Shown here piece by piece: positions 1-64,000 of a stretch of 64,000 nucleotides of DNA. Every line of letters starts with the position of its first letter. The first letter of the stretch is position 1. This DNA is from Eubacteriales bacterium (GTDB lineage: Bacteria > Bacillota > Clostridia > Oscillospirales > CAG-272): contig JAZOMF010000079.1 of assembly GCA_045653805.1 (NCBI GenBank), positions 5,327 to 69,326 on the forward strand, read 5' to 3'. The notes under the pieces were generated by a model. That model was not told the origin of the DNA, searched no databases, and saw nothing but the letters and a program-made list of their open reading frames with translations. The translations under genes were made by a program, and so were the position numbers.

Positions 1-1
1 T

Positions 2-868
2 ATGCGCAGAGCTTTTGCGGAAGGCGGCGTGGCAAGTCCTGCTTCCTATAAGGTTTCAAGTAAAGAGGAATTTGACGAAATAGTAAAGCGCTTTCAAGGT
101 GACTTCATTATAAAGCCCGCCGACAATTCGGGAAGCAGAGGAATTTTTCTTGTTGATAATGCTTCCAATGCGGCAGAGGCGTATGAATACAGCCGCAAAT
201 ATTCCAGAGGTGGAGACGTGGTTGTTGAGGAGTTTATGAGAGGCCCGGAGGTAAGCGTTGAGCTTTTGGTTGTGAACGGAGAATATCACGTTCTTCAAGT
301 CACTGACAAGTTGACGACGGGCGCGCCTCATTTTGTTGAGATCGGTCACTCTCAGCCCTCACGTTTGCCCGAAGCATCGGTAAACGCCATTAAAGAATTG
401 GCTATACAAGCGGCAAAGGCTGTCGGTATTGAAAACGGTCCGGGGCATGCCGAGATAATTCTTACTAAAAACGGTCCTAAAATGGTGGAAATCGGCGCAA
501 GAATGGGTGGCGGATGCATTACCACTCATTTGGTTCCTCTTTCGACGGGAATCAATATGACAGGGGCAACTATATTGACGGCGCTCGGCGAAACACCTGA
601 TCTTGAAGCGAAGCACAGTAAAGGCTCCGCTATCAGATTTATTATTCCAAAGAAGGGTAAGGTAGTAAATATCTCGGGCGAAGAGGCGGCCAGAGCGGTT
701 CCCGGTGTAGTTGAGGTCGAGATTCAGTGCAAGATAGGTCAGATGTTGGGCGAGCTTGAAAGCGGTGCATCAAGAATCGGTTACGTTATAGCGGAAGCTG
801 AGACCGCAGAGGAAGCTGTGTGCATCTGCGAGAGTGCCCTTAAAATGATCAAAATCGATACAAAATAA
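2..868 (+). CDS. ATP-grasp domain protein (carboxylate-amine ligase type); the ATG at position 2 may not be the true start
   Basis: The translation has the ATP-grasp pattern (FIIKPADNSGSRGIF, EEFMRGPEVSVE, HFVEIGHSQP, AEIILT...GPKMVEIGARMGG). It sits directly upstream of and co-directional with the polysaccharide genes. Confidence 0.7.
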   Translation: MRRAFAEGGVASPASYKVSSKEEFDEIVKRFQGDFIIKPADNSGSRGIFLVDNASNAAEAYEYSRKYSRGGDVVVEEFMRGPEVSVELLVVNGEYHVLQVTDKLTTGAPHFVEIGHSQPSRLPEASVNAIKELAIQAAKAVGIENGPGHAEIILTKNGPKMVEIGARMGGGCITTHLVPLSTGINMTGATILTALGETPDLEAKHSKGSAIRFIIPKKGKVVNISGEEAARAVPGVVEVEIQCKIGQMLGELESGASRIGYVIAEAETAEEAVCICESALKMIKIDTK

Positions 869-889
869 ATTTTGACGGGGAGACAATCC

Positions 890-1531
890 ATGTATAAATT
901 TTTTAAACGCTTATTTGACATAATTATCTGTTTGGCGGCGTTTCCTGTTTTTTGTTTGATTTTACTTGTTGTTTCAATTTTGATAAAAGCGGAGGACGGT
1001 GGCCCCGTATTCTATAAGGCAGAGCGTATTGGCAAAGACGGAAAGAAGATCTTGATGTATAAATTCCGTTCTATGAAGGTTAATGCTCCCGATATCAGAA
1101 ATGAGGACGGAAGTACATACAATGCAAAAGATGAAGTGAGAGTTACCAAGATTGGAAAGTTCTTGCGCGAGACAAGCATTGATGAAACTGCCCAAATACT
1201 CAATGTTCTTAAGGGTGATATGAGCATTATCGGTGCCAGAGCAAGCAACTGGGATGCGTTGGAATCATATCTTCCGGATGAGATGGATAAGCTTAAGGTT
1301 CGCCCCGGTATCACAGGCTACGTTCAGGCATATTACAGAAACAATGCAACTCCTCACGAAAAAAGAGTTTATGACGGATGGTATGCTAATCATCTTTCGC
1401 TTGCCTTGGATTTGAAAATTATCTTTAAGACCATAGCGGTAGTATTGAAGCGCGAAAATCTGTACACCGATACCAACAAGGCTAATTCTTTGGAAACAGC
1501 CGAGAAGATACAGGAAGAAGCAAAAAAATAA
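890..1531 (+). CDS. Small initiating phosphoglycosyl transferase (bacterial sugar transferase family, PglC/WbaP C-terminal type)
   Basis: It has an N-terminal re-entrant hydrophobic helix (KRLFDIIICLAAFPVFCLILLVV), PVFYKAERIGKDGK, YKFRSM and DETAQILNVLKGDMSIIGAR motifs. I prefer the ATG at 890, which has a GGGGAG RBS, over the TTG at 872 used by the ORF track. Confidence 0.85.
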   Translation: MYKFFKRLFDIIICLAAFPVFCLILLVVSILIKAEDGGPVFYKAERIGKDGKKILMYKFRSMKVNAPDIRNEDGSTYNAKDEVRVTKIGKFLRETSIDETAQILNVLKGDMSIIGARASNWDALESYLPDEMDKLKVRPGITGYVQAYYRNNATPHEKRVYDGWYANHLSLALDLKIIFKTIAVVLKRENLYTDTNKANSLETAEKIQEEAKK

Positions 1532-1558
1532 ATTATCTCTGATAGAGAAGAGGATTTT

Positions 1559-2794
1559 ATGAAGATCTTAAGAACTCCGTCGTATTGCTATCCCGAAATT
1601 ATTGCAAGTACCCATCTTGAAAATGATCGTTTTCAAGCGTTTACGGCAGCCGGATTTGAGATAGTGGTTCATACACCCGTACCCACCAGAGGTATTGATG
1701 AAGATACTTATAAAAAGTACAAAACCATCAAATTTGAAGAGTTGTATGAGGGAAATGTTAAAATCCACCGCTTTTCAATGATGCGCGAAAAACGAAACCC
1801 TATCTTCAGAGCTTTGAGATATGTGTTTGTTAACGTTGTTCAGTATAGTAAAAGCATAAAAGAAAAGGGAATAGACGTTGTATACGGAGGCAGCACCCCC
1901 CCTACACAAGGTATGCTTTGCGCTCTTGTGGCAAAAAAACTATCGAAAAAATATCGAAAAAAGGTGCCGTTTGTCTACAATTTGCAGGATGTTTTCCCTG
2001 ACTCGTTGGTAACCACGGGACTGACGAAAAAGGGTTCGATTCTCTGGAAGATCGGGCGCAAGATCGAAAATTATACATACTCACACGCAGATAAGATCAT
2101 AGTTATCAGTGAGAGTATGAAGAAAAATATTATGGAAAAGGGAGTTCCCGAGGAGAAGATCGTAGTGGTATCAAACTGGATCGACACCGAGGTAACAAAG
2201 CCCGTTCCAAAAGAAGAAAACCGACTCTTTGAGGAATTTGGTATCTCGCGCGACAAATTCACCGTGGTCTATGCCGGAAATTACGGCAAGGCGCAGGGTG
2301 CTGACGTGGTTCTTGACGCGGCAGAACGCTTGAAGGATCACGCTGACGTGCAGTTCGTAATTTTTGGCGGTGGCGCGGAGTTCGAGAGCGCAAAAGAAAA
2401 GGCGAAAGCTCTCCCGAATGTTATGATCAACGGACTCTTGCCCCAAGACCGCGTGTCCGAGGTTTACAGTCTTGGTGACGTTGCAATAATCACCTGCAAA
2501 AAGGGTGTCGGTAATAGCGGAATGCCCAGTAAGACCTGGAGCATTATGGCTTGTAATACCCCTATCATTGCCGCTTTTGACACCGATAGTGAGCTTGCTG
2601 AGGTCATCGAAAAAGCTAATGCGGGGGTTACTGTTGAACCCGAGGATGCCGAAAGCCTTGTTTCTGCTATTCTCGAAATGAAAAACGGCAGAGCAGAGAG
2701 CTTTACCGGCGGCAGAGAATATGCCGTCGAGAACGCCTCCAAGGAAAAGTGCACCGCGAAGTATGTTGAGACGATAAAACAACTACTAAATTAG
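1559..2794 (+). CDS. Glycosyltransferase family 4 (WcaI-like)
   Basis: It has a GT-B C-terminal domain pattern (VYAGNYGKAQG ... GMPSKTWSIMACNTPIIA ... E) and a good RBS (GAGAAGAGG). Confidence 0.8.
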   Translation: MKILRTPSYCYPEIIASTHLENDRFQAFTAAGFEIVVHTPVPTRGIDEDTYKKYKTIKFEELYEGNVKIHRFSMMREKRNPIFRALRYVFVNVVQYSKSIKEKGIDVVYGGSTPPTQGMLCALVAKKLSKKYRKKVPFVYNLQDVFPDSLVTTGLTKKGSILWKIGRKIENYTYSHADKIIVISESMKKNIMEKGVPEEKIVVVSNWIDTEVTKPVPKEENRLFEEFGISRDKFTVVYAGNYGKAQGADVVLDAAERLKDHADVQFVIFGGGAEFESAKEKAKALPNVMINGLLPQDRVSEVYSLGDVAIITCKKGVGNSGMPSKTWSIMACNTPIIAAFDTDSELAEVIEKANAGVTVEPEDAESLVSAILEMKNGRAESFTGGREYAVENASKEKCTAKYVETIKQLLN

Positions 2795-2803
2795 GAGAAG
2801 TTT

Positions 2804-3898
2804 ATGAAGATATTGATCATTTCCGATTTTACGGCCCCATATAGAATAGCAGTTTTTAAAGGACTTTCTGAGAAATTTGAAACAACAACATTTTTTAATG
2901 TTGCGAAAAACGAGTCCCGCAATCCCGACTGGTACAAAAAATCCAGCAACGAGTTTTATTTTGAAATACTTGACAATGAAGAGTCGATAGCGCACTATAA
3001 CGAGTGTGTAAAAAACATTAAAGATTTTGATCTGGTGCTTGTCTACGACCCGTGGAACAAACGCTCACGAGCTTTGCAGAGACTTTGTATGCGCAAAAAA
3101 ATCCCTTATGTTTTAAACGCTGATGGGGCACTTGGAATCAACACCAGTTTTCCTAAAAAGCAAATAAAAACCTTTTACTGCAAGAGAGCAACTCTTTGCT
3201 TTGCGGGATGTGAGCGAGCAGCGGAGTATTTCAGAACCTATGGTGCGAGAAACGAAAAAATCGTCAAGCATCCTTTTACATCTCTTTTCAAGGATCAGAT
3301 ATTGGCTTCTCCCTATACAAAAGAGCAGAAAACGGAGTATAAAATAGAGCTCGGGATCGAAGAAAAGGTTACTTTTATAACTGTTGGACAGTTTATTTAC
3401 CGCAAAGGCTTTGATTTGTTACTTGATGCTTGGTCGAAAACAGAACAAAATGCACAGCTTTATATTGTCGGCGGTGGTCCGCTTGAGAATGAATATAAAC
3501 AAATTATTTCCGATAAAGCTCTCCAAAACGTGCATTTGATCGGCTTTAAAAAGCCGGAGGAGCTGCAGAAGTATTATGCGGCATCAGATGCTTTCGTTCT
3601 TCCTACGCGCGAGGATATATGGGGACTTGTTATAAATGAGGCGCTTGCAAACGCGCTTCCTACAATTTCCTCCAACCACTGTACTGCGGGAAACGAGCTT
3701 GTGACAAACGATTTTAATGGATATGTCTACGATTGTGAAGATACCACGGCACTTGCCGAGTTCATAAACAAGATTGCGAAGGACGAGAGGTTGAGAGAAA
3801 GATTTGCTGTAAATGCCCTGAAGTCTATAGAAGAGTATACTTTGGAAAATATAATCAGCAGTCATATTGATAGCATCAACGATGTTGTTGCAAAATAA
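2804..3898 (+). CDS. Glycosyltransferase family 4
   Basis: It has the GT4 EX7E-type motif region (PTREDIWGLVINEALANALPTISS) and an AGGAG RBS. Confidence 0.75.
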   Translation: MKILIISDFTAPYRIAVFKGLSEKFETTTFFNVAKNESRNPDWYKKSSNEFYFEILDNEESIAHYNECVKNIKDFDLVLVYDPWNKRSRALQRLCMRKKIPYVLNADGALGINTSFPKKQIKTFYCKRATLCFAGCERAAEYFRTYGARNEKIVKHPFTSLFKDQILASPYTKEQKTEYKIELGIEEKVTFITVGQFIYRKGFDLLLDAWSKTEQNAQLYIVGGGPLENEYKQIISDKALQNVHLIGFKKPEELQKYYAASDAFVLPTREDIWGLVINEALANALPTISSNHCTAGNELVTNDFNGYVYDCEDTTALAEFINKIAKDERLRERFAVNALKSIEEYTLENIISSHIDSINDVVAK

Positions 3899-3917
3899 AG
3901 CAAAGAGGTAGTTTTCA

Positions 3918-5099
3918 GTGAACATTATCTACATTTCGAGCACGTGTTCCAGAGAAAAATATGCTGAATACGTTGAAAGCAAGGGAGCGCGTGTATCTCA
4001 ACAGGCGCAGAAATATAATCTTTTGCTGGCCGAGGGACTTGTTAGCACGGGCGCAAATGTAAATTTAATATCAAGCCGACCAATCAACCGCGGAATTGAC
4101 TCTCGGTTGTGGTTTAAAGGTGAGAAGGAAACGGCTAATGGAATAAAATTTAATTATGTAAATTTTATTAATCTTCCGATTTTACGTAATGTTTCCATCC
4201 TGTTTTCAGTGTTTTTCAGAGTGCTGTTTTCACCTGTAAAACAACGCGAAAGTGCGGTAGTATGCGATGCATTGAATATCGTAGCGTCTATGGCGGCTAT
4301 CGCGGCGTCGGCTATCAGAGGTTATAAGACCGTGGGTATCGTAACTGACGTCCCTTGCCACTTTTCCAATATGGAGAATATTTCGTTTAGTCAAAAGCTT
4401 AACCTATTTGTTATGAAGAGATTTAAATCTTATCTGCTTTTGACCGAGCCGATGAGTGAAATCGTTAATCCTAAAAACCGTCCATACATCGTAATGGAGG
4501 GGCATGCAGATATGGCGATGGAAAATGTTGAAAATTGCATCGAAAACAAAGCGGATAAAAAGATTTGTTTTTATGCTGGGTCTTTAATGAAGATATATGG
4601 CATCAAAAACCTTGTTGAAGGATTTGTTAAAGCGAATATTCCGGAAACAGAGCTTCATATTTACGGAAATGGCGATTACACCGAGGAACTGAAGGTTTTA
4701 GCCGAAAAGTATGATAACGTAAAGTATCTCGGAATCGCACCCAATAGCGAGATAGTCAAGGCGGAGCTGAAGGCGACACTTTTGGTTAACCCTCGCCCCA
4801 CCAACGAAGAATACACGAAATATTCCTTCCCGTCCAAAAATATGGAATATATGGCATCGGGAACTCCTGTGCTCACAACAAAATTGCCGGGTATGCCAAA
4901 GGAATATGATGAGTACGTATATCTCTTGGAGGAGGAGACCGCCGACGGCGTTTGTAAATCACTCAGAGAGATATTTGCAAAAACTCCCGAGGAGCTTCAC
5001 CAAAAGGGAATGGAAGCTAAGGAGTTCACTTTAAGAGAAAAGAATAACGTAAAGCAAGCGGAGAAATTGTTGAAATTAATTAAAGATTTACGGAAGTAA
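3918..5099 (+). CDS. Glycosyltransferase (GT4-like), GTG start
   Basis: The C-terminal motif is FPSKNMEYMASGTPVLTTKLPG. It is co-directional within the locus. Confidence 0.7.
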   Translation: MNIIYISSTCSREKYAEYVESKGARVSQQAQKYNLLLAEGLVSTGANVNLISSRPINRGIDSRLWFKGEKETANGIKFNYVNFINLPILRNVSILFSVFFRVLFSPVKQRESAVVCDALNIVASMAAIAASAIRGYKTVGIVTDVPCHFSNMENISFSQKLNLFVMKRFKSYLLLTEPMSEIVNPKNRPYIVMEGHADMAMENVENCIENKADKKICFYAGSLMKIYGIKNLVEGFVKANIPETELHIYGNGDYTEELKVLAEKYDNVKYLGIAPNSEIVKAELKATLLVNPRPTNEEYTKYSFPSKNMEYMASGTPVLTTKLPGMPKEYDEYVYLLEEETADGVCKSLREIFAKTPEELHQKGMEAKEFTLREKNNVKQAEKLLKLIKDLRK

Positions 5100-5132
5100 A
5101 TTAAAACAAACGTAAACCAAAAGGAGTTAGTA

Positions 5133-6359
5133 ATGGATCTATCCCAAAGAAAAAAAGGTACAACGCCGTTGATGTATATTGTTTTATTTTTGGTTTTTCT
5201 TGCATCAATGAACGTTATTAGTAGATATTATGTTTTCATGTTTGTAGCTTTGGGATTGTTCTTCCTGAAACCCCGAAGAAAGCTATATTTTGACATGGTG
5301 CCTACATCACTTCTGTTCGTGCTGGGTATTTCATGGGTGCTGATTTCTCCCGATTCCACCATCTCAATATTTCGAGTCGTGAAGCCCTTTACATATTTGT
5401 TGTGCTATATTATGGGATGCGCAATGATAAGAGATGATACAGGGTATTCGTCGGACAACACGCCCTATAATCTGTTTTATAAAACGGTGCTGGCAGTAGC
5501 CTTAGGTGCTTTTGCTCACTATATTGCAAATTGGATCTCCAACGCAGGCACAATGAACAGAAACACCGTGGATATTTGGACGGGAGAGGTTATGGCTGCA
5601 ACAGGACAGGCATCCCTTGCTTGTATTCCGCTTGCTTTGGCGATTGCATGCATTTTCTGCAAAAATAATACGTTTATAAAAATTGCATCAATAGTAACCG
5701 TTGTTTTGGTTTTGATGTATAATCTGGTGCTTTCGGGAAGAACGCTGCTGCTTATGTTTTTGGCGATCATCGCCATTGCGCTTGGGCATAGATTGATCAT
5801 GCAGAAGAAGGGAAGCTTAAAGGTTCTTGTTATATTTATCGTTATTGTCTTGCTGCTGTTGGCTCTCTATCAAACGAATGCCTTTGGAATAAAATCATAT
5901 GTTGAGGAGTCGCCTCTATTTGATCGTTTCTTTGCAGAAGACAGCTCTTTGGAGCTTGATGAAGACAGTAGAATGGATAAAAAGCTGTATTATTTGAATA
6001 ATTTTGCAGACCATCTATTTGGCGGAGCTAATATGCGAAAAGTGAGAGGATATGCACACGATCTTTATTTGGACACCTATGATGAAGCGGGAATTTTCGC
6101 TTTTATTGCAGTAGTAGCATATATCTTAATGACTGTATGGCGTTTGATACAGTGTGTTAAAGATAAAAGTCTGCCCTTTGCATTCCGCCAAATCGTTTTG
6201 TGTGTTTACGTTGCTATGTATATCGAATTTATGATAGAGCCTATTCTCCAGGGAATGCCTTGGTTATTTGCTGCATTCTGCCTCATAGACGGATACGTTT
6301 GCGGTATTTTAAGTCACCATAAAACTGTTAAAACAAATCAAATGCAGGAGAAAGTATGA
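5133..6359 (+). CDS. Wzy-type polysaccharide polymerase / O-antigen ligase family membrane protein
   Basis: It is polytopic (about 10 or more hydrophobic segments) with one larger hydrophilic loop (VEESPLFDRFFAEDSSLELDEDSRMDKK). It lies between glycosyltransferase genes in a locus that also encodes Wzx. Confidence 0.65.
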   Translation: MDLSQRKKGTTPLMYIVLFLVFLASMNVISRYYVFMFVALGLFFLKPRRKLYFDMVPTSLLFVLGISWVLISPDSTISIFRVVKPFTYLLCYIMGCAMIRDDTGYSSDNTPYNLFYKTVLAVALGAFAHYIANWISNAGTMNRNTVDIWTGEVMAATGQASLACIPLALAIACIFCKNNTFIKIASIVTVVLVLMYNLVLSGRTLLLMFLAIIAIALGHRLIMQKKGSLKVLVIFIVIVLLLLALYQTNAFGIKSYVEESPLFDRFFAEDSSLELDEDSRMDKKLYYLNNFADHLFGGANMRKVRGYAHDLYLDTYDEAGIFAFIAVVAYILMTVWRLIQCVKDKSLPFAFRQIVLCVYVAMYIEFMIEPILQGMPWLFAAFCLIDGYVCGILSHHKTVKTNQMQEKV

Positions 6360-7573
6360 GAATTGCTGAGATAAATATGCTCCACAAGGGGAGCACAGGA
6401 AATATAATGCTTCAGATAGCTTGCGTTGCCCGTGAAAAGGGGAACGAGGTTAAAACCTATAGCCCTATATGCTTTTCAAGAGGAAACAATGCGACTTTTC
6501 CCGCTATTGATGAACACACATACTGGGGTAGCAAAATGGAATCGTGTTTCCATTATTATGTGGGTGCTCTTTTGGGAAAAAACGGTATGTTTTCTCGCCG
6601 AGGTACAAAGCAGATAATTGACGATCTGGACAAATTCAAGCCTGATATTATCCACCTGCATAATCTCCACGCGTTTTGCATCAATCTCCCCATGCTTTTT
6701 GAGTATATCAAGAAGAATAATATCAAGGTCATCTGGACACTCCACGATTGTTGGACGTTTACGGGACACTGTCCGTATTTTGATATTGTTAAGTGTGACA
6801 AGTGGAAAACAGGATGCCATCACTGTCCTCAGCCGAGAATATATCCCAAGATGTACATTGATACCTCGAAAAGGATGTACGAATTGAAGCAAAAATGGTT
6901 CTGCGGTGTTGAGGATATGACTATAGTAACCCCTTCGCAATGGTTGGCAGATCTTGTTAAGCAGTCCTTTTTGAAAGATTATCCCGTAAAGGTAATTAAT
7001 AACGGTATCGATCTATCAATTTTTAAGCCTACGGAGAGCGATTTCGGAGAAAAACACGGTTTGAAAGATAAAAAGATCGTTTTGGGTGTTGCTTTCGGCT
7101 GGGGATATCGCAAGGGTCTTGACGTTTTTATTGAGCTTGCGAAAAGACTTAGCGACGATTACAGGATAGTACTTGTGGGAACTGATTCAACTGTGGATGC
7201 AAGTCTTCCCGAGAATATTATTTCGATACACCGAACTGATAATCAGACCGAGCTTGCAAAAATATATACCGCCGCGGATGTGTTTGTTATTCCCACAAGA
7301 GAAGAGAACTATCCTACAGTAAATATGGAGTCTATCGCTTGCGGAACGCCTGTTTTGACCTTCAGAACCGGTGGAAGCCCCGAAATCATCGACGAAAGCT
7401 GCGGAAGTGTAGTTGACGTTGACGATGTTGACGCTATGGGAAGAGAAATCATTCGTATCTGCGAGCATAAGCCCTACACCGCGGCGGCTTGCCTTGAGAG
7501 AGCGAAGTCATTTAATATGTATGATAGATTTGAAGAATACGTAAAGCTTTACGAAGAGGTACAAAATAAATGA
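6356..7573 (+). CDS. Glycosyltransferase family 4
   Basis: It has the motif PTREENYPTVNMESIACGTPVLTFRTGGSPEII. Its start overlaps the upstream stop codon, which suggests translational coupling. Confidence 0.75.
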   Translation: MRIAEINMLHKGSTGNIMLQIACVAREKGNEVKTYSPICFSRGNNATFPAIDEHTYWGSKMESCFHYYVGALLGKNGMFSRRGTKQIIDDLDKFKPDIIHLHNLHAFCINLPMLFEYIKKNNIKVIWTLHDCWTFTGHCPYFDIVKCDKWKTGCHHCPQPRIYPKMYIDTSKRMYELKQKWFCGVEDMTIVTPSQWLADLVKQSFLKDYPVKVINNGIDLSIFKPTESDFGEKHGLKDKKIVLGVAFGWGYRKGLDVFIELAKRLSDDYRIVLVGTDSTVDASLPENIISIHRTDNQTELAKIYTAADVFVIPTREENYPTVNMESIACGTPVLTFRTGGSPEIIDESCGSVVDVDDVDAMGREIIRICEHKPYTAAACLERAKSFNMYDRFEEYVKLYEEVQNK

Positions 7574-8727
7574 AAATAGCTTTTGTGTCTAATTTCTATA
7601 ATCATCACCAAAAGCCCTTAGCTGATGCTCTGTATTCTATGATAGGTGAAGGATATCACTTTATAGAGACTGCGCCGATCAGTACTGAAAGATTAAATAT
7701 GGGCTGGGGTGGAGATCAAAGACCATCTTACATATTGCAAAGCTATATTGATGATGCATCAAAGGAAAAATGTCAGCAGATAATTGACGAGGCTGACGTG
7801 GTGATCTTCGGTAGTGCTCCGTATTCAATGATCCTGCCTCGTTTGCAAAAAGGAAATCTTACCTTTATGTATTGCGAAAGACTATACAAAACGGGAGTTC
7901 CGTATCTTAAATTGCCGGTACATATATTAAAAGCATTTAAGAATTATACGAGATATAAGAATTTTTACGTTCTTTGTGCCAGCGCTTATACTGCAGCGGA
8001 CTTTTCTAAAAGACTTGCGTTTATTGGAAAGACCTATAAGTGGGGATATTTCCCTGCGGTTAAGAAATATGAAAATATAGATAAGCTCATTGAAGAAAAA
8101 AATCCACGCTCTATTTTGTGGACTGCAAGATTTATTGATTGGAAGCACCCCGAAATACCCGTGGCGGTAGCGAAGCGCCTGCAGGCTGACGGCTACGAAT
8201 TTGAGCTTAATATGATAGGAAACGGTGAGCTTGAAGAATATACGAAAGAGCTGATAGAGCGTGAGGGCGTTGCCGATTGCGTTAAACTGCTTGGCTCGAT
8301 GAAGCCTGAGCAGGTTCGAGAGCGTATGGAGAAGAGCGAGATATTCCTCTTTACTTCTGATAGAAATGAGGGCTGGGGCGCGGTGCTCAATGAGAGCATG
8401 AATTCCGGATGCGCCGTGGTCGCCAACAGCGCCATAGGTTCGGTTCCATTCCTTATAAATGACGGTGAAAACGGTTATATGTATAAGGACGGCGACGTGG
8501 ACGATCTATATAATAAGGTAAAGAGCTTGCTTGACAATGCAGACGAGCGCAAGAGTATGGCTAAGAATGCATATAAAACCATGGCGGAAGAGTGGAATGC
8601 CGAAAATGCGGCAGAGAAGCTTGTTGCCCTATGTGAAAAAATGCTCGCCGGTGAATATAAGCCCTTCCCCTATGAGAGCGGAGTTTGCAGTAAGGCGGAG
8701 AGACTTAAAGATAATTGGTACAAATAA
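7570..8727 (+). CDS. Glycosyltransferase family 4
   Basis: It has the motif SDRNEGWGAVLNESMNSGCAVVANSAIGSVPFLINDGENGYMY and an ATGA start/stop overlap with the upstream gene. Confidence 0.7.
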   Translation: MKIAFVSNFYNHHQKPLADALYSMIGEGYHFIETAPISTERLNMGWGGDQRPSYILQSYIDDASKEKCQQIIDEADVVIFGSAPYSMILPRLQKGNLTFMYCERLYKTGVPYLKLPVHILKAFKNYTRYKNFYVLCASAYTAADFSKRLAFIGKTYKWGYFPAVKKYENIDKLIEEKNPRSILWTARFIDWKHPEIPVAVAKRLQADGYEFELNMIGNGELEEYTKELIEREGVADCVKLLGSMKPEQVRERMEKSEIFLFTSDRNEGWGAVLNESMNSGCAVVANSAIGSVPFLINDGENGYMYKDGDVDDLYNKVKSLLDNADERKSMAKNAYKTMAEEWNAENAAEKLVALCEKMLAGEYKPFPYESGVCSKAERLKDNWYK

Positions 8728-8746
8728 TTAACTTGAAAGGTTTTTT

Positions 8747-10174
8747 ATGGATAAATCTACAAAAAAACTGTTAAGCGGCTCGGTGGTATATTTTGTCGGT
8801 AGTGCATTGACCCAGTTAATAAGCTTACTGCTTATGCGCTTTGTTACTGGAAATATATCTCCTGAAGAATATGGATTTTTTAATTTAGTAACAACTGTAT
8901 CGAATCTTGCAATACCATTCGTTACACTACAGATGGCAGATGCTGTTTTTAAGTTTGTTCTAAAATCGGAAACCGAAAATGAGAAAAAAGAATATCTTTC
9001 CATTTGTTTTGTTGTTTCTGCTATCAGCGTTGCTTTGATATACGCAATAGTATGCGGCGTATCATTTTTCTATAAAATACCGCATACTTTTTTGGTTGCA
9101 ACGTATGTTGCTTCCCATGCTTTGATAGGTATATATCATAAAATCACTCGTTGCCTTGGTAAAAACAAGATTTATGTAACGGTAAATTTGATAAAAACCG
9201 CAATTTTTTTGATACTTGAAATCATACTCCTATCTGTTATGGATATGGGAATTGAAGCGTTACTGTTGGCGCACATTATATCTACGATTTTCGGAATAGT
9301 TTGTACGGAGATATGTGTGCGTGCGCTTAAATATTTCAGCTTTAAATCAATTTGCTGGTCAAAATTTAAGAACATGGTTTACTTTTCGATACCTCTTATT
9401 CCTAACGCGGTCTTTTGGTGGTTGACTAATTCTGTTAACTCAGTTATCGTATCCGCAAGATTAGGAATGGATGTTAATGGAATTTATTCGGTATCTAATA
9501 AATTTACCTCTGTTCTTGTTCTCGTTACAAGTGTGCTAAATATGTCTTGGCAGGATACAGCTATTGCCGATTACGGTCAAGATGGCTTTAGTCGTTTCGT
9601 TACCAAGACCTTTAATACATACATAAAATTGATCTTTTCTGCAATAGCAGTTGCGTGTCCTTTGATTGCTTTGGTAATACCTTATATGATAGCTCCTGTA
9701 TATTATGATGCAATTCAATATACCCCATTTTTGATGCTTGCTTCCGGAGTTGCGGCTATGTCTGGTTTTGCAGCACAGATATTTGTTGGAAAGGGAAAAA
9801 CCAAGAGCTTGCTGATAACTTCGTTGTTTGGAATGATTTCTAATATTGCTGTAATCATAGCTCTCGTTGATAAAATTGGACTTTGGGCGGCTGTTTTTGG
9901 TTCTCTTGCGGCGGACTTAGTTATTTTTGTCATAAGAATATTCTTGGCAAGAAAGGATTTTGCTAAGGGTATAAATTTTGTAAGCTTTTCAATAATATTC
10001 GTTATTACGGCAATAAGTATTGTTTTGTATTTTAATGCTGATCCAGTATTGAATGCAGTATGGTATGGAGTTTCCGCCATCATAGCGGTGATCTTGAATT
10101 GGTCGTTTATACGTGATATGATCACTTTGACGTTCGGTAAATTTTTAAATAAATTTATTAAGGGTGAGCAATGA
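8747..10174 (+). CDS. wzx: Wzx-type flippase (MOP/polysaccharide biosynthesis protein family)
   Basis: It is a 475-aa protein with about 12-14 hydrophobic segments. The N-terminus (KKLLSGSVVYFVGSALTQLISLLLMRFVT) is typical of oligosaccharide flippases. Confidence 0.75.
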   Translation: MDKSTKKLLSGSVVYFVGSALTQLISLLLMRFVTGNISPEEYGFFNLVTTVSNLAIPFVTLQMADAVFKFVLKSETENEKKEYLSICFVVSAISVALIYAIVCGVSFFYKIPHTFLVATYVASHALIGIYHKITRCLGKNKIYVTVNLIKTAIFLILEIILLSVMDMGIEALLLAHIISTIFGIVCTEICVRALKYFSFKSICWSKFKNMVYFSIPLIPNAVFWWLTNSVNSVIVSARLGMDVNGIYSVSNKFTSVLVLVTSVLNMSWQDTAIADYGQDGFSRFVTKTFNTYIKLIFSAIAVACPLIALVIPYMIAPVYYDAIQYTPFLMLASGVAAMSGFAAQIFVGKGKTKSLLITSLFGMISNIAVIIALVDKIGLWAAVFGSLAADLVIFVIRIFLARKDFAKGINFVSFSIIFVITAISIVLYFNADPVLNAVWYGVSAIIAVILNWSFIRDMITLTFGKFLNKFIKGEQ

Positions 10175-11247
10175 AAAACTTATTTATAATGCATACTCAA
10201 TATAATCTTATATTGTCAGCGGCGGTTATGTCGAGGTTCACACCCGCGGAGAACACATTAATTTTATATTCGGAGTTTGACTTGAAAGATGAAATGCGTG
10301 AATCGCTTTCGCGGGTTTTTTACAGAGTAATAGTAATCAGAGATAAATTTGCTCCGGTAATGAAACCGTTGGAAGAAACAAGATTTATTCGCAAATGCAT
10401 GAAAAAAGTTAGGTCTATTAGAAACGAGCGCTTTGATAACGTGTATATGTCGCAGGAGCGTATCTTTGATATGATAGTTTGCGCCAGAGCCAAAAAGATC
10501 AATCCCAATCTAAAATGCTACAATATTGAAGAAGATGCTTATTATTCGATAAACGAAAAATATAATGCAGATGATTACCTTCATATTGAAAGTAAGCGAG
10601 CAAAGCGCAGGAAGTTTTTGTTTGCTTTGTTGCTTGCCGGCTATCCTTATAATTATAAGGACGTTCATTACTGCTACGGCATGAGCAGTGAGTATGACGG
10701 TGCGAATATTTTGTACCCTCATCTTGCAAGACGAGAATTAAGGGGAAAAGATCTGATTGAGATAACAAAAGACGAGCTTGTTCGCGGAATAGACGCGATA
10801 TATTCCAAAATTAATATCGAATATCCCAAAAGCGACAAATACACTTTGTTTTTCTTTGATCTAATGAATCGATATAAGAATCCGGAAAGAGTCAAAGAAA
10901 TTGTCAGAGAGATAATACGAATTTCTCGTGAAGAGGGAAGAACGGTTCTTTTAAAATACCATCCCAGAGAAACCGATAAATTTGAGGATGTTGAAGGTGT
11001 AGTTGAATTACCGCATATTATTCCTGCCGAAAAGGTACTGTATGACCTTCTGGGAACCGATACGGTAATTATGGGAAATGCGACTACCTCATGTATTGTT
11101 GCCGCAAAGCTTGGATATGATGTAATATCGATTAGTAAGCTTGAATTTCCTACTAACGAAAAGATACATAATACGATGAAAAAAATGGGCATCTTTTGTG
11201 TCGATAACACCCAAAATATAAATAGTATAATTAGAAAGGATTTTTAA
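10171..11247 (+). CDS. Hypothetical GT-B-like protein; possible bacterial sialyltransferase / polysialyltransferase-like transferase
   Basis: The N-terminus MKNLFIMHTQYNLILSAAVM, an acidic NIEEDAYY segment and a KYHPRE (HP) motif resemble the D/E-D/E-G and HP motifs of bacterial sialyltransferases. It is translationally coupled to the adjacent cytidylyltransferase. The assignment rests on motifs only. Confidence 0.4.
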   Translation: MKNLFIMHTQYNLILSAAVMSRFTPAENTLILYSEFDLKDEMRESLSRVFYRVIVIRDKFAPVMKPLEETRFIRKCMKKVRSIRNERFDNVYMSQERIFDMIVCARAKKINPNLKCYNIEEDAYYSINEKYNADDYLHIESKRAKRRKFLFALLLAGYPYNYKDVHYCYGMSSEYDGANILYPHLARRELRGKDLIEITKDELVRGIDAIYSKINIEYPKSDKYTLFFFDLMNRYKNPERVKEIVREIIRISREEGRTVLLKYHPRETDKFEDVEGVVELPHIIPAEKVLYDLLGTDTVIMGNATTSCIVAAKLGYDVISISKLEFPTNEKIHNTMKKMGIFCVDNTQNINSIIRKDF

Positions 11248-11248
11248 A

Positions 11249-11944
11249 ATGAGTTTTACAGCCGTTATTCCAGTAAGAGAGGGAAGCAGAAGATTAAAAA
11301 ACAAGAATATCGCTCCCTTTGCAGGTACTAATCTTCTTATTAATAAGATTAACCAGTTAAAGCAGGTTCACGAGATTGAAAATATTGTAGTTTCATCAGA
11401 TTCCGAGTTGATGCTTCAAATGGCAGAATCCCAGGGAGTTATGACACACAAAAGAGCTATTGAGTTTTGTGATGAAAAGACTAAAACCTTTGGTGAGGTT
11501 GTTGCTCATGTGTGTGAAAATGTTCCAGGGGACCATGTCATCTGGGCAACCTGTACCGCTCCCTTGGTGTTCCCGAAGCACTATAAGGAGGCTATAGGAT
11601 TATACAACGATGCTTTGGCGAATGGATATGATTCTCTTGTGTCTATGGAGCAGTTTAAGCGTTATTTGTGGGACGATAACGGACCTGTAAACTATGAGCT
11701 TGGTATCAAGCACGTACCTTCACAGCAGTTGAAGCCCTTGTATTTTTGTACTGACGGCATTCTTATTGCTCCCAGAGAGAAGATGATTGAATGGAAGTAT
11801 TTCCACGGAACCAATCCTTATAGATATATTTTGGACAAGAGAACAAGTGTTGACATTGATGATGGGCTTGATCTTGCTTGTGCAAGAGCATGGCTTGATA
11901 TGGATGAAACTGTTTCTCAGATTGATCCGTATATGACAAAGTAA
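11249..11944 (+). CDS. Cytidylyltransferase of the acylneuraminate cytidylyltransferase (CMP-NeuAc/CMP-Kdo synthetase-like) family
   Basis: The N-terminus AVIPVREGSRRLKNKNI is the signature of this family. The length (231 aa) fits. Confidence 0.75.
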   Translation: MSFTAVIPVREGSRRLKNKNIAPFAGTNLLINKINQLKQVHEIENIVVSSDSELMLQMAESQGVMTHKRAIEFCDEKTKTFGEVVAHVCENVPGDHVIWATCTAPLVFPKHYKEAIGLYNDALANGYDSLVSMEQFKRYLWDDNGPVNYELGIKHVPSQQLKPLYFCTDGILIAPREKMIEWKYFHGTNPYRYILDKRTSVDIDDGLDLACARAWLDMDETVSQIDPYMTK

Positions 11945-11963
11945 TTAATTCAAGGAACCCAAA

Positions 11964-12143
11964 ATGAAAGCCCTAATTTTAAACTCCGGTCTTGGTCGCA
12001 GAATGGGAGTGCTTACAAGCGAGCATCCCAAGTGTATGACCGAGATCTCGGCAAAGGATACTATACTTTCCCGTCAGCTGAAGCTTATCGCTGAGGCTAT
12101 GATACTTAAGGATGTATTCCCAAAGAAAAACAGGAGTAAATAA
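11964..12143 (+). pseudogene. Truncated duplicate of the 5' end of the nucleotidyltransferase-PepM fusion gene (59 codons, then stop)
   Basis: By hand alignment, nt 11964-12079 match 13723-13838 with about 5 mismatches in 116 nt. The encoded MKALILNSGLGRRMGVLTSEHPKCMTEISAKDTILSRQL is identical to the start of the 669-aa protein. The sequence then diverges and stops at 12141-12143. Confidence 0.8.
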
Positions 12144-12979
12144 TGAAACTGACAGAAAATCAATTAAAAGAAACAAAAGTTATTGACGCAACTATTGATA
12201 TAGATGGTTTAAAAAAAATTGAATTGCAAATCTTAAAGGATGTACATGTCTTTTGTGAGTCAAATGAAATACGCTATTTCCTATGGGGTGGGACACTGTT
12301 AGGGGCAATTCGGCATGAAGGATTTATCCCTTGGGATGATGACGTAGATATAGCAATGTTCCGCGAAGATTATGAAAAATTTTTGAAGGATTTTAATGTT
12401 GATCAATACGGCATCACCGAATGCTATGGAGATAAGGGACATCCTTTCTGGCACGCAAAGGTCTATCGAAAAGATACAGAGAAAATTGAGAGCGTGTACT
12501 ATAGAAAGGGCTATTCTGTTGGAGTAGATATAGATGTGTTTGTGTTGGATAGCTATAACAATTATGAAGATGTGCTCAAAACTGTGGAATGGCGCCAAAA
12601 ACAGATCAAATGGTATTTTAGAAGTCTTTACTCATCCAAGTCCCGATCCTTAAAGGCAAAGTTTACGGGTTTTTTAACTCGCAATATTCTGTTTTGTAAT
12701 GCGAATAAGACTTCGCGCGCTATAAATAACAAAGCGACAGAGTTTGGACGAGAAGGCGACGGGCTTATGCTGTATGCCGATTCTAATTTGAAACGACCAC
12801 TCAAATTGGAACGAAGCTGGTTTGAAAGCAGAGTTCTGACAAAGTTTGAGGATACGGCATTTTATGTTCCCGGTAACTATGATGCACTGCTCACAGCTTG
12901 CTATGGAGATTATATGACGCCTCCTCCTAAAGAAAAGCAGATTACTCATCACAGTTTTGTTGCTTATTATAAAAACTAA
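12143..12979 (+). CDS. licD: LicD family phosphotransferase (transfers a phospho- or phosphono-substituent from a CDP/CMP-activated donor to a glycan)
   Basis: It has the LicD signature region YFLWGGTLLGAIRHEGFIPWDDDVDIAM, and GDYMTPPP near the C-terminus. Confidence 0.85.
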   Translation: MKLTENQLKETKVIDATIDIDGLKKIELQILKDVHVFCESNEIRYFLWGGTLLGAIRHEGFIPWDDDVDIAMFREDYEKFLKDFNVDQYGITECYGDKGHPFWHAKVYRKDTEKIESVYYRKGYSVGVDIDVFVLDSYNNYEDVLKTVEWRQKQIKWYFRSLYSSKSRSLKAKFTGFLTRNILFCNANKTSRAINNKATEFGREGDGLMLYADSNLKRPLKLERSWFESRVLTKFEDTAFYVPGNYDALLTACYGDYMTPPPKEKQITHHSFVAYYKN

Positions 12980-12994
12980 AGGGAGAAATATATT

Positions 12995-13699
12995 ATGGTT
13001 ACTGCAATTGTAATTTCCGGTGGTAGCGGAACCAGAACAGGACAGGCAATACCAAAGCAATATTTGACTGTTAATGATATTCCTGTTATTGCATATACCT
13101 TGACGAATTTGCAAAAGGTTGAAGAAATTGACAAAATTATTGTGGTGGTTGCTAAAGGATGGGAGAGCTTTGTGTATGCCTATGCGGTTCAGTTCGGCAT
13201 TACCAAGTGTAAGGAGGTAGTTTTTGGAGGGGTAACACGCAATGAGTCCATATATAACGGCTTGTGTGCGCTCAAAGATGATGGAGAAACAGAAAAAGTG
13301 TGTCTTGTAGACGCCAATCGCCCAATGATACCTCAAGAGGTCTTTAGTGGGGCTATTAGTCTCATTGATCAATGTGACGTGGTTTTAACTGCGGATCCTT
13401 GCTATGATAGTATGTTTTATTCGCCCGACGGTGAATGTGCGACACAGAATGTTGAACGTAAAAATCTGTTTAAGGGGCAAACACCTGAGTGCGCAAGGCT
13501 TGACACTATGTTGGAACTATATGCGGATGAATCTTCTCGTTTGGACAACTCACTAAGTACAAGTGCTCTTGCTATAAAAAAAGGTAAACGTGTACTTCTG
13601 GCTAAAGGACATATTAAATGCTTTAAAATAACTACTGTTGATGACTTTACACTATTTAAAGCATTTCTGTCTGCGGAGTCTTCTAAAAATCTTATATAA
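12995..13699 (+). CDS. IspD/TarI-family cytidylyltransferase
   Basis: The N-terminus AIVISGGSGTRTGQAIPKQYL and the 234-aa length are typical of the 2-C-methyl-D-erythritol-4-P / ribitol-5-P cytidylyltransferase family. Confidence 0.75.
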   Translation: MVTAIVISGGSGTRTGQAIPKQYLTVNDIPVIAYTLTNLQKVEEIDKIIVVVAKGWESFVYAYAVQFGITKCKEVVFGGVTRNESIYNGLCALKDDGETEKVCLVDANRPMIPQEVFSGAISLIDQCDVVLTADPCYDSMFYSPDGECATQNVERKNLFKGQTPECARLDTMLELYADESSRLDNSLSTSALAIKKGKRVLLAKGHIKCFKITTVDDFTLFKAFLSAESSKNLI

Positions 13700-13722
13700 A
13701 TAAACACTTCAAAGGAATTAAA

Positions 13723-15732
13723 ATGAAAGCCCTAATTTTGAACTCCGGACTTGGTCGCAGAATGGGAGTGCTTACAAGCGAGCACCCGAAGTGCATGACC
13801 GAGATCTCGGCAAAGGATACTATACTTTCCCGTCAGCTTCGCCTGATCGCAGAGGCGGGAATAAGTGAAGTGGTTATGACCACGGGATATTTTGACGAGG
13901 TGCTGGTAAATTACTGCCACTCGCTGAATCTTCCCCTGCATTACACCTTTGTAAACAATCCCGTTTACGACACAACTAACTACATTTATTCGATATACTG
14001 CGCTCGTGACACTCTTGAGGGCGACGACATCGTGCTTATGCACGGTGATCTGGTGTTTGAGGGCGAGGTTTTCGATAAGGTCATCGCCAGTGAAGTGAGC
14101 TGTATGACCGTCAGCTCGACCCTGCCTCTGCCCGAAAAGGATTTCAAGGCGGTAATAGGCGAGGGAAGAGTGAAGGCTGTTGGCATCGAGTTCTTTACCG
14201 ATGCGCTGGCGGCTCAACCCCTTTACAAGCTTTGCAAAAATGACTGGAAGGTCTGGCTCGACGAGATAGTTGCATTCTGCGAGAGAGATGACCGCAAGTG
14301 TTACGCTGAAAACGCCTTTAACAAGGTGTCGGACAAGTGCCTCATTTATCCCCTTGACGTTGAAAATGCCCTCTGCGGCGAGATCGACACTCCCGAGGAT
14401 CTGGCAGTTGTGGCATCTCGAATTGCCGAGCTTGAAAGCCGTACCGTTTATATGTGCTTTTCTACCGATATGATCCATTCGGGTCACATTTCCATCATCA
14501 AGAAGGCGCAGAAGCTGGGCAGATTGATCATCGGCGTGCTTTCGGACGAGGCGGTTGCCTCCTACAAGCGATTTCCTCTTATGCCTTATGCCGAAAGGAA
14601 ATCCTTGGTTGAAAATATCAACGGCGTGTCTGAGGTTATCGAGCAAAAGGAGCTTTCCTACGCCGCAAATATCCGCGTGCTGAAGCCCGACTTTGTGGTT
14701 CACGGCGATGATTGGCGCGAGGGCTTCCAGAAGCCTATCCGCGACGAGGTCGTTGAGCTTTTGGCAAGCTATGGCGGAAAGCTGGTTGAGTATCCCTATT
14801 CCAAGGCCGAAACATATCTTGAAATGGAAAAGCTCTCCCGAGCGCAGCTTTCTATGCCCGACATGCGCCGTGGCAGACTTAAAAAGCTTATCTCTATGAA
14901 GGGTCTCGTTACCGCCATGGAGGCTCATAGCGGTATCACAGGACTTATCGTTGAGCAGACCAAGGTGCTTAAAGAGGGCAAGACCTATCAGTTTGATGCT
15001 ATGTGGGTATCCAGCCTTTGCGACTCTACCGCCAAGGGCAAGCCTGACATCGAGCTTGTTGATATGACCTCTCGTTTCCGCACCATAGACGACATAATGG
15101 AGGTTACCACCAAGCCCATCATCTTCGACGGCGACACAGGCGGACTTACCGAGCATTTCGTTTATACCGTCAAGAGCCTTGAGCGAATGGGCGTTTCCAT
15201 GGTAATCATCGAGGACAAGACCGGACTTAAAAAGAACTCGCTCTTCGGCACCGAGGTCGAGCAGACCCAGGATAGCATTGAGAACTTCTGCGAGAAGATC
15301 AGGGCGGGTAAGAAGGCGCAGAAGACCAAGGAATTTATGATCTGTGCGCGTATTGAGTCGCTCATTCTTGAAAGAGGAATGGAGGACGCGCTGGAAAGAG
15401 CGTTTGCCTTCTCTGATGCAGGTGCTGATGCTATTATGATCCACAGCCGCAAGAAGGATCCTGCGGAGATATTTGAGTTTGTGGAGAAGTTCCGTCAAAA
15501 GAATAAGGCAACTCCCATTGTGGTAGTTCCTACCTCCTTTAATACCGTCACCGAGCAGGAGTTTAAGCAGATAGGCGTCAACGTGGTTATCTACGCAAAT
15601 CAGTTAACTCGTAGCGGTTTCCCCGCAATGCAAAAGACCGCCCTCACCATCCTTGAAAACCACCGTGCCAAGGAAGCGGATGATATGTGTATGTCCATCA
15701 AAGAGATAATTACACTTATTCCGGAGGAATAA
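13723..15732 (+). CDS. pepM: Three-domain fusion: LicC-like nucleotidyltransferase, HxGH cytidylyltransferase and phosphoenolpyruvate mutase (PepM)
   Basis: aa 1-235 carry the NTP-transferase motif LNSGLGRRMG. aa 240-370 form a cytidylyltransferase-like domain with MIHSGHI (HxGH). aa 375-669 are PepM with DGDTGG and the diagnostic EDK-x5-NS motif (IEDKTGLKKNS). Confidence 0.9.
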   Translation: MKALILNSGLGRRMGVLTSEHPKCMTEISAKDTILSRQLRLIAEAGISEVVMTTGYFDEVLVNYCHSLNLPLHYTFVNNPVYDTTNYIYSIYCARDTLEGDDIVLMHGDLVFEGEVFDKVIASEVSCMTVSSTLPLPEKDFKAVIGEGRVKAVGIEFFTDALAAQPLYKLCKNDWKVWLDEIVAFCERDDRKCYAENAFNKVSDKCLIYPLDVENALCGEIDTPEDLAVVASRIAELESRTVYMCFSTDMIHSGHISIIKKAQKLGRLIIGVLSDEAVASYKRFPLMPYAERKSLVENINGVSEVIEQKELSYAANIRVLKPDFVVHGDDWREGFQKPIRDEVVELLASYGGKLVEYPYSKAETYLEMEKLSRAQLSMPDMRRGRLKKLISMKGLVTAMEAHSGITGLIVEQTKVLKEGKTYQFDAMWVSSLCDSTAKGKPDIELVDMTSRFRTIDDIMEVTTKPIIFDGDTGGLTEHFVYTVKSLERMGVSMVIIEDKTGLKKNSLFGTEVEQTQDSIENFCEKIRAGKKAQKTKEFMICARIESLILERGMEDALERAFAFSDAGADAIMIHSRKKDPAEIFEFVEKFRQKNKATPIVVVPTSFNTVTEQEFKQIGVNVVIYANQLTRSGFPAMQKTALTILENHRAKEADDMCMSIKEIITLIPEE

Positions 15733-15768
15733 GAGTATCCCCGAAGAATAATTTTTGAGGAATAAAAA

Positions 15769-16878
15769 GTGAAACAAAGAATTATTGAAGGAAGTGCATC
15801 CTACAGGGAGATTGGAGAAGCGCTCCGCTCCCTTGGGGTCACCAAATATATGCTGGTTTATAGCGGATCGGCAAAAAGACTTCCCGTGTGGGAGTATCTT
15901 GCTCATCTTGACATCCCTCGCGTGCTCTTTTCGGACTTTACCCCCAATCCCAAGTATGAGGAGATCGTGGGCGGTGTTGACCTGTTTAGAGCAGAGAATT
16001 GCGACGGGATCCTTGCCGTAGGTGGCGGAAGCGCGATCGACGTGGCAAAATGCATCAAGCTCTACTCAAAAATGAGCAAGGACAAGCTCTATCTTGATCA
16101 AAAATGTACCGACACGGGCATTCCGCTTATAGCTCTGCCCACCACGGCAGGAACCGGAAGCGAGTCTACTCCTTTCTCGGTTATATATTATAAAGGAGAG
16201 AAACAGTCGGTCAAGCACCCGAGCATTTTGCCAGACGTGGCGATTTTGGACGGTGACGTGCTTGAAAATCTGCCGCTTTATCAGAAAAAATGTACCGTTC
16301 TGGATGCCTACTGTCAAGCAATCGAGGCTTGGTGGAGTGTCAATTCGTGCGACGAGAGTATAGCCTGCTCAAAAGCCGCCATCGAGTTGATAAAGGACTA
16401 TATCTTTGAATACGTGGAGCAAAACACCTGCGTGTCGCGTCACAAGATAATGACGGCATCAAACCTTGCGGGTCAGGCGATAGCGTACACCGCTACTACC
16501 GCCCCCCACGCTATGAGCTATAAGCTGACCACCACCTACGGTTATCCCCATGGTCATTCGGTAGGAATCAGCCTGCCGCGAGTGTGGAAATATATGATTG
16601 AAAATTACGAGAGCTGTAATGATAGTCGAGGAGCAGACTACGTTCTTGCCACCTTTGACGAGATAGCAAACGCGCTTGGGTACGCGACCGCAAAAGATGC
16701 GGCAGAGGGCTTTGAAGCAATGCTTTCAAGGCTTGAAATAGGCTATCCTCACGATGAAAACAGGGAAGAGATGGCGAAATATCTTGCCGACTCGGTGAAC
16801 GTGGAGCGACTTGGCAACAACCCCGTAGCTCTTGATAACAAAGAACTTTACGATCTTTATCTGGAGATGTTTATATAA
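15769..16878 (+). CDS. Iron-containing (group III) alcohol dehydrogenase; predicted phosphonoacetaldehyde reductase (GTG start)
   Basis: It has Fe-ADH motifs (AVGGGSAIDVAKC, ALPTTAGTGSE, the histidine-rich PHAMSY...HGHSVG). It lies between pepM and the phosphonopyruvate decarboxylase gene. PhpC, FomC and DhpG belong to this family. Confidence 0.65.
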   Translation: MKQRIIEGSASYREIGEALRSLGVTKYMLVYSGSAKRLPVWEYLAHLDIPRVLFSDFTPNPKYEEIVGGVDLFRAENCDGILAVGGGSAIDVAKCIKLYSKMSKDKLYLDQKCTDTGIPLIALPTTAGTGSESTPFSVIYYKGEKQSVKHPSILPDVAILDGDVLENLPLYQKKCTVLDAYCQAIEAWWSVNSCDESIACSKAAIELIKDYIFEYVEQNTCVSRHKIMTASNLAGQAIAYTATTAPHAMSYKLTTTYGYPHGHSVGISLPRVWKYMIENYESCNDSRGADYVLATFDEIANALGYATAKDAAEGFEAMLSRLEIGYPHDENREEMAKYLADSVNVERLGNNPVALDNKELYDLYLEMFI

Positions 16879-17987
16879 TGAAGCTTGATTTTTTAAAGGA
16901 ATTTGAATTTTTTGCAGGAGTTCCCGATTCACTTCTCAAGCCTCTTTGCAATTACCTTATGGCGACCTACGGCATTTCAAGTAAGCACGTGATTGCCGCT
17001 AATGAGGGTAACGCCGTGGGACTTGCGGCGGGCTACCACTTGGCAACGGGAAAGGTGCCGGTGGTCTATATGCAGAACAGTGGACTGGGAAATATTATTA
17101 ACCCCGTGGCGTCACTTATGAACGATAAGGTTTACGGCATCCCCTGCCTCTTTATCGTAGGCTGGCGAGGTGAGCCGGGCGTTCACGATGAGCCCCAGCA
17201 TATCTATCAAGGCGAGGTTACAGTCCGTCTCCTTGAGGACATGGATATTGCTACCTTTGTAGTAAGCAAGAGCACTACCGCCAAGGAGCTTGAAGAGAAG
17301 ATGACGGAGTTCCGCGCTCTTTGGGCAATCGGAAAGCAGACCGCCTTGGTTATCCGCAAGGGCGCCCTTGAATTTGACGGAAAGGTCAAGTATTCAAACG
17401 AAAACAGCATGGTGCGCGAGGAGATAATCGAGCATATCGCCTCGGCAAGTGAGGGTGACGTAGTAGTATCCACCACTGGCAAAGCCTCGAGAGAGCTTTT
17501 CGAGATTCGAGAGCGAAGAGGTCAGGCACACGGTTCTGATTTCCTAACGGTTGGCTCTATGGGTCATTCCTCGTCGATTGCCCTTGCAATCGCCAATGAA
17601 AAGCCCGACCGCAAGATCTGGATAATCGACGGAGACGGAGCGCTGCTTATGCACATGGGCTCTATGGCGCTTCTTGGAGCCAACGCTCCCAAAAACGTGG
17701 TTCACATCGTTATAAATAATGGAGCACACGAGACGGTTGGCGGACTTCCCACTGTGGCAGAGAAGATCGACCTTATGAAGATAGCAGAAGGATGTGGATA
17801 TCCCTCGTTTGAGAGTGTGGATAGCTTTGATGCGCTGGATAACGCGCTGGATAGAGCAAAGGTATCGGATCAACTCTCGTTTATTGAGGTCAAATGCTCC
17901 ATCGGAGCGAGAGACGACCTCGGCAGACCCACGACCACAGCAAAAGAAAACAAAGAGAACTTTATGAAGTATCTGGAGGATAAATAA
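16878..17987 (+). CDS. aepY: Phosphonopyruvate decarboxylase (TPP-dependent)
   Basis: The N-terminus FFAGVPDSLLKPLCNYL...ANEGNAVGLAAGYHLATGK...MQNSGLGN and the TPP-binding segment IIDGDGALLMHMGS...NN are characteristic of Ppd/AepY. Confidence 0.85.
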   Translation: MKLDFLKEFEFFAGVPDSLLKPLCNYLMATYGISSKHVIAANEGNAVGLAAGYHLATGKVPVVYMQNSGLGNIINPVASLMNDKVYGIPCLFIVGWRGEPGVHDEPQHIYQGEVTVRLLEDMDIATFVVSKSTTAKELEEKMTEFRALWAIGKQTALVIRKGALEFDGKVKYSNENSMVREEIIEHIASASEGDVVVSTTGKASRELFEIRERRGQAHGSDFLTVGSMGHSSSIALAIANEKPDRKIWIIDGDGALLMHMGSMALLGANAPKNVVHIVINNGAHETVGGLPTVAEKIDLMKIAEGCGYPSFESVDSFDALDNALDRAKVSDQLSFIEVKCSIGARDDLGRPTTTAKENKENFMKYLEDK

Positions 17988-17988
17988 A

Positions 17989-19041
17989 ATGGGACTTTTT
18001 ACAGGTAAAACACTTTTGATCACAGGTGGTACAGGCTCTTTCGGTAATGCCGTACTCAACCGTTTTCTTGACACCGATATCGGTGAGATCAGAATTTTCT
18101 CCCGCGACGAAAAGAAGCAGGACGATATGCGTCACTATTTTCAGGTAACAAAGCCCGAGGTAGCAGAGAAGATCAAGTTCTACATTGGTGATGTGCGCGA
18201 CATCGCAAGCGTGCGCAACGCTATGCACGGAGTTGACTACATATTCCACGCGGCGGCATTGAAGCAGGTGCCCTCTTGCGAGTTTTTCCCCATTGAGGCG
18301 GTAAAGACCAACGTGCTTGGTACTGAAAACGTGCTTACTGCGGCAATCGATGCAGGCGTTAAGAACATCGTTTGTCTTTCCACCGACAAGGCGGCTTACC
18401 CCGTAAACGCTATGGGAACAAGTAAGGCGATGATGGAGAAGGTAATCGTGGCGAAGTCCAGAACAGTCAGCCCCGAGAAGACCAAGATCTGCTGCACCCG
18501 TTACGGCAACGTAATGTGCTCTCGCGGCTCTGTAATTCCGCTTTGGATAGACCAGATAAGAGCAGGTAACCCCATAACCGTTACCGACCCCACAATGACC
18601 AGATTTATTATGTCGCTTGACGAGGCGGTGGATCTCGTTCTCTTTGCATTTGAGCATGGTGAGAGCGGTGACATTCTTGTACAGAAAGCGCCTGCTTGTA
18701 CCATCAAGACACAGGCAGAGGCGGTTTGCGAGCTTTTCGGCGGCGACAAAAACGCTATCAAGGTTATCGGTATCCGTCACGGTGAGAAGATGTATGAAAC
18801 TCTCCTTACCAACGAGGAGTGCGCGAATGCTATCGACCTCGGCAACTTCTACCGTGTGCCCTGCGACAAGCGTGGACTTAATTACGATAAGTACTTCAAT
18901 AAGGGCGATACCGAGAGAAATACCCTCACCGAGTTCAATTCTCACAATACCCAGCTTCTTAACGTGGAAGAGACCAAGGCGAAGATCGCTTCTCTCGCGT
19001 ATATTCAGGAAGAGTTGGCGAAATTTGTGGGCAAAAAATGA
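17989..19041 (+). CDS. fnlA: UDP-N-acetylglucosamine 4,6-dehydratase/5-epimerase (FnlA/CapE type)
   Basis: It has KTLLITGGTGSFGNAV, IRIFSRDEKKQ, CLSTDKAAYPVNAMGTSKA and RYGNVMCSRGSVIPLW, the CapE/FnlA pattern. Confidence 0.85.
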   Translation: MGLFTGKTLLITGGTGSFGNAVLNRFLDTDIGEIRIFSRDEKKQDDMRHYFQVTKPEVAEKIKFYIGDVRDIASVRNAMHGVDYIFHAAALKQVPSCEFFPIEAVKTNVLGTENVLTAAIDAGVKNIVCLSTDKAAYPVNAMGTSKAMMEKVIVAKSRTVSPEKTKICCTRYGNVMCSRGSVIPLWIDQIRAGNPITVTDPTMTRFIMSLDEAVDLVLFAFEHGESGDILVQKAPACTIKTQAEAVCELFGGDKNAIKVIGIRHGEKMYETLLTNEECANAIDLGNFYRVPCDKRGLNYDKYFNKGDTERNTLTEFNSHNTQLLNVEETKAKIASLAYIQEELAKFVGKK

Positions 19042-19691
19042 AACGTTTTTTAAAAAAAATAATTAGAAAATACTATCGTTTGTTTAATTATTTGCCTTTC
19101 AATAACAAATACAGATTGAGAGGAAATAAGATCAAAAACTATGGTAAATCTCTCTATAAGTGTAAGTTTTTGTGTGCCGGAAAAGGTAATACTATAATTT
19201 TACACGACGACGGGATGATAAGAAATACCACTTTTTGTATAAAGGGAAACAATAATACCATCGAAATAGGCAAAAACTCCTATATAGTTAACGGAGATTT
19301 GTATATTGAGGATGATGGCAACATTATCAGTATCGGAGATCAGACACGATTGTGTGGAAAGATACATTTAGCATGCACCGAGTCTAAACGTATAAAAATA
19401 GGTAATGACTGCCTTTTTTCGTCGGAAATAGTGTTTAGAACAGGGGATTCGCATTCACTGTTGGATATGGATGGCAATCGTATTAACCCTGCCGCAGACA
19501 TTGTTATTGATGATCATGTATGGATCGGTTACAGGGTGTTGGTGAACAAAGGCGTACATATCGCTTCAAATAATATGGTGGGAACTGGGTCAGTGGTTAC
19601 AAAAAGATTTGATGATAGTAACACAGTGATTGCTGGTGTTCCTGCAAAAGTGATTAAAAATGGTACCGATTGGTGTATTGAAAGAAAATAA
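19038..19691 (+). CDS. Left-handed beta-helix (hexapeptide-repeat) acetyltransferase
   Basis: The C-terminal half has hexapeptide repeats (IGNDCLFSSEIVFRTGDSH ... IDDHVWIGYRVLVNKGVHIASNNMVGTGSVV). It is a markedly AT-rich gene lying between fnlA and fnlB. Confidence 0.65.
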   Translation: MKRFLKKIIRKYYRLFNYLPFNNKYRLRGNKIKNYGKSLYKCKFLCAGKGNTIILHDDGMIRNTTFCIKGNNNTIEIGKNSYIVNGDLYIEDDGNIISIGDQTRLCGKIHLACTESKRIKIGNDCLFSSEIVFRTGDSHSLLDMDGNRINPAADIVIDDHVWIGYRVLVNKGVHIASNNMVGTGSVVTKRFDDSNTVIAGVPAKVIKNGTDWCIERK

Positions 19692-19709
19692 ACGGGTGAG
19701 TACGAATAT

Positions 19710-20906
19710 ATGAAAATACTTATAACCGGAGCTTACGGCTTCGTTGGAAAAAACCTCACCGAGGTATTGAAAAACATTAAAGACGGCAAGGACAGACGCT
19801 TTCCCTCTCTCTCTATCGACGAGCTTTATCTCTACGATATAGACACCGACGAAAGCGTGCTGGAGGAGGCTTGCCGGCAGGCTGACTTCGTTTTCAACCT
19901 TGCAGGCGTCAACCGCCCACAAAACCCCGAGGAGTTTATGCAGGGTAACTTCGGATTTGCCTCAAAGCTTTTGGAAACGCTGAAAAAATACGGCAACAAA
20001 TGCCCCGTGATGATCTCGTCGTCTATTCAGGCTACCTGTATCGGTCGCTATGATAGTGATTACGGCAGAAGCAAAAAGGCAGGCGAGGAGCTGATCTTTG
20101 CCTATGGTGAAGAGAGCGGCGCCAAGGTGCTGGTCTACCGCTTCCCAAATCTCTTCGGTAAGTGGTGCAGACCTAATTATAACAGCGCGGTGGCAACCTT
20201 CTGCAACAATATTGCAAACGACCTGCCCATCACGGTAAATGATCCCTCGGTCTGCCTTGAATTGCTCTATATCGACGATCTTGTGGACGAAATGATCGCC
20301 GCGCTCGAAAAAAGAGAGCATCGTTGCACCTTTGACGGTATCGAAACCGTGCTTTGCGAGGACGGTCGCTATTGCGCTGCTCCCGTGACACATAAGGTCA
20401 CTCTTGGCGAAATAGTTTCGCTTCTTGAATCCTTCCGTGATCAGCCAAAGACTCTCGTTATGCCCGAAATTCCCGAAAATAGCTTTGCAAAGAAGCTTTA
20501 TAGCACCTATTTGTCTTATCTCCCAAAGGAAAAGGTCTCTTTCCCCTTGAAGATGAACGTGGATGCAAGAGGCAGCTTCACCGAACTGCTGAAAACCGAA
20601 AAATGCGGTCAGTTCTCGGTAAATATCTCAAAGCCTGGTATTACCAAGGGTCAGCATTGGCATAACACGAAGTGGGAATTCTTTATAGTTGTAAGCGGCA
20701 AGGGGCTTATTCAGATGCGCAAGATCGGCTCTGACGAGGTGCTGAATTTTGAGGTTTCGGGGGAGAAGATCGAGGCTATACATATGCTCCCCGGTTATAC
20801 ACACAACATAATCAATCTCTCGGACAGCGAGGATCTCGTAACCCTTATGTGGGCAAACGAGCAGTTTGATCCCACAAGCCCCGATACTTTTTTTGAGACA
20901 GTTTAA
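19710..20906 (+). CDS. fnlB: CapF/FnlB-type bifunctional reductase/epimerase (N-terminal SDR plus C-terminal cupin)
   Basis: It has the N-terminal Rossmann motif ILITGAYGFVGKNL and a C-terminal cupin region (GSFTELLKT...GQHWHNTKWEFFIVVSGKG). It sits in fnlA/fnlC context. Confidence 0.8.
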   Translation: MKILITGAYGFVGKNLTEVLKNIKDGKDRRFPSLSIDELYLYDIDTDESVLEEACRQADFVFNLAGVNRPQNPEEFMQGNFGFASKLLETLKKYGNKCPVMISSSIQATCIGRYDSDYGRSKKAGEELIFAYGEESGAKVLVYRFPNLFGKWCRPNYNSAVATFCNNIANDLPITVNDPSVCLELLYIDDLVDEMIAALEKREHRCTFDGIETVLCEDGRYCAAPVTHKVTLGEIVSLLESFRDQPKTLVMPEIPENSFAKKLYSTYLSYLPKEKVSFPLKMNVDARGSFTELLKTEKCGQFSVNISKPGITKGQHWHNTKWEFFIVVSGKGLIQMRKIGSDEVLNFEVSGEKIEAIHMLPGYTHNIINLSDSEDLVTLMWANEQFDPTSPDTFFETV

Positions 20907-20927
20907 CTTGAAAGAGAAGGTTTATTT

Positions 20928-21860
20928 ATGACTATTGAAGGTAAAAGAAAGCTGATATTTATTCCATACGCTGAAATTGTTAATGCAGAATCCGGAGTTA
21001 ATATTTCTGCCAAGTCAGCCCGAAAGGAAATATATTTGAAAAATTGCTGTGTTTCTCTTGTTTCAGCTAAAGCTTATAATGATTGTGATGTGGCCTTGGT
21101 TACCAATATTGACGTGCCGGAACAATACAAAAAAGTGTTAGAGGCTAATGGGGTACTTATTTTAAAATGTGAATTCGATCAATTTTTGTTTGGCTTGAAT
21201 TACAAGTGGAATTTGGCATTCTATAAGTTGTGTGCATTGTATCACATCTCTCGAGAGTATGAATATGATTTTTATTCATATCTTGATGCCGACGTATATG
21301 TTAAAGCTTCATTTAACGATATATGGGATGAATGTAGTAATAATATTTTATTATATGATATATGTCACGGACTCCAAGTGAGAGATTATCGAATTTTTTT
21401 GGATGAAGTGAGAGCATTTAATGGATACAGTTTAATTACTCACTTTGGGGGAGAATTTTTTGCGGCAAATAGAGAACAAGCTCTTGCGTTTTCTGATAGA
21501 TGCCTTGAGATACATAAGGAAATGATACAAAAAGATTTCCTTACTACAAAGGGCGATGAGTTTATTTTATCTATTGCCGCGTATGACATGAAGCAACAAG
21601 TAAAGAATGCGGGAGCATATATATATAGATATTGGACTGATATTAATTTCAGACTGGTTTCTACTAACTACATGTATAATCCTGTTGCTATACTCCATGT
21701 TCCCAATGAAAAAGAAAAGGGATTGTTGGAAATCTATGATAAATACATCAGAATTAATAAGATTCCAGAGACAGAGAAAGTGTATAATATGTTGAGAATC
21801 AAAAGGCAGCCAATGGTAGATGTATTTAAAAAGAAAATTAGAGGAATGATGAAAAAATGA
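20928..21860 (+). CDS. Hypothetical protein, possible GT-A fold (DxD) transferase
   Basis: Only a DxD-like YLDADVYV motif and locus context support this call. The gene is AT-rich compared with the flanking fnlB and fnlC. Confidence 0.3.
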   Translation: MTIEGKRKLIFIPYAEIVNAESGVNISAKSARKEIYLKNCCVSLVSAKAYNDCDVALVTNIDVPEQYKKVLEANGVLILKCEFDQFLFGLNYKWNLAFYKLCALYHISREYEYDFYSYLDADVYVKASFNDIWDECSNNILLYDICHGLQVRDYRIFLDEVRAFNGYSLITHFGGEFFAANREQALAFSDRCLEIHKEMIQKDFLTTKGDEFILSIAAYDMKQQVKNAGAYIYRYWTDINFRLVSTNYMYNPVAILHVPNEKEKGLLEIYDKYIRINKIPETEKVYNMLRIKRQPMVDVFKKKIRGMMKK

Positions 21861-23044
21861 TGAACATAAAACTTGATTACAGCGACGTTTCTTTCAAGAA
21901 CGACGGCAGACTTAAGCTGCTTATCATCGTAGGCACACGCCCCGAGATCATTCGTCTTGCGGCGGTAATAAACAAGTGCCGTAAATATTTTGACTGCGTT
22001 TTAGCCCACACGGGTCAGAACTACGATTATAACCTCAACGGCGTTTTCTTCAAGGACTTAAAGCTTGAAGCTCCCGAGGTCTATATGGATGCGGTTGGCG
22101 ACGATCTTGGCGCAACCGTGGGCAATATCATCAACTGCTCCTATAAGCTGATGAATGCAATTAAACCCGATGCGCTCCTCATTCTCGGAGACACCAACTC
22201 TTGTCTTTCCGCGATCGCGGCAAAGAGATTGCATATTCCGATCTTCCACATGGAAGCAGGAAACCGTTGCAAGGACGAGTGCTTGCCCGAGGAAACCAAC
22301 CGCCGCATAGTTGACATCATTTCCGACGTCAATCTGGCGTACAGTGAGCAGGCGAGAACATACCTCCACGATTGCGGTCTCCCAAAGGAGAGAACCTACG
22401 TTACAGGCTCGCCCATGGCAGAGGTTCTTCACGAAAATCTTGATGAGATCAGAGCCAGCGACGTTCACGCTCGGTTAGGTCTCGAAAAGAAGAAATACAT
22501 CCTTCTTTCGGCACACAGAGAAGAGAACATCGACACCGAGAAGAACTTTTTGTCGCTCTTCACCGCTATAAATAAGATGGCAGAGAAGTACGATATGCCC
22601 GTGCTTTACTCCTGCCACCCCAGAAGCAAAAAGAGACTTGAAGCAAGCGGCTTCCAGCTTGACAAGAGAGTTATTTGCAACCAGCCTCTCGGATTCCACG
22701 ATTATAACTGCTTGCAGATGAACGCATTTGCGGTAGTTTCGGATAGCGGCACACTTCCCGAGGAAAGCTCCTTCTTCACAAGTGTGGGCAATCCTTTCCC
22801 CGCGGTCTGCATTCGAACCTCTACTGAGAGACCCGAGGCGCTTGACAAGGCTTGCTTTATTCTTGCGGGAATTGACGAAAATTCACTTCTTCAGGCGGTA
22901 GAAACCGCGGTTTCAATGACCGAGGCAGGCGACTACGGTATCCCCGTGCCTACCTATACCGACGAGATAGTTTCCACCAAGGTAGTTAAGATCATCCAGT
23001 CTTACACCGGCGTGGTAAATAAAATGGTTTGGAGAAAATTCTGA
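21857..23044 (+). CDS. fnlC: UDP-N-acetylglucosamine 2-epimerase, non-hydrolysing (FnlC/CapG type)
   Basis: It has LLIIVGTRPEIIRLA, HTGQNYD, ILGDTNS, HMEAGNRC and PEE.NRR, the WecB/FnlC family signatures. Confidence 0.85.
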   Translation: MMNIKLDYSDVSFKNDGRLKLLIIVGTRPEIIRLAAVINKCRKYFDCVLAHTGQNYDYNLNGVFFKDLKLEAPEVYMDAVGDDLGATVGNIINCSYKLMNAIKPDALLILGDTNSCLSAIAAKRLHIPIFHMEAGNRCKDECLPEETNRRIVDIISDVNLAYSEQARTYLHDCGLPKERTYVTGSPMAEVLHENLDEIRASDVHARLGLEKKKYILLSAHREENIDTEKNFLSLFTAINKMAEKYDMPVLYSCHPRSKKRLEASGFQLDKRVICNQPLGFHDYNCLQMNAFAVVSDSGTLPEESSFFTSVGNPFPAVCIRTSTERPEALDKACFILAGIDENSLLQAVETAVSMTEAGDYGIPVPTYTDEIVSTKVVKIIQSYTGVVNKMVWRKF

Positions 23045-23064
23045 TTTTTAAGAAAGGAGCGCAA

Positions 23065-24234
23065 ATGAACGAATTAAATAATAAGCTGTTTGCTCTTTTG
23101 CGCTCGGTGCTTGGCGGAGAGGAGCTGAATAAGAGTTTGTTTGAGGACTTAAACGAGGAAACTCTTGCAGAGCTTTATAAAATATCAAAAAAGCACGATA
23201 TGGCGCACATTGTAGGTGAGGCTCTTGACTGCGCGGGTCTACTTGGTGATGGCGATATCTCGCGCAAGCTTGCTAAGCAGCAGTTGGTGGCTATCTATCG
23301 CTACGAAAACATACAGTATGAGATCGACAGCATCTGCGCTGCCTTTGATAAGGCAAATATCGCATATATCCCCCTCAAAGGTGCGGTCATCCGCGCGCTT
23401 TATCCCGAGCCGTGGATGAGAACAAGTTGCGACATTGATATTCTTGTGCACGAGAATGACCTTGACACGGCGGTGGATACGCTGAAAAACGACCTTGTTT
23501 ACAAATCCGAAAAAACACGTGATTATCACGATATATCCCTTTATTCCGAAAGTGGAGTGCATCTCGAATTGCATTTTAGTATAAAGGAAAATATCTCAGA
23601 TCTTGACCGCGTGCTCAGCCGTGTTTGGGAGTATGCTACCCACTCTGGGCAGGGTTACAGATATGACCTTTTCAAGGAATTTTTCATCTATCACGCTGTC
23701 GCCCACGATTCCTATCATTTTGCAAATGGCGGTTGCGGTATAAGAGCCATAGTTGACCTTTGGTATCTTACGAAAGACGGAAATTTTGACGATGATTTAG
23801 TCCTCTCGCTCTGCCGAGAAAGTGGTATAGAGCGATTCTACTTGGCTATTTTGGAGCTTTCGCAGGTTTGGTTTGGCAAGCGTGCACATAGTGAGCTCAG
23901 CCGCAGAATGGAGAATTACATTCTGTCGGGAGGAGCTTACGGTGAAACAGAAACGGGAATTGCGATGAAGCAGGATGCAAGAGGCGGAAAAGTCGGCTAT
24001 ATTCTTTCTAAAATTTTTGTTTCATACGAGCATTTGAGGGGGCAATATCCATCCTTGAAATGCCGCGCTATGATACCCGTATATCAGGTGCGCCGTTGGA
24101 TAGATTCTATTGCCAAGGGTAGACTGGCGCGATCGGCAAAAAGTCTTAAAACCAATGCTAAAGTTGATAAAAGCAACTTTGGAGAGGCAATCAATCTTCT
24201 TTCCGAGCTTGGCCTTAAGAATCATTTGAAATAA
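23065..24234 (+). CDS. Uncharacterised nucleotidyltransferase-family protein (NTP_transf_5-like)
   Basis: It has a CDIDILVHENDLD motif. I chose the ATG at 23065, which has an AGGAG RBS, over the ORF-track start at 23029, which overlaps fnlC. Confidence 0.5.
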   Translation: MNELNNKLFALLRSVLGGEELNKSLFEDLNEETLAELYKISKKHDMAHIVGEALDCAGLLGDGDISRKLAKQQLVAIYRYENIQYEIDSICAAFDKANIAYIPLKGAVIRALYPEPWMRTSCDIDILVHENDLDTAVDTLKNDLVYKSEKTRDYHDISLYSESGVHLELHFSIKENISDLDRVLSRVWEYATHSGQGYRYDLFKEFFIYHAVAHDSYHFANGGCGIRAIVDLWYLTKDGNFDDDLVLSLCRESGIERFYLAILELSQVWFGKRAHSELSRRMENYILSGGAYGETETGIAMKQDARGGKVGYILSKIFVSYEHLRGQYPSLKCRAMIPVYQVRRWIDSIAKGRLARSAKSLKTNAKVDKSNFGEAINLLSELGLKNHLK

Positions 24235-24264
24235 GTGCGGAGAGATTTTCTCCGATAAAAAAGT

Positions 24265-24296
24265 ACCGCAGACTTTTGTCTGCGGTGCTTTTTTAT
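24265..24296. terminator. Bidirectional rho-independent terminator between the polysaccharide locus and the convergent permease gene
   Basis: It is a 9-bp perfect stem (ACCGCAGAC TTTT GTCTGCGGT) flanked by an A-run upstream and a T-run downstream. Confidence 0.8.
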
Positions 24297-24310
24297 GTTT
24301 GATCGATAAA

Positions 24311-25879
24311 TTATTCAGCCTTGTTTTGTCTCGCCTTGTTTACGAGGATGTTAACAAGGATACCAAGTATAAGAGCGCAAGCGATGCTGGTGATGGTCAC
24401 CTGACCGAAGGTGAGGGTAAGACCTCCGATACCGGAAATAAGGATAGCTGAAACCGTGAAAAGGTTGGAGCTGTGCTCAAGGTCAACCTTCTTGATCATC
24501 TTAAGACCCGAAACCGCAATAAATCCGTAAAGTGCCATACAAACGCCACCCATTACGCAAGAGGGAATAGAGTTTACCACAGCCACAAAGGGAGCAAGGA
24601 AGGAAATGGCAATAGCACCGATGGCGGTGGTGATGATAGTAACAACAGAAGCGTTTCCGGTGATAGCCACACATGCAACGCTCTCACCGTAGGTGGTGTT
24701 GGGGCATCCGCCGAAGAGAGAACCTACCATAGAGCCTACGCCGTCACCGAGGAGAGTGCGGTGGAGACCGGGATCCTCAAGCAGATCCTTGCCGATGATG
24801 GAGGATATGTTCTTGTGGTCTGCGATATGCTCGGCAAATACAACGAATGCAACGGGAACGTAAGCAACCGCGATGGAAGCGACGTATGTGCCGTTAAGCT
24901 CGGAGAAGCTGCCGAATGCGGTGAGGAATGTGAACTCGGGAATGGTAAAGAATGTGGAGAGAGTCACGCCGTCAGCCACAAGTGCGGTAAAGGGTGAGAA
25001 ATCAATGATCATAAGCGCAGGATTGCTTGTGAGTACGCCCACGATATAGAATGCCGAGGCGGTAGCATAGCCAGCGCCGATACCGATAATAAAGGGAATA
25101 AGCTTTATGAACTTCTTGCCGTAAACCGAGCAGATTATGGTAACTGCCAGAGTAACCAGTGCGCAGATGATGGCAACGTAGTTAGAGCCGAGGTTGGCGG
25201 TGTAGACGTAATTGCCGTCTGCATCCTTATCAAGAGTTATCTCATTGTGGATCTTGTCTGCGGGGATAACGCCATTTTCGTCTGCTACGGCATCAGCGTC
25301 GGCAATAATGTAGTCAACGCCGTCATCCTTGACAAGGTTGCCGTCCTCGTCGATGTAGCTATCCTTGGCGATCTCAATGACCTGATAATTTTCGGGGTCG
25401 AGAGTGGTGATAACGTTGGTTTTGTTCATATCACCCACCGCATTACCTGCAAGGGAAAGACCGATAAGAGCAACTGTCGGGCCGATAACCACTGCGGGCA
25501 TAAGCTTGTTGATCCACTTAACGCCTGCGAACTTAACTATAACAGCAATAACTACGTAAACCAGACCTGCAAAGACTGCACCGAGAATAAGACCGATGTA
25601 GCCAAGGCCTACCGAAACGCCCCCTGCAAAGGCCGCCGCCATAGAGCCGAGGAACGCGAAGGAAGAACCCAAGAAAACAGGGCTGCGGAACTTAGTGAAT
25701 AGCAGATAAACGAGAGTACCGATACCCGCACCGAAGAGTGCCGCAACAGGGCTCATGCCGTGTCCGATAATAACGGGAACTACGAGGGTTGCCGCCATAA
25801 TTGCGAGAAGCTGCTGGATAGCAAAGACGATTACCTGACCGAATTTTGGCTTGTCCTTGACACCGTAAATAAGTTTCAT
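24311..25879 (-). CDS. NCS2-family nucleobase (uracil/xanthine) permease with a hydrophilic insertion of about 85 aa
   Basis: The N-terminus KPKFGQVIVFAIQQLLAIMAATLVVP and the overall polytopic pattern are typical of UraA/PyrP-type permeases. At 522 aa it is longer than the roughly 430 aa usual for the family. Confidence 0.8.
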   Translation of the reverse strand: MKLIYGVKDKPKFGQVIVFAIQQLLAIMAATLVVPVIIGHGMSPVAALFGAGIGTLVYLLFTKFRSPVFLGSSFAFLGSMAAAFAGGVSVGLGYIGLILGAVFAGLVYVVIAVIVKFAGVKWINKLMPAVVIGPTVALIGLSLAGNAVGDMNKTNVITTLDPENYQVIEIAKDSYIDEDGNLVKDDGVDYIIADADAVADENGVIPADKIHNEITLDKDADGNYVYTANLGSNYVAIICALVTLAVTIICSVYGKKFIKLIPFIIGIGAGYATASAFYIVGVLTSNPALMIIDFSPFTALVADGVTLSTFFTIPEFTFLTAFGSFSELNGTYVASIAVAYVPVAFVVFAEHIADHKNISSIIGKDLLEDPGLHRTLLGDGVGSMVGSLFGGCPNTTYGESVACVAITGNASVVTIITTAIGAIAISFLAPFVAVVNSIPSCVMGGVCMALYGFIAVSGLKMIKKVDLEHSSNLFTVSAILISGIGGLTLTFGQVTITSIACALILGILVNILVNKARQNKAE

Positions 25880-26100
25880 AAAGAATCCTCCATTTATGAA
25901 ATATTAAATTTGTGTAAGTTGCGGCATTTGACAAAAAACGCCACACACTTAAGTTTATTGTATCACATTGGTACGGCTTTGTAAATAGATTTTGCAATTT
26001 AGTGGCGTGTGGAATGTAGAAAAATGCTGCAAAAAACTGTGTATAATGCCAAAAATTGAAAAAAAGAGGACAAAAACGTAAAAAGTATGCAATATTACGA

Positions 26101-26129
26101 TTGACAACTTGCAAAAATAGGTATATAAT
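26101..26129 (+). promoter_or_regulatory. Sigma-A type promoter upstream of the rpiR-family gene
   Basis: TTGACA (26101-26106), a 17-nt spacer, then TATAAT (26124-26129). Confidence 0.6.
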
Positions 26130-26190
26130 ATAAAATGTATTATTTTGTGCTCATGCTTTCAATTATTTTTGTAAAGGGTAAGGAGTTTTT

Positions 26191-27054
26191 ATGAAAACTG
26201 ACATTTTAAAGTACATAGAGGACAATTATTCCGGTTTTTCAAAAGGTCAGAAGCAGATAGCTTCGTTTATAACCAATCATTTTGACAAGGCGGCTTATAT
26301 GACTGCCGCAAGATTAGGTCAAGAGGTTGGCGTCAGCGAATCCACCGTGGTTCGTTTCGTAATCGAACTTGGATTTGAGGGATATCCCGATTTCCAGCGT
26401 TCTCTTCGCGAGCTCATTCGCGCAAAGCTGACCGCGGTGCAGAGAATCGAGGTTACCAATAACCTTATCGGTGAGGGTGACGTTATCCAAAAGGTGCTCA
26501 GCTCCGATATAGATAAAATAAAGAGAACCCTTGAGGGAATTGACAAGGAGGCGTTCTATGCGGCGGTAAAGAATATTATCGACGCAAAGACCTGCTACAT
26601 CATTGGCTTGCGCTCCTCTTCCTACCTTGCGGAATTTTTAAATTACAGCCTTCGTATGCTCTCGGACAACGTGCGCCTCATCCAGACTACGTCAGGTAAC
26701 GAGACATTTGAGCAGATGATGAATATTGGTGAGGGCGACGTGCTTTTTGCAATCAGCTTCCCTCGATATTCCAGAAGTATAATCAAGAGTGTGGATTTCG
26801 CCAAGCGTGCAGGGGCAGACGTTATAGCTCTTACCGATAGCGAAAGCTCGCCCATCGTTCCCTTGGCAGACCAGCTCCTCATAGCACAGAGCGATATGGC
26901 ATCCTTTGCGGATTCACTTGTTGCGCCCATGTCGGTTATCAATGCCCTTATCGTAGGCATCACAAAGGAGCGCAGCAAAGAATTCTCCGCAAGACTCCAC
27001 CGCCTTGAAGAGGTCTGGGACGAATACAACGTATACGACACGAATAACGGCTGA
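26191..27054 (+). CDS. MurR/RpiR family transcriptional regulator (HTH plus SIS domain)
   Basis: It has the N-terminal HTH_6 pattern (FSKGQKQIASFITNH...AARLGQEVGVSESTVVRF) and a C-terminal SIS domain (CYIIGLRSSS...). Confidence 0.85.
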   Translation: MKTDILKYIEDNYSGFSKGQKQIASFITNHFDKAAYMTAARLGQEVGVSESTVVRFVIELGFEGYPDFQRSLRELIRAKLTAVQRIEVTNNLIGEGDVIQKVLSSDIDKIKRTLEGIDKEAFYAAVKNIIDAKTCYIIGLRSSSYLAEFLNYSLRMLSDNVRLIQTTSGNETFEQMMNIGEGDVLFAISFPRYSRSIIKSVDFAKRAGADVIALTDSESSPIVPLADQLLIAQSDMASFADSLVAPMSVINALIVGITKERSKEFSARLHRLEEVWDEYNVYDTNNG

Positions 27055-27055
27055 T

Positions 27056-28315
27056 ATGAGTGAAATAAATAATAGTGCAAAGACCGTTGCGGTCATTGGC
27101 GGCGGTGCTGCCGGAATGATGGCGGCGATACACGCGGCTTATATGGGGGCAGAGGTAATGCTCTTTGAGAAGAACGACCGCCTCGGTAAAAAGCTGAAGA
27201 TAACCGGCAAGGGAAGGTGCAACGTTACCAACGATTGCCCGACAAACGAGTTTTTGAATAACGTGCCCACTAATCCTCGTTTCCTTTACGCGGCTCTCAA
27301 CCGCTTTTCCACCTCGGATGCTATGGACTTTTTCGAGGGCTGCGGAGTGCCCTTGAAGGTGGAGCGAGGCAGACGAGTTTTCCCTGTGTCCGACAAGGCG
27401 GGAGACGTAGTCAAGGCGTTGAGCGACAGATGTCGCAACGTGGGTGTGCAGGTGATACACAATAAGATCACTGCTCTTGAAATAGAAGAGGGCAGAGTGA
27501 TAGGAGTTCGCACATGCGAGCGATTTTATGACTGTGACAGCGTGATAGTTTGTACGGGTGGTAAATCCTACCCCGCCACAGGCTCTGACGGCGATGGCTA
27601 CCGTTTTGCTCGTCAGGCAGGGCATACCGTCACCGAGCTTCGCCCATCTCTCGTGCCCATCGTTGCAGGTGGTAACCTTTGCCAGAGAATGCAAGGGCTT
27701 TCGCTGAAAAACGTTGCTCTTAAAGTGGTTCGCCGTGACAGTGGTAAGGCGGTCTACGATGATTTCGGTGAGATGATGTTCACCCACTTTGGTATGACAG
27801 GTCCCATGGTGCTTTCCGCCTCGGCGCACATTCCCGATATTGAAAAGGGGATATACGATGCGATCATAGACTTGAAGCCCGCCCTTGACGAGCAAGCAAT
27901 GGATACTCGCATAAGAGCAGACTTTGCGAAGTACAATAATAAGGATTTCGTCAATTCATTGGGCGATCTGCTGCCCTTAAAGGCAATCGAGCCTATAATC
28001 GACCTCTGCGGAATAGATCCTCGCAAAAAGGTCAACTCGATCACAAAGGAAGAGCGTAGAAAACTGCTTGAAGCTATTAAATATATGAGAATACCCCTCC
28101 AGCGCTTCCGTCCAATCGACGAAGCGATAATCACCAAGGGCGGCGTTGCCGTTACGGAGATCGACCCAAAAACCATGGCATCTAAGTTGGTATCGGGGCT
28201 CTATTTTGCAGGCGAGGTCCTCGACCTCGACGCCTATACCGGCGGCTTCAACCTCCAGATAGCCTATTCCACCCCCGTCCTTGCCGGCGAGAGCGCAGGG
28301 GAGAGCGGTGCGTAG
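27056..28315 (+). CDS. HI0933/BaiN-like NAD(P)/FAD-dependent oxidoreductase
   Basis: It has VAVIGGGAAGMMAA, KLKITGKGRCNVTN, TGGKSYPATGSDGDGY and YFAGEVLDLDAYTGGFNLQ. I prefer the ATG at 27056, immediately after the rpiR stop codon. Confidence 0.8.
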   Translation: MSEINNSAKTVAVIGGGAAGMMAAIHAAYMGAEVMLFEKNDRLGKKLKITGKGRCNVTNDCPTNEFLNNVPTNPRFLYAALNRFSTSDAMDFFEGCGVPLKVERGRRVFPVSDKAGDVVKALSDRCRNVGVQVIHNKITALEIEEGRVIGVRTCERFYDCDSVIVCTGGKSYPATGSDGDGYRFARQAGHTVTELRPSLVPIVAGGNLCQRMQGLSLKNVALKVVRRDSGKAVYDDFGEMMFTHFGMTGPMVLSASAHIPDIEKGIYDAIIDLKPALDEQAMDTRIRADFAKYNNKDFVNSLGDLLPLKAIEPIIDLCGIDPRKKVNSITKEERRKLLEAIKYMRIPLQRFRPIDEAIITKGGVAVTEIDPKTMASKLVSGLYFAGEVLDLDAYTGGFNLQIAYSTPVLAGESAGESGA

Positions 28316-28326
28316 CACCGCAGTTC

Positions 28327-28492
28327 TATTCGCCTTTGGCGAGTGATATTGCTTCGCAGTGATATTCGTCTTGCGACGAGTGATATTTGCTACGCAAGTT
28401 TTGGCGGCGAATAGAATATCACTGTTCGGCAACGACGAACAATATCACTTTCCAAAAGGAAAATATCACTGTTGCGAAGCAACAATATCACT
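28327..28492. repeat. Array of a 9-mer: three AGTGATATT followed by four copies of its exact reverse complement AATATCACT, interleaved with short variable hairpins
   Basis: AGTGATATT occurs at 28342, 28358 and 28379. AATATCACT occurs at 28415, 28441, 28462 and 28484. A 9-bp outer pairing CTATTCGCC (28327) / GGCGAATAG (28406) is also present. The array is intergenic between the flavoprotein gene and cmk. Confidence 0.85.
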
Positions 28493-28557
28493 TTTCAATT
28501 ACCCCTACAAATCAAAATTTGAAGAATTGAAATTATAAAATAAAGGAACAAACAATC

Positions 28558-29241
28558 ATGAAAAAATTCGCAGTAGCAATAGACGGCCCAGGCGGAGCGG
28601 GTAAATCTACCATTTCCAAGGAGATCGCAAAGCGCCTCGGCATTATCTACGTTGATACCGGCGCTGTCTATCGTACCGTAGGCTATTATGCCCGTGAAAA
28701 CGGTCTTTCCGTAGAGGATAGCAAGGTCAGTGAGCTTATCACCCCCCTGCTCGATCAAATAAATATCGAAATAGCATACGTTGACGGCGCACAGCACGTC
28801 ATTCTCAACGGCGAGGATTTGGGCGACAAGATCCGTCAGCCCGACATCTCTATGTACGCCTCGGCTTGCTCCTCTGTGGCAACGGTTAGAGCGTTTTTGC
28901 TGGAAGCCCAGAAGAAGCTGGCGAGAGAGAACAGTGTCATTATGGACGGACGTGACATCGGTACGGTTATCCTCCCCGATGCAGAGGTGAAGATATTCCT
29001 CACCGCCTCCGATGAGGCAAGAGCCACCCGCCGTTATAAGGAGCTTACCGAAAAGGGCAAGGAGGTTAAATATGAGGACGTTCTCCGTGAGCTTGTAGAG
29101 CGCGACAGAGCCGACTCCAGCCGCGCGGTAGCACCCCTCAAGCCCGCAGACGATGCTCACATTTTCGATAACTCCGGATATAACTTTGAGGAATCAGTAG
29201 AGTATATCATTAATCATATTAAGGGAAAAATCGGAGCATAA
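28558..29241 (+). CDS. cmk: Cytidylate kinase
   Basis: It has IAIDGPGGAGKSTISK, DTGAVYR and MDGRDIGTVILPDA motifs. Confidence 0.9.
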   Translation: MKKFAVAIDGPGGAGKSTISKEIAKRLGIIYVDTGAVYRTVGYYARENGLSVEDSKVSELITPLLDQINIEIAYVDGAQHVILNGEDLGDKIRQPDISMYASACSSVATVRAFLLEAQKKLARENSVIMDGRDIGTVILPDAEVKIFLTASDEARATRRYKELTEKGKEVKYEDVLRELVERDRADSSRAVAPLKPADDAHIFDNSGYNFEESVEYIINHIKGKIGA

Positions 29242-29246
29242 GAGAC

Positions 29247-29888
29247 ATGAAAACAAAGTTTTATATTTTCATAAGAGCTATCGTAGGCCCTCTTGCAACC
29301 TTTCTTTTCAGAATTAAGTTTCATGGCGCAGAGAATGAGCCGACCCAAGAGGAAGGCCCGTATATCGTCATCTGCAACCATATCTCCAATCCCGACCCCG
29401 TAATGATCTGCTCGGGACTTAAACATCAGCAGCCCAACTATATGGCTAAAAAGGAGCTTTTTAAGGTACCACTCTTGGGTCGCCTTGTAAAGGCTTTGGG
29501 CGCATATCCCGTAAACCGTGGCGGTGCTGACGTTTCGGCTATCAAGAACACTATTTCCATACTCAAAAGCGGCAGATGCGTGGGAATCTTCCCACAGGGT
29601 CACCGCGAGCCGGGCAAGACTCCTATGGAGGCAGACCTCAAGACAGGTGCGGCTATGGTGGCAGTTAAGGCGGAGGCTACTATTTTCCCTTGTTGCATAA
29701 AGACAAAGGATAATAAATTCAAGCTTTTCAGAAAAATCGACGTTTATTACGGCAAGCCCATCAAATTCGAGGAACTGGGATATAACCACGAGGCTTCCGG
29801 TGAGTATATCAGAATAACCAATCTTATCTTCGACAGAGTTTGTGACCTCTACCGCGCGGCGGAGGAGGCAGAGAAGAGTGGTAAGTGA
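29247..29888 (+). CDS. plsC: 1-acyl-sn-glycerol-3-phosphate acyltransferase
   Basis: It has the NHISNPDP (HX4D) motif, FPQGHR and a length typical of the AGPAT family. Confidence 0.8.
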   Translation: MKTKFYIFIRAIVGPLATFLFRIKFHGAENEPTQEEGPYIVICNHISNPDPVMICSGLKHQQPNYMAKKELFKVPLLGRLVKALGAYPVNRGGADVSAIKNTISILKSGRCVGIFPQGHREPGKTPMEADLKTGAAMVAVKAEATIFPCCIKTKDNKFKLFRKIDVYYGKPIKFEELGYNHEASGEYIRITNLIFDRVCDLYRAAEEAEKSGK

Positions 29889-31914
29889 TATTAAAGTAAC
29901 GGTGGCAAAATCCGCAGGCTTCTGCTTCGGCGTGGCCCGTGCGGCGAGTGCCGTTGAAAATGAGATCAAAACCGCTCGCGCCGGCGAGCGCATCTTTACC
30001 CTCGGCAAGCTTATTCACAACGATACCTACAACGCGCGTCTGGCTTCAACGGGCGTTGGCGTTGCAGAGGTCCACGATATCGAAAAGCTTTGTGCCCAGG
30101 CGAGGGAAGATGCACCTGTGAAGATCTTCGTAAGAGCTCACGGTATCACCAAGGAGACCGAGGATCTGCTCATTAAATGTGCAAAGGAAAATCAGCATTT
30201 TTCCTTCGTTGATTGCACCTGTGTTTTCGTGCAGAAGATACACAAAATCGTTGAGGAAAATAATGATCCCGATGGACTTTTATTGGTGCTGGGAAGTGCC
30301 GATCATCCCGAGGTAAAAGGATTTTGCTCAAGGTTTTTGGGCAGAGTTTTCGCCTTTGAAAAGGCAGAGGAGTTGGAAAGAGCAGTAGCATTAGAACAAG
30401 AAAATTTTGTGTGCACAAAAGCACCAATTTTGGTTGCTCAAACTACCCAAAATTTGGTAGAATGGGAGAAAACTAAAAAATTTACAAAATATCTATATAC
30501 TAATGCTGCAATTTATGATACAATATGTAATGTTACGGAAAAACGGCAGACAGAGGCGGCAGAACTATCAAGGCAAAATGACCTTATGGTCGTAATTGGC
30601 AGTAAGGGAAGCTCAAATTCCGCAAAGCTTTACGCGATTTGTAAGGCGGAATGCAGGAATGCCATTATGATAGAAAATGTCGAGGAATTGAAGCCGCTCA
30701 TTCCGTTCATCCACGAAAAAGTGGGAATCGTAGCGGGAGCGTCAACTCCCCACGATATAATTCAGGAGGTAGAAAAAACCATGAGCAAAGAGAATTTTGC
30801 AGAACTTCTCGAAACATCTTTCAAAACTTTAAATACAGGAGACGTTGTTACCGGCTATGTAACCGCAGTTAACGATACCGAGCTTCAGCTTGACATCGGC
30901 GCAAAGGTTACAGGAATCATCAAGGCAGATAAGATAACAGATGATCCTTCTGCTAAGCTTACTGAGATGTTCAAGATCGGTGACGCTGTTGAGGCGTTTG
31001 TAGTACGTGTTAGCGATGTTGACGGCTTCGCAACACTTGACAAGAAGAGAGTAGACTCCGACAGAAACTGGGGTAAGATCGTTGCAGCTAAGGAAGCTGG
31101 CGAGATCCTTGAGGGTACCGTAATCGAGACCGTTAAGGGCAACGTAGGTGTTATCGTTCTTTGCGACAGCACTCGCGTATTTATCCACGCTTCTCAGACC
31201 GGCACTCCCAAGAATTCCAACCTCTCCGAGATGATCGGTAAGACCGTAAGCTTCAGACTTACTGAGGTTGAAAACAAGAAGGCAAAGGGCTCCATCAGCT
31301 CCGTTCTCCGTGAGGAGAGAAAGAAGGCTGAGGCTGAGTTCTGGGCAAACATCGAAGAGGGCAAGCAGTACACCGGTACTGTTAAGAGCATGACTTCCTT
31401 CGGCGCATTTGTAGACCTTGGCGGTGTAGACGGTATGGTACACACCACAGAGCTTTCTTGGAAGAGAGTTAAGTCTCCTGCAGACGTAGTTGCTATCGGT
31501 GACGTTATCACTGTTACCGTTAAGAGCTTCGATGCAGAGAAGAAGAGAATTTCTCTTACATACAAGACCGAGGAGAACAATCCTTGGAACATCTTCAAGG
31601 CTAACTATGCAGTTGGCGACATCGTTTCCGTAAAGATCGTTAGCATGATGCCCTTCGGCGCTTTTGCAGAGATCGTTGACGGCGTAGATGGACTTATCCA
31701 CATTTCTCAGATCTCCATGACCAAGATCGCAAAGCCCGCAGACGTTCTTGAGATCGGTCAGACCGTAGATGCAAAGATCGTTGAGGTTGATGATGAGAAG
31801 AAGAAGGTTAACCTTTCCATCAGAGTTCTCCTTGAGGAGGCTCAGGCTCTTCTCGAGGCTATGCCCGAGGAAGAAGCAGCTGAAGAGGTTGCTGAGGCAG
31901 CAGACGCTGAATAA
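29878..31914 (+). CDS. ispH: Bifunctional 4-hydroxy-3-methylbut-2-enyl diphosphate reductase (IspH/LytB) / ribosomal protein S1 domain fusion
   Basis: The N-terminal 280 aa are IspH-like (AKSAGFCFGV, VRAHG, VGSKGSSNS). Four S1 repeats follow (GDVVTGYV..., GTVIE..., GTVKSMTSFGAFVDLG, GDIVSVKIVSMMPFGAFAEI). The start is uncertain: the GTG at 29878 is preferred over the ATG at 29842, which lies deep inside plsC. Confidence 0.85.
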   Translation: MVSDIKVTVAKSAGFCFGVARAASAVENEIKTARAGERIFTLGKLIHNDTYNARLASTGVGVAEVHDIEKLCAQAREDAPVKIFVRAHGITKETEDLLIKCAKENQHFSFVDCTCVFVQKIHKIVEENNDPDGLLLVLGSADHPEVKGFCSRFLGRVFAFEKAEELERAVALEQENFVCTKAPILVAQTTQNLVEWEKTKKFTKYLYTNAAIYDTICNVTEKRQTEAAELSRQNDLMVVIGSKGSSNSAKLYAICKAECRNAIMIENVEELKPLIPFIHEKVGIVAGASTPHDIIQEVEKTMSKENFAELLETSFKTLNTGDVVTGYVTAVNDTELQLDIGAKVTGIIKADKITDDPSAKLTEMFKIGDAVEAFVVRVSDVDGFATLDKKRVDSDRNWGKIVAAKEAGEILEGTVIETVKGNVGVIVLCDSTRVFIHASQTGTPKNSNLSEMIGKTVSFRLTEVENKKAKGSISSVLREERKKAEAEFWANIEEGKQYTGTVKSMTSFGAFVDLGGVDGMVHTTELSWKRVKSPADVVAIGDVITVTVKSFDAEKKRISLTYKTEENNPWNIFKANYAVGDIVSVKIVSMMPFGAFAEIVDGVDGLIHISQISMTKIAKPADVLEIGQTVDAKIVEVDDEKKKVNLSIRVLLEEAQALLEAMPEEEAAEEVAEAADAE

Positions 31915-31937
31915 TGCTTTGAATTATGATAATAAAA

Positions 31938-31964
31938 CCCGAGGAAAAATCCTCGGGTTTTTTG
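31938..31964 (+). terminator. Rho-independent terminator after ispH-rpsA
   Basis: CCCGAGGA AAAA TCCTCGGG followed by TTTTTT. Confidence 0.85.
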
Positions 31965-31991
31965 TATTTCAATAAAGGGGACAAACAAAAA

Positions 31992-32019
31992 GCCCTTCAC
32001 CGAGGTGAGGGGCTTTTTT
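31992..32019 (-). terminator. Rho-independent terminator for the convergent minus-strand gene (usable on both strands)
   Basis: GCCCTTCACC GAG GGTGAGGGGC with an A-run on one side and a T-run on the other. Confidence 0.75.
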
Positions 32020-32028
32020 GATACAAAA

Positions 32029-33105
32029 TTAAATGCTGCCGTAAAGCTTGTGGCGCTCGGTAAGGTAGTTAACGTCCTTAGCAAGCACGGAACTGTTTAC
32101 GTTAGACTTTCTCAAGAGAGCATTCTGCTCAGTAACACCGGTGCGGAGAGCGTCTGCCTGAGCGGAAGCGGCTGCAGAAGCCTCTCGGATAGCATGTACG
32201 GTAGAAGCATTGCTCTTTTCGATTCTGCTGCCAAGAGCCTCCATATGTGCGCCAATCTGTGCGCCCAGCATGCCGATGCTGTCGGTAAGAGTACGCTGAA
32301 CCTCCTTGGAGGCGTTGTCGATAGCCGAGAGAATATCCTGATGACGGAGCTCTGCGCCAAGGATCTCAAGCGCCTTAGGAAGAGTGTCTGCACGGTTGGT
32401 TTCGTAAACGTAAATAAGGTAGTCTACGTTGCCCCAGTCGCGGTTGTCAAGAGTGTCGTTGTAGTTTGCGTAGGTCGCATCGTAAAGAGCCTTGCTCTTT
32501 TCAGCACAATCCTTACAGATAGCCTTGAATTCGGTGTAGTACTGATCATATTCAGCCTCTTCCTTTGCCAGCTCTGCGGAAAGGGCATCAAGCTCGGCCT
32601 TGCGCTCGTTAAGTTGCTTATCAAGGGACATGAGCTCGTTGAGAACAAGCTTGCGCGCACCCTTGGAGAGCCCCTTTTTCAAAAGGTTGATGCCGACGAT
32701 AAGCATAGCAAAAATAATACCGAATCCGATGAAAAATCCCGCAAGCGCAATGGCTAAATTACCAAAGCTCATAACGAGAGCCAATATAAATGTAAAGGGA
32801 AGTATAGACAACAAGCTGACTACAGAAAGAACAGCGCCGATAATAATATTGCGGATCATAGCTGCTTTATCTATGGCTGCCTTGGCATCAAGCAATTTCT
32901 TCTTTGCAGAAAGGTCATCGTATCTCCTCTGGAGATCATTTTTGCGATATTGCTTAAGCTCAATGCTCTCGCGCATGCCGCTTTCTTTACTTTCTGCAGC
33001 TCTCAGGCGGTCAGCCTCATCCGAAAGCATGGAAAGGCAGGTCTTAAGACCGTATAGCCCGATTACAAATTCTTTGTTAGCATCTGTCATAGTGTTAAAT
33101 GACAT
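32029..33105 (-). CDS. Hypothetical membrane protein with flanking coiled-coil regions
   Basis: It has a strong RBS (GAGGAGGAAACAAACT-ATG) and its own promoter. A central block of about 90 aa holds 3-4 hydrophobic helices (IIIGAVLSVVSLLSILPFTFILALVMSFGNLAIALAGFFIGFGIIFAMLIVGINLL) between charged, heptad-like segments. I recognise no family. Confidence 0.6.
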   Translation of the reverse strand: MSFNTMTDANKEFVIGLYGLKTCLSMLSDEADRLRAAESKESGMRESIELKQYRKNDLQRRYDDLSAKKKLLDAKAAIDKAAMIRNIIIGAVLSVVSLLSILPFTFILALVMSFGNLAIALAGFFIGFGIIFAMLIVGINLLKKGLSKGARKLVLNELMSLDKQLNERKAELDALSAELAKEEAEYDQYYTEFKAICKDCAEKSKALYDATYANYNDTLDNRDWGNVDYLIYVYETNRADTLPKALEILGAELRHQDILSAIDNASKEVQRTLTDSIGMLGAQIGAHMEALGSRIEKSNASTVHAIREASAAASAQADALRTGVTEQNALLRKSNVNSSVLAKDVNYLTERHKLYGSI

Positions 33106-33165
33106 AGTTTGTTTCCTCCTCGTGTCTGAAAGCGGAATAAATCTACCCGCGCATATATTAATTTT

Positions 33166-33194
33166 AGTATAGCATATATAGAAGTTTTTGTCAA
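33166..33194 (-). promoter_or_regulatory. Sigma-A type promoter for the 358-aa membrane protein gene
   Basis: On the minus strand: TTGACA (33194-33189), a 17-nt spacer, then TATACT (33171-33166). Confidence 0.55.
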
Positions 33195-33289
33195 CTTATC
33201 TGCCAAATTTTAGCGATAATTTAATTGAACTTGTGCGTTTTACGGCATATTGTATAAAAAATTAATTCTAACTTTTTTTCTGAAACCTA

Positions 33290-33318
33290 TTGCATTTTAT
33301 AAAACTTTGTGATATAAT
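33290..33318 (+). promoter_or_regulatory. Sigma-A type promoter for tRNA-Val
   Basis: TTGCAT (33290-33295), a 17-nt spacer ending in TGTGA, then TATAAT (33313-33318), about 17 nt upstream of the tRNA 5' end. Confidence 0.65.
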
Positions 33319-33335
33319 ATCAAAGTCGTCAATAC

Positions 33336-33412
33336 GGAGGCATAGCTCAGTTGGTTAGAGTACTTGCTTGACATGCAAGGGGTCGCAGATTCGAGTTCTG
33401 CTGTCTCCACCA
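33336..33412 (+). tRNA. tRNA-Val (anticodon GAC), CCA encoded
   Basis: Cloverleaf read by eye. The acceptor is GGAGGCA/TGTCTCC, the D-arm AGCTCAGTTGGTTAGAGT, the anticodon arm CTTGC-TTGACAT-GCAAG and the T-arm GCAGATTCGAGTTCTGC, with a terminal ACCA. Confidence 0.9.
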
Positions 33413-33493
33413 AAAAGAAAAAAGAGGGTTTAGGCTCGTTCTCATAAGGATATTTAACACAATGTTTGTAGGGGTCGACGTCCTCGGCGACCC
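33412..33493. repeat. Left arm of an imperfect inverted repeat of about 82 bp, starting at the last base of tRNA-Val
   Basis: AAAAAGAAAAAAGAGGG ... TTCTCATAAGGAT ... TTGTAGGGGTCGACGTCCTCGGCGACCC. The reverse complement recurs at 34366-34448. The outer 17 nt and the inner 28 nt are identical, and the middle is diverged. Confidence 0.8.
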
Positions 33494-33803
33494 GCAATAT
33501 ACAAATTTCGGCAGAGAACTTGTTTTCTCTGCCGATTTGTGTTATAATGGGGTTAGCAAAAAGCCTCCCTCCGAGAGGGAGGTGGCACGGCATAGCCGTG
33601 ACGGAAGGAGCCTGCGTAACTTGGGGCTTGTGCTTACTTTATTGTAACGCACTCTCCCTCACCCGACTTTGTCGGGAGCTCCCTCCCGGAGGGAGCCTTT
33701 GGGTTCGTGCAACCTCAGGGGTATGGGCTTTGCCCGATGTGCCTTTGTAATACAAAGGCGAAACTTGCGATAAATAGATTTAAGTTTATGATAGGGGATA
33801 TTT

Positions 33804-34292
33804 ATGACGAGAACCAATATTTTGGCTTCTATGCTATATCGAATAGCGGTAAGTTTAAAAAACATGAACTTCAGCAAATTAGTATGGAAACATAATCGAG
33901 AAAAATTGATATCTACTCTTTCCGCAATGCAATTCATCACCGGGTGTATTGGCTTAAAAAACATATCTCTTACACAAACCGAAGAAATTATTTCCATTTT
34001 ATCCACATCGTACGGTTGCTACAAAGATGAGCTTTCAAATTCCTTAAAAGAGGCTACCGCTATGTCTGATTATTCTGATGAATACGAAGAATTGCTTTTT
34101 GATATGCATTTTATCTTATCCGAATGTATCAATAACGCAGTAGAAAGAAAAAAAGGTTATGTTAGCACTATTAGTCGATATATAAAGGCTTTTCATAATT
34201 ATCCGAGAGCTTTTTTGTCACTTGATGATAAATCAAAGATTTCTCCCACAGATGCCATTGAATATTCAAAATCATATTTGAAACTTGATTAA
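33804..34292 (+). CDS. Hypothetical 162-aa protein (no recognisable family)
   Basis: It has an AGGGGA RBS 6 nt upstream of the ATG and a terminator immediately downstream. It is AT-rich and lies inside the inverted-repeat-bounded cassette. Confidence 0.5.
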   Translation: MTRTNILASMLYRIAVSLKNMNFSKLVWKHNREKLISTLSAMQFITGCIGLKNISLTQTEEIISILSTSYGCYKDELSNSLKEATAMSDYSDEYEELLFDMHFILSECINNAVERKKGYVSTISRYIKAFHNYPRAFLSLDDKSKISPTDAIEYSKSYLKLD

Positions 34293-34299
34293 AGATTAA

Positions 34300-34340
34300 C
34301 CCCGGCAGACAAAAATCTGTCGGGGTTATCTCTTTGTTTT
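34300..34340 (+). terminator. Rho-independent terminator after the 162-aa ORF
   Basis: CCCCGGCAGA CAAAAA TCTGTCGGGG (one G-T pair) followed by a T-rich tract. Confidence 0.7.
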
Positions 34341-34365
34341 CTGTGGATCAATTTTGGGTCTTAAC

Positions 34366-34448
34366 GGGTCGCCGAGGACGTCGACCCCTACAAGGAGGAA
34401 TCCAACATCCTTATGAGAAGTAGCCTTTATCCCTCTTTTTTCTTTTTG
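34366..34448. repeat. Right arm of the inverted repeat (partner of 33412-33493)
   Basis: GGGTCGCCGAGGACGTCGACCCCTACAA ... ATCCTTATGAGAA ... CCCTCTTTTTTCTTTTT is the reverse complement of the left arm. Confidence 0.8.
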
Positions 34449-34613
34449 CCGAAAGCAAAAACAACGAAGAATCTCTCAAATGCTTGCATTTGACCGCTTT
34501 GCGGAATTGTAACGTTTATATAAATTTGGATACTTCTGCGAAAAAAAGGAAGATTTAACAGAAATTTAATAAAAATATGTTATAGTGTAAAAAATGATAA
34601 AAAAGGAGTCCTT

Positions 34614-35477
34614 ATGTTAGAAAAGATCATTATTGCAAGCGACAGCACCTGTGATCTGGGGGCTGAGCTTATTGAAAAATACGGCGTTAAAATCCTTCCT
34701 CTTGGAGTTACTCTTGGAGAGAAGAATTACACCGACGGCGTTGATATTGACCCCGATATGATCTACGCCAATTATGAAAAGACAGGTCAGCTTCCCAAGA
34801 CCAGTGCGGTAAATCTCACCGATTTTGAGGATTTTTTTGAGGAGTATACAAATGAAGGCTATTCGATAGTTGTTTTCACTATCAGCTCGGAAATGTCGTC
34901 CACATATCATAATGCTCACTTGGCGGCAGAGGACTTCGACAACGTTTATGTTGTTGATACTCGCAATCTCTCCACCGGCGGCGGACTTTTAGTTGCCACT
35001 GCTGCTGAAATGGCGAATAATGGCAAGAGTGCATACGAGATAGCGGAGGAGTGCCAAAGACTTGTAAATAACGTTGATGCTTCCTTCGTTATCGACAGTT
35101 TGGAATTTCTTCACAAGGGTGGCAGATGCTCGGCTCTTGCGGCATTCGGCGCAAATCTTCTTCAGCTCAAGCCCTGCATTACCGTCAAAAACGGCAAGAT
35201 GAGTGTTAGCAAAAAGTATCGTGGAAGATTTGACGCAGTACTCTCTCAATATATCGATGACAGAATGAACTATCTCTCCGACATCTGCCTTGATAAGGTA
35301 TTCGTGACCCACGCAGGATGCGACAAGGAGATCATCGATGCCTGTGTGAGCCGCGTTAAATCCATCGCACCCGAAGCAGAGGTGATGATCACCCGTGCGG
35401 GCTGCACAGTTTCCTCTCACTGTGGCAGAAACACCCTAGGCGTGCTCTTTATCAGAAAAACACCCATAAGCGAATAA
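34614..35477 (+). CDS. DegV family fatty-acid-binding protein
   Basis: The N-terminus IIASDSTCDLGAELIEKYGVKILPL, the later FVIDSLEFLHKGGR motif and the length of about 287 aa fit the family. Confidence 0.85.
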   Translation: MLEKIIIASDSTCDLGAELIEKYGVKILPLGVTLGEKNYTDGVDIDPDMIYANYEKTGQLPKTSAVNLTDFEDFFEEYTNEGYSIVVFTISSEMSSTYHNAHLAAEDFDNVYVVDTRNLSTGGGLLVATAAEMANNGKSAYEIAEECQRLVNNVDASFVIDSLEFLHKGGRCSALAAFGANLLQLKPCITVKNGKMSVSKKYRGRFDAVLSQYIDDRMNYLSDICLDKVFVTHAGCDKEIIDACVSRVKSIAPEAEVMITRAGCTVSSHCGRNTLGVLFIRKTPISE

Positions 35478-35490
35478 ACGCAAAATTAAA

Positions 35491-35518
35491 GCCCTTCACG
35501 AGAGTGAAGGGCTTTTTA
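35491..35518 (+). terminator. Rho-independent terminator after degV
   Basis: GCCCTTCAC GAGA GTGAAGGGC followed by TTTTT. Confidence 0.85.
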
Positions 35519-35589
35519 TATTTTCGGTGAATTATACTATCAAGTGCAACGCCAAAATAAAAGAGAAGTCGCCATTTTTAAAAGTATAA

Positions 35590-36741
35590 TCAGATAGTCC
35601 AGGGATTAAATTCCGAGCCCTTGAGCTTGAGGATCGCCTCGGCGTAGAAGAAGTCACCGTAGATAATGGGGTGGCTCATACCGAAGTGGTACTCCTCCTT
35701 ACCGCAATCAAGGAAGGCGTCGATATTGTCTTCCCAACGGCAGAAGCTCTTGTCCATAGCCTGGAGAGTTTTGAGAGCCGCCTTGAGATAAAGCTTTTTC
35801 TCATGCTCGGGGCAGTGCTTTGCGATCTCGATAAAGCCGCAGGATGCGACAGCGCCCGCAGTAGAATCGTACTGCACAGGTTCTGCGGGAGCGCGGAAGT
35901 CAACTAAAGGCAACCAATCCTCAACAGAGAGGTTAGCGATAAAGTCGTTTGCAACTTTCTTTGCGATATTGAGATACTTTTCGTCCTTGGTGTGAGCATA
36001 AGCCAGTGCAAAGCCGTAAACAGCCCAGGATGCGCCGCGCGACCAAGTTGAGCCAACTGCATAGCCCTGACCGCGATGAGTGCCGGTCATCTCACCTGTC
36101 TCCACATCGTGGAAAACGATGTGATTTACGCTACCGTCCTGACGGATATGGTGCTCAGCAACCATATCAAGGTGAGAGAGCGCGATCTGTGCAAAACGAT
36201 CGTCACCAACCTCGCGGCTTGCCCAGAAGAGGAGAGGAAGATTCATAAGACAGTCGATAATAGTCCAACCGTCGTTATTCTCCCCCTTCCACTCGCCGTT
36301 CCATGCGCGGATGTATCCGCCGTTGAGCTTGAAACGGGAAGCGAGGGTCATGGCGCAAAGAAGATCCTTGTTTCTTGCGTCCTTTTCGCCTGTGAGAGCG
36401 TATCTAGCGCCCGTCATAATGTGCCACATGAAGCCAACGTCGTGATGGAGCAGATCCATGTCATCAAAGCAAGCGTCCATCACCTTTTCGCAATTTCTTG
36501 CAGTGATTGCAAAATCCTCATTCCTTGTAGCCTCGTACATAAGCCACATGTAAGCACCCCAGAAGCCGTTGGTCCACATATGAGGATCCTTCGATTTGTC
36601 GGTGTGATTACCATTGGCATCGGTGGTATAGGGGATCTTGTTACGGCTCTTAACTGCCGCCGCAGATGCTTTCTTTTCGATCTTTGCCCAGGTTTCGTCG
36701 ATCCAAGCCTGATTTTGAGCAATTATTTCATCATAATACAT
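35590..36741 (-). CDS. ugl: Glycoside hydrolase family 88 unsaturated glucuronyl hydrolase
   Basis: It aligns by eye with Bacillus UGL motifs: WTNGFW, HHDVGF, IIDCLMNLPLL, STWSRGASWAVYGFA and GDFFYAEAILKL. The start is set at the ATG with a GGAGG RBS (36741), not the upstream ORF-track ATG (36780). Confidence 0.9.
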   Translation of the reverse strand: MYYDEIIAQNQAWIDETWAKIEKKASAAAVKSRNKIPYTTDANGNHTDKSKDPHMWTNGFWGAYMWLMYEATRNEDFAITARNCEKVMDACFDDMDLLHHDVGFMWHIMTGARYALTGEKDARNKDLLCAMTLASRFKLNGGYIRAWNGEWKGENNDGWTIIDCLMNLPLLFWASREVGDDRFAQIALSHLDMVAEHHIRQDGSVNHIVFHDVETGEMTGTHRGQGYAVGSTWSRGASWAVYGFALAYAHTKDEKYLNIAKKVANDFIANLSVEDWLPLVDFRAPAEPVQYDSTAGAVASCGFIEIAKHCPEHEKKLYLKAALKTLQAMDKSFCRWEDNIDAFLDCGKEEYHFGMSHPIIYGDFFYAEAILKLKGSEFNPWTI

Positions 36742-36825
36742 TATTTTGTCCTCCAAAAAGGATATTTTTTGCCAAGCCAAAAATACGAGCTTGTAAGCTT
36801 AATATGGCTTTATCCTTTAAATGGT

Positions 36826-36990
36826 TATTGAAATTCGCTCTGCGAATTTCTACCTTAACGCTTCGCTTGCGAAGCATTTCACTCGCGCATAGCACGAATT
36901 TCACGTTTTGTAAAACAAAACATTTCACATTTGGGTTGGCTTTGAGCCAACCCAAATATTTCACTGTAATACTTCGACACAACCGAAATA
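36826..36990. repeat. Array of perfect or near-perfect variable hairpins punctuated by four copies of ATTTCAC
   Basis: ATTTCAC occurs at 36876, 36898, 36922 and 36958. Intervening palindromes include GAAATTCGC-TCT-GCGAATTTC, GCTTCGC-TT-GCGAAGC, GTTTTG-TAAAA-CAAAAC and ATTTGGGTTGGC-TTTGA-GCCAACCCAAAT. The array is intergenic between ugl and kduD. Confidence 0.8.
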
Positions 36991-37788
36991 TTACTTAGGC
37001 TGCTTACCGATATAAGCGAGAATACCGCCGTCAACGTAAAGGATGTGGCCATTTACGAAGTCAGAAGCTTCGGACGCAAGGAATACTGCAGGGCCTGCGA
37101 GGTCCTCGGGATTACCCCAACGAGCCGCGGGAGTCTTTGCGATGATGAAGCTGCCAAAGGGATGACGGCTACCGTCGGGCTGAGTCTCGCGGAGAGGAGC
37201 AGTCTGGGGAGTAGCGATATAACCGGGGCCGATACCGTTACACTGAATGTTGAATTCGCCGTACTCGGAAGCGATATTCTTGGTAAGCATCTTAAGACCG
37301 CCCTTAGCAGCCGCATAAGCGGAAACGGTCTCGCGACCAAGCTCACTCATCATAGAGCAGATGTTAATGATCTTACCGTGACCCTTCTTGATCATAGAGG
37401 GGATAACTGCCTTAGCGCAGATAAAGGGGGCGTTGAGGTCAACGTCGATAACCTGACGGAACTCTGCTGCGCTCATCTCGCACATAGGAATGCGCTTGAT
37501 AATGCCTGCATTGTTAACGAGAATGTCGATAACACCAACGGTAGCTTCGATGTCTGCAACCATTGCATTAACTGCGTCCTCATCGGTAACGTCACAAACA
37601 TAGCCCTTAGCGTCGATGCCTGCCTCGGCATAAGCAGCAACACCCTTGTCAACGAATTCCAGCTTAATGTCGTTGAAAACTATCTTAGCGCCTGCGCCTG
37701 CGAGTGCCTGAGCGATTGCAAAGCCGATACCGTAGGATGCGCCGGTTACGAGAGCGATCTTGCCCTCAAGAGAAAACTTGTTGTTCAT
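36991..37788 (-). CDS. kduD: SDR-family 2-dehydro-3-deoxy-D-gluconate 5-dehydrogenase / gluconate 5-dehydrogenase
   Basis: It has TGASYGIG, NNAG, S...YAAAKGG (catalytic YxxxK) and ASDFVNGHILYVDGG. It is adjacent to kduI. The start is set at MNNKFSLEGK (37788), not the long ORF-track extension. Confidence 0.75.
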   Translation of the reverse strand: MNNKFSLEGKIALVTGASYGIGFAIAQALAGAGAKIVFNDIKLEFVDKGVAAYAEAGIDAKGYVCDVTDEDAVNAMVADIEATVGVIDILVNNAGIIKRIPMCEMSAAEFRQVIDVDLNAPFICAKAVIPSMIKKGHGKIINICSMMSELGRETVSAYAAAKGGLKMLTKNIASEYGEFNIQCNGIGPGYIATPQTAPLRETQPDGSRHPFGSFIIAKTPAARWGNPEDLAGPAVFLASEASDFVNGHILYVDGGILAYIGKQPK

Positions 37789-37835
37789 AATTTTGTTCCT
37801 TTCAATAATTTTATGTTGTGGTTTTTTGTTCTGAA

Positions 37836-39512
37836 TTAAAGCAGATCCTTGGTCTGGATGTGGTCCATGTCGTCGAAATCCTGGTTTTCGCCGCACATAG
37901 CCCAGATGAAGGAGTAGTTCTTTGTACCAACACCGGAGTGGATGGACCAAGAGGGAGAAATAACTGCCTCTTCGTTATGCATAACGATGTGACGGGTCTC
38001 GGTGGGCTCGCCCATCATATGGAATACAACGTCGTTCTCGCCCATATCGAAGTAGAAGTAAACCTCCATACGTCTATCATGGGTGTGGGAGGGCATAGTG
38101 TTCCAGTTAGAGCCGGGATCGAGCTGGGTAAGACCCATAGAGAGCTGGCAGGTCTTGAGAACTGCGGGATGAATGTACTGATTGATAACTCTCTTGTTGC
38201 AATCTTCAACTGAACCGAGAGGACGCTTTGCCGCCTTTTCGATGTCGATCTTAACGATGGGGTAAGTAGTGTGAGCGGGGCAGGAGCTTACGTAGAACTT
38301 TGCGGGATTTGTCTCATCGCAGCTCTTAAAGGTGATGTCCTTGCTACCCATACCAACGTAGATACCGTCTCTGGGGTTCATTTCGTATTCAACGCCGTCA
38401 ACGGTGATGATACCCTTGCCGCCAACGTTGATACAACCCATCTCACGTCTCTCAAGGAAGTATGCAGCTGCAAGCTCCTTGCCTGCCTCAAGCTTGAGGG
38501 TCTGACGAACAGGCATAAGACCTGCGGTGATGATACGGTCGATGTGGCTGTAAACCATTCTAATGTTGTCCTTTGTGAAAAGGTTTGCGATGTGGAACTC
38601 CTCGCGAAGTCTCTCTGTTGTGTAGTGCTTTACGTCTTTAGCGTTAGCTGCCTGTCTTACTTCCATTTTACTTAAATCCTCCTTAATGTACGTTCCGAAT
38701 GCTTGGAATTGGGTCAAAGCCGCAAAAGAAAGCACCTCGGTAACCTGTCTGAAATTGAATAAGCGAATAGTGCGAGTCACTTTTTTCTCGAATTCGATAG
38801 AAATACCCGTCGAATTAGCGGGATTGAGATCTGTGCCATCCATCTGGAATTCGCCGTGAATTACCTCACCGTCGGAGAACTCGATGTCGATGTTCTTCCA
38901 ATAGGAGTCGTGGGGGATACCTGTGATGGGATCGTGAGCGAAATCGGCACGGAGGAAGAAGACCAGCTTGTCTACTTCAACGTCGCGACCGAAGTCGATT
39001 GTCCACTGAATGTCTTCGCGTGCGCCGCCTGCCCAAGAGTGGAAGGGATAGCCGCCGTGTCCCTGATTGTTTATAACGCCGTCGATAGCGTTTCTTTCAA
39101 AGAAGCAAGGCTCGTCACGAGTGACGAAGTTTGCAGTAGCGTGGGGGAAGGCTTTTCTTTTACCGCGAAGGTCGTGGGGGTTGAGCGAGATCTGTCTATA
39201 AGCGTAGATCTCCTCGTCGTCGGGCTCTCGGACGGAAATTGGGTGAACGTCACCGGAAAAAGCACCGGGGGCGTATCCTGCGCGCAGAACCGAGGGCGAG
39301 GGAATGACGTAATCAAAGCTCTTATTGGGAACCCAAACTATGCTCTCGGCAAGTGTGGGATCAAGCTTTATCGCAATGAAATCGCAGTTTTGAAGTGAGA
39401 CGTGAATGTTGTAGCCTGCTTCAAGCTTACCCTCGTAAGAGTCGCTGATGTTCATACCCGAGCGCTCGAAGAGCAAAGCGCCGCTTGCATCCGTGATCTT
39501 AAGATTCAGCAT
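37836..39512 (-). CDS. kduI: KduI (5-dehydro-4-deoxy-D-glucuronate isomerase) preceded in frame by a 282-aa domain of unknown function; a single 558-codon ORF
   Basis: The C-terminal 276 aa (from the ATG at 38666) are full-length KduI (cupin, [14 protein letters not shown]). No stop codon separates the upstream 282 codons, which have their own AGGAGG RBS at 39512. An AAGGAGG RBS also precedes the internal ATG. Confidence 0.75.
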
Positions 39513-39619
39513 TTATGTACCTCCTGATCATAATTTTTTAGTAATGTAGTGAACATAATACTTCATTATCATTTTAACATAAATTTTTGCAAAAAAACAG
39601 GCAAATTTCAATGAAAATG

Positions 39620-39648
39620 TTGCAATTCTCACCATTGTGTGATATAAT
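39620..39648 (+). promoter_or_regulatory. Sigma-A type promoter for the AraC-family gene, within a divergent control region
   Basis: TTGCAA (39620-39625), a 17-nt spacer with an extended -10 TGTGA, then TATAAT (39643-39648). Confidence 0.55.
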
Positions 39649-39719
39649 GTATAATATAATAAACATAAAACGTAAAAAAAGCGGCAAAATTCCGCGTTTT
39701 TTGAAAGCGAGACAAAAAA

Positions 39720-40571
39720 ATGAAACACATATTTGAAAGCTGCTCCGGTGCTATCTCACATGCCTGTGAGAACGCAAGCTTTGGTGTCTACTACTCCGAG
39801 GAACGCAATCCTAACCCCAATATACATATACACGATTGCTGTGAGCTTTTTTTCTGCATCTCGGGCGGCAAAAGCTTCCTTATCGGCGGTCAGATATATG
39901 AAGTTCACGATAATGACCTTTTCGTGATAAATCAGTACGAGGCGCACAAGATAACCTACGAGCACGGCGAGGAGTTTCGTCGTTACGTATTCCAGATAAG
40001 CCCCGCATTTTTGCACGATTGCTCCACCCGCGACACTGACCTTTCCAAGTGTTTTTATCCCCATAAGCACGGATTTGACCACCGAGTCCATCTTACCGCA
40101 GAGGGGGCAGAGAAGCTGAAAAGAATGCTCACATTGTTGTCAAGTGAAACGGGATACGGTGATGACCTTATAAAGCGTGCTATTATGACCGAAATTCTCA
40201 TCGACGTCAACCGCGCCATTCTGGAGCGCGAGGGCGTAGATAGCCGCTCCTATTCCCATAAGGCGGTCAACCTTGCCATGGACTATATAAATAAGAATTT
40301 CGGTGAGCCTATAACCCTTGAGAGCGTTGCAAAGGCATCCTATCTTTCGGTAAATCAGCTTTGCCGACTTTTCTCGGAGCATTGTGGCACTACCGTGGCA
40401 AAGTATATCACTTCAAAGCGCATAACCGAGGCTAAAAAGATGCTGGCGGCGGGCAGGAGCGTCACCGAAGTGGCTATGCTCTGCGGCTTTGGCGACTATT
40501 CGGGTTTTATCCGCGTTTTTAAGAAAAACGTGGGCGTTACCCCCGGAAAATATAGGTCATCGGCAGAATAA
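39720..40571 (+). CDS. AraC family transcriptional regulator (N-terminal cupin, C-terminal HTH)
   Basis: It has a cupin-like N-terminus (HIHDCCELFFCISG) and a C-terminal AraC HTH (LESVAKASYLSVNQLCRLF ... GFGDYSGFIRVFKKNVGVTP). Confidence 0.85.
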   Translation: MKHIFESCSGAISHACENASFGVYYSEERNPNPNIHIHDCCELFFCISGGKSFLIGGQIYEVHDNDLFVINQYEAHKITYEHGEEFRRYVFQISPAFLHDCSTRDTDLSKCFYPHKHGFDHRVHLTAEGAEKLKRMLTLLSSETGYGDDLIKRAIMTEILIDVNRAILEREGVDSRSYSHKAVNLAMDYINKNFGEPITLESVAKASYLSVNQLCRLFSEHCGTTVAKYITSKRITEAKKMLAAGRSVTEVAMLCGFGDYSGFIRVFKKNVGVTPGKYRSSAE

Positions 40572-40594
40572 TTGATTATCCGAACAATCAAAAA

Positions 40595-40619
40595 ACCGCA
40601 CCATTGGGTGCGGTTTTTA
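40595..40619 (+). terminator. Rho-independent terminator after the first AraC gene
   Basis: ACCGCACC ATTG GGTGCGGT followed by TTTTT. Confidence 0.8.
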
Positions 40620-40792
40620 AATATTTTAATGAAAGGTCTGATATCCCATGCGCCGCGGTGTGAATGGTAAAACCGTAAAATCAATAAAAATTCCTGAAAT
40701 TATGAGTAAAAGTTCTTGCAATTTTACGGATAGTATGCTATGATGTATGAAAGATGATTAAAATAATTCTCGGGAGCAAAAAGAAAATTAGT

Positions 40793-41644
40793 ATGTTGAA
40801 AATAGAAGATATTCTGCAAAGCTTTTATGAAATATCGGGTATGGACATTGCCATAGTAAACAAAAAGAATAAAATTATCGCAAGGCGCTATTCCGGTGCG
40901 CTTTATTGCTCTCATATACATAGATCTCCCAAATGTATGGAAATGTGCCTTGAATCTGACCGTTGCGGTATCATAGCGGCGACAGATAAGAGGGACCTAC
41001 ACGTGTATAAATGCCCATTTGGAATTTATGAGGCACTGATGCCCATATATAAGAATGATGATATAGTTGCATACATTTTTGTGGGTATGGGGATCGAGGA
41101 TAGTGAGGAAAGCTTTAAGCAGCTTATGAATTCGGTGCTGGATGTCTCACCGAATCTTAATAAAAAGCAGCTTGAAAGCAGTATTGGTAATCTGCCAAGA
41201 TACTCCAAGGAAAAGCTCGAAGCATTTTCGATTTTACTGCCTATGATCGCCGAGTATATTGAGACAAATAACCTGCTTGTTGATAATGATATGACCATAG
41301 GTCAGCTGGTGAAATCATACGTGAAAAACAACCTTTCAAAAAAAATAACGCTTTCCGATCTTGCATGGAATCTCCATTGTAGCACCGTTACCATAACCGA
41401 GCATTTTAAGGACGAATTCGGCATAACAATAATGGAGTACGTTATGAAAAAACGCATGGAAAAGGCGGTGCGATTGCTCTCAAACAGTGAGCTTTCCATC
41501 CACGAGGTTGCCGAAGAGTGCGGGTTTGGGGATGACGAATATTTCTCCAAATGCTTTAAAAAACACTATGGCTCAGCCCCGAAGCATTGGCGCCGACAGA
41601 AGCTTGGATTGCGAAAAAAAGAACAAATTGACGTCCAAAAATGA
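40793..41644 (+). CDS. AraC family regulator with an N-terminal PocR-like sensory domain
   Basis: It has a Cys-rich PocR-type N-terminus (YCSHIHRSPKCMEMCLESDRCG ... YKCPFG) and a C-terminal AraC HTH (LSDLAWNLHCSTVTITEHF ... GFGDDEYFSKCFKKHYG). The start is uncertain (40754 or 40793). Confidence 0.75.
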   Translation: MLKIEDILQSFYEISGMDIAIVNKKNKIIARRYSGALYCSHIHRSPKCMEMCLESDRCGIIAATDKRDLHVYKCPFGIYEALMPIYKNDDIVAYIFVGMGIEDSEESFKQLMNSVLDVSPNLNKKQLESSIGNLPRYSKEKLEAFSILLPMIAEYIETNNLLVDNDMTIGQLVKSYVKNNLSKKITLSDLAWNLHCSTVTITEHFKDEFGITIMEYVMKKRMEKAVRLLSNSELSIHEVAEECGFGDDEYFSKCFKKHYGSAPKHWRRQKLGLRKKEQIDVQK

Positions 41645-41714
41645 TTATTTTGTTAACTAAATATTAGATATTGTAAATTTTATTGAATTTTTGCTTTGTA
41701 TCACGATGATTGTA

Positions 41715-41743
41715 TTGACAAATCATATTATTAATGGTAAAAT
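41715..41743 (+). promoter_or_regulatory. Sigma-A type promoter upstream of the large secreted protein gene
   Basis: TTGACA (41715-41720), a 17-nt spacer, then TAAAAT (41738-41743). Confidence 0.5.
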
Positions 41744-41806
41744 TAATCGATAATATCTGCGAGCGCTATCGACTTGCGGATAAATATTTGTAATGGATGG
41801 TGTATT

Positions 41807-44800
41807 ATGAGAAAGCGACCTACAAAATTGTTATCTTTATTGATGACTGTAGCTATGGCTCTGCCAATTTTTTGCATCGGTACTCTGCCTGCTTTAGCAG
41901 AGGAGAGAATAGTCGATGTTGACGAAGCTAATACGGCGATTGTTGAAAATGCCAACTCACTGGCAAACGGTGTTCAGGCTTATTTCAAAGATCCCAGCAG
42001 AAATTATTTCATTGTTGAAAACCAGCAAATGAAATTCGAGTATAACCTCAGAGACCTCGAAGAATCTAAGAAAATGCAGCTTGTATATCTCAAGGATAAG
42101 GCAGGCAACTCTTATATCGAGAATACCATGGATGCCTTTGTGGTTACGAAGGGCGGTGAAACGCTCTACGCTTCAAATTCTAACACCACAGCTTCTCCTA
42201 ACCTCCATAGATTTGGTTATTACTACTACGATGCCAGAATGGAGGGTCAGAACTTTATCAGTGAAGAGATTAATAACGGTAATGTTAAAAAAACGACAGC
42301 TCTGAAATTTGCTGTTAAAGAAGCAAAGGAAATTACTTACAATAATTCTTATTACGGTAAGGTTTCGGGTACGATAGACAACACTGATGACCCCTATTTG
42401 CGCTTCCAAGCGAACTCTTCGTGGAATACGTATAAAGCCGATGATTATCAGTTTATTAGAATAACCATGTCCTCCGATGCTGCTATCACAGGCGGAAGCT
42501 TTTACTTTAGCGATACCGAAACCGACTTTGACGAGGGTAGAAGAGTTAATTTCTCCATAAGTGGTAATGGTGTTAGCGGCGATCAGATGGTGTATTACGT
42601 TCCCATGTATACCAATGCAAATTATAAGGGAACAATCCTCGGTCTCCGTCTTGACTTTAACGCAATCGAAAAGGGAGCAGAGTTTAAAATCACCAATCTT
42701 GAGGTTGTTCAGGTTAAAGACACAAGTAGCTACCCCTACGGTCTCTACGTTAACCGTGACTTCCTTGTTTACTCCGATAAGATGCACAGCTTTACTCAGT
42801 TCACCGCAACTCAGGAGTTGAATAACGTTGCTAAGGTTGGTGTTGAGGTCAAGATCCCCAAGACAGACGTTTTAGGATATGTTGTTAAGGCAGACGACAC
42901 TCTTTATTATGACTCTCTCCCAGTAAGCGATTTGAGTAGCGCAGAGTACGTAGGCTTTATCATTGAGGGCGCAGGTGTGTTCGGTTATATTATGCCCGCA
43001 GATAATTCGGGTGGAAAGCTTACCGTTACCGATGACGGAGAGAATTACGTTATCTCTCAAACCCTTCCCCTTGATAACAATACTATAAGTCCTTCCGAAG
43101 CCGGAACGAAGAACGGAAACGATATTTTCATGGGTCAGCGACTCTATACCGACGATAATTTCGACCTTGCAACCTTTATAACAGAAGCAGAAAACGAGAG
43201 AAATCCCATTCCTAAGGAAAACTTCATCGTTAGCGATGATTCTAACGGTACTTATGCAGGCTACGATGCAATTCGTGGTTGCTACAAATTTAATATCAAT
43301 AGCTTCACCGGATTTGGTACTCCTTATTACTCTGCACAGAATAAGCAGTTCAAGATCAACTACACCATAATCGGTGAAGAGAATCAGGATAGAAATATCT
43401 GGGTCATGACCTACGGAACCGGCGGTTGTCTTGAATGTGCGGCAATCCTTGATGAAAATGAAATGATGATCCCCGTACCCCTCCAGGTTGGTAAAAACTT
43501 CAGTGAAGCCAACGGTGAGAGAAACAAGTTCAATTTTGACGACCCCACATACAGCGAAGTTATCTATCCTATGGATATAAAGAAGGGATCTGAAAACGAG
43601 TACACTATTCTTAATATGTACCAGAACTGGGGTCAGTTCCCCATCAAGCAGCTCTCTTGGATCCAGTTTGACGCTCCTTACTATCACATCTCCACAGGTG
43701 TAAGTGAGTCTAACTGTATAACGCCTCTTTACAATATGGGTCAGGTCGCCACAAATAGCACACTCCCCGACTTCAGAGGAATGTCATCCCCCTTGTGGAG
43801 CAAAGATCCCCAGCATAATAGCTGCGGTAATCACAGATGGTTGATCTATACCGATGAAAGCGGAAAGAAATTTGCAACCGAAAGCACCGCAAATATCATT
43901 AACTCCTACGGTCCTAACTATGCCTCGGTAGATATGCACTATATTACCGACGACGGCAAGATCAAGGCAACCTACACTCACATGGAGATGCCTCAGACCG
44001 ACGAGAACAGAACCTATTATGAAATGAAGTTTGAGGTTCTTAAGGACGTTACCTTCACCGATTTCAAGAATCAGCTTCAGTTCTATTCAGTAAGATCTAA
44101 TGACCCCACAGGTTACTATACTCGCCTCGGCTACCTTAACGACAAAAACGAAAGCACGGTAGTTGATGCAAAGATAGAGGAAAGCGGTACGGCGCAGTAC
44201 GTTCTTGGAGACAAGTGCCCTTACTTCTCCTATTTCGATATGGATAACGCTACCTCCCAGCATAACGAGCCTAAAGCAGCCGGTTACTCCAACGTAGCAT
44301 TCCTCGTTTACAACTCCGAAATCAGCATTACCGGAGTGGATGAAACTCCTAACTTTATTATCACTGACCGCGGAGGTGAGATAGCTGTCTCCCTTGACCT
44401 TGACGGAGTTACCTTGATGGCGGGCGATAAGATCACCATTAACGCTATCCTCCTTCCTTGGGGAAGCCAGGAAATGGAAGGTAGCTACGATACCATTCAG
44501 GATCAGAACGTTCGTGACGTAAGAAAGAACACTCTTCTTGATCCTATTACCGCAAAACCCACAGCAGACCCCACCGTAACTAATGCTACTATAACTACCG
44601 AAAAGGTAGCGTCCGCATTCCTCCCCAGAGTTAAGACCACTAACGGCAAGGAAGCAGTATTTACCCTTTCGGGCGGCGAAAATAACCAGACCGTAAGAGT
44701 TGACGGTTTCAAAAAGCTTACCGACCCCAAGATCTACGAGCTTGTGAACGGTGCTTGGGTTGAATACAACGTATGCTCCGCCCTTACTCCCGACGGAAAC

Positions 44801-46219
44801 GGCGACGGATACAGCTACGACGGCTACGGCGTCTACTTCGATAGCGATAGCGAGACCCCCACCTACAGCTATACCTTCGTTGTGGATATGACCGGAAACG
44901 TGGAAAGAACCTTTAAGGTAGTTGCATCCGAGGACTTCGACGGCTGGGATATCACCCTTGCCGACTTCCAGATCAACCAGGGAATGAACTTTATCGCAAG
45001 CGGTGAAAAGCTTTATGAGGCTTCTTTGAAATATAAGGATAACTTCGGCGGCATTGAGTCTAAAAACGAGAATGGTATTGATTACGTAAGATATACCAGT
45101 AATTCCTCTGGTGAGTCCTCTGTCTATCTTTTCAGTAGTGAAGGCTCTACCATAATTACCGGTAACTACATAGTAATGAAGTACCGAACCTATAATAAGC
45201 AAGCGGGTGAGCGTATTGAATTTCATACAAAAACCACCAGCACAGTTCCAAACAACACCTACTACTCCTTTATCGATCATAAAACAGATGGTGAGTGGCA
45301 TGTTGTAGTTTTGGACATTAAACAGATGAAACCTGCTGACGAGAGCATTGTACCCGATGAAAACGACGGTACTCTTAGATCAAAGTTCCTTCGTGTTGAT
45401 ATCTTCAACTACGTGAAGAAAGTTCAGACTTTCGACGTGGCTTACATAGGAATGTGCGATAGCATCAGCGAGGTATTCTCATATGATCCCAGCCTCACCG
45501 ACACCAAGATCACACACATTACATCCACCCCAAAAGGAGCAGATGGAGTATACTACGATGATGGAAGAGATGTAACTAAGAGTGATCTTGAAAGCGTTAA
45601 TATATCGGTGAAAAAAGATACTGTAGCAGATATTAACGGTTCCTTTAGTGTACCGGTTCTCATCGAAAATAACACCGACACCGGATTCTCTTACCTTGAC
45701 ATAATGCCTACATATGATAAGGATAAGTTTGTTTTCACGGGTTATACAATTGGCGACGTTGCCGACGAAGTGGAAATAATCGGAAACAGATTGATCTTTA
45801 AGAATACATCCGATATCATAAAAGATGGAACGCTTATAAATCTCAACTTCAAGCACAAGAGTGTCATGGAAATTGGTTCAACTGCTGAGTTCTCGGTTAA
45901 GGTTGTCGATGCAAATAATATCCAGGGCTATGGTGTCAATACTGTGATCGAATCCGGAGAAGTCACCTTTGTAATACCTGACAGAGGTAACGTTGACGGC
46001 GATCCTGACAACAAAATAACCCTTGCTGATGTTATGTTGTTGAGAAAATATCTCACGGATAAGGATAGCGTGTATATCGATGTAAATAATGCCGACGTAG
46101 ATCTCGACGGAGATGTTGATGTCATCGACCTTATTCATATCCGTAAGTATATTGCGAATTATAATTTTGATGATAATAAGCCCGAATATGATTTTCCCGG
46201 ATATAACGTTGATGAATAA
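41807..46219 (+). CDS. Large secreted multidomain protein: signal peptide, about 1250 aa of unknown function, a cohesin-like module and a C-terminal type I dockerin
   Basis: It has a signal peptide (MRKRPTKLLSLLMTVAMALPIFCIGTLPALAEE). A cohesin-like segment (FSVPVLIENNTDTGFSYLDIMPTYDKDKFVFTGY...) follows, then duplicated dockerin Ca-binding loops (GNVDGDPDNKITLADVMLLRKYL ... DVDLDGDVDVIDLIHIRKYI). Confidence 0.8.
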   Translation: MRKRPTKLLSLLMTVAMALPIFCIGTLPALAEERIVDVDEANTAIVENANSLANGVQAYFKDPSRNYFIVENQQMKFEYNLRDLEESKKMQLVYLKDKAGNSYIENTMDAFVVTKGGETLYASNSNTTASPNLHRFGYYYYDARMEGQNFISEEINNGNVKKTTALKFAVKEAKEITYNNSYYGKVSGTIDNTDDPYLRFQANSSWNTYKADDYQFIRITMSSDAAITGGSFYFSDTETDFDEGRRVNFSISGNGVSGDQMVYYVPMYTNANYKGTILGLRLDFNAIEKGAEFKITNLEVVQVKDTSSYPYGLYVNRDFLVYSDKMHSFTQFTATQELNNVAKVGVEVKIPKTDVLGYVVKADDTLYYDSLPVSDLSSAEYVGFIIEGAGVFGYIMPADNSGGKLTVTDDGENYVISQTLPLDNNTISPSEAGTKNGNDIFMGQRLYTDDNFDLATFITEAENERNPIPKENFIVSDDSNGTYAGYDAIRGCYKFNINSFTGFGTPYYSAQNKQFKINYTIIGEENQDRNIWVMTYGTGGCLECAAILDENEMMIPVPLQVGKNFSEANGERNKFNFDDPTYSEVIYPMDIKKGSENEYTILNMYQNWGQFPIKQLSWIQFDAPYYHISTGVSESNCITPLYNMGQVATNSTLPDFRGMSSPLWSKDPQHNSCGNHRWLIYTDESGKKFATESTANIINSYGPNYASVDMHYITDDGKIKATYTHMEMPQTDENRTYYEMKFEVLKDVTFTDFKNQLQFYSVRSNDPTGYYTRLGYLNDKNESTVVDAKIEESGTAQYVLGDKCPYFSYFDMDNATSQHNEPKAAGYSNVAFLVYNSEISITGVDETPNFIITDRGGEIAVSLDLDGVTLMAGDKITINAILLPWGSQEMEGSYDTIQDQNVRDVRKNTLLDPITAKPTADPTVTNATITTEKVASAFLPRVKTTNGKEAVFTLSGGENNQTVRVDGFKKLTDPKIYELVNGAWVEYNVCSALTPDGNGDGYSYDGYGVYFDSDSETPTYSYTFVVDMTGNVERTFKVVASEDFDGWDITLADFQINQGMNFIASGEKLYEASLKYKDNFGGIESKNENGIDYVRYTSNSSGESSVYLFSSEGSTIITGNYIVMKYRTYNKQAGERIEFHTKTTSTVPNNTYYSFIDHKTDGEWHVVVLDIKQMKPADESIVPDENDGTLRSKFLRVDIFNYVKKVQTFDVAYIGMCDSISEVFSYDPSLTDTKITHITSTPKGADGVYYDDGRDVTKSDLESVNISVKKDTVADINGSFSVPVLIENNTDTGFSYLDIMPTYDKDKFVFTGYTIGDVADEVEIIGNRLIFKNTSDIIKDGTLINLNFKHKSVMEIGSTAEFSVKVVDANNIQGYGVNTVIESGEVTFVIPDRGNVDGDPDNKITLADVMLLRKYLTDKDSVYIDVNNADVDLDGDVDVIDLIHIRKYIANYNFDDNKPEYDFPGYNVDE

Positions 46220-46248
46220 CCACTATCGAATATAATTGGAGTTTCTAA

Positions 46249-46944
46249 ATGAAATTAAGTTTAAAAATAACGGTATTTATGCTTTTGATTGCATTTATCC
46301 TGGCGAGCATTTGCCCCGCAATATCGGCATCTTCTGCTGATACTCTTTCCATTACCTCTGAGGAGGTAATGGCGGAGAGAGGAGATACCGTTGATGTTAC
46401 CTTGGTTGTTACGCAGAATCCAGGAATCGTTGCATTACACTTAGATGTTGCTCAGGTTGAAGGATTTGAACTTTTAGAAGTAACAGTAGGAAACATCTTA
46501 ACAATAATTACTGCAGATAAGAGCATTCTTCTGGAAAATTCCAGTGTTTCAAATAATAACACTGAAACAGGAATTCTTCTTACCCTTAAATTCAAAATAA
46601 GTGAAAATGCTTGTGTAGGAAGAAATTACATTAACGTATCATCAATAAGTTGTTGTGATTCTACTCCTGAAGACGTCAAAACCAGTATTTCGCCTATTGT
46701 TATCAATGTTAAAGAAGATTCCTCCGAGGAGTCATCATCTGAAGATACATCTGCACCTACTGTTGAGACTGAGCCCGCTACTGAATCAACCGATGAGCCC
46801 GCATCGGAAAGCGATACCGAGCCTGCTGTTCCTTCAGATACTCGTGTAGGATGGTTAGGCGGTTGCTTCGGTGAGATCGGCATCGGCGGAATGATCATTA
46901 CCACACTTGTTGCAGGTGCTTGGTTCTTTAGAAAAAAGCACTAA
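46249..46944 (+). CDS. Small cohesin-domain protein with a signal peptide, an acidic Ser/Thr/Glu/Pro linker and a C-terminal membrane anchor
   Basis: It has a signal peptide (LKITVFMLLIAFILASICPAISASSA). A cohesin-like module (GDTVDVTLVVTQNPGIVALHLDVAQVEGFELL) follows, then the linker SSEESSSEDTSAPTVETEPATESTDEPASESDTEPAVPSD. The terminal hydrophobic helix ends in RKKH. There is no LPXTG motif. Confidence 0.7.
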   Translation: MKLSLKITVFMLLIAFILASICPAISASSADTLSITSEEVMAERGDTVDVTLVVTQNPGIVALHLDVAQVEGFELLEVTVGNILTIITADKSILLENSSVSNNNTETGILLTLKFKISENACVGRNYINVSSISCCDSTPEDVKTSISPIVINVKEDSSEESSSEDTSAPTVETEPATESTDEPASESDTEPAVPSDTRVGWLGGCFGEIGIGGMIITTLVAGAWFFRKKH

Positions 46945-46963
46945 TAAAGTAAAATAAAGCTCT

Positions 46964-47010
46964 AACTCGTCCGCAAGCGGAGATACACCGCCTACGGACG
47001 AGTTTTTTGT
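46964..47010 (+). terminator. Rho-independent terminator after the cohesin gene
   Basis: AACTCGTCCG ... CGGACGAGTT stem followed by TTTTT. Confidence 0.75.
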
Positions 47011-47086
47011 CTAAAATGAGTTTTGATATTGACAAAGATAAATAATTATGATAAAATAAGCGTAGTTTTATGTTTGGAGGAAAATA

Positions 47087-48319
47087 TTGATGATAGTATT
47101 CAATATCGTATTGTTTGCAATCGGTCTTTTCTTGCTCATCAAGGGCGGCGACTGGTTTGTTGACGGTTCGACGGGGGTTGCGAGAAAGTTCCGCATTCCC
47201 GAAATTCTTATAGGTGCAACTGTTGTATCCATTGGTACAACTCTGCCTGAGGTAATGGTTTCCGCAACTGCGGCATCGCAGGGAAGTGGCTCTACCGCTT
47301 ACGGTAATGCAATCGGCTCTATTATTTGTAATACCGCGCTTATAGCGGCGTTGACTATTGCCATCAAGCCTGCAAAGGCAGATAAAAAATCCTTGAGATT
47401 CCCGGTTATCTTCTTCTTTGGCGCAGCAGTTGTTTATGCTCTGATCGCATATTTCTTCGGTGAATTTTATCGTTGGACAGGAATTGTCCTGCTTGTCGGA
47501 TTCATTGGATACATGGCGTTCCAGGTGGTTCAGGCTGTCAAGAGCATGAAGCCCCAGCCTAATGCAGACAACGTAATGGACGCACTCGATGATGAGGTAG
47601 AGGAAGAAAACCAAAGCACAAAGGGCGATTTTCTCGGCTTTATTCTTATCGGTATTTCTCTTATTGCCTCCCAGATCATAGATGTTGCAGTTCGTCTCAT
47701 TAACGGCACTCCTGCTATCGGTCAGCTTCCCGAGGAGGTAACCTTTGGCGCATTGATGAGTACCTATTTTGTTGTAGGCATCGTTGGTGTTATCCTGCTT
47801 GCAATCGGTCTTCTTAAGCTCTATACCAAAAACACCCTCGGTATACTCAATTCCAATATCGTCTACATGCTTTTCGGCGCTGTTGTTATTGCTGTTGGTG
47901 CAACCCTCTTGGTAGATAACGGAACTGTCATCGCAGAGGCACTCCACGTTCCCGAGACTGTTATAGCACTCACATTCGTAGCACTTGGCACCTCGCTCCC
48001 CGAGCTTGTTACCGCAGTTACGGCGCTGGCAAAAGGACATAGTTCGTTGTCTCTCGGTAATATAATCGGTGCCAATATTTTCAATCTTGTGCTTGTTAGT
48101 GGTGCGGCTATTACCATCAAGCCCTTTGACGTACCTGCAGAAAAGCTTATTAATGGTATGAACGCATCTCTGCTTATCGATGTTCCACTGGTATTTATCG
48201 CCATGGGTATCCTCACTATTCCTACACTTATCAGAGGCAAGCTTGCGCGCTGGCAGGGAATTTCTCTCCTTTGCATCTATGCTGCATTCTGCGCAGTTCA
48301 GTTCCTGCCTATCGGATAA
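47087..48319 (+). CDS. CaCA-family sodium/calcium (cation) antiporter, YrbG-like, with a long central loop
   Basis: It has two alpha-repeat signatures (GATVVSIGTTLPEVMVS and ALTFVALGTSLPELVTA ... GNIIGANIFNL). Confidence 0.8.
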   Translation: MMIVFNIVLFAIGLFLLIKGGDWFVDGSTGVARKFRIPEILIGATVVSIGTTLPEVMVSATAASQGSGSTAYGNAIGSIICNTALIAALTIAIKPAKADKKSLRFPVIFFFGAAVVYALIAYFFGEFYRWTGIVLLVGFIGYMAFQVVQAVKSMKPQPNADNVMDALDDEVEEENQSTKGDFLGFILIGISLIASQIIDVAVRLINGTPAIGQLPEEVTFGALMSTYFVVGIVGVILLAIGLLKLYTKNTLGILNSNIVYMLFGAVVIAVGATLLVDNGTVIAEALHVPETVIALTFVALGTSLPELVTAVTALAKGHSSLSLGNIIGANIFNLVLVSGAAITIKPFDVPAEKLINGMNASLLIDVPLVFIAMGILTIPTLIRGKLARWQGISLLCIYAAFCAVQFLPIG

Positions 48320-48343
48320 TTTGATTTTGGATAAAACAAAAAA

Positions 48344-48371
48344 GCGACTCGACGAGTCGCCTTTTGTTTTT
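48344..48371. terminator. Bidirectional terminator between convergent genes
   Basis: GCGACTC GAC GAGTCGC with an A-run before and a T-rich tract after. Confidence 0.75.
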
Positions 48372-48423
48372 AACACTTTTTGTAGGGAGAGCATTATCTC
48401 GCCTTTACTCTATATATTTGAAT

Positions 48424-49206
48424 TTATACAAATATGATCCAAATCAGCTTTGATACGATATGGCATCCGCCATGAGCAATCATCGCATAACGTAAACCGT
48501 ATTTTCTGTATAACCAACCAAACAACAAGCCCACACCGCCATTCAGCAAAAAACATCTGAATACGATCATGGGGGATAGGCCCAACATTGTAGCTGTGGC
48601 AGGAAGATGCCCGGCGGCGAACAGAAGGGCAGCGATAATATTGGCAGTAATAAGAACCCACGTTGACGGGCGTACGTTCTTTCTATCAAATATTTTCCAC
48701 ATAACGAATGCAACCAAAGACAACCAGAAAAGGCGAAGCATGACCTCTTCGATCACACCGCCATATAAGACAGATGCGATCAAGTATGATATTGTTGGTT
48801 TTACAACGTATGAGTTCATGATAATTTCCGAGTATTTTCCAAAGAAAAGTACGTCGAATAAGATCAAAGCCATACCACCGGTGATAGCAACCACAATAGA
48901 AGCGATCAGCGGCTTTTTTGTTATCTTTTTTTCATCCTTCCAAAGCCTGATCTTTTTGCCGAGCCAAATACCTGCCGCCCCTAAGAGAAAGCCGTATCCC
49001 GCTGCCTGCATTGCGGTAATAACGCCCATAATAATATCAGGAGGAAATCCTCCAAGGCCACTGGCAGCCAACTCATCGAGAAGTTGCTGTTGCGTTTCCG
49101 GTGGATAACTGTCTAAGACATAAATACCTGTAAAGAAACCGCCAATGACACCTATGATTGCGAAAAACAAAATGGTTTTCCAGTATGATTTTATAAACCG
49201 TTTCAT
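48424..49206 (-). CDS. CPBP-family intramembrane glutamic endopeptidase (CAAX protease / Abi family)
   Basis: It is polytopic, with the EExxxR motif (GGVIEEVMLRLFW), a FxxxH motif (LLFAAGH) and a distal His (IAHGGCH). Confidence 0.75.
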   Translation of the reverse strand: MKRFIKSYWKTILFFAIIGVIGGFFTGIYVLDSYPPETQQQLLDELAASGLGGFPPDIIMGVITAMQAAGYGFLLGAAGIWLGKKIRLWKDEKKITKKPLIASIVVAITGGMALILFDVLFFGKYSEIIMNSYVVKPTISYLIASVLYGGVIEEVMLRLFWLSLVAFVMWKIFDRKNVRPSTWVLITANIIAALLFAAGHLPATATMLGLSPMIVFRCFLLNGGVGLLFGWLYRKYGLRYAMIAHGGCHIVSKLIWIIFV

Positions 49207-49212
49207 AATTTA

Positions 49213-50307
49213 TTACTTTTCCTCAATGCAAGATACTATTTCATTGTAGAGTGCGGTGGTTTCGTCTGCGTTTTCAAGGGCTATAACTACAACTTGCTGG
49301 TCCTTGAGATGCAATACGATTGCGGGAGCTTTTCCGCGGTATGCGTAGCTGGTGTAATATCCAAGCTCGGAATTTTTGAAGCCGCCGAGGAGAAGCTTTG
49401 CAGAGTCAAAGCCGTTGATCTTACTACCTGAAACACCGTCCTCGTCAAGCTCGACGGAGGCAATATCGGAGTAATTTACTGTCAGCTTGCCGCTGAAGGT
49501 GGAGCTTAAGGTGAAGCCATCATTACCTTTTGCAACATCGATCTTACCCGTGAACATTATGACCGCCAAGAAGATGACCAGCGCCGCAATAAGGACTGCA
49601 ACAGTTACCTTGCTTGCAGGCTTAGCGGATGCCGCTTTAACCTGCTCGTCTGTGATCTTTCCTTCATCTAACTGCTTTTTGTAGAGCCTGTAAGAATATA
49701 CCATAGGAACAACGACTACTACAAGCAGGAGCGCGGGCAGGAAAATCATAAGATAAACGTCGGTGAAGAAAACGCCGAGAAGGGAAGCAAGACCGCAAAT
49801 GACCCAAAGCTTGCCTGCGAAACGGTGGGTAGCCGTCCAGTTTTCTTCACTTGCCAAAGCCCACTTGATCTTGATACCAAACGTGCGGTTAAGAGTGGAT
49901 TTCGGCAATATATTACCGATAACTATCAAACCGATACCAATAAGAGGCGCTATGATAAGATTTACGTTAACCTCCATTCCAAAGGCGGTGGCGTAGATTA
50001 TGCCGTTTACGTAAAGAGAAAGCACGGGCATTATCCAAAAGGTCGCATTTAAGATCTTGGGATTTTGATTTCTGGTCTTGTTGTCAAGGCAGGTAACAAG
50101 AATGCAGACCCAATTCATAATGAGCAGAATAATGGGCAGAGCAAATACCGCGATCGCCGTGCCTACGTATCCGTCAGGCTCTCCGCTGATACCCCAATGA
50201 ATCGCCATCTGCTCGGGCAGCTTATCCCAAACTGTTACTCCGAAAATGATGGGGAGCAGGGTTATTAAGGATGAAATTATAAGCTTCCATTTATTCTTTC
50301 TTATCAT
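49213..50307 (-). CDS. SdpI/YhfL-like membrane protein (DUF1648-type N-terminus) with an extra C-terminal soluble domain
   Basis: The N-terminus LPIIFGVTVWDKLPEQMAIHWGISGEPDGY and the later NRTFGIKIKWALASEENW are typical of SdpI-family proteins. The gene overlaps the upstream ArsR gene by 17 nt. Confidence 0.65.
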   Translation of the reverse strand: MIRKNKWKLIISSLITLLPIIFGVTVWDKLPEQMAIHWGISGEPDGYVGTAIAVFALPIILLIMNWVCILVTCLDNKTRNQNPKILNATFWIMPVLSLYVNGIIYATAFGMEVNVNLIIAPLIGIGLIVIGNILPKSTLNRTFGIKIKWALASEENWTATHRFAGKLWVICGLASLLGVFFTDVYLMIFLPALLLVVVVVPMVYSYRLYKKQLDEGKITDEQVKAASAKPASKVTVAVLIAALVIFLAVIMFTGKIDVAKGNDGFTLSSTFSGKLTVNYSDIASVELDEDGVSGSKINGFDSAKLLLGGFKNSELGYYTSYAYRGKAPAIVLHLKDQQVVVIALENADETTALYNEIVSCIEEK

Positions 50308-50599
50308 TACCGTTATCTCCTTTCAATGTTGCTATCCATAGCATTATGTCCTCGAGGACCGAGGTATTCAGCTCGTAGTAAATAAATTTACCCTCGCGTG
50401 TGTCACGGATAAGGTCGGCATCCTTCAGCACAGATAAATGCCGAGAGATGGCGGCTCCCGTAATATCAAAGTGCGCCACGATCGCGCCGGCAGAAAGCCT
50501 ACCGCCTTTGAGCAGATCGAGAATTTCCCGCCTGACAGGATCGGATAACGCACGCAAAGTGTTTTGTATCGCCACGTTTATAACCTCCTCATTTAACAT
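50291..50599 (-). CDS. ArsR/SmtB family (SdpR-like) transcriptional repressor
   Basis: It has the winged-helix pattern LSDPVRREILDLLKGGRLSAGAIVAHFDITGAAISRHLSVLKDADLI. Confidence 0.85.
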   Translation of the reverse strand: MLNEEVINVAIQNTLRALSDPVRREILDLLKGGRLSAGAIVAHFDITGAAISRHLSVLKDADLIRDTREGKFIYYELNTSVLEDIMLWIATLKGDNGNDKKE

Positions 50600-50617
50600 T
50601 TAACCTAAGTGTTAAAT
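50591..50617. promoter_or_regulatory. Candidate operator: a perfect 8-bp inverted repeat overlapping the ArsR start codon
   Basis: ATTTAACA (50591-50598), 11 nt, then TGTTAAAT (50610-50617). Its position is consistent with autoregulation, but no experiment or search supports this. Confidence 0.3.
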
Positions 50618-50734
50618 ATAGTATACCATGATTTTATGCGTTTGTCAATAGGGGAGTGAAGGAAATTTTGAAATTCAAGCAAAAAATTAAAAATTCAAGC
50701 AAAAAAAGAGAGGCATAAAGCCTCTCTTTTGCTA

Positions 50735-50816
50735 TGGTCGAAGTGGCGGGACTCAGAACCTTTACACAAAATTGCAAGCAATTTTGGTGGTAGATTCAAA
50801 TGGCACCGTACGATCC
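50735..50816 (-). repeat. Unit 1 of a tandem 82-nt element whose 3' end imitates the 3' end of tRNA-Pro, flanked by a terminator hairpin
   Basis: Read on the minus strand it ends ...AGGTTCTGAGTCCCGCCACTTCGACCA, against GGGTTCGAATCCCGTCACACCGACCA in tRNA-Pro. It is nearly identical to unit 2 except in the loop of its internal 7-bp stem. Confidence 0.75.
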
Positions 50817-50858
50817 AAGAATAACAAAAAGAGAGGTGTAAAAACCTCTCTTTTTGCT

Positions 50859-50940
50859 TGGTCGGAGTGACGGGATTCAGAACCTTTACACAAAATTGCG
50901 GGCAATTTTGGTGGTAGATTCAAATGGCACCGTACGATCC
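50859..50940 (-). repeat. Unit 2 of the tandem element resembling the tRNA-Pro 3' end
   Basis: The minus strand reads GGATCGTACGGTGCCATTTGAATCTACCACCAAAATTGCCCGCAATTTTGTGTAAAGGTTCTGAATCCCGTCACTCCGACCA. It lies 124 nt from unit 1 and 122 nt from the true tRNA. Confidence 0.75.
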
Positions 50941-50980
50941 AGGCATAAAAAAGCAGAGGCATCAAGCCTCTGCTTTTTTA

Positions 50981-51057
50981 TGGTCGGTGTGACGGGATTC
51001 GAACCCACGACCTCTTGGTCCCGAACCAAGCGCACTACCAAACTGTGCCACACCCCG
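50981..51057 (-). tRNA. tRNA-Pro (anticodon CGG), CCA encoded
   Basis: The minus strand reads CGGGGTGTGGCACAGTTTGGTAGTGCGCTTGGTTCGGGACCAAGAGGTCGTGGGTTCGAATCCCGTCACACCGACCA. The anticodon arm is CTTGG-TTCGGGA-CCAAG. By eye there is one G-A mismatch in the acceptor stem. Confidence 0.8.
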
Positions 51058-51197
51058 AGAAATAAAATTGTTCAAAATAATCGCGCACTAACTGTTGTGA
51101 CTAAGGTTCAAGCTTCGTCGCGCGCAACTCGCTTTCACCAAGTCACTGCCACTCCTTATTGCTCCCTTCATCCGCCACCGGCGGCGGTCGCAAACGT

Positions 51198-51218
51198 CCC
51201 AAACTGTGCCACACCCCG
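51198..51218 (-). repeat. Duplicated 5' fragment of tRNA-Pro, about 140 nt upstream of the intact gene
   Basis: AAACTGTGCCACACCCCGA occurs at both 51040-51058 and 51199-51218 on the plus strand. This corresponds to tRNA positions 1-19. Confidence 0.75.
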
Positions 51219-51441
51219 AAAACAGTATTAACGCGAACAACAGTTAGTATAACACATCGCAAAACTTTTGTCAAGGGGGTGGAGAGGGAAAAAAGCAAAT
51301 AATGAGGCTTTTTTATTGGGTTTATTCTGAAAACTGACCGAAAAGGTCAGCCGTTCACAAAATTTTGGTAATTAAACGCCTCATATTAAATATATATAAT
51401 AATAATTTAAAAAAATTTAAAAAATATATATTAAAAATAGG

Positions 51442-51470
51442 TTGTAAAAAGCACAAAAATGTAGTATAAT
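51442..51470 (+). promoter_or_regulatory. Sigma-A type promoter for the A-T-R / plsAR operon
   Basis: TTGTAA (51442-51447), a 17-nt spacer, then TATAAT (51465-51470), within a very AT-rich region. Confidence 0.55.
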
Positions 51471-51523
51471 GTATGATGGTTTTATATGTCCGCGCGAATT
51501 TGCACTTGAATGGAGTTTAAATT

Positions 51524-54475
51524 GTGAAAAAAGTTCTTCGTGATCTTCAGGAATATATGAGCGAAATTGCCAAGGCGTACGGCAAAAAAGATGCCTATCG
51601 CTACTTTGTCAATGACCGTGTAGTATCCAAGACATTTATCGAATTTGAAAGAGACGTTAATGCTGTCGCTTCTTATTTCGTTAAAAATAGATGGCACGGT
51701 AAGCACATCGCTATAATTGGATCAACAAGCTACCCTTGGGTGGTGACCTTTTTGGCGGTTGAGTGCAGTGGTAACGTGGTTATCCCTATCGACAAAATGC
51801 TTCCTGAAGTTGACATGATCAATCTCTTGGCAATGGGTGATGCAGACGTTGTGTTTCTTGCTGATGAGTTCGCGTCTATGGCAACTCCTATAAGCGCGGC
51901 AGAGAATAATGTTCAGGAAATCATCTGCTTCACCGGAAAAAAATATGAAGAATGCCTTGCTACAGAGCCTGTTGATCTGCCCAAGATCGATCCCGATGCT
52001 ATGGCAGAGATACTTTTCACTTCGGGCACGACCGGCGTGAGCAAGGGTGTTATGCTTACACAAAGAAACATTGTTTCCAATATTTGCGACATATATAGAA
52101 TGGACTTCAGACAGAATCTTGATTGTGATGCTATCGTTATGTCGGTTCTTCCCATTCACCATACCTTTGAGTTGACGGTGGACAACCTTGGCGTGCTTTA
52201 TTGCGGTGCGACCGTATGCATTAACGATAAGCTCGAGAATATCGTTGCAAACCTTAACCTTTTCAAGCCATCCGTAATTTTGGTAGTTCCCGCAATAGCA
52301 GAGGCTTTCTACAAAAAGGTTATGGACGGACTTTCCAGCGGAAGCAATAAGAGAAAGATTGCCTTTGCCCGCAAGTTAAGCAAGATATGCAAGTTCTTTA
52401 AGATCAACGCCAAGCGCAAGATATATAAGTCGGTTCTCAAGAAGTTTGGCGGCAATCTTACTAACGTTATCGTCGGCGGCGCAGCACTTCGCCCCGAGAT
52501 AGCCGAGGCATTCGACGAGTTTGGTGTAAATATGTATCAGGGCTACGGACTTACCGAGTGCGCCCCCCTTATTTCTGCAAACTATCCGGGGTGCAATAAA
52601 TTCGGTTCTGTGGGTAAGCCCGTAGAGTATATGGACGTGAAGATCGTTGACGGCGAGATCATGGTAAAGGGCTCAGGCGTGATGTTGGGATACTACAAGA
52701 ATCCCAAGGCAACTGCAGAGGCTTTCACCGAGGACGGATATCTCCACACAGGAGACCTGGGCTGGCAGGACGAGGATGGCTACCTCTACATAACAGGCCG
52801 CTCCAAGAACCTTATAATTCTCGACAACGGAAAAAATATATACCCCGAGGAGCTTGAGTCTCACATCGGAAATATCGTAGGCATCAAGGACGTAATGGTT
52901 TACGAGAACAAGGGTAAGATCTGTGCCGCAGTTCTCCCCGTCAACGCCAATGACGAAAATCTTATCAAGCAGATAAAGCAGGGAATAAAGGATTTTAATG
53001 CCGAACAGCCATCCTATAAGAGAATAGTTTCTATTGTCTTTATTTCCAAGGAGTTCCCCAAGACCACTACCTTAAAGATAAAGCGTAAGGAAGCGGTTAA
53101 GATGATAAAGGAGCAGGTGGTTAAAAAGACCGTGGCTCACGTTCCTCCCACCACTCGCGAGCAGAAAAAGATAGTTACAGCCTACGAAAACGTGCTCGGA
53201 TGCAAGAACATCGGCATCAAGGATGATTTCTTCGACCTTGGAGGCGATAGCCTTGCAGCACTTGAGGTGGCATCAATCATCGGCGTTCCTGCGCAGGAGC
53301 TTTACGAGAATCCCACCGCAGAGCTGCTTGAAAAGGTGCTTATCGAGGCAAAGGTCAAGGCAAAGACAGAGAGAAGCGGCGTTGACGTAAACGAGCTTAT
53401 CAAACACAAGGCTAATATAGATAGCAATCAGGAGGTCGAGCGCATACTGTTGACGGGTGCGACGGGATACCTCGGTGCCCACATTCTCCGTGAGCTTATG
53501 CGCCGTGGAATCAAGGTTCGTTGCCTTGTGCGAAGTGAAGAAAAGCTTCGACAGGTGCTTGAATATTATTTCCCCAAGGAATATAAAAAGTTCAATTATA
53601 AAGTGGTAATCGGTGACATAACCCAGCCCAAACTCGGTCTTACCGATGAAAAATACCACAGTCTTGCGAAAAAGATTGATATGGTTATCCACACTGCGGC
53701 AAACGTAAGCCATGCGGGTCACTACGAGGAGTTTGAGCTGACCAACGTCATAGGTACACAAAATGTTATTGATTTTTGTAGTTTTGCAGGCGCGGTGCTT
53801 CAGCATACCTCAACCGCCAGTGTTCACGGTGCGGGAACGGTTGCGCAGAAGAATCCCGACGCGATTTTTGACGAGTTCTGCCTCGACGTAGGTCAAAATT
53901 ACGTTCAGAACGTTTATATTCACTCAAAGTATAAAGCAGAGGAGAGAGTTCTCCTTGCAAGAGAAGAGGGACTTCGTGCAAACATTTTTCGAATCGGTAA
54001 CCTCACTTGGCGCGCAAAGGACGGAAAGTTCCAGAAAAATGCAGGATCCAACGGGTTCCTTGGTCGTTGTCGCGGAATTTTGCAGGTAGGCGTTTATTGT
54101 AGCGAGATCGACGAATACCCCATCGACTTTACAGCAGTAGACGAGTGTGCAGACGCCTTTGTTCGTCTTTCCCTCAACCACAAGGTTAATAACATTTATC
54201 ATATGTACAACCCTGACCTTTTCTCAATCGGAAGGTTTGGTAAAAAGTGCTTTGTGAAGTTAAAGAAGGTATCCCACGAGGAATTTGAAAAGAAGGTAAG
54301 AGATAATATCAGCGAAAAGGATGTTGCAATTCTTTCCTTCTACAGTACCATAGCATCTGAATCTGCCAACGTGCCTATGAGCAACGATTTTACCGTTAAG
54401 GAGCTTAAAAAGCTCGGGTTTAAGTGGTCTAAGATCAAGCTCAAATACCTCAGCTTCATGAGAAAGCTCAAATAA
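51524..54475 (+). CDS. Tridomain fatty acyl-AMP/CoA ligase, carrier protein and thioester reductase (carboxylic-acid-reductase-like, ElbD-like N-terminal architecture); GTG start
   Basis: It has adenylation motifs ILFTSGTTGVSKGV, QGYGLTE, TGDLGWQDEDGYLYITGRSKN and GKNIYPEELE. The carrier motif is FFDLGGDSLAALE. The reductase has LLTGATGYLGAHILREL and YIHSKYKAE (YxxxK). Confidence 0.85.
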   Translation: MKKVLRDLQEYMSEIAKAYGKKDAYRYFVNDRVVSKTFIEFERDVNAVASYFVKNRWHGKHIAIIGSTSYPWVVTFLAVECSGNVVIPIDKMLPEVDMINLLAMGDADVVFLADEFASMATPISAAENNVQEIICFTGKKYEECLATEPVDLPKIDPDAMAEILFTSGTTGVSKGVMLTQRNIVSNICDIYRMDFRQNLDCDAIVMSVLPIHHTFELTVDNLGVLYCGATVCINDKLENIVANLNLFKPSVILVVPAIAEAFYKKVMDGLSSGSNKRKIAFARKLSKICKFFKINAKRKIYKSVLKKFGGNLTNVIVGGAALRPEIAEAFDEFGVNMYQGYGLTECAPLISANYPGCNKFGSVGKPVEYMDVKIVDGEIMVKGSGVMLGYYKNPKATAEAFTEDGYLHTGDLGWQDEDGYLYITGRSKNLIILDNGKNIYPEELESHIGNIVGIKDVMVYENKGKICAAVLPVNANDENLIKQIKQGIKDFNAEQPSYKRIVSIVFISKEFPKTTTLKIKRKEAVKMIKEQVVKKTVAHVPPTTREQKKIVTAYENVLGCKNIGIKDDFFDLGGDSLAALEVASIIGVPAQELYENPTAELLEKVLIEAKVKAKTERSGVDVNELIKHKANIDSNQEVERILLTGATGYLGAHILRELMRRGIKVRCLVRSEEKLRQVLEYYFPKEYKKFNYKVVIGDITQPKLGLTDEKYHSLAKKIDMVIHTAANVSHAGHYEEFELTNVIGTQNVIDFCSFAGAVLQHTSTASVHGAGTVAQKNPDAIFDEFCLDVGQNYVQNVYIHSKYKAEERVLLAREEGLRANIFRIGNLTWRAKDGKFQKNAGSNGFLGRCRGILQVGVYCSEIDEYPIDFTAVDECADAFVRLSLNHKVNNIYHMYNPDLFSIGRFGKKCFVKLKKVSHEEFEKKVRDNISEKDVAILSFYSTIASESANVPMSNDFTVKELKKLGFKWSKIKLKYLSFMRKLK

Positions 54476-54489
54476 GAGAAAGGAATACT

Positions 54490-57414
54490 ATGAGAATAGG
54501 TATTGATATAGGATCAACCACAATCAAATGTGTTGTGCTTGACGATAACGGCAATCTTCTCCATAAGAGCTATGAGCGTCACTACGCCATGATCACCGAG
54601 AAGACCCGTGAAGTCATCAAAGGATTAATCGAAAAATTTAATATAACCGAGCCTGTAGTCTGTGCGGTTTCGGGCTCTGCGGGTATGGGACTTGCCGAGC
54701 GTGCAGGCGTACCATTCGTGCAGGAGGTTTATGCTACCAAGGTTGCTATCAGCAACCGTCTGCCCGATACCGACGTAGTTATTGAGCTTGGCGGCGAGGA
54801 TGCAAAGATACTCTTCCTTAAAGGAAATCTTGAGGTTAGAATGAACGGTACCTGTGCCGGCGGTACGGGTGCGTTTGCCGACCAGATGGCAAGCCTTATG
54901 CAGATCGAAACGGGCGAGATGAACGAGCTGGCAAAGAGCTACGAGAAGATATACTCCATCGCATCGCGTTGCGGAGTTTTCGCAAAGACTGACATCCAGC
55001 CCCTCTTGAATCAGGGCGCGAGAAAAGAGGACATCTCGGCAAGTATCTTCTACGCGATCGTTAACCAGACCATCACAGGTCTTGCACAGGGTCACCCCAT
55101 CGAGGGCAATATAGTGTATCTCGGCGGTCCCTTGACCTTCCTCTCCGAGCTTCGTCGTGCATTTGATAAGACTATCGGATGCGAGGGCACTTGCCCCGAG
55201 GATTCTCTTGTGTTCGTTGCTCTCGGAGCGGCTTACTACGCCGAGGAGAAGGTAGACCTTCAAAAGGCTTACGAAATAATCGGTGAGAAGGCGGATTTCA
55301 CCGCCGACACCTCTCTCCGTCCTCTCTTTACCGACAGAGCTGAGTACGATGAGTTTATGGAGCGCCACAACGCTCACAGAGTGCCCCGAAACGAGGGAGT
55401 TGAGTATTCGGGCGATGCCTACCTCGGTATCGACTCGGGTTCTACCACCTTGAAGCTGGTTTTGACCGATAAGGACGGCTCTATCATCTTCTCTAAGTAT
55501 CAGTCTAATCAGGGTAAGCCCATCGAGGTCGTAAGAGATACCCTTATTGAAATGTATGAGAAGTATCCTAACGTCAAGATCGTTTCCTCTGCGGTAACGG
55601 GTTACGGCGAGGATATGATGAGAAGTGCGCTTGGTATCGATATCGGCGTGGTTGAGACGGTGGCTCACTTTACCGCGGCTAAGTATTTTATGCCTGACGT
55701 TGAGTTTATCATCGACATCGGCGGTCAGGATATGAAGTGCTTTAAGATTCGAAACGGCGCTATTGATAATATATTCCTCAACGAGGCTTGCTCCTCGGGT
55801 TGCGGCTCCTTCCTCCAGACCTTTGCCAACTCCTTGGGTTACCCCATCGACGAGTTTGCAAATCTCGGTCTTTTTGGAAACAATCCCGTTGACCTGGGAT
55901 CGAGATGCACCGTATTTATGAACTCATCGGTAAAGCAGGCGCAGAAGGAAGGCGTTACCGTTGAGAATATCTCTGCTGGACTTTCCATCAGCGTAGTTAA
56001 GAACGCGCTTTATAAGGTTATAAGAGTTCACTCGGCAGAGGAGCTTGGAAAGAGAATAGTTGTTCAAGGCGGTACCTTCCTCAATAACGCGGTTCTTCGT
56101 GCATTTGAGCAGGAGATCGGAGTAGAGGTCATTCGTCCCGACATCGCAGGAATGATGGGTGCTTATGGTGCGGCACTTTACGCCAAGCAGATGAAAAAGC
56201 ATAAGGGTTATTCGGGAATTCTCTCCTACGAGGATATGAAGAGCTTTACATATTCCATCAAGAGCGTGACCTGTAAGGGCTGTAACAACCGCTGTCAGCT
56301 TACCGTCAACGATTTCGGCGGCGGACGCAGATTTATCGGTGGCAACCGTTGTGAAAAGCCGGTTACCAACAAGGCGCAGGACGATTCTCTCAATCTCTAC
56401 GAATATAAGCTCCAAAAGCTTGCTTCTTACCCCGAGGGAGAGGGAAGTCGCGGAGTTATCGGTCTTCCTATGGCACTTAATATGTATGAGCTGTATCCTT
56501 TCTGGAATACGCTCTTCCGCGAGCTTGGATTTACCGTTAAAATGAGCGGATTTTCCAACCGTAAGCTCTATCTTAAGGGTCAGGGAACTATCCCATCGGA
56601 TACCGTATGCTTCCCCGCAAAGATGGTGCACGGACATATCCAGCAGCTGATAGAGATGGGTGTTGATACTATCTTCTACCCCTGTATGACCTACAATTTC
56701 AATGAAAAGAAGGCCAAAAACTGCTTTAACTGTGCGGTTATCGCAGGATATCCCGAGGTTATCGAGGCAAATACCCTCAACTTCGGTAAGATAAAGTACG
56801 TAAACGATTACGTAGGCCCTCACAACAGAGGAGAGTTTGCTTCGCGCTTTACAAAGGTGCTTGAAAAGCATTTCGGCTCGTTCAAGGCAAGCGACGTGAA
56901 GAAGGCTTGTAAGAAGGCTTACGAGGCGTATGACGAATATATGGCAGACGTAAACCGCGAGGGCTTGCGCATCGTCGAGGCGGCAAGAGCAGAGGATAAG
57001 AAGATAATCGTTCTTGCAGGTCGCCCCTACCACGCCGACCCCGAGATAAACCACGGAATACATAAGCTCATCGCCGCACTCGGCTTTGCCGTTGTGTCGG
57101 AGGATGCGGTCGCTTGTATGGTTGATAAGTTCAACGTCAACCTTATGAGCCAGTGGACGTATCACCAAAGACTTTTCTCTGCGGCAAAGTACGTGTCGGA
57201 GCAGAACGACATGTTCATCGTTCACTTGGTTTCCTTCGGATGCGGTCTCGACGCGCTTACTACCGACGAGGTGAGAAGTCTGCTTGAGCACTACGGACAT
57301 CTTTACACCCAGATCAAGATCGACGAGGTAACTAACCTGGGTGCTATCAAAATAAGACTGAGAAGCCTTATCGCGGCAATAGAACAGAAGAACAAGGAGA
57401 AGGGTAATGAATAA
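54490..57414 (+). CDS. plsA: PlsA-like protein: two BcrAD/BadFG-type ATPase (activase) domains plus a C-terminal HgdA/B-related Cys-containing domain; predicted anaerobic plasmalogen synthase component
   Basis: There are two acetate/sugar-kinase-fold ATPase starts (RIGIDIGSTTIKCVVLD and YLGIDSGSTTLKLVLTD). A CKGCNNRCQLT motif and a dehydratase-component-like tail follow. This matches the architecture reported for Clostridium perfringens PlsA. Confidence 0.65.
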   Translation: MRIGIDIGSTTIKCVVLDDNGNLLHKSYERHYAMITEKTREVIKGLIEKFNITEPVVCAVSGSAGMGLAERAGVPFVQEVYATKVAISNRLPDTDVVIELGGEDAKILFLKGNLEVRMNGTCAGGTGAFADQMASLMQIETGEMNELAKSYEKIYSIASRCGVFAKTDIQPLLNQGARKEDISASIFYAIVNQTITGLAQGHPIEGNIVYLGGPLTFLSELRRAFDKTIGCEGTCPEDSLVFVALGAAYYAEEKVDLQKAYEIIGEKADFTADTSLRPLFTDRAEYDEFMERHNAHRVPRNEGVEYSGDAYLGIDSGSTTLKLVLTDKDGSIIFSKYQSNQGKPIEVVRDTLIEMYEKYPNVKIVSSAVTGYGEDMMRSALGIDIGVVETVAHFTAAKYFMPDVEFIIDIGGQDMKCFKIRNGAIDNIFLNEACSSGCGSFLQTFANSLGYPIDEFANLGLFGNNPVDLGSRCTVFMNSSVKQAQKEGVTVENISAGLSISVVKNALYKVIRVHSAEELGKRIVVQGGTFLNNAVLRAFEQEIGVEVIRPDIAGMMGAYGAALYAKQMKKHKGYSGILSYEDMKSFTYSIKSVTCKGCNNRCQLTVNDFGGGRRFIGGNRCEKPVTNKAQDDSLNLYEYKLQKLASYPEGEGSRGVIGLPMALNMYELYPFWNTLFRELGFTVKMSGFSNRKLYLKGQGTIPSDTVCFPAKMVHGHIQQLIEMGVDTIFYPCMTYNFNEKKAKNCFNCAVIAGYPEVIEANTLNFGKIKYVNDYVGPHNRGEFASRFTKVLEKHFGSFKASDVKKACKKAYEAYDEYMADVNREGLRIVEAARAEDKKIIVLAGRPYHADPEINHGIHKLIAALGFAVVSEDAVACMVDKFNVNLMSQWTYHQRLFSAAKYVSEQNDMFIVHLVSFGCGLDALTTDEVRSLLEHYGHLYTQIKIDEVTNLGAIKIRLRSLIAAIEQKNKEKGNE

Positions 57415-58681
57415 GACGACGCATTACAGAGAAAGAGTTAAATTTACCCTTAAAATGAAGAAGGATTACACCATCCTCACTCCCAGCATGGCGCCTATCC
57501 ACTTCAAGATATTGCGCCCCATTCTTCAACGCGAGGGTTATAAGATCGACATTATGGAGAACGAGGGCCCCGAGGTTCTGGAGCTTGCCCTCAAATATCT
57601 CCACAACGATATGTGCTATCCTGCAATGCTTACCACGGGTCAGATGCTTGCAACCATGAAGAGCGGCAAATACGACCCCGATAAGGTTGCAATGATCATC
57701 ACCCAGTCGGGTGGCGGTTGCCGAGATAGTAACTATATCAACATTATGCGTAAGGCTTTCGAAAAGGCGGGCTACCCCAACGTACCCTTCATTTCGGCTA
57801 ACGTATGGCTTATGGAGCTTAATCCCGGCGTATTTATGAGCCCCGCAGGCTTCCTTCAGGCGGTCGCAGGACTTATCTACGGAGATATGATAATGATATG
57901 CTCCAATCAGATCCGCCCCTACGAGGTCAATAAGGGCGAAACCGACGCTATGATCGAAAAGTGGACCACCAAGCTTGGCGAGACCTTCTATAAGGGTCGC
58001 GGATACAGCGTTGGCGCAATTAAGAAGAATCTTAAAGCAATTGCCGACGATTTTGCTTCTATTAAGATAGAAAAGACCGATAAGGTCAAGGTTGCAGTTA
58101 TCGGAGAGCTTTTCCTTAAATATTCCGCGCCAGGTAACAACCACCTTGAAGAATTCCTCGCAGAGCAGGATTGCGAGGTCTACGTGCCCTCCATTCTCGG
58201 CTTTGGTATCTACAAGACCAACGGCGCGCTTGAGGACATCCGCCTTTACGGTGGCAACCCCTTCAAGAAGCTGATACTTGAAGTGGTTATGAAGTATATG
58301 TTCTGGATGGAGGATATACTCATTTCGGCAATCGAGGCTAACCCCGCATTCGTTCCCCCCGAGAGAGTCAACGACCTCAAAAAGAGAGCCGAGGGCGTTA
58401 TCGGAATCGGAAACAGTATGGGCGAGGGCTGGTATCTTGCGGCAGAAATGCTGGAGTTTGCCGACCACGGATATGAAAATATCGTTATCGTTCAGCCCTT
58501 CGGATGCCTGCCCTGCCACGTTGCGGCAAAGGGAATGATCAATAAGGTAAGACGAGTTGACCCCAGACTCAACATCGTCGATATCGAGTACGACCCCGGC
58601 GCAACCAAGGTAAATCAGGAAAACCGTATCAAGCTTATGCTTGTAGTCGCAAAGGAAAATTTGCAGAAGAAAAACAAGTAA
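57407..58681 (+). CDS. plsR: PlsR-like protein (2-hydroxyacyl-CoA dehydratase D-component-like); predicted anaerobic plasmalogen synthase component
   Basis: It is a 424-aa HGD-D-like protein (CYPAMLTTGQ, ITQSGGGCRDSNY, QPFGCLPCHV). It overlaps plsA by 8 nt, which suggests translational coupling. Confidence 0.65.
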   Translation: MNKTTHYRERVKFTLKMKKDYTILTPSMAPIHFKILRPILQREGYKIDIMENEGPEVLELALKYLHNDMCYPAMLTTGQMLATMKSGKYDPDKVAMIITQSGGGCRDSNYINIMRKAFEKAGYPNVPFISANVWLMELNPGVFMSPAGFLQAVAGLIYGDMIMICSNQIRPYEVNKGETDAMIEKWTTKLGETFYKGRGYSVGAIKKNLKAIADDFASIKIEKTDKVKVAVIGELFLKYSAPGNNHLEEFLAEQDCEVYVPSILGFGIYKTNGALEDIRLYGGNPFKKLILEVVMKYMFWMEDILISAIEANPAFVPPERVNDLKKRAEGVIGIGNSMGEGWYLAAEMLEFADHGYENIVIVQPFGCLPCHVAAKGMINKVRRVDPRLNIVDIEYDPGATKVNQENRIKLMLVVAKENLQKKNK

Positions 58682-58688
58682 AAATAAA

Positions 58689-58721
58689 GGACAGAGAATT
58701 AGTTTTCTCTGTCCTTTTTTG
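58689..58721. terminator. Rho-independent terminator between plsR and the convergent metH
   Basis: GGACAGAGAA TTAGTT TTCTCTGTCC followed by TTTTTT. Confidence 0.85.
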
Positions 58722-58733
58722 TTTGCAAATTAT

Positions 58734-61136
58734 TTATTTCAATTCTGCTTCAACCACTTCTGCGTATCTTACCGCCTCCATAGCGTCGGCGGCGTATTTG
58801 TCCGCTCCGATGGTTGCGGCATGCTCCTCGGTAAGCACCGCGCCGCCCACGATTATCTTTCGCTGGGGGCATTTTTCGCGGAGAAGTTTAATGGTTTCCT
58901 CCATGGCGGGCACTGTTGTAGTCATTAATGCACTAAGTCCTACAATAGCCGCATCGTGTGCCTCTGCCGCCGCCACTATTGCCTCGGCAGACACGTCACG
59001 ACCCAAATCGATCACCTTAAAGCCGTAATTTTCAAGGAGTAGGCAAACGATATTTTTGCCTATATCGTGGATGTCGCCCTTGACCGTCGCCATTATAATG
59101 GTAAGACGCTCCGCTGAATCATCCTTGCTCTTCGAAAGCTCTTCACTGATAGGCTCAAAGGCGAATTTAGCCGCCTCTGCGCTCATAAGCAGAGAGGGAA
59201 GATATATCGTGTGATTTTCAAATCCCTTGCCCACGGTGTCGAGGGCGGGAATTATATGACCCTTTACAATGTCAAGGGGAGCGGACGAACTAAGCATTGA
59301 AACGGTCAGCTCGCGCGCCTTGTCCTTAAGTCCTTTAATTATGGCATCGGTCAGGTCATTTGCTCCGCTCTCGCTATTTTGAGCCGATTCGATTTTACGA
59401 GCACCGCCTATATCCACACTTGAAGCGAAGCGGATGTAGTCGGCGCAATTTTCGTCAAGACCGTGGAGCGCCCTAAACGAATGATAGGTTTTCATCATTT
59501 CAAGGGAGTAGGGGTTCATTATAGCGGCGGTAAGACCGTTTTCCAGCGCGTTTGCGAAGAAAATACTGTTGAGAATGTCGCGGTTTGGCAGACCGAAGGA
59601 TACATTGGAAACGCCAAGCACGGTGTTGCATCCAAGCTCGTTTCGGATTCGGCGGAGAGATTCAAGTGTGACCTTTGCCGCTTTCGGCTCGGCAGAAACT
59701 GTCATTGTCAGGGTGTCAAAGATAATATCTTTCTTGTCGATGCCGTATTCTGCCGCAAACGAGAGGATCTTTTGTGCGATCGCAAATCTGCCCTCTACGG
59801 TTGAGGGGATACCGCTCTCGTCAAGGGTAAGAGCCACCACCACGCCACCGTATTTTTTTACCAAGGGGAAAACCGCGCTCATGCTCTCGGCTTTTCCGTT
59901 GACCGAATTGATCATCGCCTTGCCGTTGTAGCGGCGGAGCGCCGCCTCCATGGCAGAGGAGTTGGACGTGTCTATCTGCAAGGGGAGATCGCAGACTGCT
60001 TGTAGCTCGCAGACCACCTTTTCTATCATTTCAACCTCGTCGATCTCGGGAAGTCCCACGTTGACGTCAAGAATATGAACGCCGCAAGCCTCCTGATCGA
60101 GACCCTCCTTGAGGATAAAATCGAGGTCACGGTTGCGCAAAGCATCCTTAAAGGGCTTTTTGCCAGTGGGGTTTATGCGCTCACCGATAAGAATGGGGGC
60201 ATCTTCAAGATCAACCGCGTGAGTGTATGAGGATACAAGGGAATAAGCCTTTTTGTATGTCTCCATAGGCTTTTGAGGGCTTGATTTAACCACCTCGGCA
60301 ATATATTCGGGCGTTGTGCCACAGCATCCGCCCGCAATTCTAACTCCACGGGATATAAGGGAAGCCACCGCCTCACCAAACTCATGAGGGGTAATATCGT
60401 AAAAGGTTTTGCCGTTCTTGATGTCGGGAAGTCCCGCGTTGGGCTTGAGCAGAACGGGAACAGAGGCGTATTTCAAAAGCTCCTCAACCACGGGAACAAG
60501 CTGACGGGGACCAAGCGAGCAGTTAGCGCCGATTGCGTCCGCGCCCATACCCTCAAGCATTGCAACCATAGCGGCAGGTGACGCGCCCGTCATAAGGCGC
60601 ATATCCGAGCCGTAGGCGTTGGAAACGAATACAGGCAGGTCGCAGTTTTCCTTTGCCGCCAAAAGTGCCGCCTTGGTTTCATAGGAGTCGTTCATGGTCT
60701 CGATGAAAATAAGGTCAACGCCGTATTTTACGCCCAGCTTTACCGTTTCGGCAAAGAGGGAAACCGCGTCCTCAAAATCAAGGTCGCCATAGGGCTTCAG
60801 TAGCTTTCCTGAAGGGCCGATGTCAAGGGCTATAAACTTTTCACCGCCATTTTTTGTTTCCAGCATGGCTTTGCGCGCGTTTTTCACCGCCGCGCCAACG
60901 ATCTCATCAAGCTCCTCTCGGCTAAACTTCAAAAGGTTAGCGCCAAATGTGTTGGTAGACACCACGTTAGAGCCCGCATCGTAGTAATTGCGGTGTATCT
61001 CCTTGATAACTTCGGGATGAGAGATGTTCCATCTCTCGGGAAGCTCGCCGGCTTCAAGACCTTTAACTTGAAGCAAAGTGCCCATGCCACCGTCAAGAAA
61101 AAGCAAATTGTTCTTTAAATAATCAAGTATCTTCAT
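58734..61136 (-). CDS. metH: Cobalamin-dependent methionine synthase lacking the fused reactivation domain (Hcy-binding, pterin-binding and B12-binding modules)
   Basis: The Hcy S-methyltransferase N-terminus is LFLDGGMGTLL ... GGCCGTTPE. It also has a pterin-binding barrel, and a B12 domain with the GDIHDIGKNIV (DxHxxG) motif. The protein is 800 aa. Confidence 0.85.
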   Translation of the reverse strand: MKILDYLKNNLLFLDGGMGTLLQVKGLEAGELPERWNISHPEVIKEIHRNYYDAGSNVVSTNTFGANLLKFSREELDEIVGAAVKNARKAMLETKNGGEKFIALDIGPSGKLLKPYGDLDFEDAVSLFAETVKLGVKYGVDLIFIETMNDSYETKAALLAAKENCDLPVFVSNAYGSDMRLMTGASPAAMVAMLEGMGADAIGANCSLGPRQLVPVVEELLKYASVPVLLKPNAGLPDIKNGKTFYDITPHEFGEAVASLISRGVRIAGGCCGTTPEYIAEVVKSSPQKPMETYKKAYSLVSSYTHAVDLEDAPILIGERINPTGKKPFKDALRNRDLDFILKEGLDQEACGVHILDVNVGLPEIDEVEMIEKVVCELQAVCDLPLQIDTSNSSAMEAALRRYNGKAMINSVNGKAESMSAVFPLVKKYGGVVVALTLDESGIPSTVEGRFAIAQKILSFAAEYGIDKKDIIFDTLTMTVSAEPKAAKVTLESLRRIRNELGCNTVLGVSNVSFGLPNRDILNSIFFANALENGLTAAIMNPYSLEMMKTYHSFRALHGLDENCADYIRFASSVDIGGARKIESAQNSESGANDLTDAIIKGLKDKARELTVSMLSSSAPLDIVKGHIIPALDTVGKGFENHTIYLPSLLMSAEAAKFAFEPISEELSKSKDDSAERLTIIMATVKGDIHDIGKNIVCLLLENYGFKVIDLGRDVSAEAIVAAAEAHDAAIVGLSALMTTTVPAMEETIKLLREKCPQRKIIVGGAVLTEEHAATIGADKYAADAMEAVRYAEVVEAELK

Positions 61137-61146
61137 AATTTTCCAA

Positions 61147-61743
61147 TCAATAAATTCCTATAATTGCCGTCACGCTTTTGGTGGGCGACATAAGAAGGCT
61201 GTCGTTTAGAGTAAGACCGATTCGCTTTTCACATTCAAGAGAGGCAAAAATTTCCTTTTGAAGTGAGAGGGGAAGGTCTCCGTAGCCTGCGCTGAAGCGT
61301 GGGCGCATTTTTTTGCCCTCGGTGGCAAATCTTGCCTTCATTTCGTCGCAAAATGTGTCGCAAAGAGCCTCTATCCGCTCCGCCCCGAGAGCTTGAATAC
61401 AAAGCGCCAATGACGGTTCAATTATGCCGTATCGCAATATAAGTCGGTCAATTTCAAGTCCTACCGTTGCGGCAAAAACCAATGTTTTCTCACACCCCGA
61501 AAGGCATTTTGCAAGATCACGGCTTTCCGCCTCGGCAAAATCGAGATGACATTTTCTATCAATTATTTCTAAAGGAAACTCTGAGTAGCACACCTTGTAT
61601 GAAAGCTTGCCCTCGCACAGTGATATGGCACGGTCTATAAGGGATTCAAGCTCGCGTGAGCTATCCTTACAGCCCATATAGCGCAATATCTCGCGGCGAT
61701 TGATGGCGGGTGCGGAGTATTCCCGTGTGATTACAGTCCTCAT
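61147..61743 (-). CDS. Stand-alone methionine synthase activation-domain-like protein
   Basis: It is a 198-aa protein immediately upstream of metH in the same operon, and it overlaps the metF stop codon. The C-terminal pattern (PRFSAGYGDLPL..Q) is as in vitamin-B12-dependent methionine synthase activation-domain proteins. Confidence 0.6.
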   Translation of the reverse strand: MRTVITREYSAPAINRREILRYMGCKDSSRELESLIDRAISLCEGKLSYKVCYSEFPLEIIDRKCHLDFAEAESRDLAKCLSGCEKTLVFAATVGLEIDRLILRYGIIEPSLALCIQALGAERIEALCDTFCDEMKARFATEGKKMRPRFSAGYGDLPLSLQKEIFASLECEKRIGLTLNDSLLMSPTKSVTAIIGIY

Positions 61744-62618
61744 TTGCCGATAATTGCCGAAAGATTGCTCTGTATCTTCTCGGCAATCTCGGGCTTGTTC
61801 ATGGAATAAACGTGCACGTTAGTAATTCCGTTGGCGTATAGGTCGATTATCTGATCTGTGGCGTAGGCAATGCCGGCCTGCTTCATCGCCTCGGGATTCG
61901 AGCCGAATTTATCAACCAAGCTCTTAAATCTCTGTGGCATAAATGAGCCCGAAAGCTTGATGGAGCGAGCCACCTGATTTGCATTTGTGATAGGCATAAT
62001 GCCGGGGATAACGGGCACGGTAATGCCTGCCTCACGAATCTTGTAGAGGAAGGTGTAGAGCAGATTGTTGTCGAAAAACATCTGTGTGGTAAGGAAATCA
62101 CAGCCTGCGTCAATCTTTTCTTTGAGGTGCTTGATGTCTTCCATTTGGTTGGCACTTTCTGGGTGAATCTCGGGGTAGCAAGCGCCACCAATGCAGAAAT
62201 CCGCACCCGATTCGCGTAGCTCGCGGATAAGGTCTATGGCGTGGTGATATTCCCAGCCGCTTCTGTCCTCGTCAAGTCTGTCAGCAGGGATGTCGCCGCG
62301 GAGGGCCATTACGTTCTGAATACCGGCATCCTTGATGCGCTCTATCATATCCTTGACCGTCTCACTTGTGGAGGAAACGCAAGTAAGATGCGCCACGGTA
62401 GGCACGCCGTAAAGCTCCTTTATGTTCTTGGCAATATCGAGAGTATATTGACTTGTTCCGCCGCCTGCGCCGTATGTCACACTCATAAAAGAGGGCTTCA
62501 GCTTTGCGATCTCCTCGGTAGCCGACTTCACACTTTCAAATGCGGTAGTGTTCTTGGGAGGAAAGACCTCAAAGGAGAGGTGGGGAATGTCTTTATTTAA
62601 AATATCAGTCAGTTTCAT
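61740..62618 (-). CDS. metF: 5,10-methylenetetrahydrofolate reductase
   Basis: It has SFEVFPPK, SVTYGAGG, HLTC and ALRGD motifs. The protein is 292 aa. Confidence 0.9.
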   Translation of the reverse strand: MKLTDILNKDIPHLSFEVFPPKNTTAFESVKSATEEIAKLKPSFMSVTYGAGGGTSQYTLDIAKNIKELYGVPTVAHLTCVSSTSETVKDMIERIKDAGIQNVMALRGDIPADRLDEDRSGWEYHHAIDLIRELRESGADFCIGGACYPEIHPESANQMEDIKHLKEKIDAGCDFLTTQMFFDNNLLYTFLYKIREAGITVPVIPGIMPITNANQVARSIKLSGSFMPQRFKSLVDKFGSNPEAMKQAGIAYATDQIIDLYANGITNVHVYSMNKPEIAEKIQSNLSAIIGK

Positions 62619-62719
62619 AGTAATTTACCGTCCAAAAGAATATTCCATTATATTTTATCACAAATTAGAGGATTTTTCAATATATTTAACTTAAATAATA
62701 TTATATTTTATAAAGGGTC

Positions 62720-62748
62720 TTGACTTTGATTCTTTTTTTGTGTATAAT
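62720..62748 (+). promoter_or_regulatory. Sigma-A type promoter for the MATE transporter gene
   Basis: TTGACT (62720-62725), a 17-nt spacer ending in TGTG, then TATAAT (62743-62748). Confidence 0.6.
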
Positions 62749-62780
62749 ACTTTCGTTTATGAAAAAATATGGAGATAACT

Positions 62781-64000
62781 ATGAAGATCAAGCTTTCGGA
62801 TCATTTCAGCTACGGCAGACTTCTGCGATTTACTCTGCCGAGCATTGCAATGATGATATTTACGTCGATCTACGGTGTAGTTGACGGTTTTTTTATATCG
62901 ACCTTTACAAATAAGACCTCTTTTGCGGCGGTCAACTTTATTTTTCCCTTTATAATGATGCTTGGCGCTATAGGATTTATGTTTGGCGCGGGCGGCAACG
63001 CCCTTGTAGCGAAAACTCTTGGAGAGGGAGATAGAGAAAAGTCCAATAAGCTTTTCTCAATGATAATTTACCTTTCCATTATTGTGGGCGCAGTAATTAC
63101 CGTGTTGGGACTCGTCTTTATTCGACCGGTAGCGGATCTTCTTGGAGCAGAGGGACAGATGTTGGATGATTGCGTAACCTATGGGCGAATCGTACTACTT
63201 TCAATGATACCCTTTATGCTTCAGATTGAATTTCAAAGCTTTTTTATCACGGCAGAGAAGCCAAAGCTCGGTCTCTTCGCTACTTTGGCGGCAGGAATTG
63301 CCAATATGGTGCTTGACTTTCTCTTCGTCGGTGTATTTGGCTTTGATCTTGTGGGCGCGGCGTGTGCAACTGCCATAAGCCAAGCGATCGGTGGATTTTT
63401 CTCCCTTGGATATTTCATTTTGCCGATAAATAACAGCCTTTTAAAGCTTACTCGTTTCAGCTTTGATTTCGGAGCACTTGTAAATACCTGCACCAACGGT
63501 TGCTCCGAACTTATGAGCAATATCTCGATGTCACTTGTAAGTATGCTCTATAATTTCCAGCTTATGAGGATAGAGGGCGAGGACGGCGTTGCGGCATACG
63601 GCGTGCTGATGTACGTTTGTATGATATTTTTATCAATTTTTATCGGTTATTCCATCGGCACAGCGCCCATAATCGGATTCAACTACGGCTCAGGAAATCA
63701 CGCAGAGCTTAAAAATATGCTAAAAAAGAGCATAGTGCTTATAAGTGTTAGCTCGGTTGCTATGATGATTTTGTCATTGGTGATGGCGTCTCCCTTGTCG
63801 CACCTTTTTGTGGGATATGACGATGAGCTCTTACAGCTGACGAAACGAGGATTTTATATCTTCTCGGCATCGTTTTTGTTCTGCGGAATAGGAATTTTCG
63901 GCTCGTCCTTCTTCACGGCGCTGAATAACGGAGTAATATCCGCAGTTATCTCGTTTATGAGAACACTGGTTTTTCAAACCGCGGCGGTGCTGATCCTACC
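62781..64000 (+). CDS. MATE family efflux transporter (3' end beyond the window)
   Basis: This gene is not in the ORF track because no stop codon is reached. I translated it by hand. MKIKLSDHFSYGRLLRFTLPSIAMMIFTSIYGVVDGFFIS... stays open to position 64000 with the typical MATE pattern. It has a GGAG RBS. Confidence 0.8.
   Translation, partial: MKIKLSDHFSYGRLLRFTLPSIAMMIFTSIYGVVDGFFISTFTNKTSFAAVNFIFPFIMMLGAIGFMFGAGGNALVAKTLGEGDREKSNKLFSMIIYLSIIVGAVITVLGLVFIRPVADLLGAEGQMLDDCVTYGRIVLLSMIPFMLQIEFQSFFITAEKPKLGLFATLAAGIANMVLDFLFVGVFGFDLVGAACATAISQAIGGFFSLGYFILPINNSLLKLTRFSFDFGALVNTCTNGCSELMSNISMSLVSMLYNFQLMRIEGEDGVAAYGVLMYVCMIFLSIFIGYSIGTAPIIGFNYGSGNHAELKNMLKKSIVLISVSSVAMMILSLVMASPLSHLFVGYDDELLQLTKRGFYIFSASFLFCGIGIFGSSFFTALNNGVISAVISFMRTLVFQTAAVLIL

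Follow-up and report, generated by a model that had tools for sequence, protein, structure and literature searches.

A conserved operon joining a putative carrier-dependent fatty-acid reductase to a PlsA/PlsR-type gene pair in a group of gut and rumen Clostridia

The window analyzed here, a 64,000-nucleotide stretch of contig JAZOMF010000079.1 from an Eubacteriales bacterium, contained three genes on the forward (+) strand: gene 1 (51524-54475; 983 aa, GTG start), gene 2 (54490-57414; 974 aa, PlsA-like), and gene 3 (57407-58681; 424 aa, PlsR-like subunit). Reading of the sequence showed that genes 1 and 2 were separated by 14 nt, with a GAGAAAGGAA ribosome-binding site lying within the gap, and that genes 2 and 3 overlapped by 8 nt (ATGAATAA). 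A sigma-70-type promoter-like site (TTGTAA-17-TATAAT, 10/12 consensus matches) was located at 51442-51470 on the + strand, with a conserved 5'UTR block, GATGGTTTTATATGCC, downstream of it at ~51473-51492 (+). Within the window's own subclade, the same -35/-10 spacing and GATGGTTTTATATGCC recurred 5' of gene 1 in the orthologous loci L003-L010, L015, L016, and L019. A strong bidirectional intrinsic terminator (58686-58717), with a 13-bp stem containing 5 G-C pairs and a T-run on each strand, served both the end of the operon and a convergent metH-like gene. Inside the operon, terminator-like matches on the + strand were limited to two weak 6-bp hairpins (51729-51744 and 57204-57223) and were rarer than in shuffled sequence. 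The open reading frames, spacing, and signals confirmed the sequence-only reading of this DNA, which had described three closely spaced co-directional genes sharing one promoter and one terminator.

Profile searches of gene 1 gave the domain order adenylation, carrier, and thioester reductase (A-T-R). The adenylation (A) domain (51569-53119, +; aa 16-532) matched AMP-binding (202 bits) and AMP-binding_C_3; the carrier domain (53168-53323, +; aa 549-600), with its phosphopantetheine attachment Ser575 in GGDSL, matched PP-binding at 25.3 bits, exceeding the cut-off of 20.8; and the terminal thioester reductase domain (53444-54358, +; aa 641-945) matched NAD_binding_4 at 143 bits, all in agreement with the domains first assigned from the sequence alone. 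Against the thioester-reductase model TIGR01746, gene 1 scored 178 bits, under the cut-off of 213. Conservation along the protein peaked in the reductase domain (35% invariant columns), whose PDB matches were the reductase domains of NRPS and AusA. The A-domain core motifs, the GGDSL serine, TGATGxLG, and YxxSK were all invariant in 27 gene 1 orthologues. The A domain carried an ACSL-type signature, and its best scores were with long-chain ligase models; gene 1 stayed under the cut-off in all curated models of long-chain ligases and carboxylic acid reductases. A fatty-acid-amide-type cluster (L097) encodes a stand-alone A protein to which the domain is 33% identical (E 4e-93). Judged from its sequence, gene 1 would most probably act on a fatty acid of medium or long chain. 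Relatives with 43-45% identity to gene 1 carried a fused C-terminal iron alcohol dehydrogenase, which suggests that the gene 1 reductase releases an aldehyde. With this anatomy, which resembles that of a carboxylic acid reductase, gene 1 can be described as a putative carrier-dependent fatty-acid reductase whose chemistry is predicted from its domains. A distant relative of gene 1 was located in a secondary-metabolite-like cluster.

In gene 2, two BcrAD_BadFG activator ATPase domains (~aa 1-255 and 312-565) were followed by a DUF2229 domain (aa 657-874, 248 bits), with a linker rich in Cys (C595, C598, C602, and C621) in between. The two ATPase domains formed an internal repeat detectable by tblastn, and residues 312-570 matched the solved dehydratase activators 4eht and 1hux. 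Gene 3 gave a weak profile match to HGD-D (E 6e-4), under the cut-off. Its AlphaFold2 model (pLDDT 75, pTM 0.80) matched the 2-hydroxyisocaproyl-CoA dehydratase beta subunit best (3o3m_B, E 1.4e-5, probability 1.0), followed by benzoyl-CoA reductase subunits and a double-cubane cluster protein, and the predicted fold of gene 3 is that of the 2-hydroxyacyl-CoA-dehydratase/benzoyl-CoA-reductase family. These domain and structure matches bore out the earlier assignment of activator ATPase domains to gene 2 and of dehydratase-like domains to genes 2 and 3, and likewise the PlsA/PlsR architecture claimed for the pair, where the first protein carries Act1-Act2-Red1 and the second carries Red2. PlsA cannot yet be distinguished from Ger by sequence (PMC13274423), so that the product of genes 2 and 3 may be either a vinyl or an alkyl ether.

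Across genomes, gene 1 stood directly upstream of a gene 2 homologue of at least 71% identity in 23 of 23 species-representative genomes, and no representative of the linked PlsAR type in that set lacked gene 1. Upstream of gene 2 homologues of at most 63% identity, gene 1 occurred at none of 57 loci, of which the 43 with at least 3 kb of upstream sequence formed the testable set (0/43). Other records yielded 26 further loci with the three-gene arrangement, each differently flanked, and the recurrence of the same arrangement among such different flanks indicated an occurrence beyond chance; it was also present at three more places (L094-L096), which carried one more gene 1 orthologue. The three genes were the only genes common to the linked loci, in which genes 2 and 3 overlapped and a gap of usually 6-24 nt separated gene 1 from gene 2. 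Pairwise distances were correlated, with r = 0.91 (genes 1-2), 0.86 (1-3), and 0.94 (2-3). Linked PlsA proteins formed a single monophyletic clade on a long stem, with 56-64% identity to unlinked PlsA, among which identity ranged from 58 to 98%; the nearest other two-gene plsA-plsR-type loci had no reductase gene. The survey of plsAR neighborhoods for the reductase gene that the sequence-only reading had called for was thus positive, and the linkage it had proposed is real but not general to plsAR, being confined to one monophyletic PlsA/PlsR subclade. According to record titles, the carriers came from gut and rumen samples, and the reductase-PlsAR operon is a conserved feature of this set of Clostridia. 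One cultured carrier is Lachnospiraceae bacterium G41.

Forty substitutions discriminated the linked from the unlinked clade. Most were conservative, and several lay directly beside conserved motifs: in gene 2, P749A, V751I, and Y753G adjoined C748; in gene 3, A107D lay next to C105, K337S, L343Y, and T345A around MGEGW, and I372V next to H371. C70, C105, C256, C367, and H371 of gene 3 were strictly invariant in a 35-sequence alignment and at least 95% conserved in linked and unlinked homologues alike, and the linked PlsA and PlsR kept every Cys and His that is near-invariant (at least 95%) in unlinked homologues. The substitutions beside these motifs hint at an altered active-site environment in the linked PlsAR.

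Gene 1 orthologues were found as stand-alone genes without plsAR in six contexts, one of them Bacteroidota-like. In an outgroup-rooted gene 1 tree, the six unlinked orthologues fell in one derived clade and all basal branches were linked, indicating that linkage is ancestral; P0194, which sat among the linked branches, was later found to be linked. As gene 1 thrives on its own, its product must have a use independent of this PlsAR. The PlsAR variant, never seen without gene 1, probably depends on the reductase.

We tentatively propose, giving it slightly less than an even chance, that the operon is a self-contained ether-lipid module, inherited as a unit, in which this PlsAR subclade depends on gene 1. 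The A domain of gene 1 would adenylate a free carboxylic acid with ATP, the acid would then be loaded as a thioester on the protein's own phosphopantetheine arm, and the reductase domain would release it with NAD(P)H, most likely as an aldehyde. In the products of genes 2 and 3, two ATP-driven activator domains would pass low-potential electrons to two catalytic iron-sulfur domains that have the dehydratase/benzoyl-CoA-reductase fold. Among characterized relatives, PlsAR converts the sn-1 ester of a glycerolipid to a vinyl ether, and Ger converts it to an alkyl ether. The likeliest coupling would have gene 1 turn free fatty acid into an aldehyde-level acyl chain, which the PlsAR variant would place into an sn-1 (vinyl) ether, possibly through a hemiacetal with the hydroxyl of a lyso-lipid and its subsequent dehydration. 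In a weaker form, both enzymes could be parallel, co-regulated routes to ether lipids. We know of no precedent for dehydration of a hemiacetal by a radical mechanism. The independent use of gene 1, its scores under the curated cut-offs, the largely conservative clade changes, and the sufficiency of PlsAR by itself in E. coli also count against this proposal. An aldehyde-fed reading fits the history of the field, since anaerobes use long-chain aldehydes rather than alcohols for plasmalogen synthesis (Goldfine & Hagen 1972, as cited in PMC9702350).

An ordinary PlsAR reducing the sn-1 ester of diacyl lipids, with gene 1 as an accessory enzyme that shares the operon only for co-regulation, is a rather unlikely alternative. 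Gene 1 would then have a separate role in membrane homeostasis: the aldehydes or alcohols that it makes from free or exogenous fatty acids could serve detoxification or the synthesis of other lipids. Gut and rumen are rich in free fatty acids, and the carriers were from such samples; gene 1 orthologues and distant relatives also stand alone in many contexts. The near-invariant Cys/His framework of standard PlsA/PlsR was kept, and the mostly conservative clade changes, together with a linked-unlinked identity (56-64%) little lower than the spread among unlinked PlsA (58-98%), mean that the linked enzyme could be an ordinary PlsAR. According to PMC12838417 (citing Jackson 2021) and PMC9702350, PlsAR alone suffices for plasmalogens in E. 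coli, so the standard enzyme needs no aldehyde donor. However, the linked PlsAR type never occurred without gene 1 (23/23), the three genes co-evolved tightly as a unit across different families, substitutions clustered beside the conserved Cys motifs, and co-regulation alone rarely preserves a 14-nt coupling across such divergence.

It is improbable that the PlsAR-like pair instead acts on a carrier-bound thioester rather than a membrane lipid. Such a reversion to dehydratase/benzoyl-CoA-reductase chemistry, on an acyl chain or non-lipid acid held by the gene 1 carrier, would precede reductive release and yield a soluble aldehyde or alcohol, not an ether lipid. The fold family normally uses CoA thioesters, whose pantetheine arm is identical to that of the carrier domain, and the failure of gene 1 to reach the cut-off of any curated fatty-acid ligase model and the distant relative in a secondary-metabolite-like cluster both point the same way. 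Against this, genes 2 and 3 kept the full architecture and 58-63% and 43-54% identity to two-gene plsA-plsR-type pairs, no other tailoring or export genes were conserved nearby, and no gene 1-gene 2 fusion occurred among the best 150 cluster representatives and best 120 matches. Fortuitous adjacency of functionally unrelated genes, favored by nothing beyond the stand-alone gene 1 orthologues, is effectively refuted, as the arrangement was kept in the 26 other loci and L094-L096 amid unrelated flanks, with constant gene order and coupling, correlated distances, and a perfect split by PlsA subclade.

A literature search found no paper describing such a reductase together with plsAR, consistent with the earlier statement that it was undescribed as part of that system. 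The reductase and a distinct plasmalogen-synthase variant may represent a second, aldehyde-fed route to ether lipids.

Among known systems, PlsA/PlsR (C. perfringens CPE1194/1195) is the anaerobic plasmalogen synthase, with single-ORF forms in Enterococcus, Lactococcus, and Bifidobacterium. Genes 2 and 3 share its layout, in which a protein with two activator ATPase domains and a reductive DUF2229 domain precedes a second subunit of dehydratase fold, and they span 4,192 bp, compared to 4,199 bp for the C. perfringens plsA-plsR fragment (PMC12838417). The likeness was drawn from this layout and from unlinked homologues: conserved cysteines were shared with unlinked two-gene plsA-plsR-type homologues, and plsA-plsR-type pairs of cultured Clostridia such as Clostridium merdae and Ruthenibacterium lactatiformans were 58-63% (gene 2) and 43-54% (gene 3) identical. 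Unlike PlsA/PlsR, which is a two-gene operon or single gene, this subclade is always preceded by the A-T-R gene and has clade-specific substitutions adjoining conserved Cys motifs. A member of the same protein family is the glycerol ester reductase Ger, known from Thermotoga maritima and Desulfatibacillum alkenivorans as a "modified PlsA". It likewise has two activator domains before its reductive domains and converts esters to sn-1 ethers with anaerobic activity only. Unlike the two proteins of genes 2 and 3, Ger combines repeated small D/H domains (BBDHDDH) in one polypeptide; its products are saturated alkyl ethers.

Gene 1 has the domain order of carboxylic acid reductases (CAR; Nocardia, Mycobacterium, Segniliparus; NF041592) and of NRPS-like A-T-R reductases, and like CAR it requires a phosphopantetheine arm. 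CAR 5msc (E 5e-33) was among the best solved-structure matches of its N-terminal A subdomain, and the alcohol-dehydrogenase fusions in relatives suggest a CAR-like two-electron release of aldehyde. However, gene 1 is ~190 residues shorter, it has an A domain of ACSL/fatty-acid-ligase type, and its 184 bits against the CAR model (cut-off 1300) indicate that it is not a CAR orthologue; its family consists of uncharacterized 950-1040-residue proteins, the organism-named members all being from uncultured Clostridia. The ligase, carrier, and FAR-type reductase content is shared with ElbD of the Myxococcus xanthus elb ether-lipid cluster, which is implicated in ether-lipid synthesis with an aldehyde as its proposed product. 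The earlier equation of gene 1 with the first three domains of ElbD was mistaken in order, as ElbD begins with an N-terminal FAR-like reductase, followed by ACS, ACP, and AGPAT (PMC9131029; bioRxiv 10.64898/2026.06.23.733905). Gene 1 also has neither the C-terminal AGPAT acyltransferase of ElbD (PMC9131029) nor elb neighbors, and the ElbD pathway is aerobic, with ElbB/ElbE and CarF. A similar A domain, fatty-acid-activating and carrier-loading, is found in the Oaa-like cluster L097; in OaaA/OaaACP/OaaC of Coprococcus eutactus, a fatty-acid-amide NRPS-like pathway of gut Clostridia (PMC13310621), a free-standing condensation domain leads to amides, whereas in gene 1, which has no condensation domain, the terminal reductase would release the chain.

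The operon at positions 51524-58681 opened with gene 1 (51524-54475, + strand), a 983-aa ORF with a GTG start and a TAA stop encoding the adenylation-carrier-thioester reductase (A-T-R) protein, followed on the same strand by the PlsA-like gene 2 (54490-57414; 974 aa, ATG start) and the PlsR-like gene 3 (57407-58681; 424 aa, ATG start). Genes 1 and 2 were separated by 14 nt, in which a GAGAAAGGAA ribosome-binding site was read, and the ATG of gene 3 lay within the final codons of gene 2, giving an overlap of 8 nt. A promoter-like site (TTGTAA-17-TATAAT, 51442-51470) stood on the 5' side, and a bidirectional terminator with a 13-bp stem (58686-58717) lay 3' of the operon, with a convergent metH-like gene downstream; inside the operon, the only terminator-like matches on the + strand were two weak 6-bp hairpins. 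The three-gene anatomy and domain content claimed in the sequence-only reading were borne out in every respect by ORFs, domain matches, and fold.

Just 3' of the -10 element, the block GATGGTTTTATATGCC (51473-51492) was conserved in the window and in L003-L010, L015, L016, and L019 (L-numbers denote loci retrieved for comparison), perhaps as an operator or leader element. Rfam yielded no family match at the block, and the search for regulator boxes 5' of gene 1 revealed only the promoter and this conserved 5'UTR block. A tRNA-Pro(CGG) gene lay upstream of the operon on the minus strand (50981-51057). Two degenerate copies of the tRNA-Pro 3' part, each of ~112 nt and each with a terminator-like hairpin, were observed at 50717-50828 and 50841-50952, and 24 nt of its 5' end were repeated at 51199-51222, roughly 300 nt ahead of gene 1; these partial copies could be scars of repeated integration into the tRNA gene or decayed tRNA copies.

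Elsewhere in the window, a long run of + strand genes at 1-24234 showed shifts in G+C (0.37-0.50) and included a 669-aa protein (13723-15732) given the name phosphoenolpyruvate phosphomutase by JGI; this region might encode phosphonate or surface-glycan functions. A Gut-1 RNA match (RF01706) on the + strand at 28321-28391 scored 57 bits (gathering score, 50). No Pfam match was obtained for a 1481-aa ORF with a TTG start at 41774-46219, nor for the 231-aa and 488-aa ORFs after it.

Pfam placed AMP-binding (202 bits), AMP-binding_C_3, PP-binding, and NAD_binding_4 (PF07993; 143 bits, cut-off 20.1) domains in gene 1, which scored 177.9 bits against the TIGR01746 thioester-reductase model, the curated cut-off of which is 213.35. 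Among solved structures, the N-terminal part of the A domain matched carboxylic acid reductases (CARs; 5msc, E 5e-33), its C-terminal part matched luciferase and 4-coumarate ligase, and the carrier-reductase part matched NRPS and AusA reductase domains. Alignment of 27 gene 1 orthologues showed no variation in the core motifs of adenylation, in the GGDSL serine, or in TGATGxLG and YxxSK, and the reductase was the best-conserved domain.

Gene 2 contained two BcrAD_BadFG stretches by Pfam and scored 249 bits against TIGR00241; residues 312-570 matched the activators 4eht and 1hux (2-hydroxyisocaproyl-CoA/2-hydroxyglutaryl-CoA dehydratase), the internal repeat aligned to residues 1-255, and DUF2229 (PF09989, 248 bits) followed the activators at residues 657-874. 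Taken alone, gene 3 gave a weak HGD-D match only, and across the 35 members of its family weak DUF2229 matches were found in 30 and weak HGD-D matches in 7; a search of the PDB by single sequence or profile found no sequence relative. The best match of its AlphaFold2 model (pLDDT 75, pTM 0.80) was the 2-hydroxyisocaproyl-CoA dehydratase beta subunit HadC (3o3m_B; E 1.4e-5, probability 1.0, TM 0.47-0.53), followed by class I benzoyl-CoA reductase catalytic subunits (BzdNO/MbdON) and a double-cubane cluster protein. NCBIfam and Pfam include no curated family model for PlsA. Judged by architecture, genes 2 and 3 correspond to PlsA/PlsR on every point, with tandem activator ATPase domains, DUF2229 (Red1), and a second dehydratase-fold subunit (Red2) directly downstream. 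Two-gene plsA-plsR-type loci of cultured Clostridia served in this comparison as proxies for the validated CPE1194/1195, EF1327, and MeHAD, and identity to these proxies was 58-63% for gene 2 and 43-54% for gene 3.

Linkage was surveyed with gene 2 as query against the GTDB representatives, a single genome for each species, and each of the best 80 loci was then searched with the three proteins. Among these 80, every locus with a gene 2 homologue of 71-93% identity (23/23) carried a full-length gene 1 orthologue (55-73%) directly upstream and a gene 3 orthologue (66-94%) directly downstream, whereas gene 1 was found in none of the 57 loci at 58-63% gene 2 identity, for 43 of which 3 kb or more of upstream sequence was available. 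These unlinked loci, lacking gene 1, carried a gene 3 homologue (43-54%) or ended too soon to show one. Among these 80 loci, the association of an A-T-R gene with plsAR noted in the sequence-only reading was confined to one PlsAR lineage. The same cassette of genes 1-2-3 was present in L001 and L002, reached through gene 1 homologues. In a neighbour-joining tree, the linked gene 2 homologues formed one clade on a long stem, with identities of 70-100% among linked proteins, 56-64% between linked and unlinked, and 58-98% among unlinked. Pairwise distances across 26 linked loci correlated strongly (r = 0.91 for genes 1 and 2, 0.86 for genes 1 and 3, and 0.94 for genes 2 and 3), gene 1 being the fastest-evolving. 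Several PlsA homologues per genome were common in Bacillota among the genomes screened in one study (PMC13274423). A second, standard plsAR was sought in the 64-kb window and none was found; no assembly occurred twice among the matches listed for the best 80 loci, although second copies may occur elsewhere in these genomes. The window's own gene 2, when looked up, had no entry on record.

Cysteines present in 95% or more of the 57 unlinked homologues were kept in the linked clade at C122, C161, C417, C434, C438, C473, C595, C598, C602, C621, C707, C748, and C918 of gene 2 and at C70, C105, C256, and C367 of gene 3, and every Cys or His nearly invariant (at least 95%) in unlinked PlsA/PlsR was retained in the linked proteins; the conserved Cys are probably [4Fe-4S] cluster ligands. 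Linked and unlinked proteins were discriminated at 22 + 18 columns, the majority of the changes being conservative. Clade-specific changes occurred by C748 in gene 2 (P749A, V751I, and Y753G) and, in gene 3, by C105 (A107D), around MGEGW (K337S, L343Y, and T345A), and by H371 (I372V).

Clustering of flanking ORFs across the linked loci left genes 1-3 alone in common; flanking synteny was confined to close subclades and involved housekeeping genes, and no phosphopantetheinyl transferase, acyltransferase, or regulator was found as a conserved partner across those loci. A functional link to Mfd, AsnA, and LspA, neighbours in the Lachnospiraceae subclade, was rejected, as these are housekeeping genes. 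An acyl-ACP thioesterase, observed near the cassette in L002 and L094-96, and a lipid-kinase gene were limited to one sub-branch. In L001 (18276-21013), and also in L008, L015, and L019, genes for Fe-ADH_2, a GDPD phosphodiesterase, and a HAD-phosphatase followed the cassette on the opposite strand; the Fe-ADH_2 was glycerol-1-phosphate-dehydrogenase-like, and these loci belong to one sub-branch of the linked set.

Carriers of the cassette were labelled Eubacteriales, Acutalibacteraceae, Oscillospiraceae, Ruminococcus, Clostridium, and Lachnospiraceae, and had been sampled from the human gut, chickens, and ruminants; a single cultured isolate, Lachnospiraceae bacterium G41, was among them. Lachnospiraceae-labelled linked homologues were 71-75% identical to gene 2, and the unlinked homologues of Anaeromassilibacillus, Caproiciproducens, and Caproicibacter, which we take to be Acutalibacteraceae in GTDB, were 59-62% identical. 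Since the Lachnospiraceae linked copies were closer to gene 2 than the Acutalibacteraceae unlinked ones, the cassette probably has an evolutionary history of its own, having arisen either by paralogy or by transfer as a unit, and its PlsA may not simply have been inherited vertically within one family; because MAG labels are coarse, we infer this separate history rather than assert it.

A metagenome scan with gene 1 returned four loci only, among them L083, the first unlinked orthologue, which was 60% identical to gene 1 and had transporter genes downstream, no plsAR within 6 kb downstream, and 560 bp only of upstream sequence. Searching from the L083 protein revealed a subfamily at 66-96% identity, from which five further contexts without plsAR were obtained (L087/88, L091, L092, L093, and L089/90); in L089/90 the orthologue lay among LpxK and TonB-receptor genes in a Bacteroidota-like context, and L089 suggests transfer of gene 1 into Bacteroidota. 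The stand-alone orthologues (L083, L087-L093) were 60-67% identical to linked ones, some clusters exceeding 100 member sequences, and in an outgroup-rooted tree they formed one derived clade inside the linked family, the basal branches of which were all linked. P0194, a retrieved homologue of gene 1 found on 14 contigs, was placed among linked branches, and contigs fetched later carried the full cassette in all three of the places shown (L094-96). Because the stand-alone orthologues are nested and the basal branches linked, the gene 1-plsAR linkage is, on this tree, ancestral for the orthologue family and was lost once. Since gene 1 persisted alone, whereas no locus seen had the linked PlsAR type without gene 1, the pattern suggests a one-way dependence, of the PlsAR variant on the reductase.

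Several stand-alone orthologues adjoined a HisKA_7TM/GerE or TPR/GerE regulator. In L087 (6120-7893) and L091 (11554-13224), an unannotated pair encoding a lipoprotein-like protein of ~455 aa and a membrane protein of ~100 aa was observed beside the gene 1 orthologue, 52-53% identical between the two loci and located 5' of gene 1 in one and 3' in the other.

Scanning 1.84 billion cluster representatives yielded one orthologous cluster, at 60%, and about 30 more full-length A-T-R clusters (950-1040 residues) at 33-44% identity to gene 1; the few organism-named members of these distant clusters were uncultured Clostridia, most members being unnamed, and the two relatives looked at were stand-alone. 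Because an iron alcohol dehydrogenase is fused at the C-terminus of the A-T-R relatives P0215 and P0233, the reductase may release an aldehyde, a Rosetta-stone hint. Next to P0215 lay genes for a GH3 protein, a free-standing condensation domain, an adenylation protein, and an ACP, a layout shared with the gut fatty-acid-amide pathway, whose A protein is fatty-acid-activating (PMC13310621); the A protein beside P0215 was 33% identical to the gene 1 A domain (E 4e-93). In L097 (8001-17295; also L098), a 1376-aa A-T-R protein (43% identity to gene 1) fused to an iron alcohol dehydrogenase headed a co-directional row of these same four kinds of gene, which looks like a variant of that pathway plus an acid-to-alcohol reductase.

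By the accounts in PMC9702350 and PMC12838417, PlsA/PlsR turns diacyl lipids into plasmalogens and is sufficient to do so in E. coli; alkyl ethers are the product of Ger (glycerol ester reductase), a PlsA homologue (PMC13159169), and PlsA and Ger are not assignable from sequence (PMC13274423). If they act like PlsA/PlsR, genes 2 and 3 would convert the sn-1 ester of diacyl glycerolipids into a vinyl ether under anoxia. We tentatively favor a dedicated module for ether lipids, with a PlsAR variant that relies on the reductase: gene 1 would reduce free fatty acid, bound to its own carrier arm, to an aldehyde; genes 2 and 3 would act as an ATP-driven iron-sulfur enzyme forming the ether bond; and the two activities would be metabolically coupled. 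The main rival, an ordinary PlsAR merely co-regulated with a fatty-acid reductase, would be compatible with the discriminating substitutions, as would a retuned active site, and it sits less easily with a PlsAR type that always keeps its reductase; we consider it somewhat less likely than the module. Less likely again is that the linked PlsAR is an aldehyde-dependent vinyl-ether synthase and not an ester reductase. The fatty aldehyde from gene 1 and the sn-1 hydroxyl of a lyso-glycerolipid would then form a hemiacetal, which the iron-sulfur enzyme would dehydrate to an alk-1'-enyl ether; this fits the observation that anaerobes form plasmalogens from long-chain aldehydes, not alcohols (Goldfine & Hagen 1972, as cited in PMC9702350). 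Returning to the favored module, the three genes would constitute a putative ether-lipid cassette restricted to a single lineage of PlsAR in Clostridia from gut and rumen.

The genes for anaerobic plasmalogen synthesis were reportedly assigned only in 2021, and PlsA/PlsR is thought to be all that this synthesis needs. Here, a conserved, co-evolving operon joined a distinct PlsAR lineage to a putative aldehyde-forming fatty-acid reductase, which may bear on plasmalogen chemistry, the multiple PlsA homologues in Bacillota, and old aldehyde-incorporation data. Among the papers listed by full-text literature searches, none joined plsA with a thioester reductase, plasmalogens with a carboxylic acid reductase, or a plasmalogen synthase with AMP-binding or NRPS-like enzymes. 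If synthesis through a hemiacetal proved true, it would represent a second anaerobic plasmalogen route and a genetic basis for the 1972 aldehyde observation. The three cloneable genes and the cultured G41 carrier provide a concrete test system. Many gut and rumen metagenome assemblies contain the cassette or stand-alone relatives of its reductase, the cassette itself being present in 23/80 of the best species-representative loci, and one account reports effects of gut-bacterial ether lipids on the host (PMC10076029). New carboxylic acid reductases that function in anaerobes might also be sought in the A-T-R family.

Gene 1 resembled CARs in its A-T-R order, phosphopantetheine serine, and Rossmann/Tyr-Lys reductase, but differed from the CAR equivalog NF041592 in score (183.7 bits against a cut-off of 1300) and in length (983 residues against 1160 model positions). 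CAR orthology was rejected on that score, and gene 1 has the organisation of a carboxylic acid reductase while lying outside that equivalog family. The sequence-only reading had equated gene 1 with the first three domains of ElbD, the myxobacterial ether-lipid enzyme, and erred in their order: ElbD consists of an N-terminal FAR-like reductase, ligase, ACP, and a C-terminal AGPAT acyltransferase (PMC9131029; bioRxiv 10.64898/2026.06.23.733905), whereas the reductase of gene 1 is C-terminal and an acyltransferase domain is absent. An ElbD-like identity was rejected on domain order, and, with regard to elbB-elbE-type neighbours, the nine flanking ORFs in the window gave no phosphohydrolase or epimerase/dehydratase match. 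Overall, the earlier interpretation is supported in part. Ger is a single polypeptide with a BBD followed by repeated small D/H domains, and its product is a saturated alkyl ether; genes 2 and 3 encode a BBD and a separate D/H-like subunit. PlsA/PlsR has been described as a stand-alone two-gene operon or a single fused gene, whereas in the linked subclade the A-T-R gene always came first.
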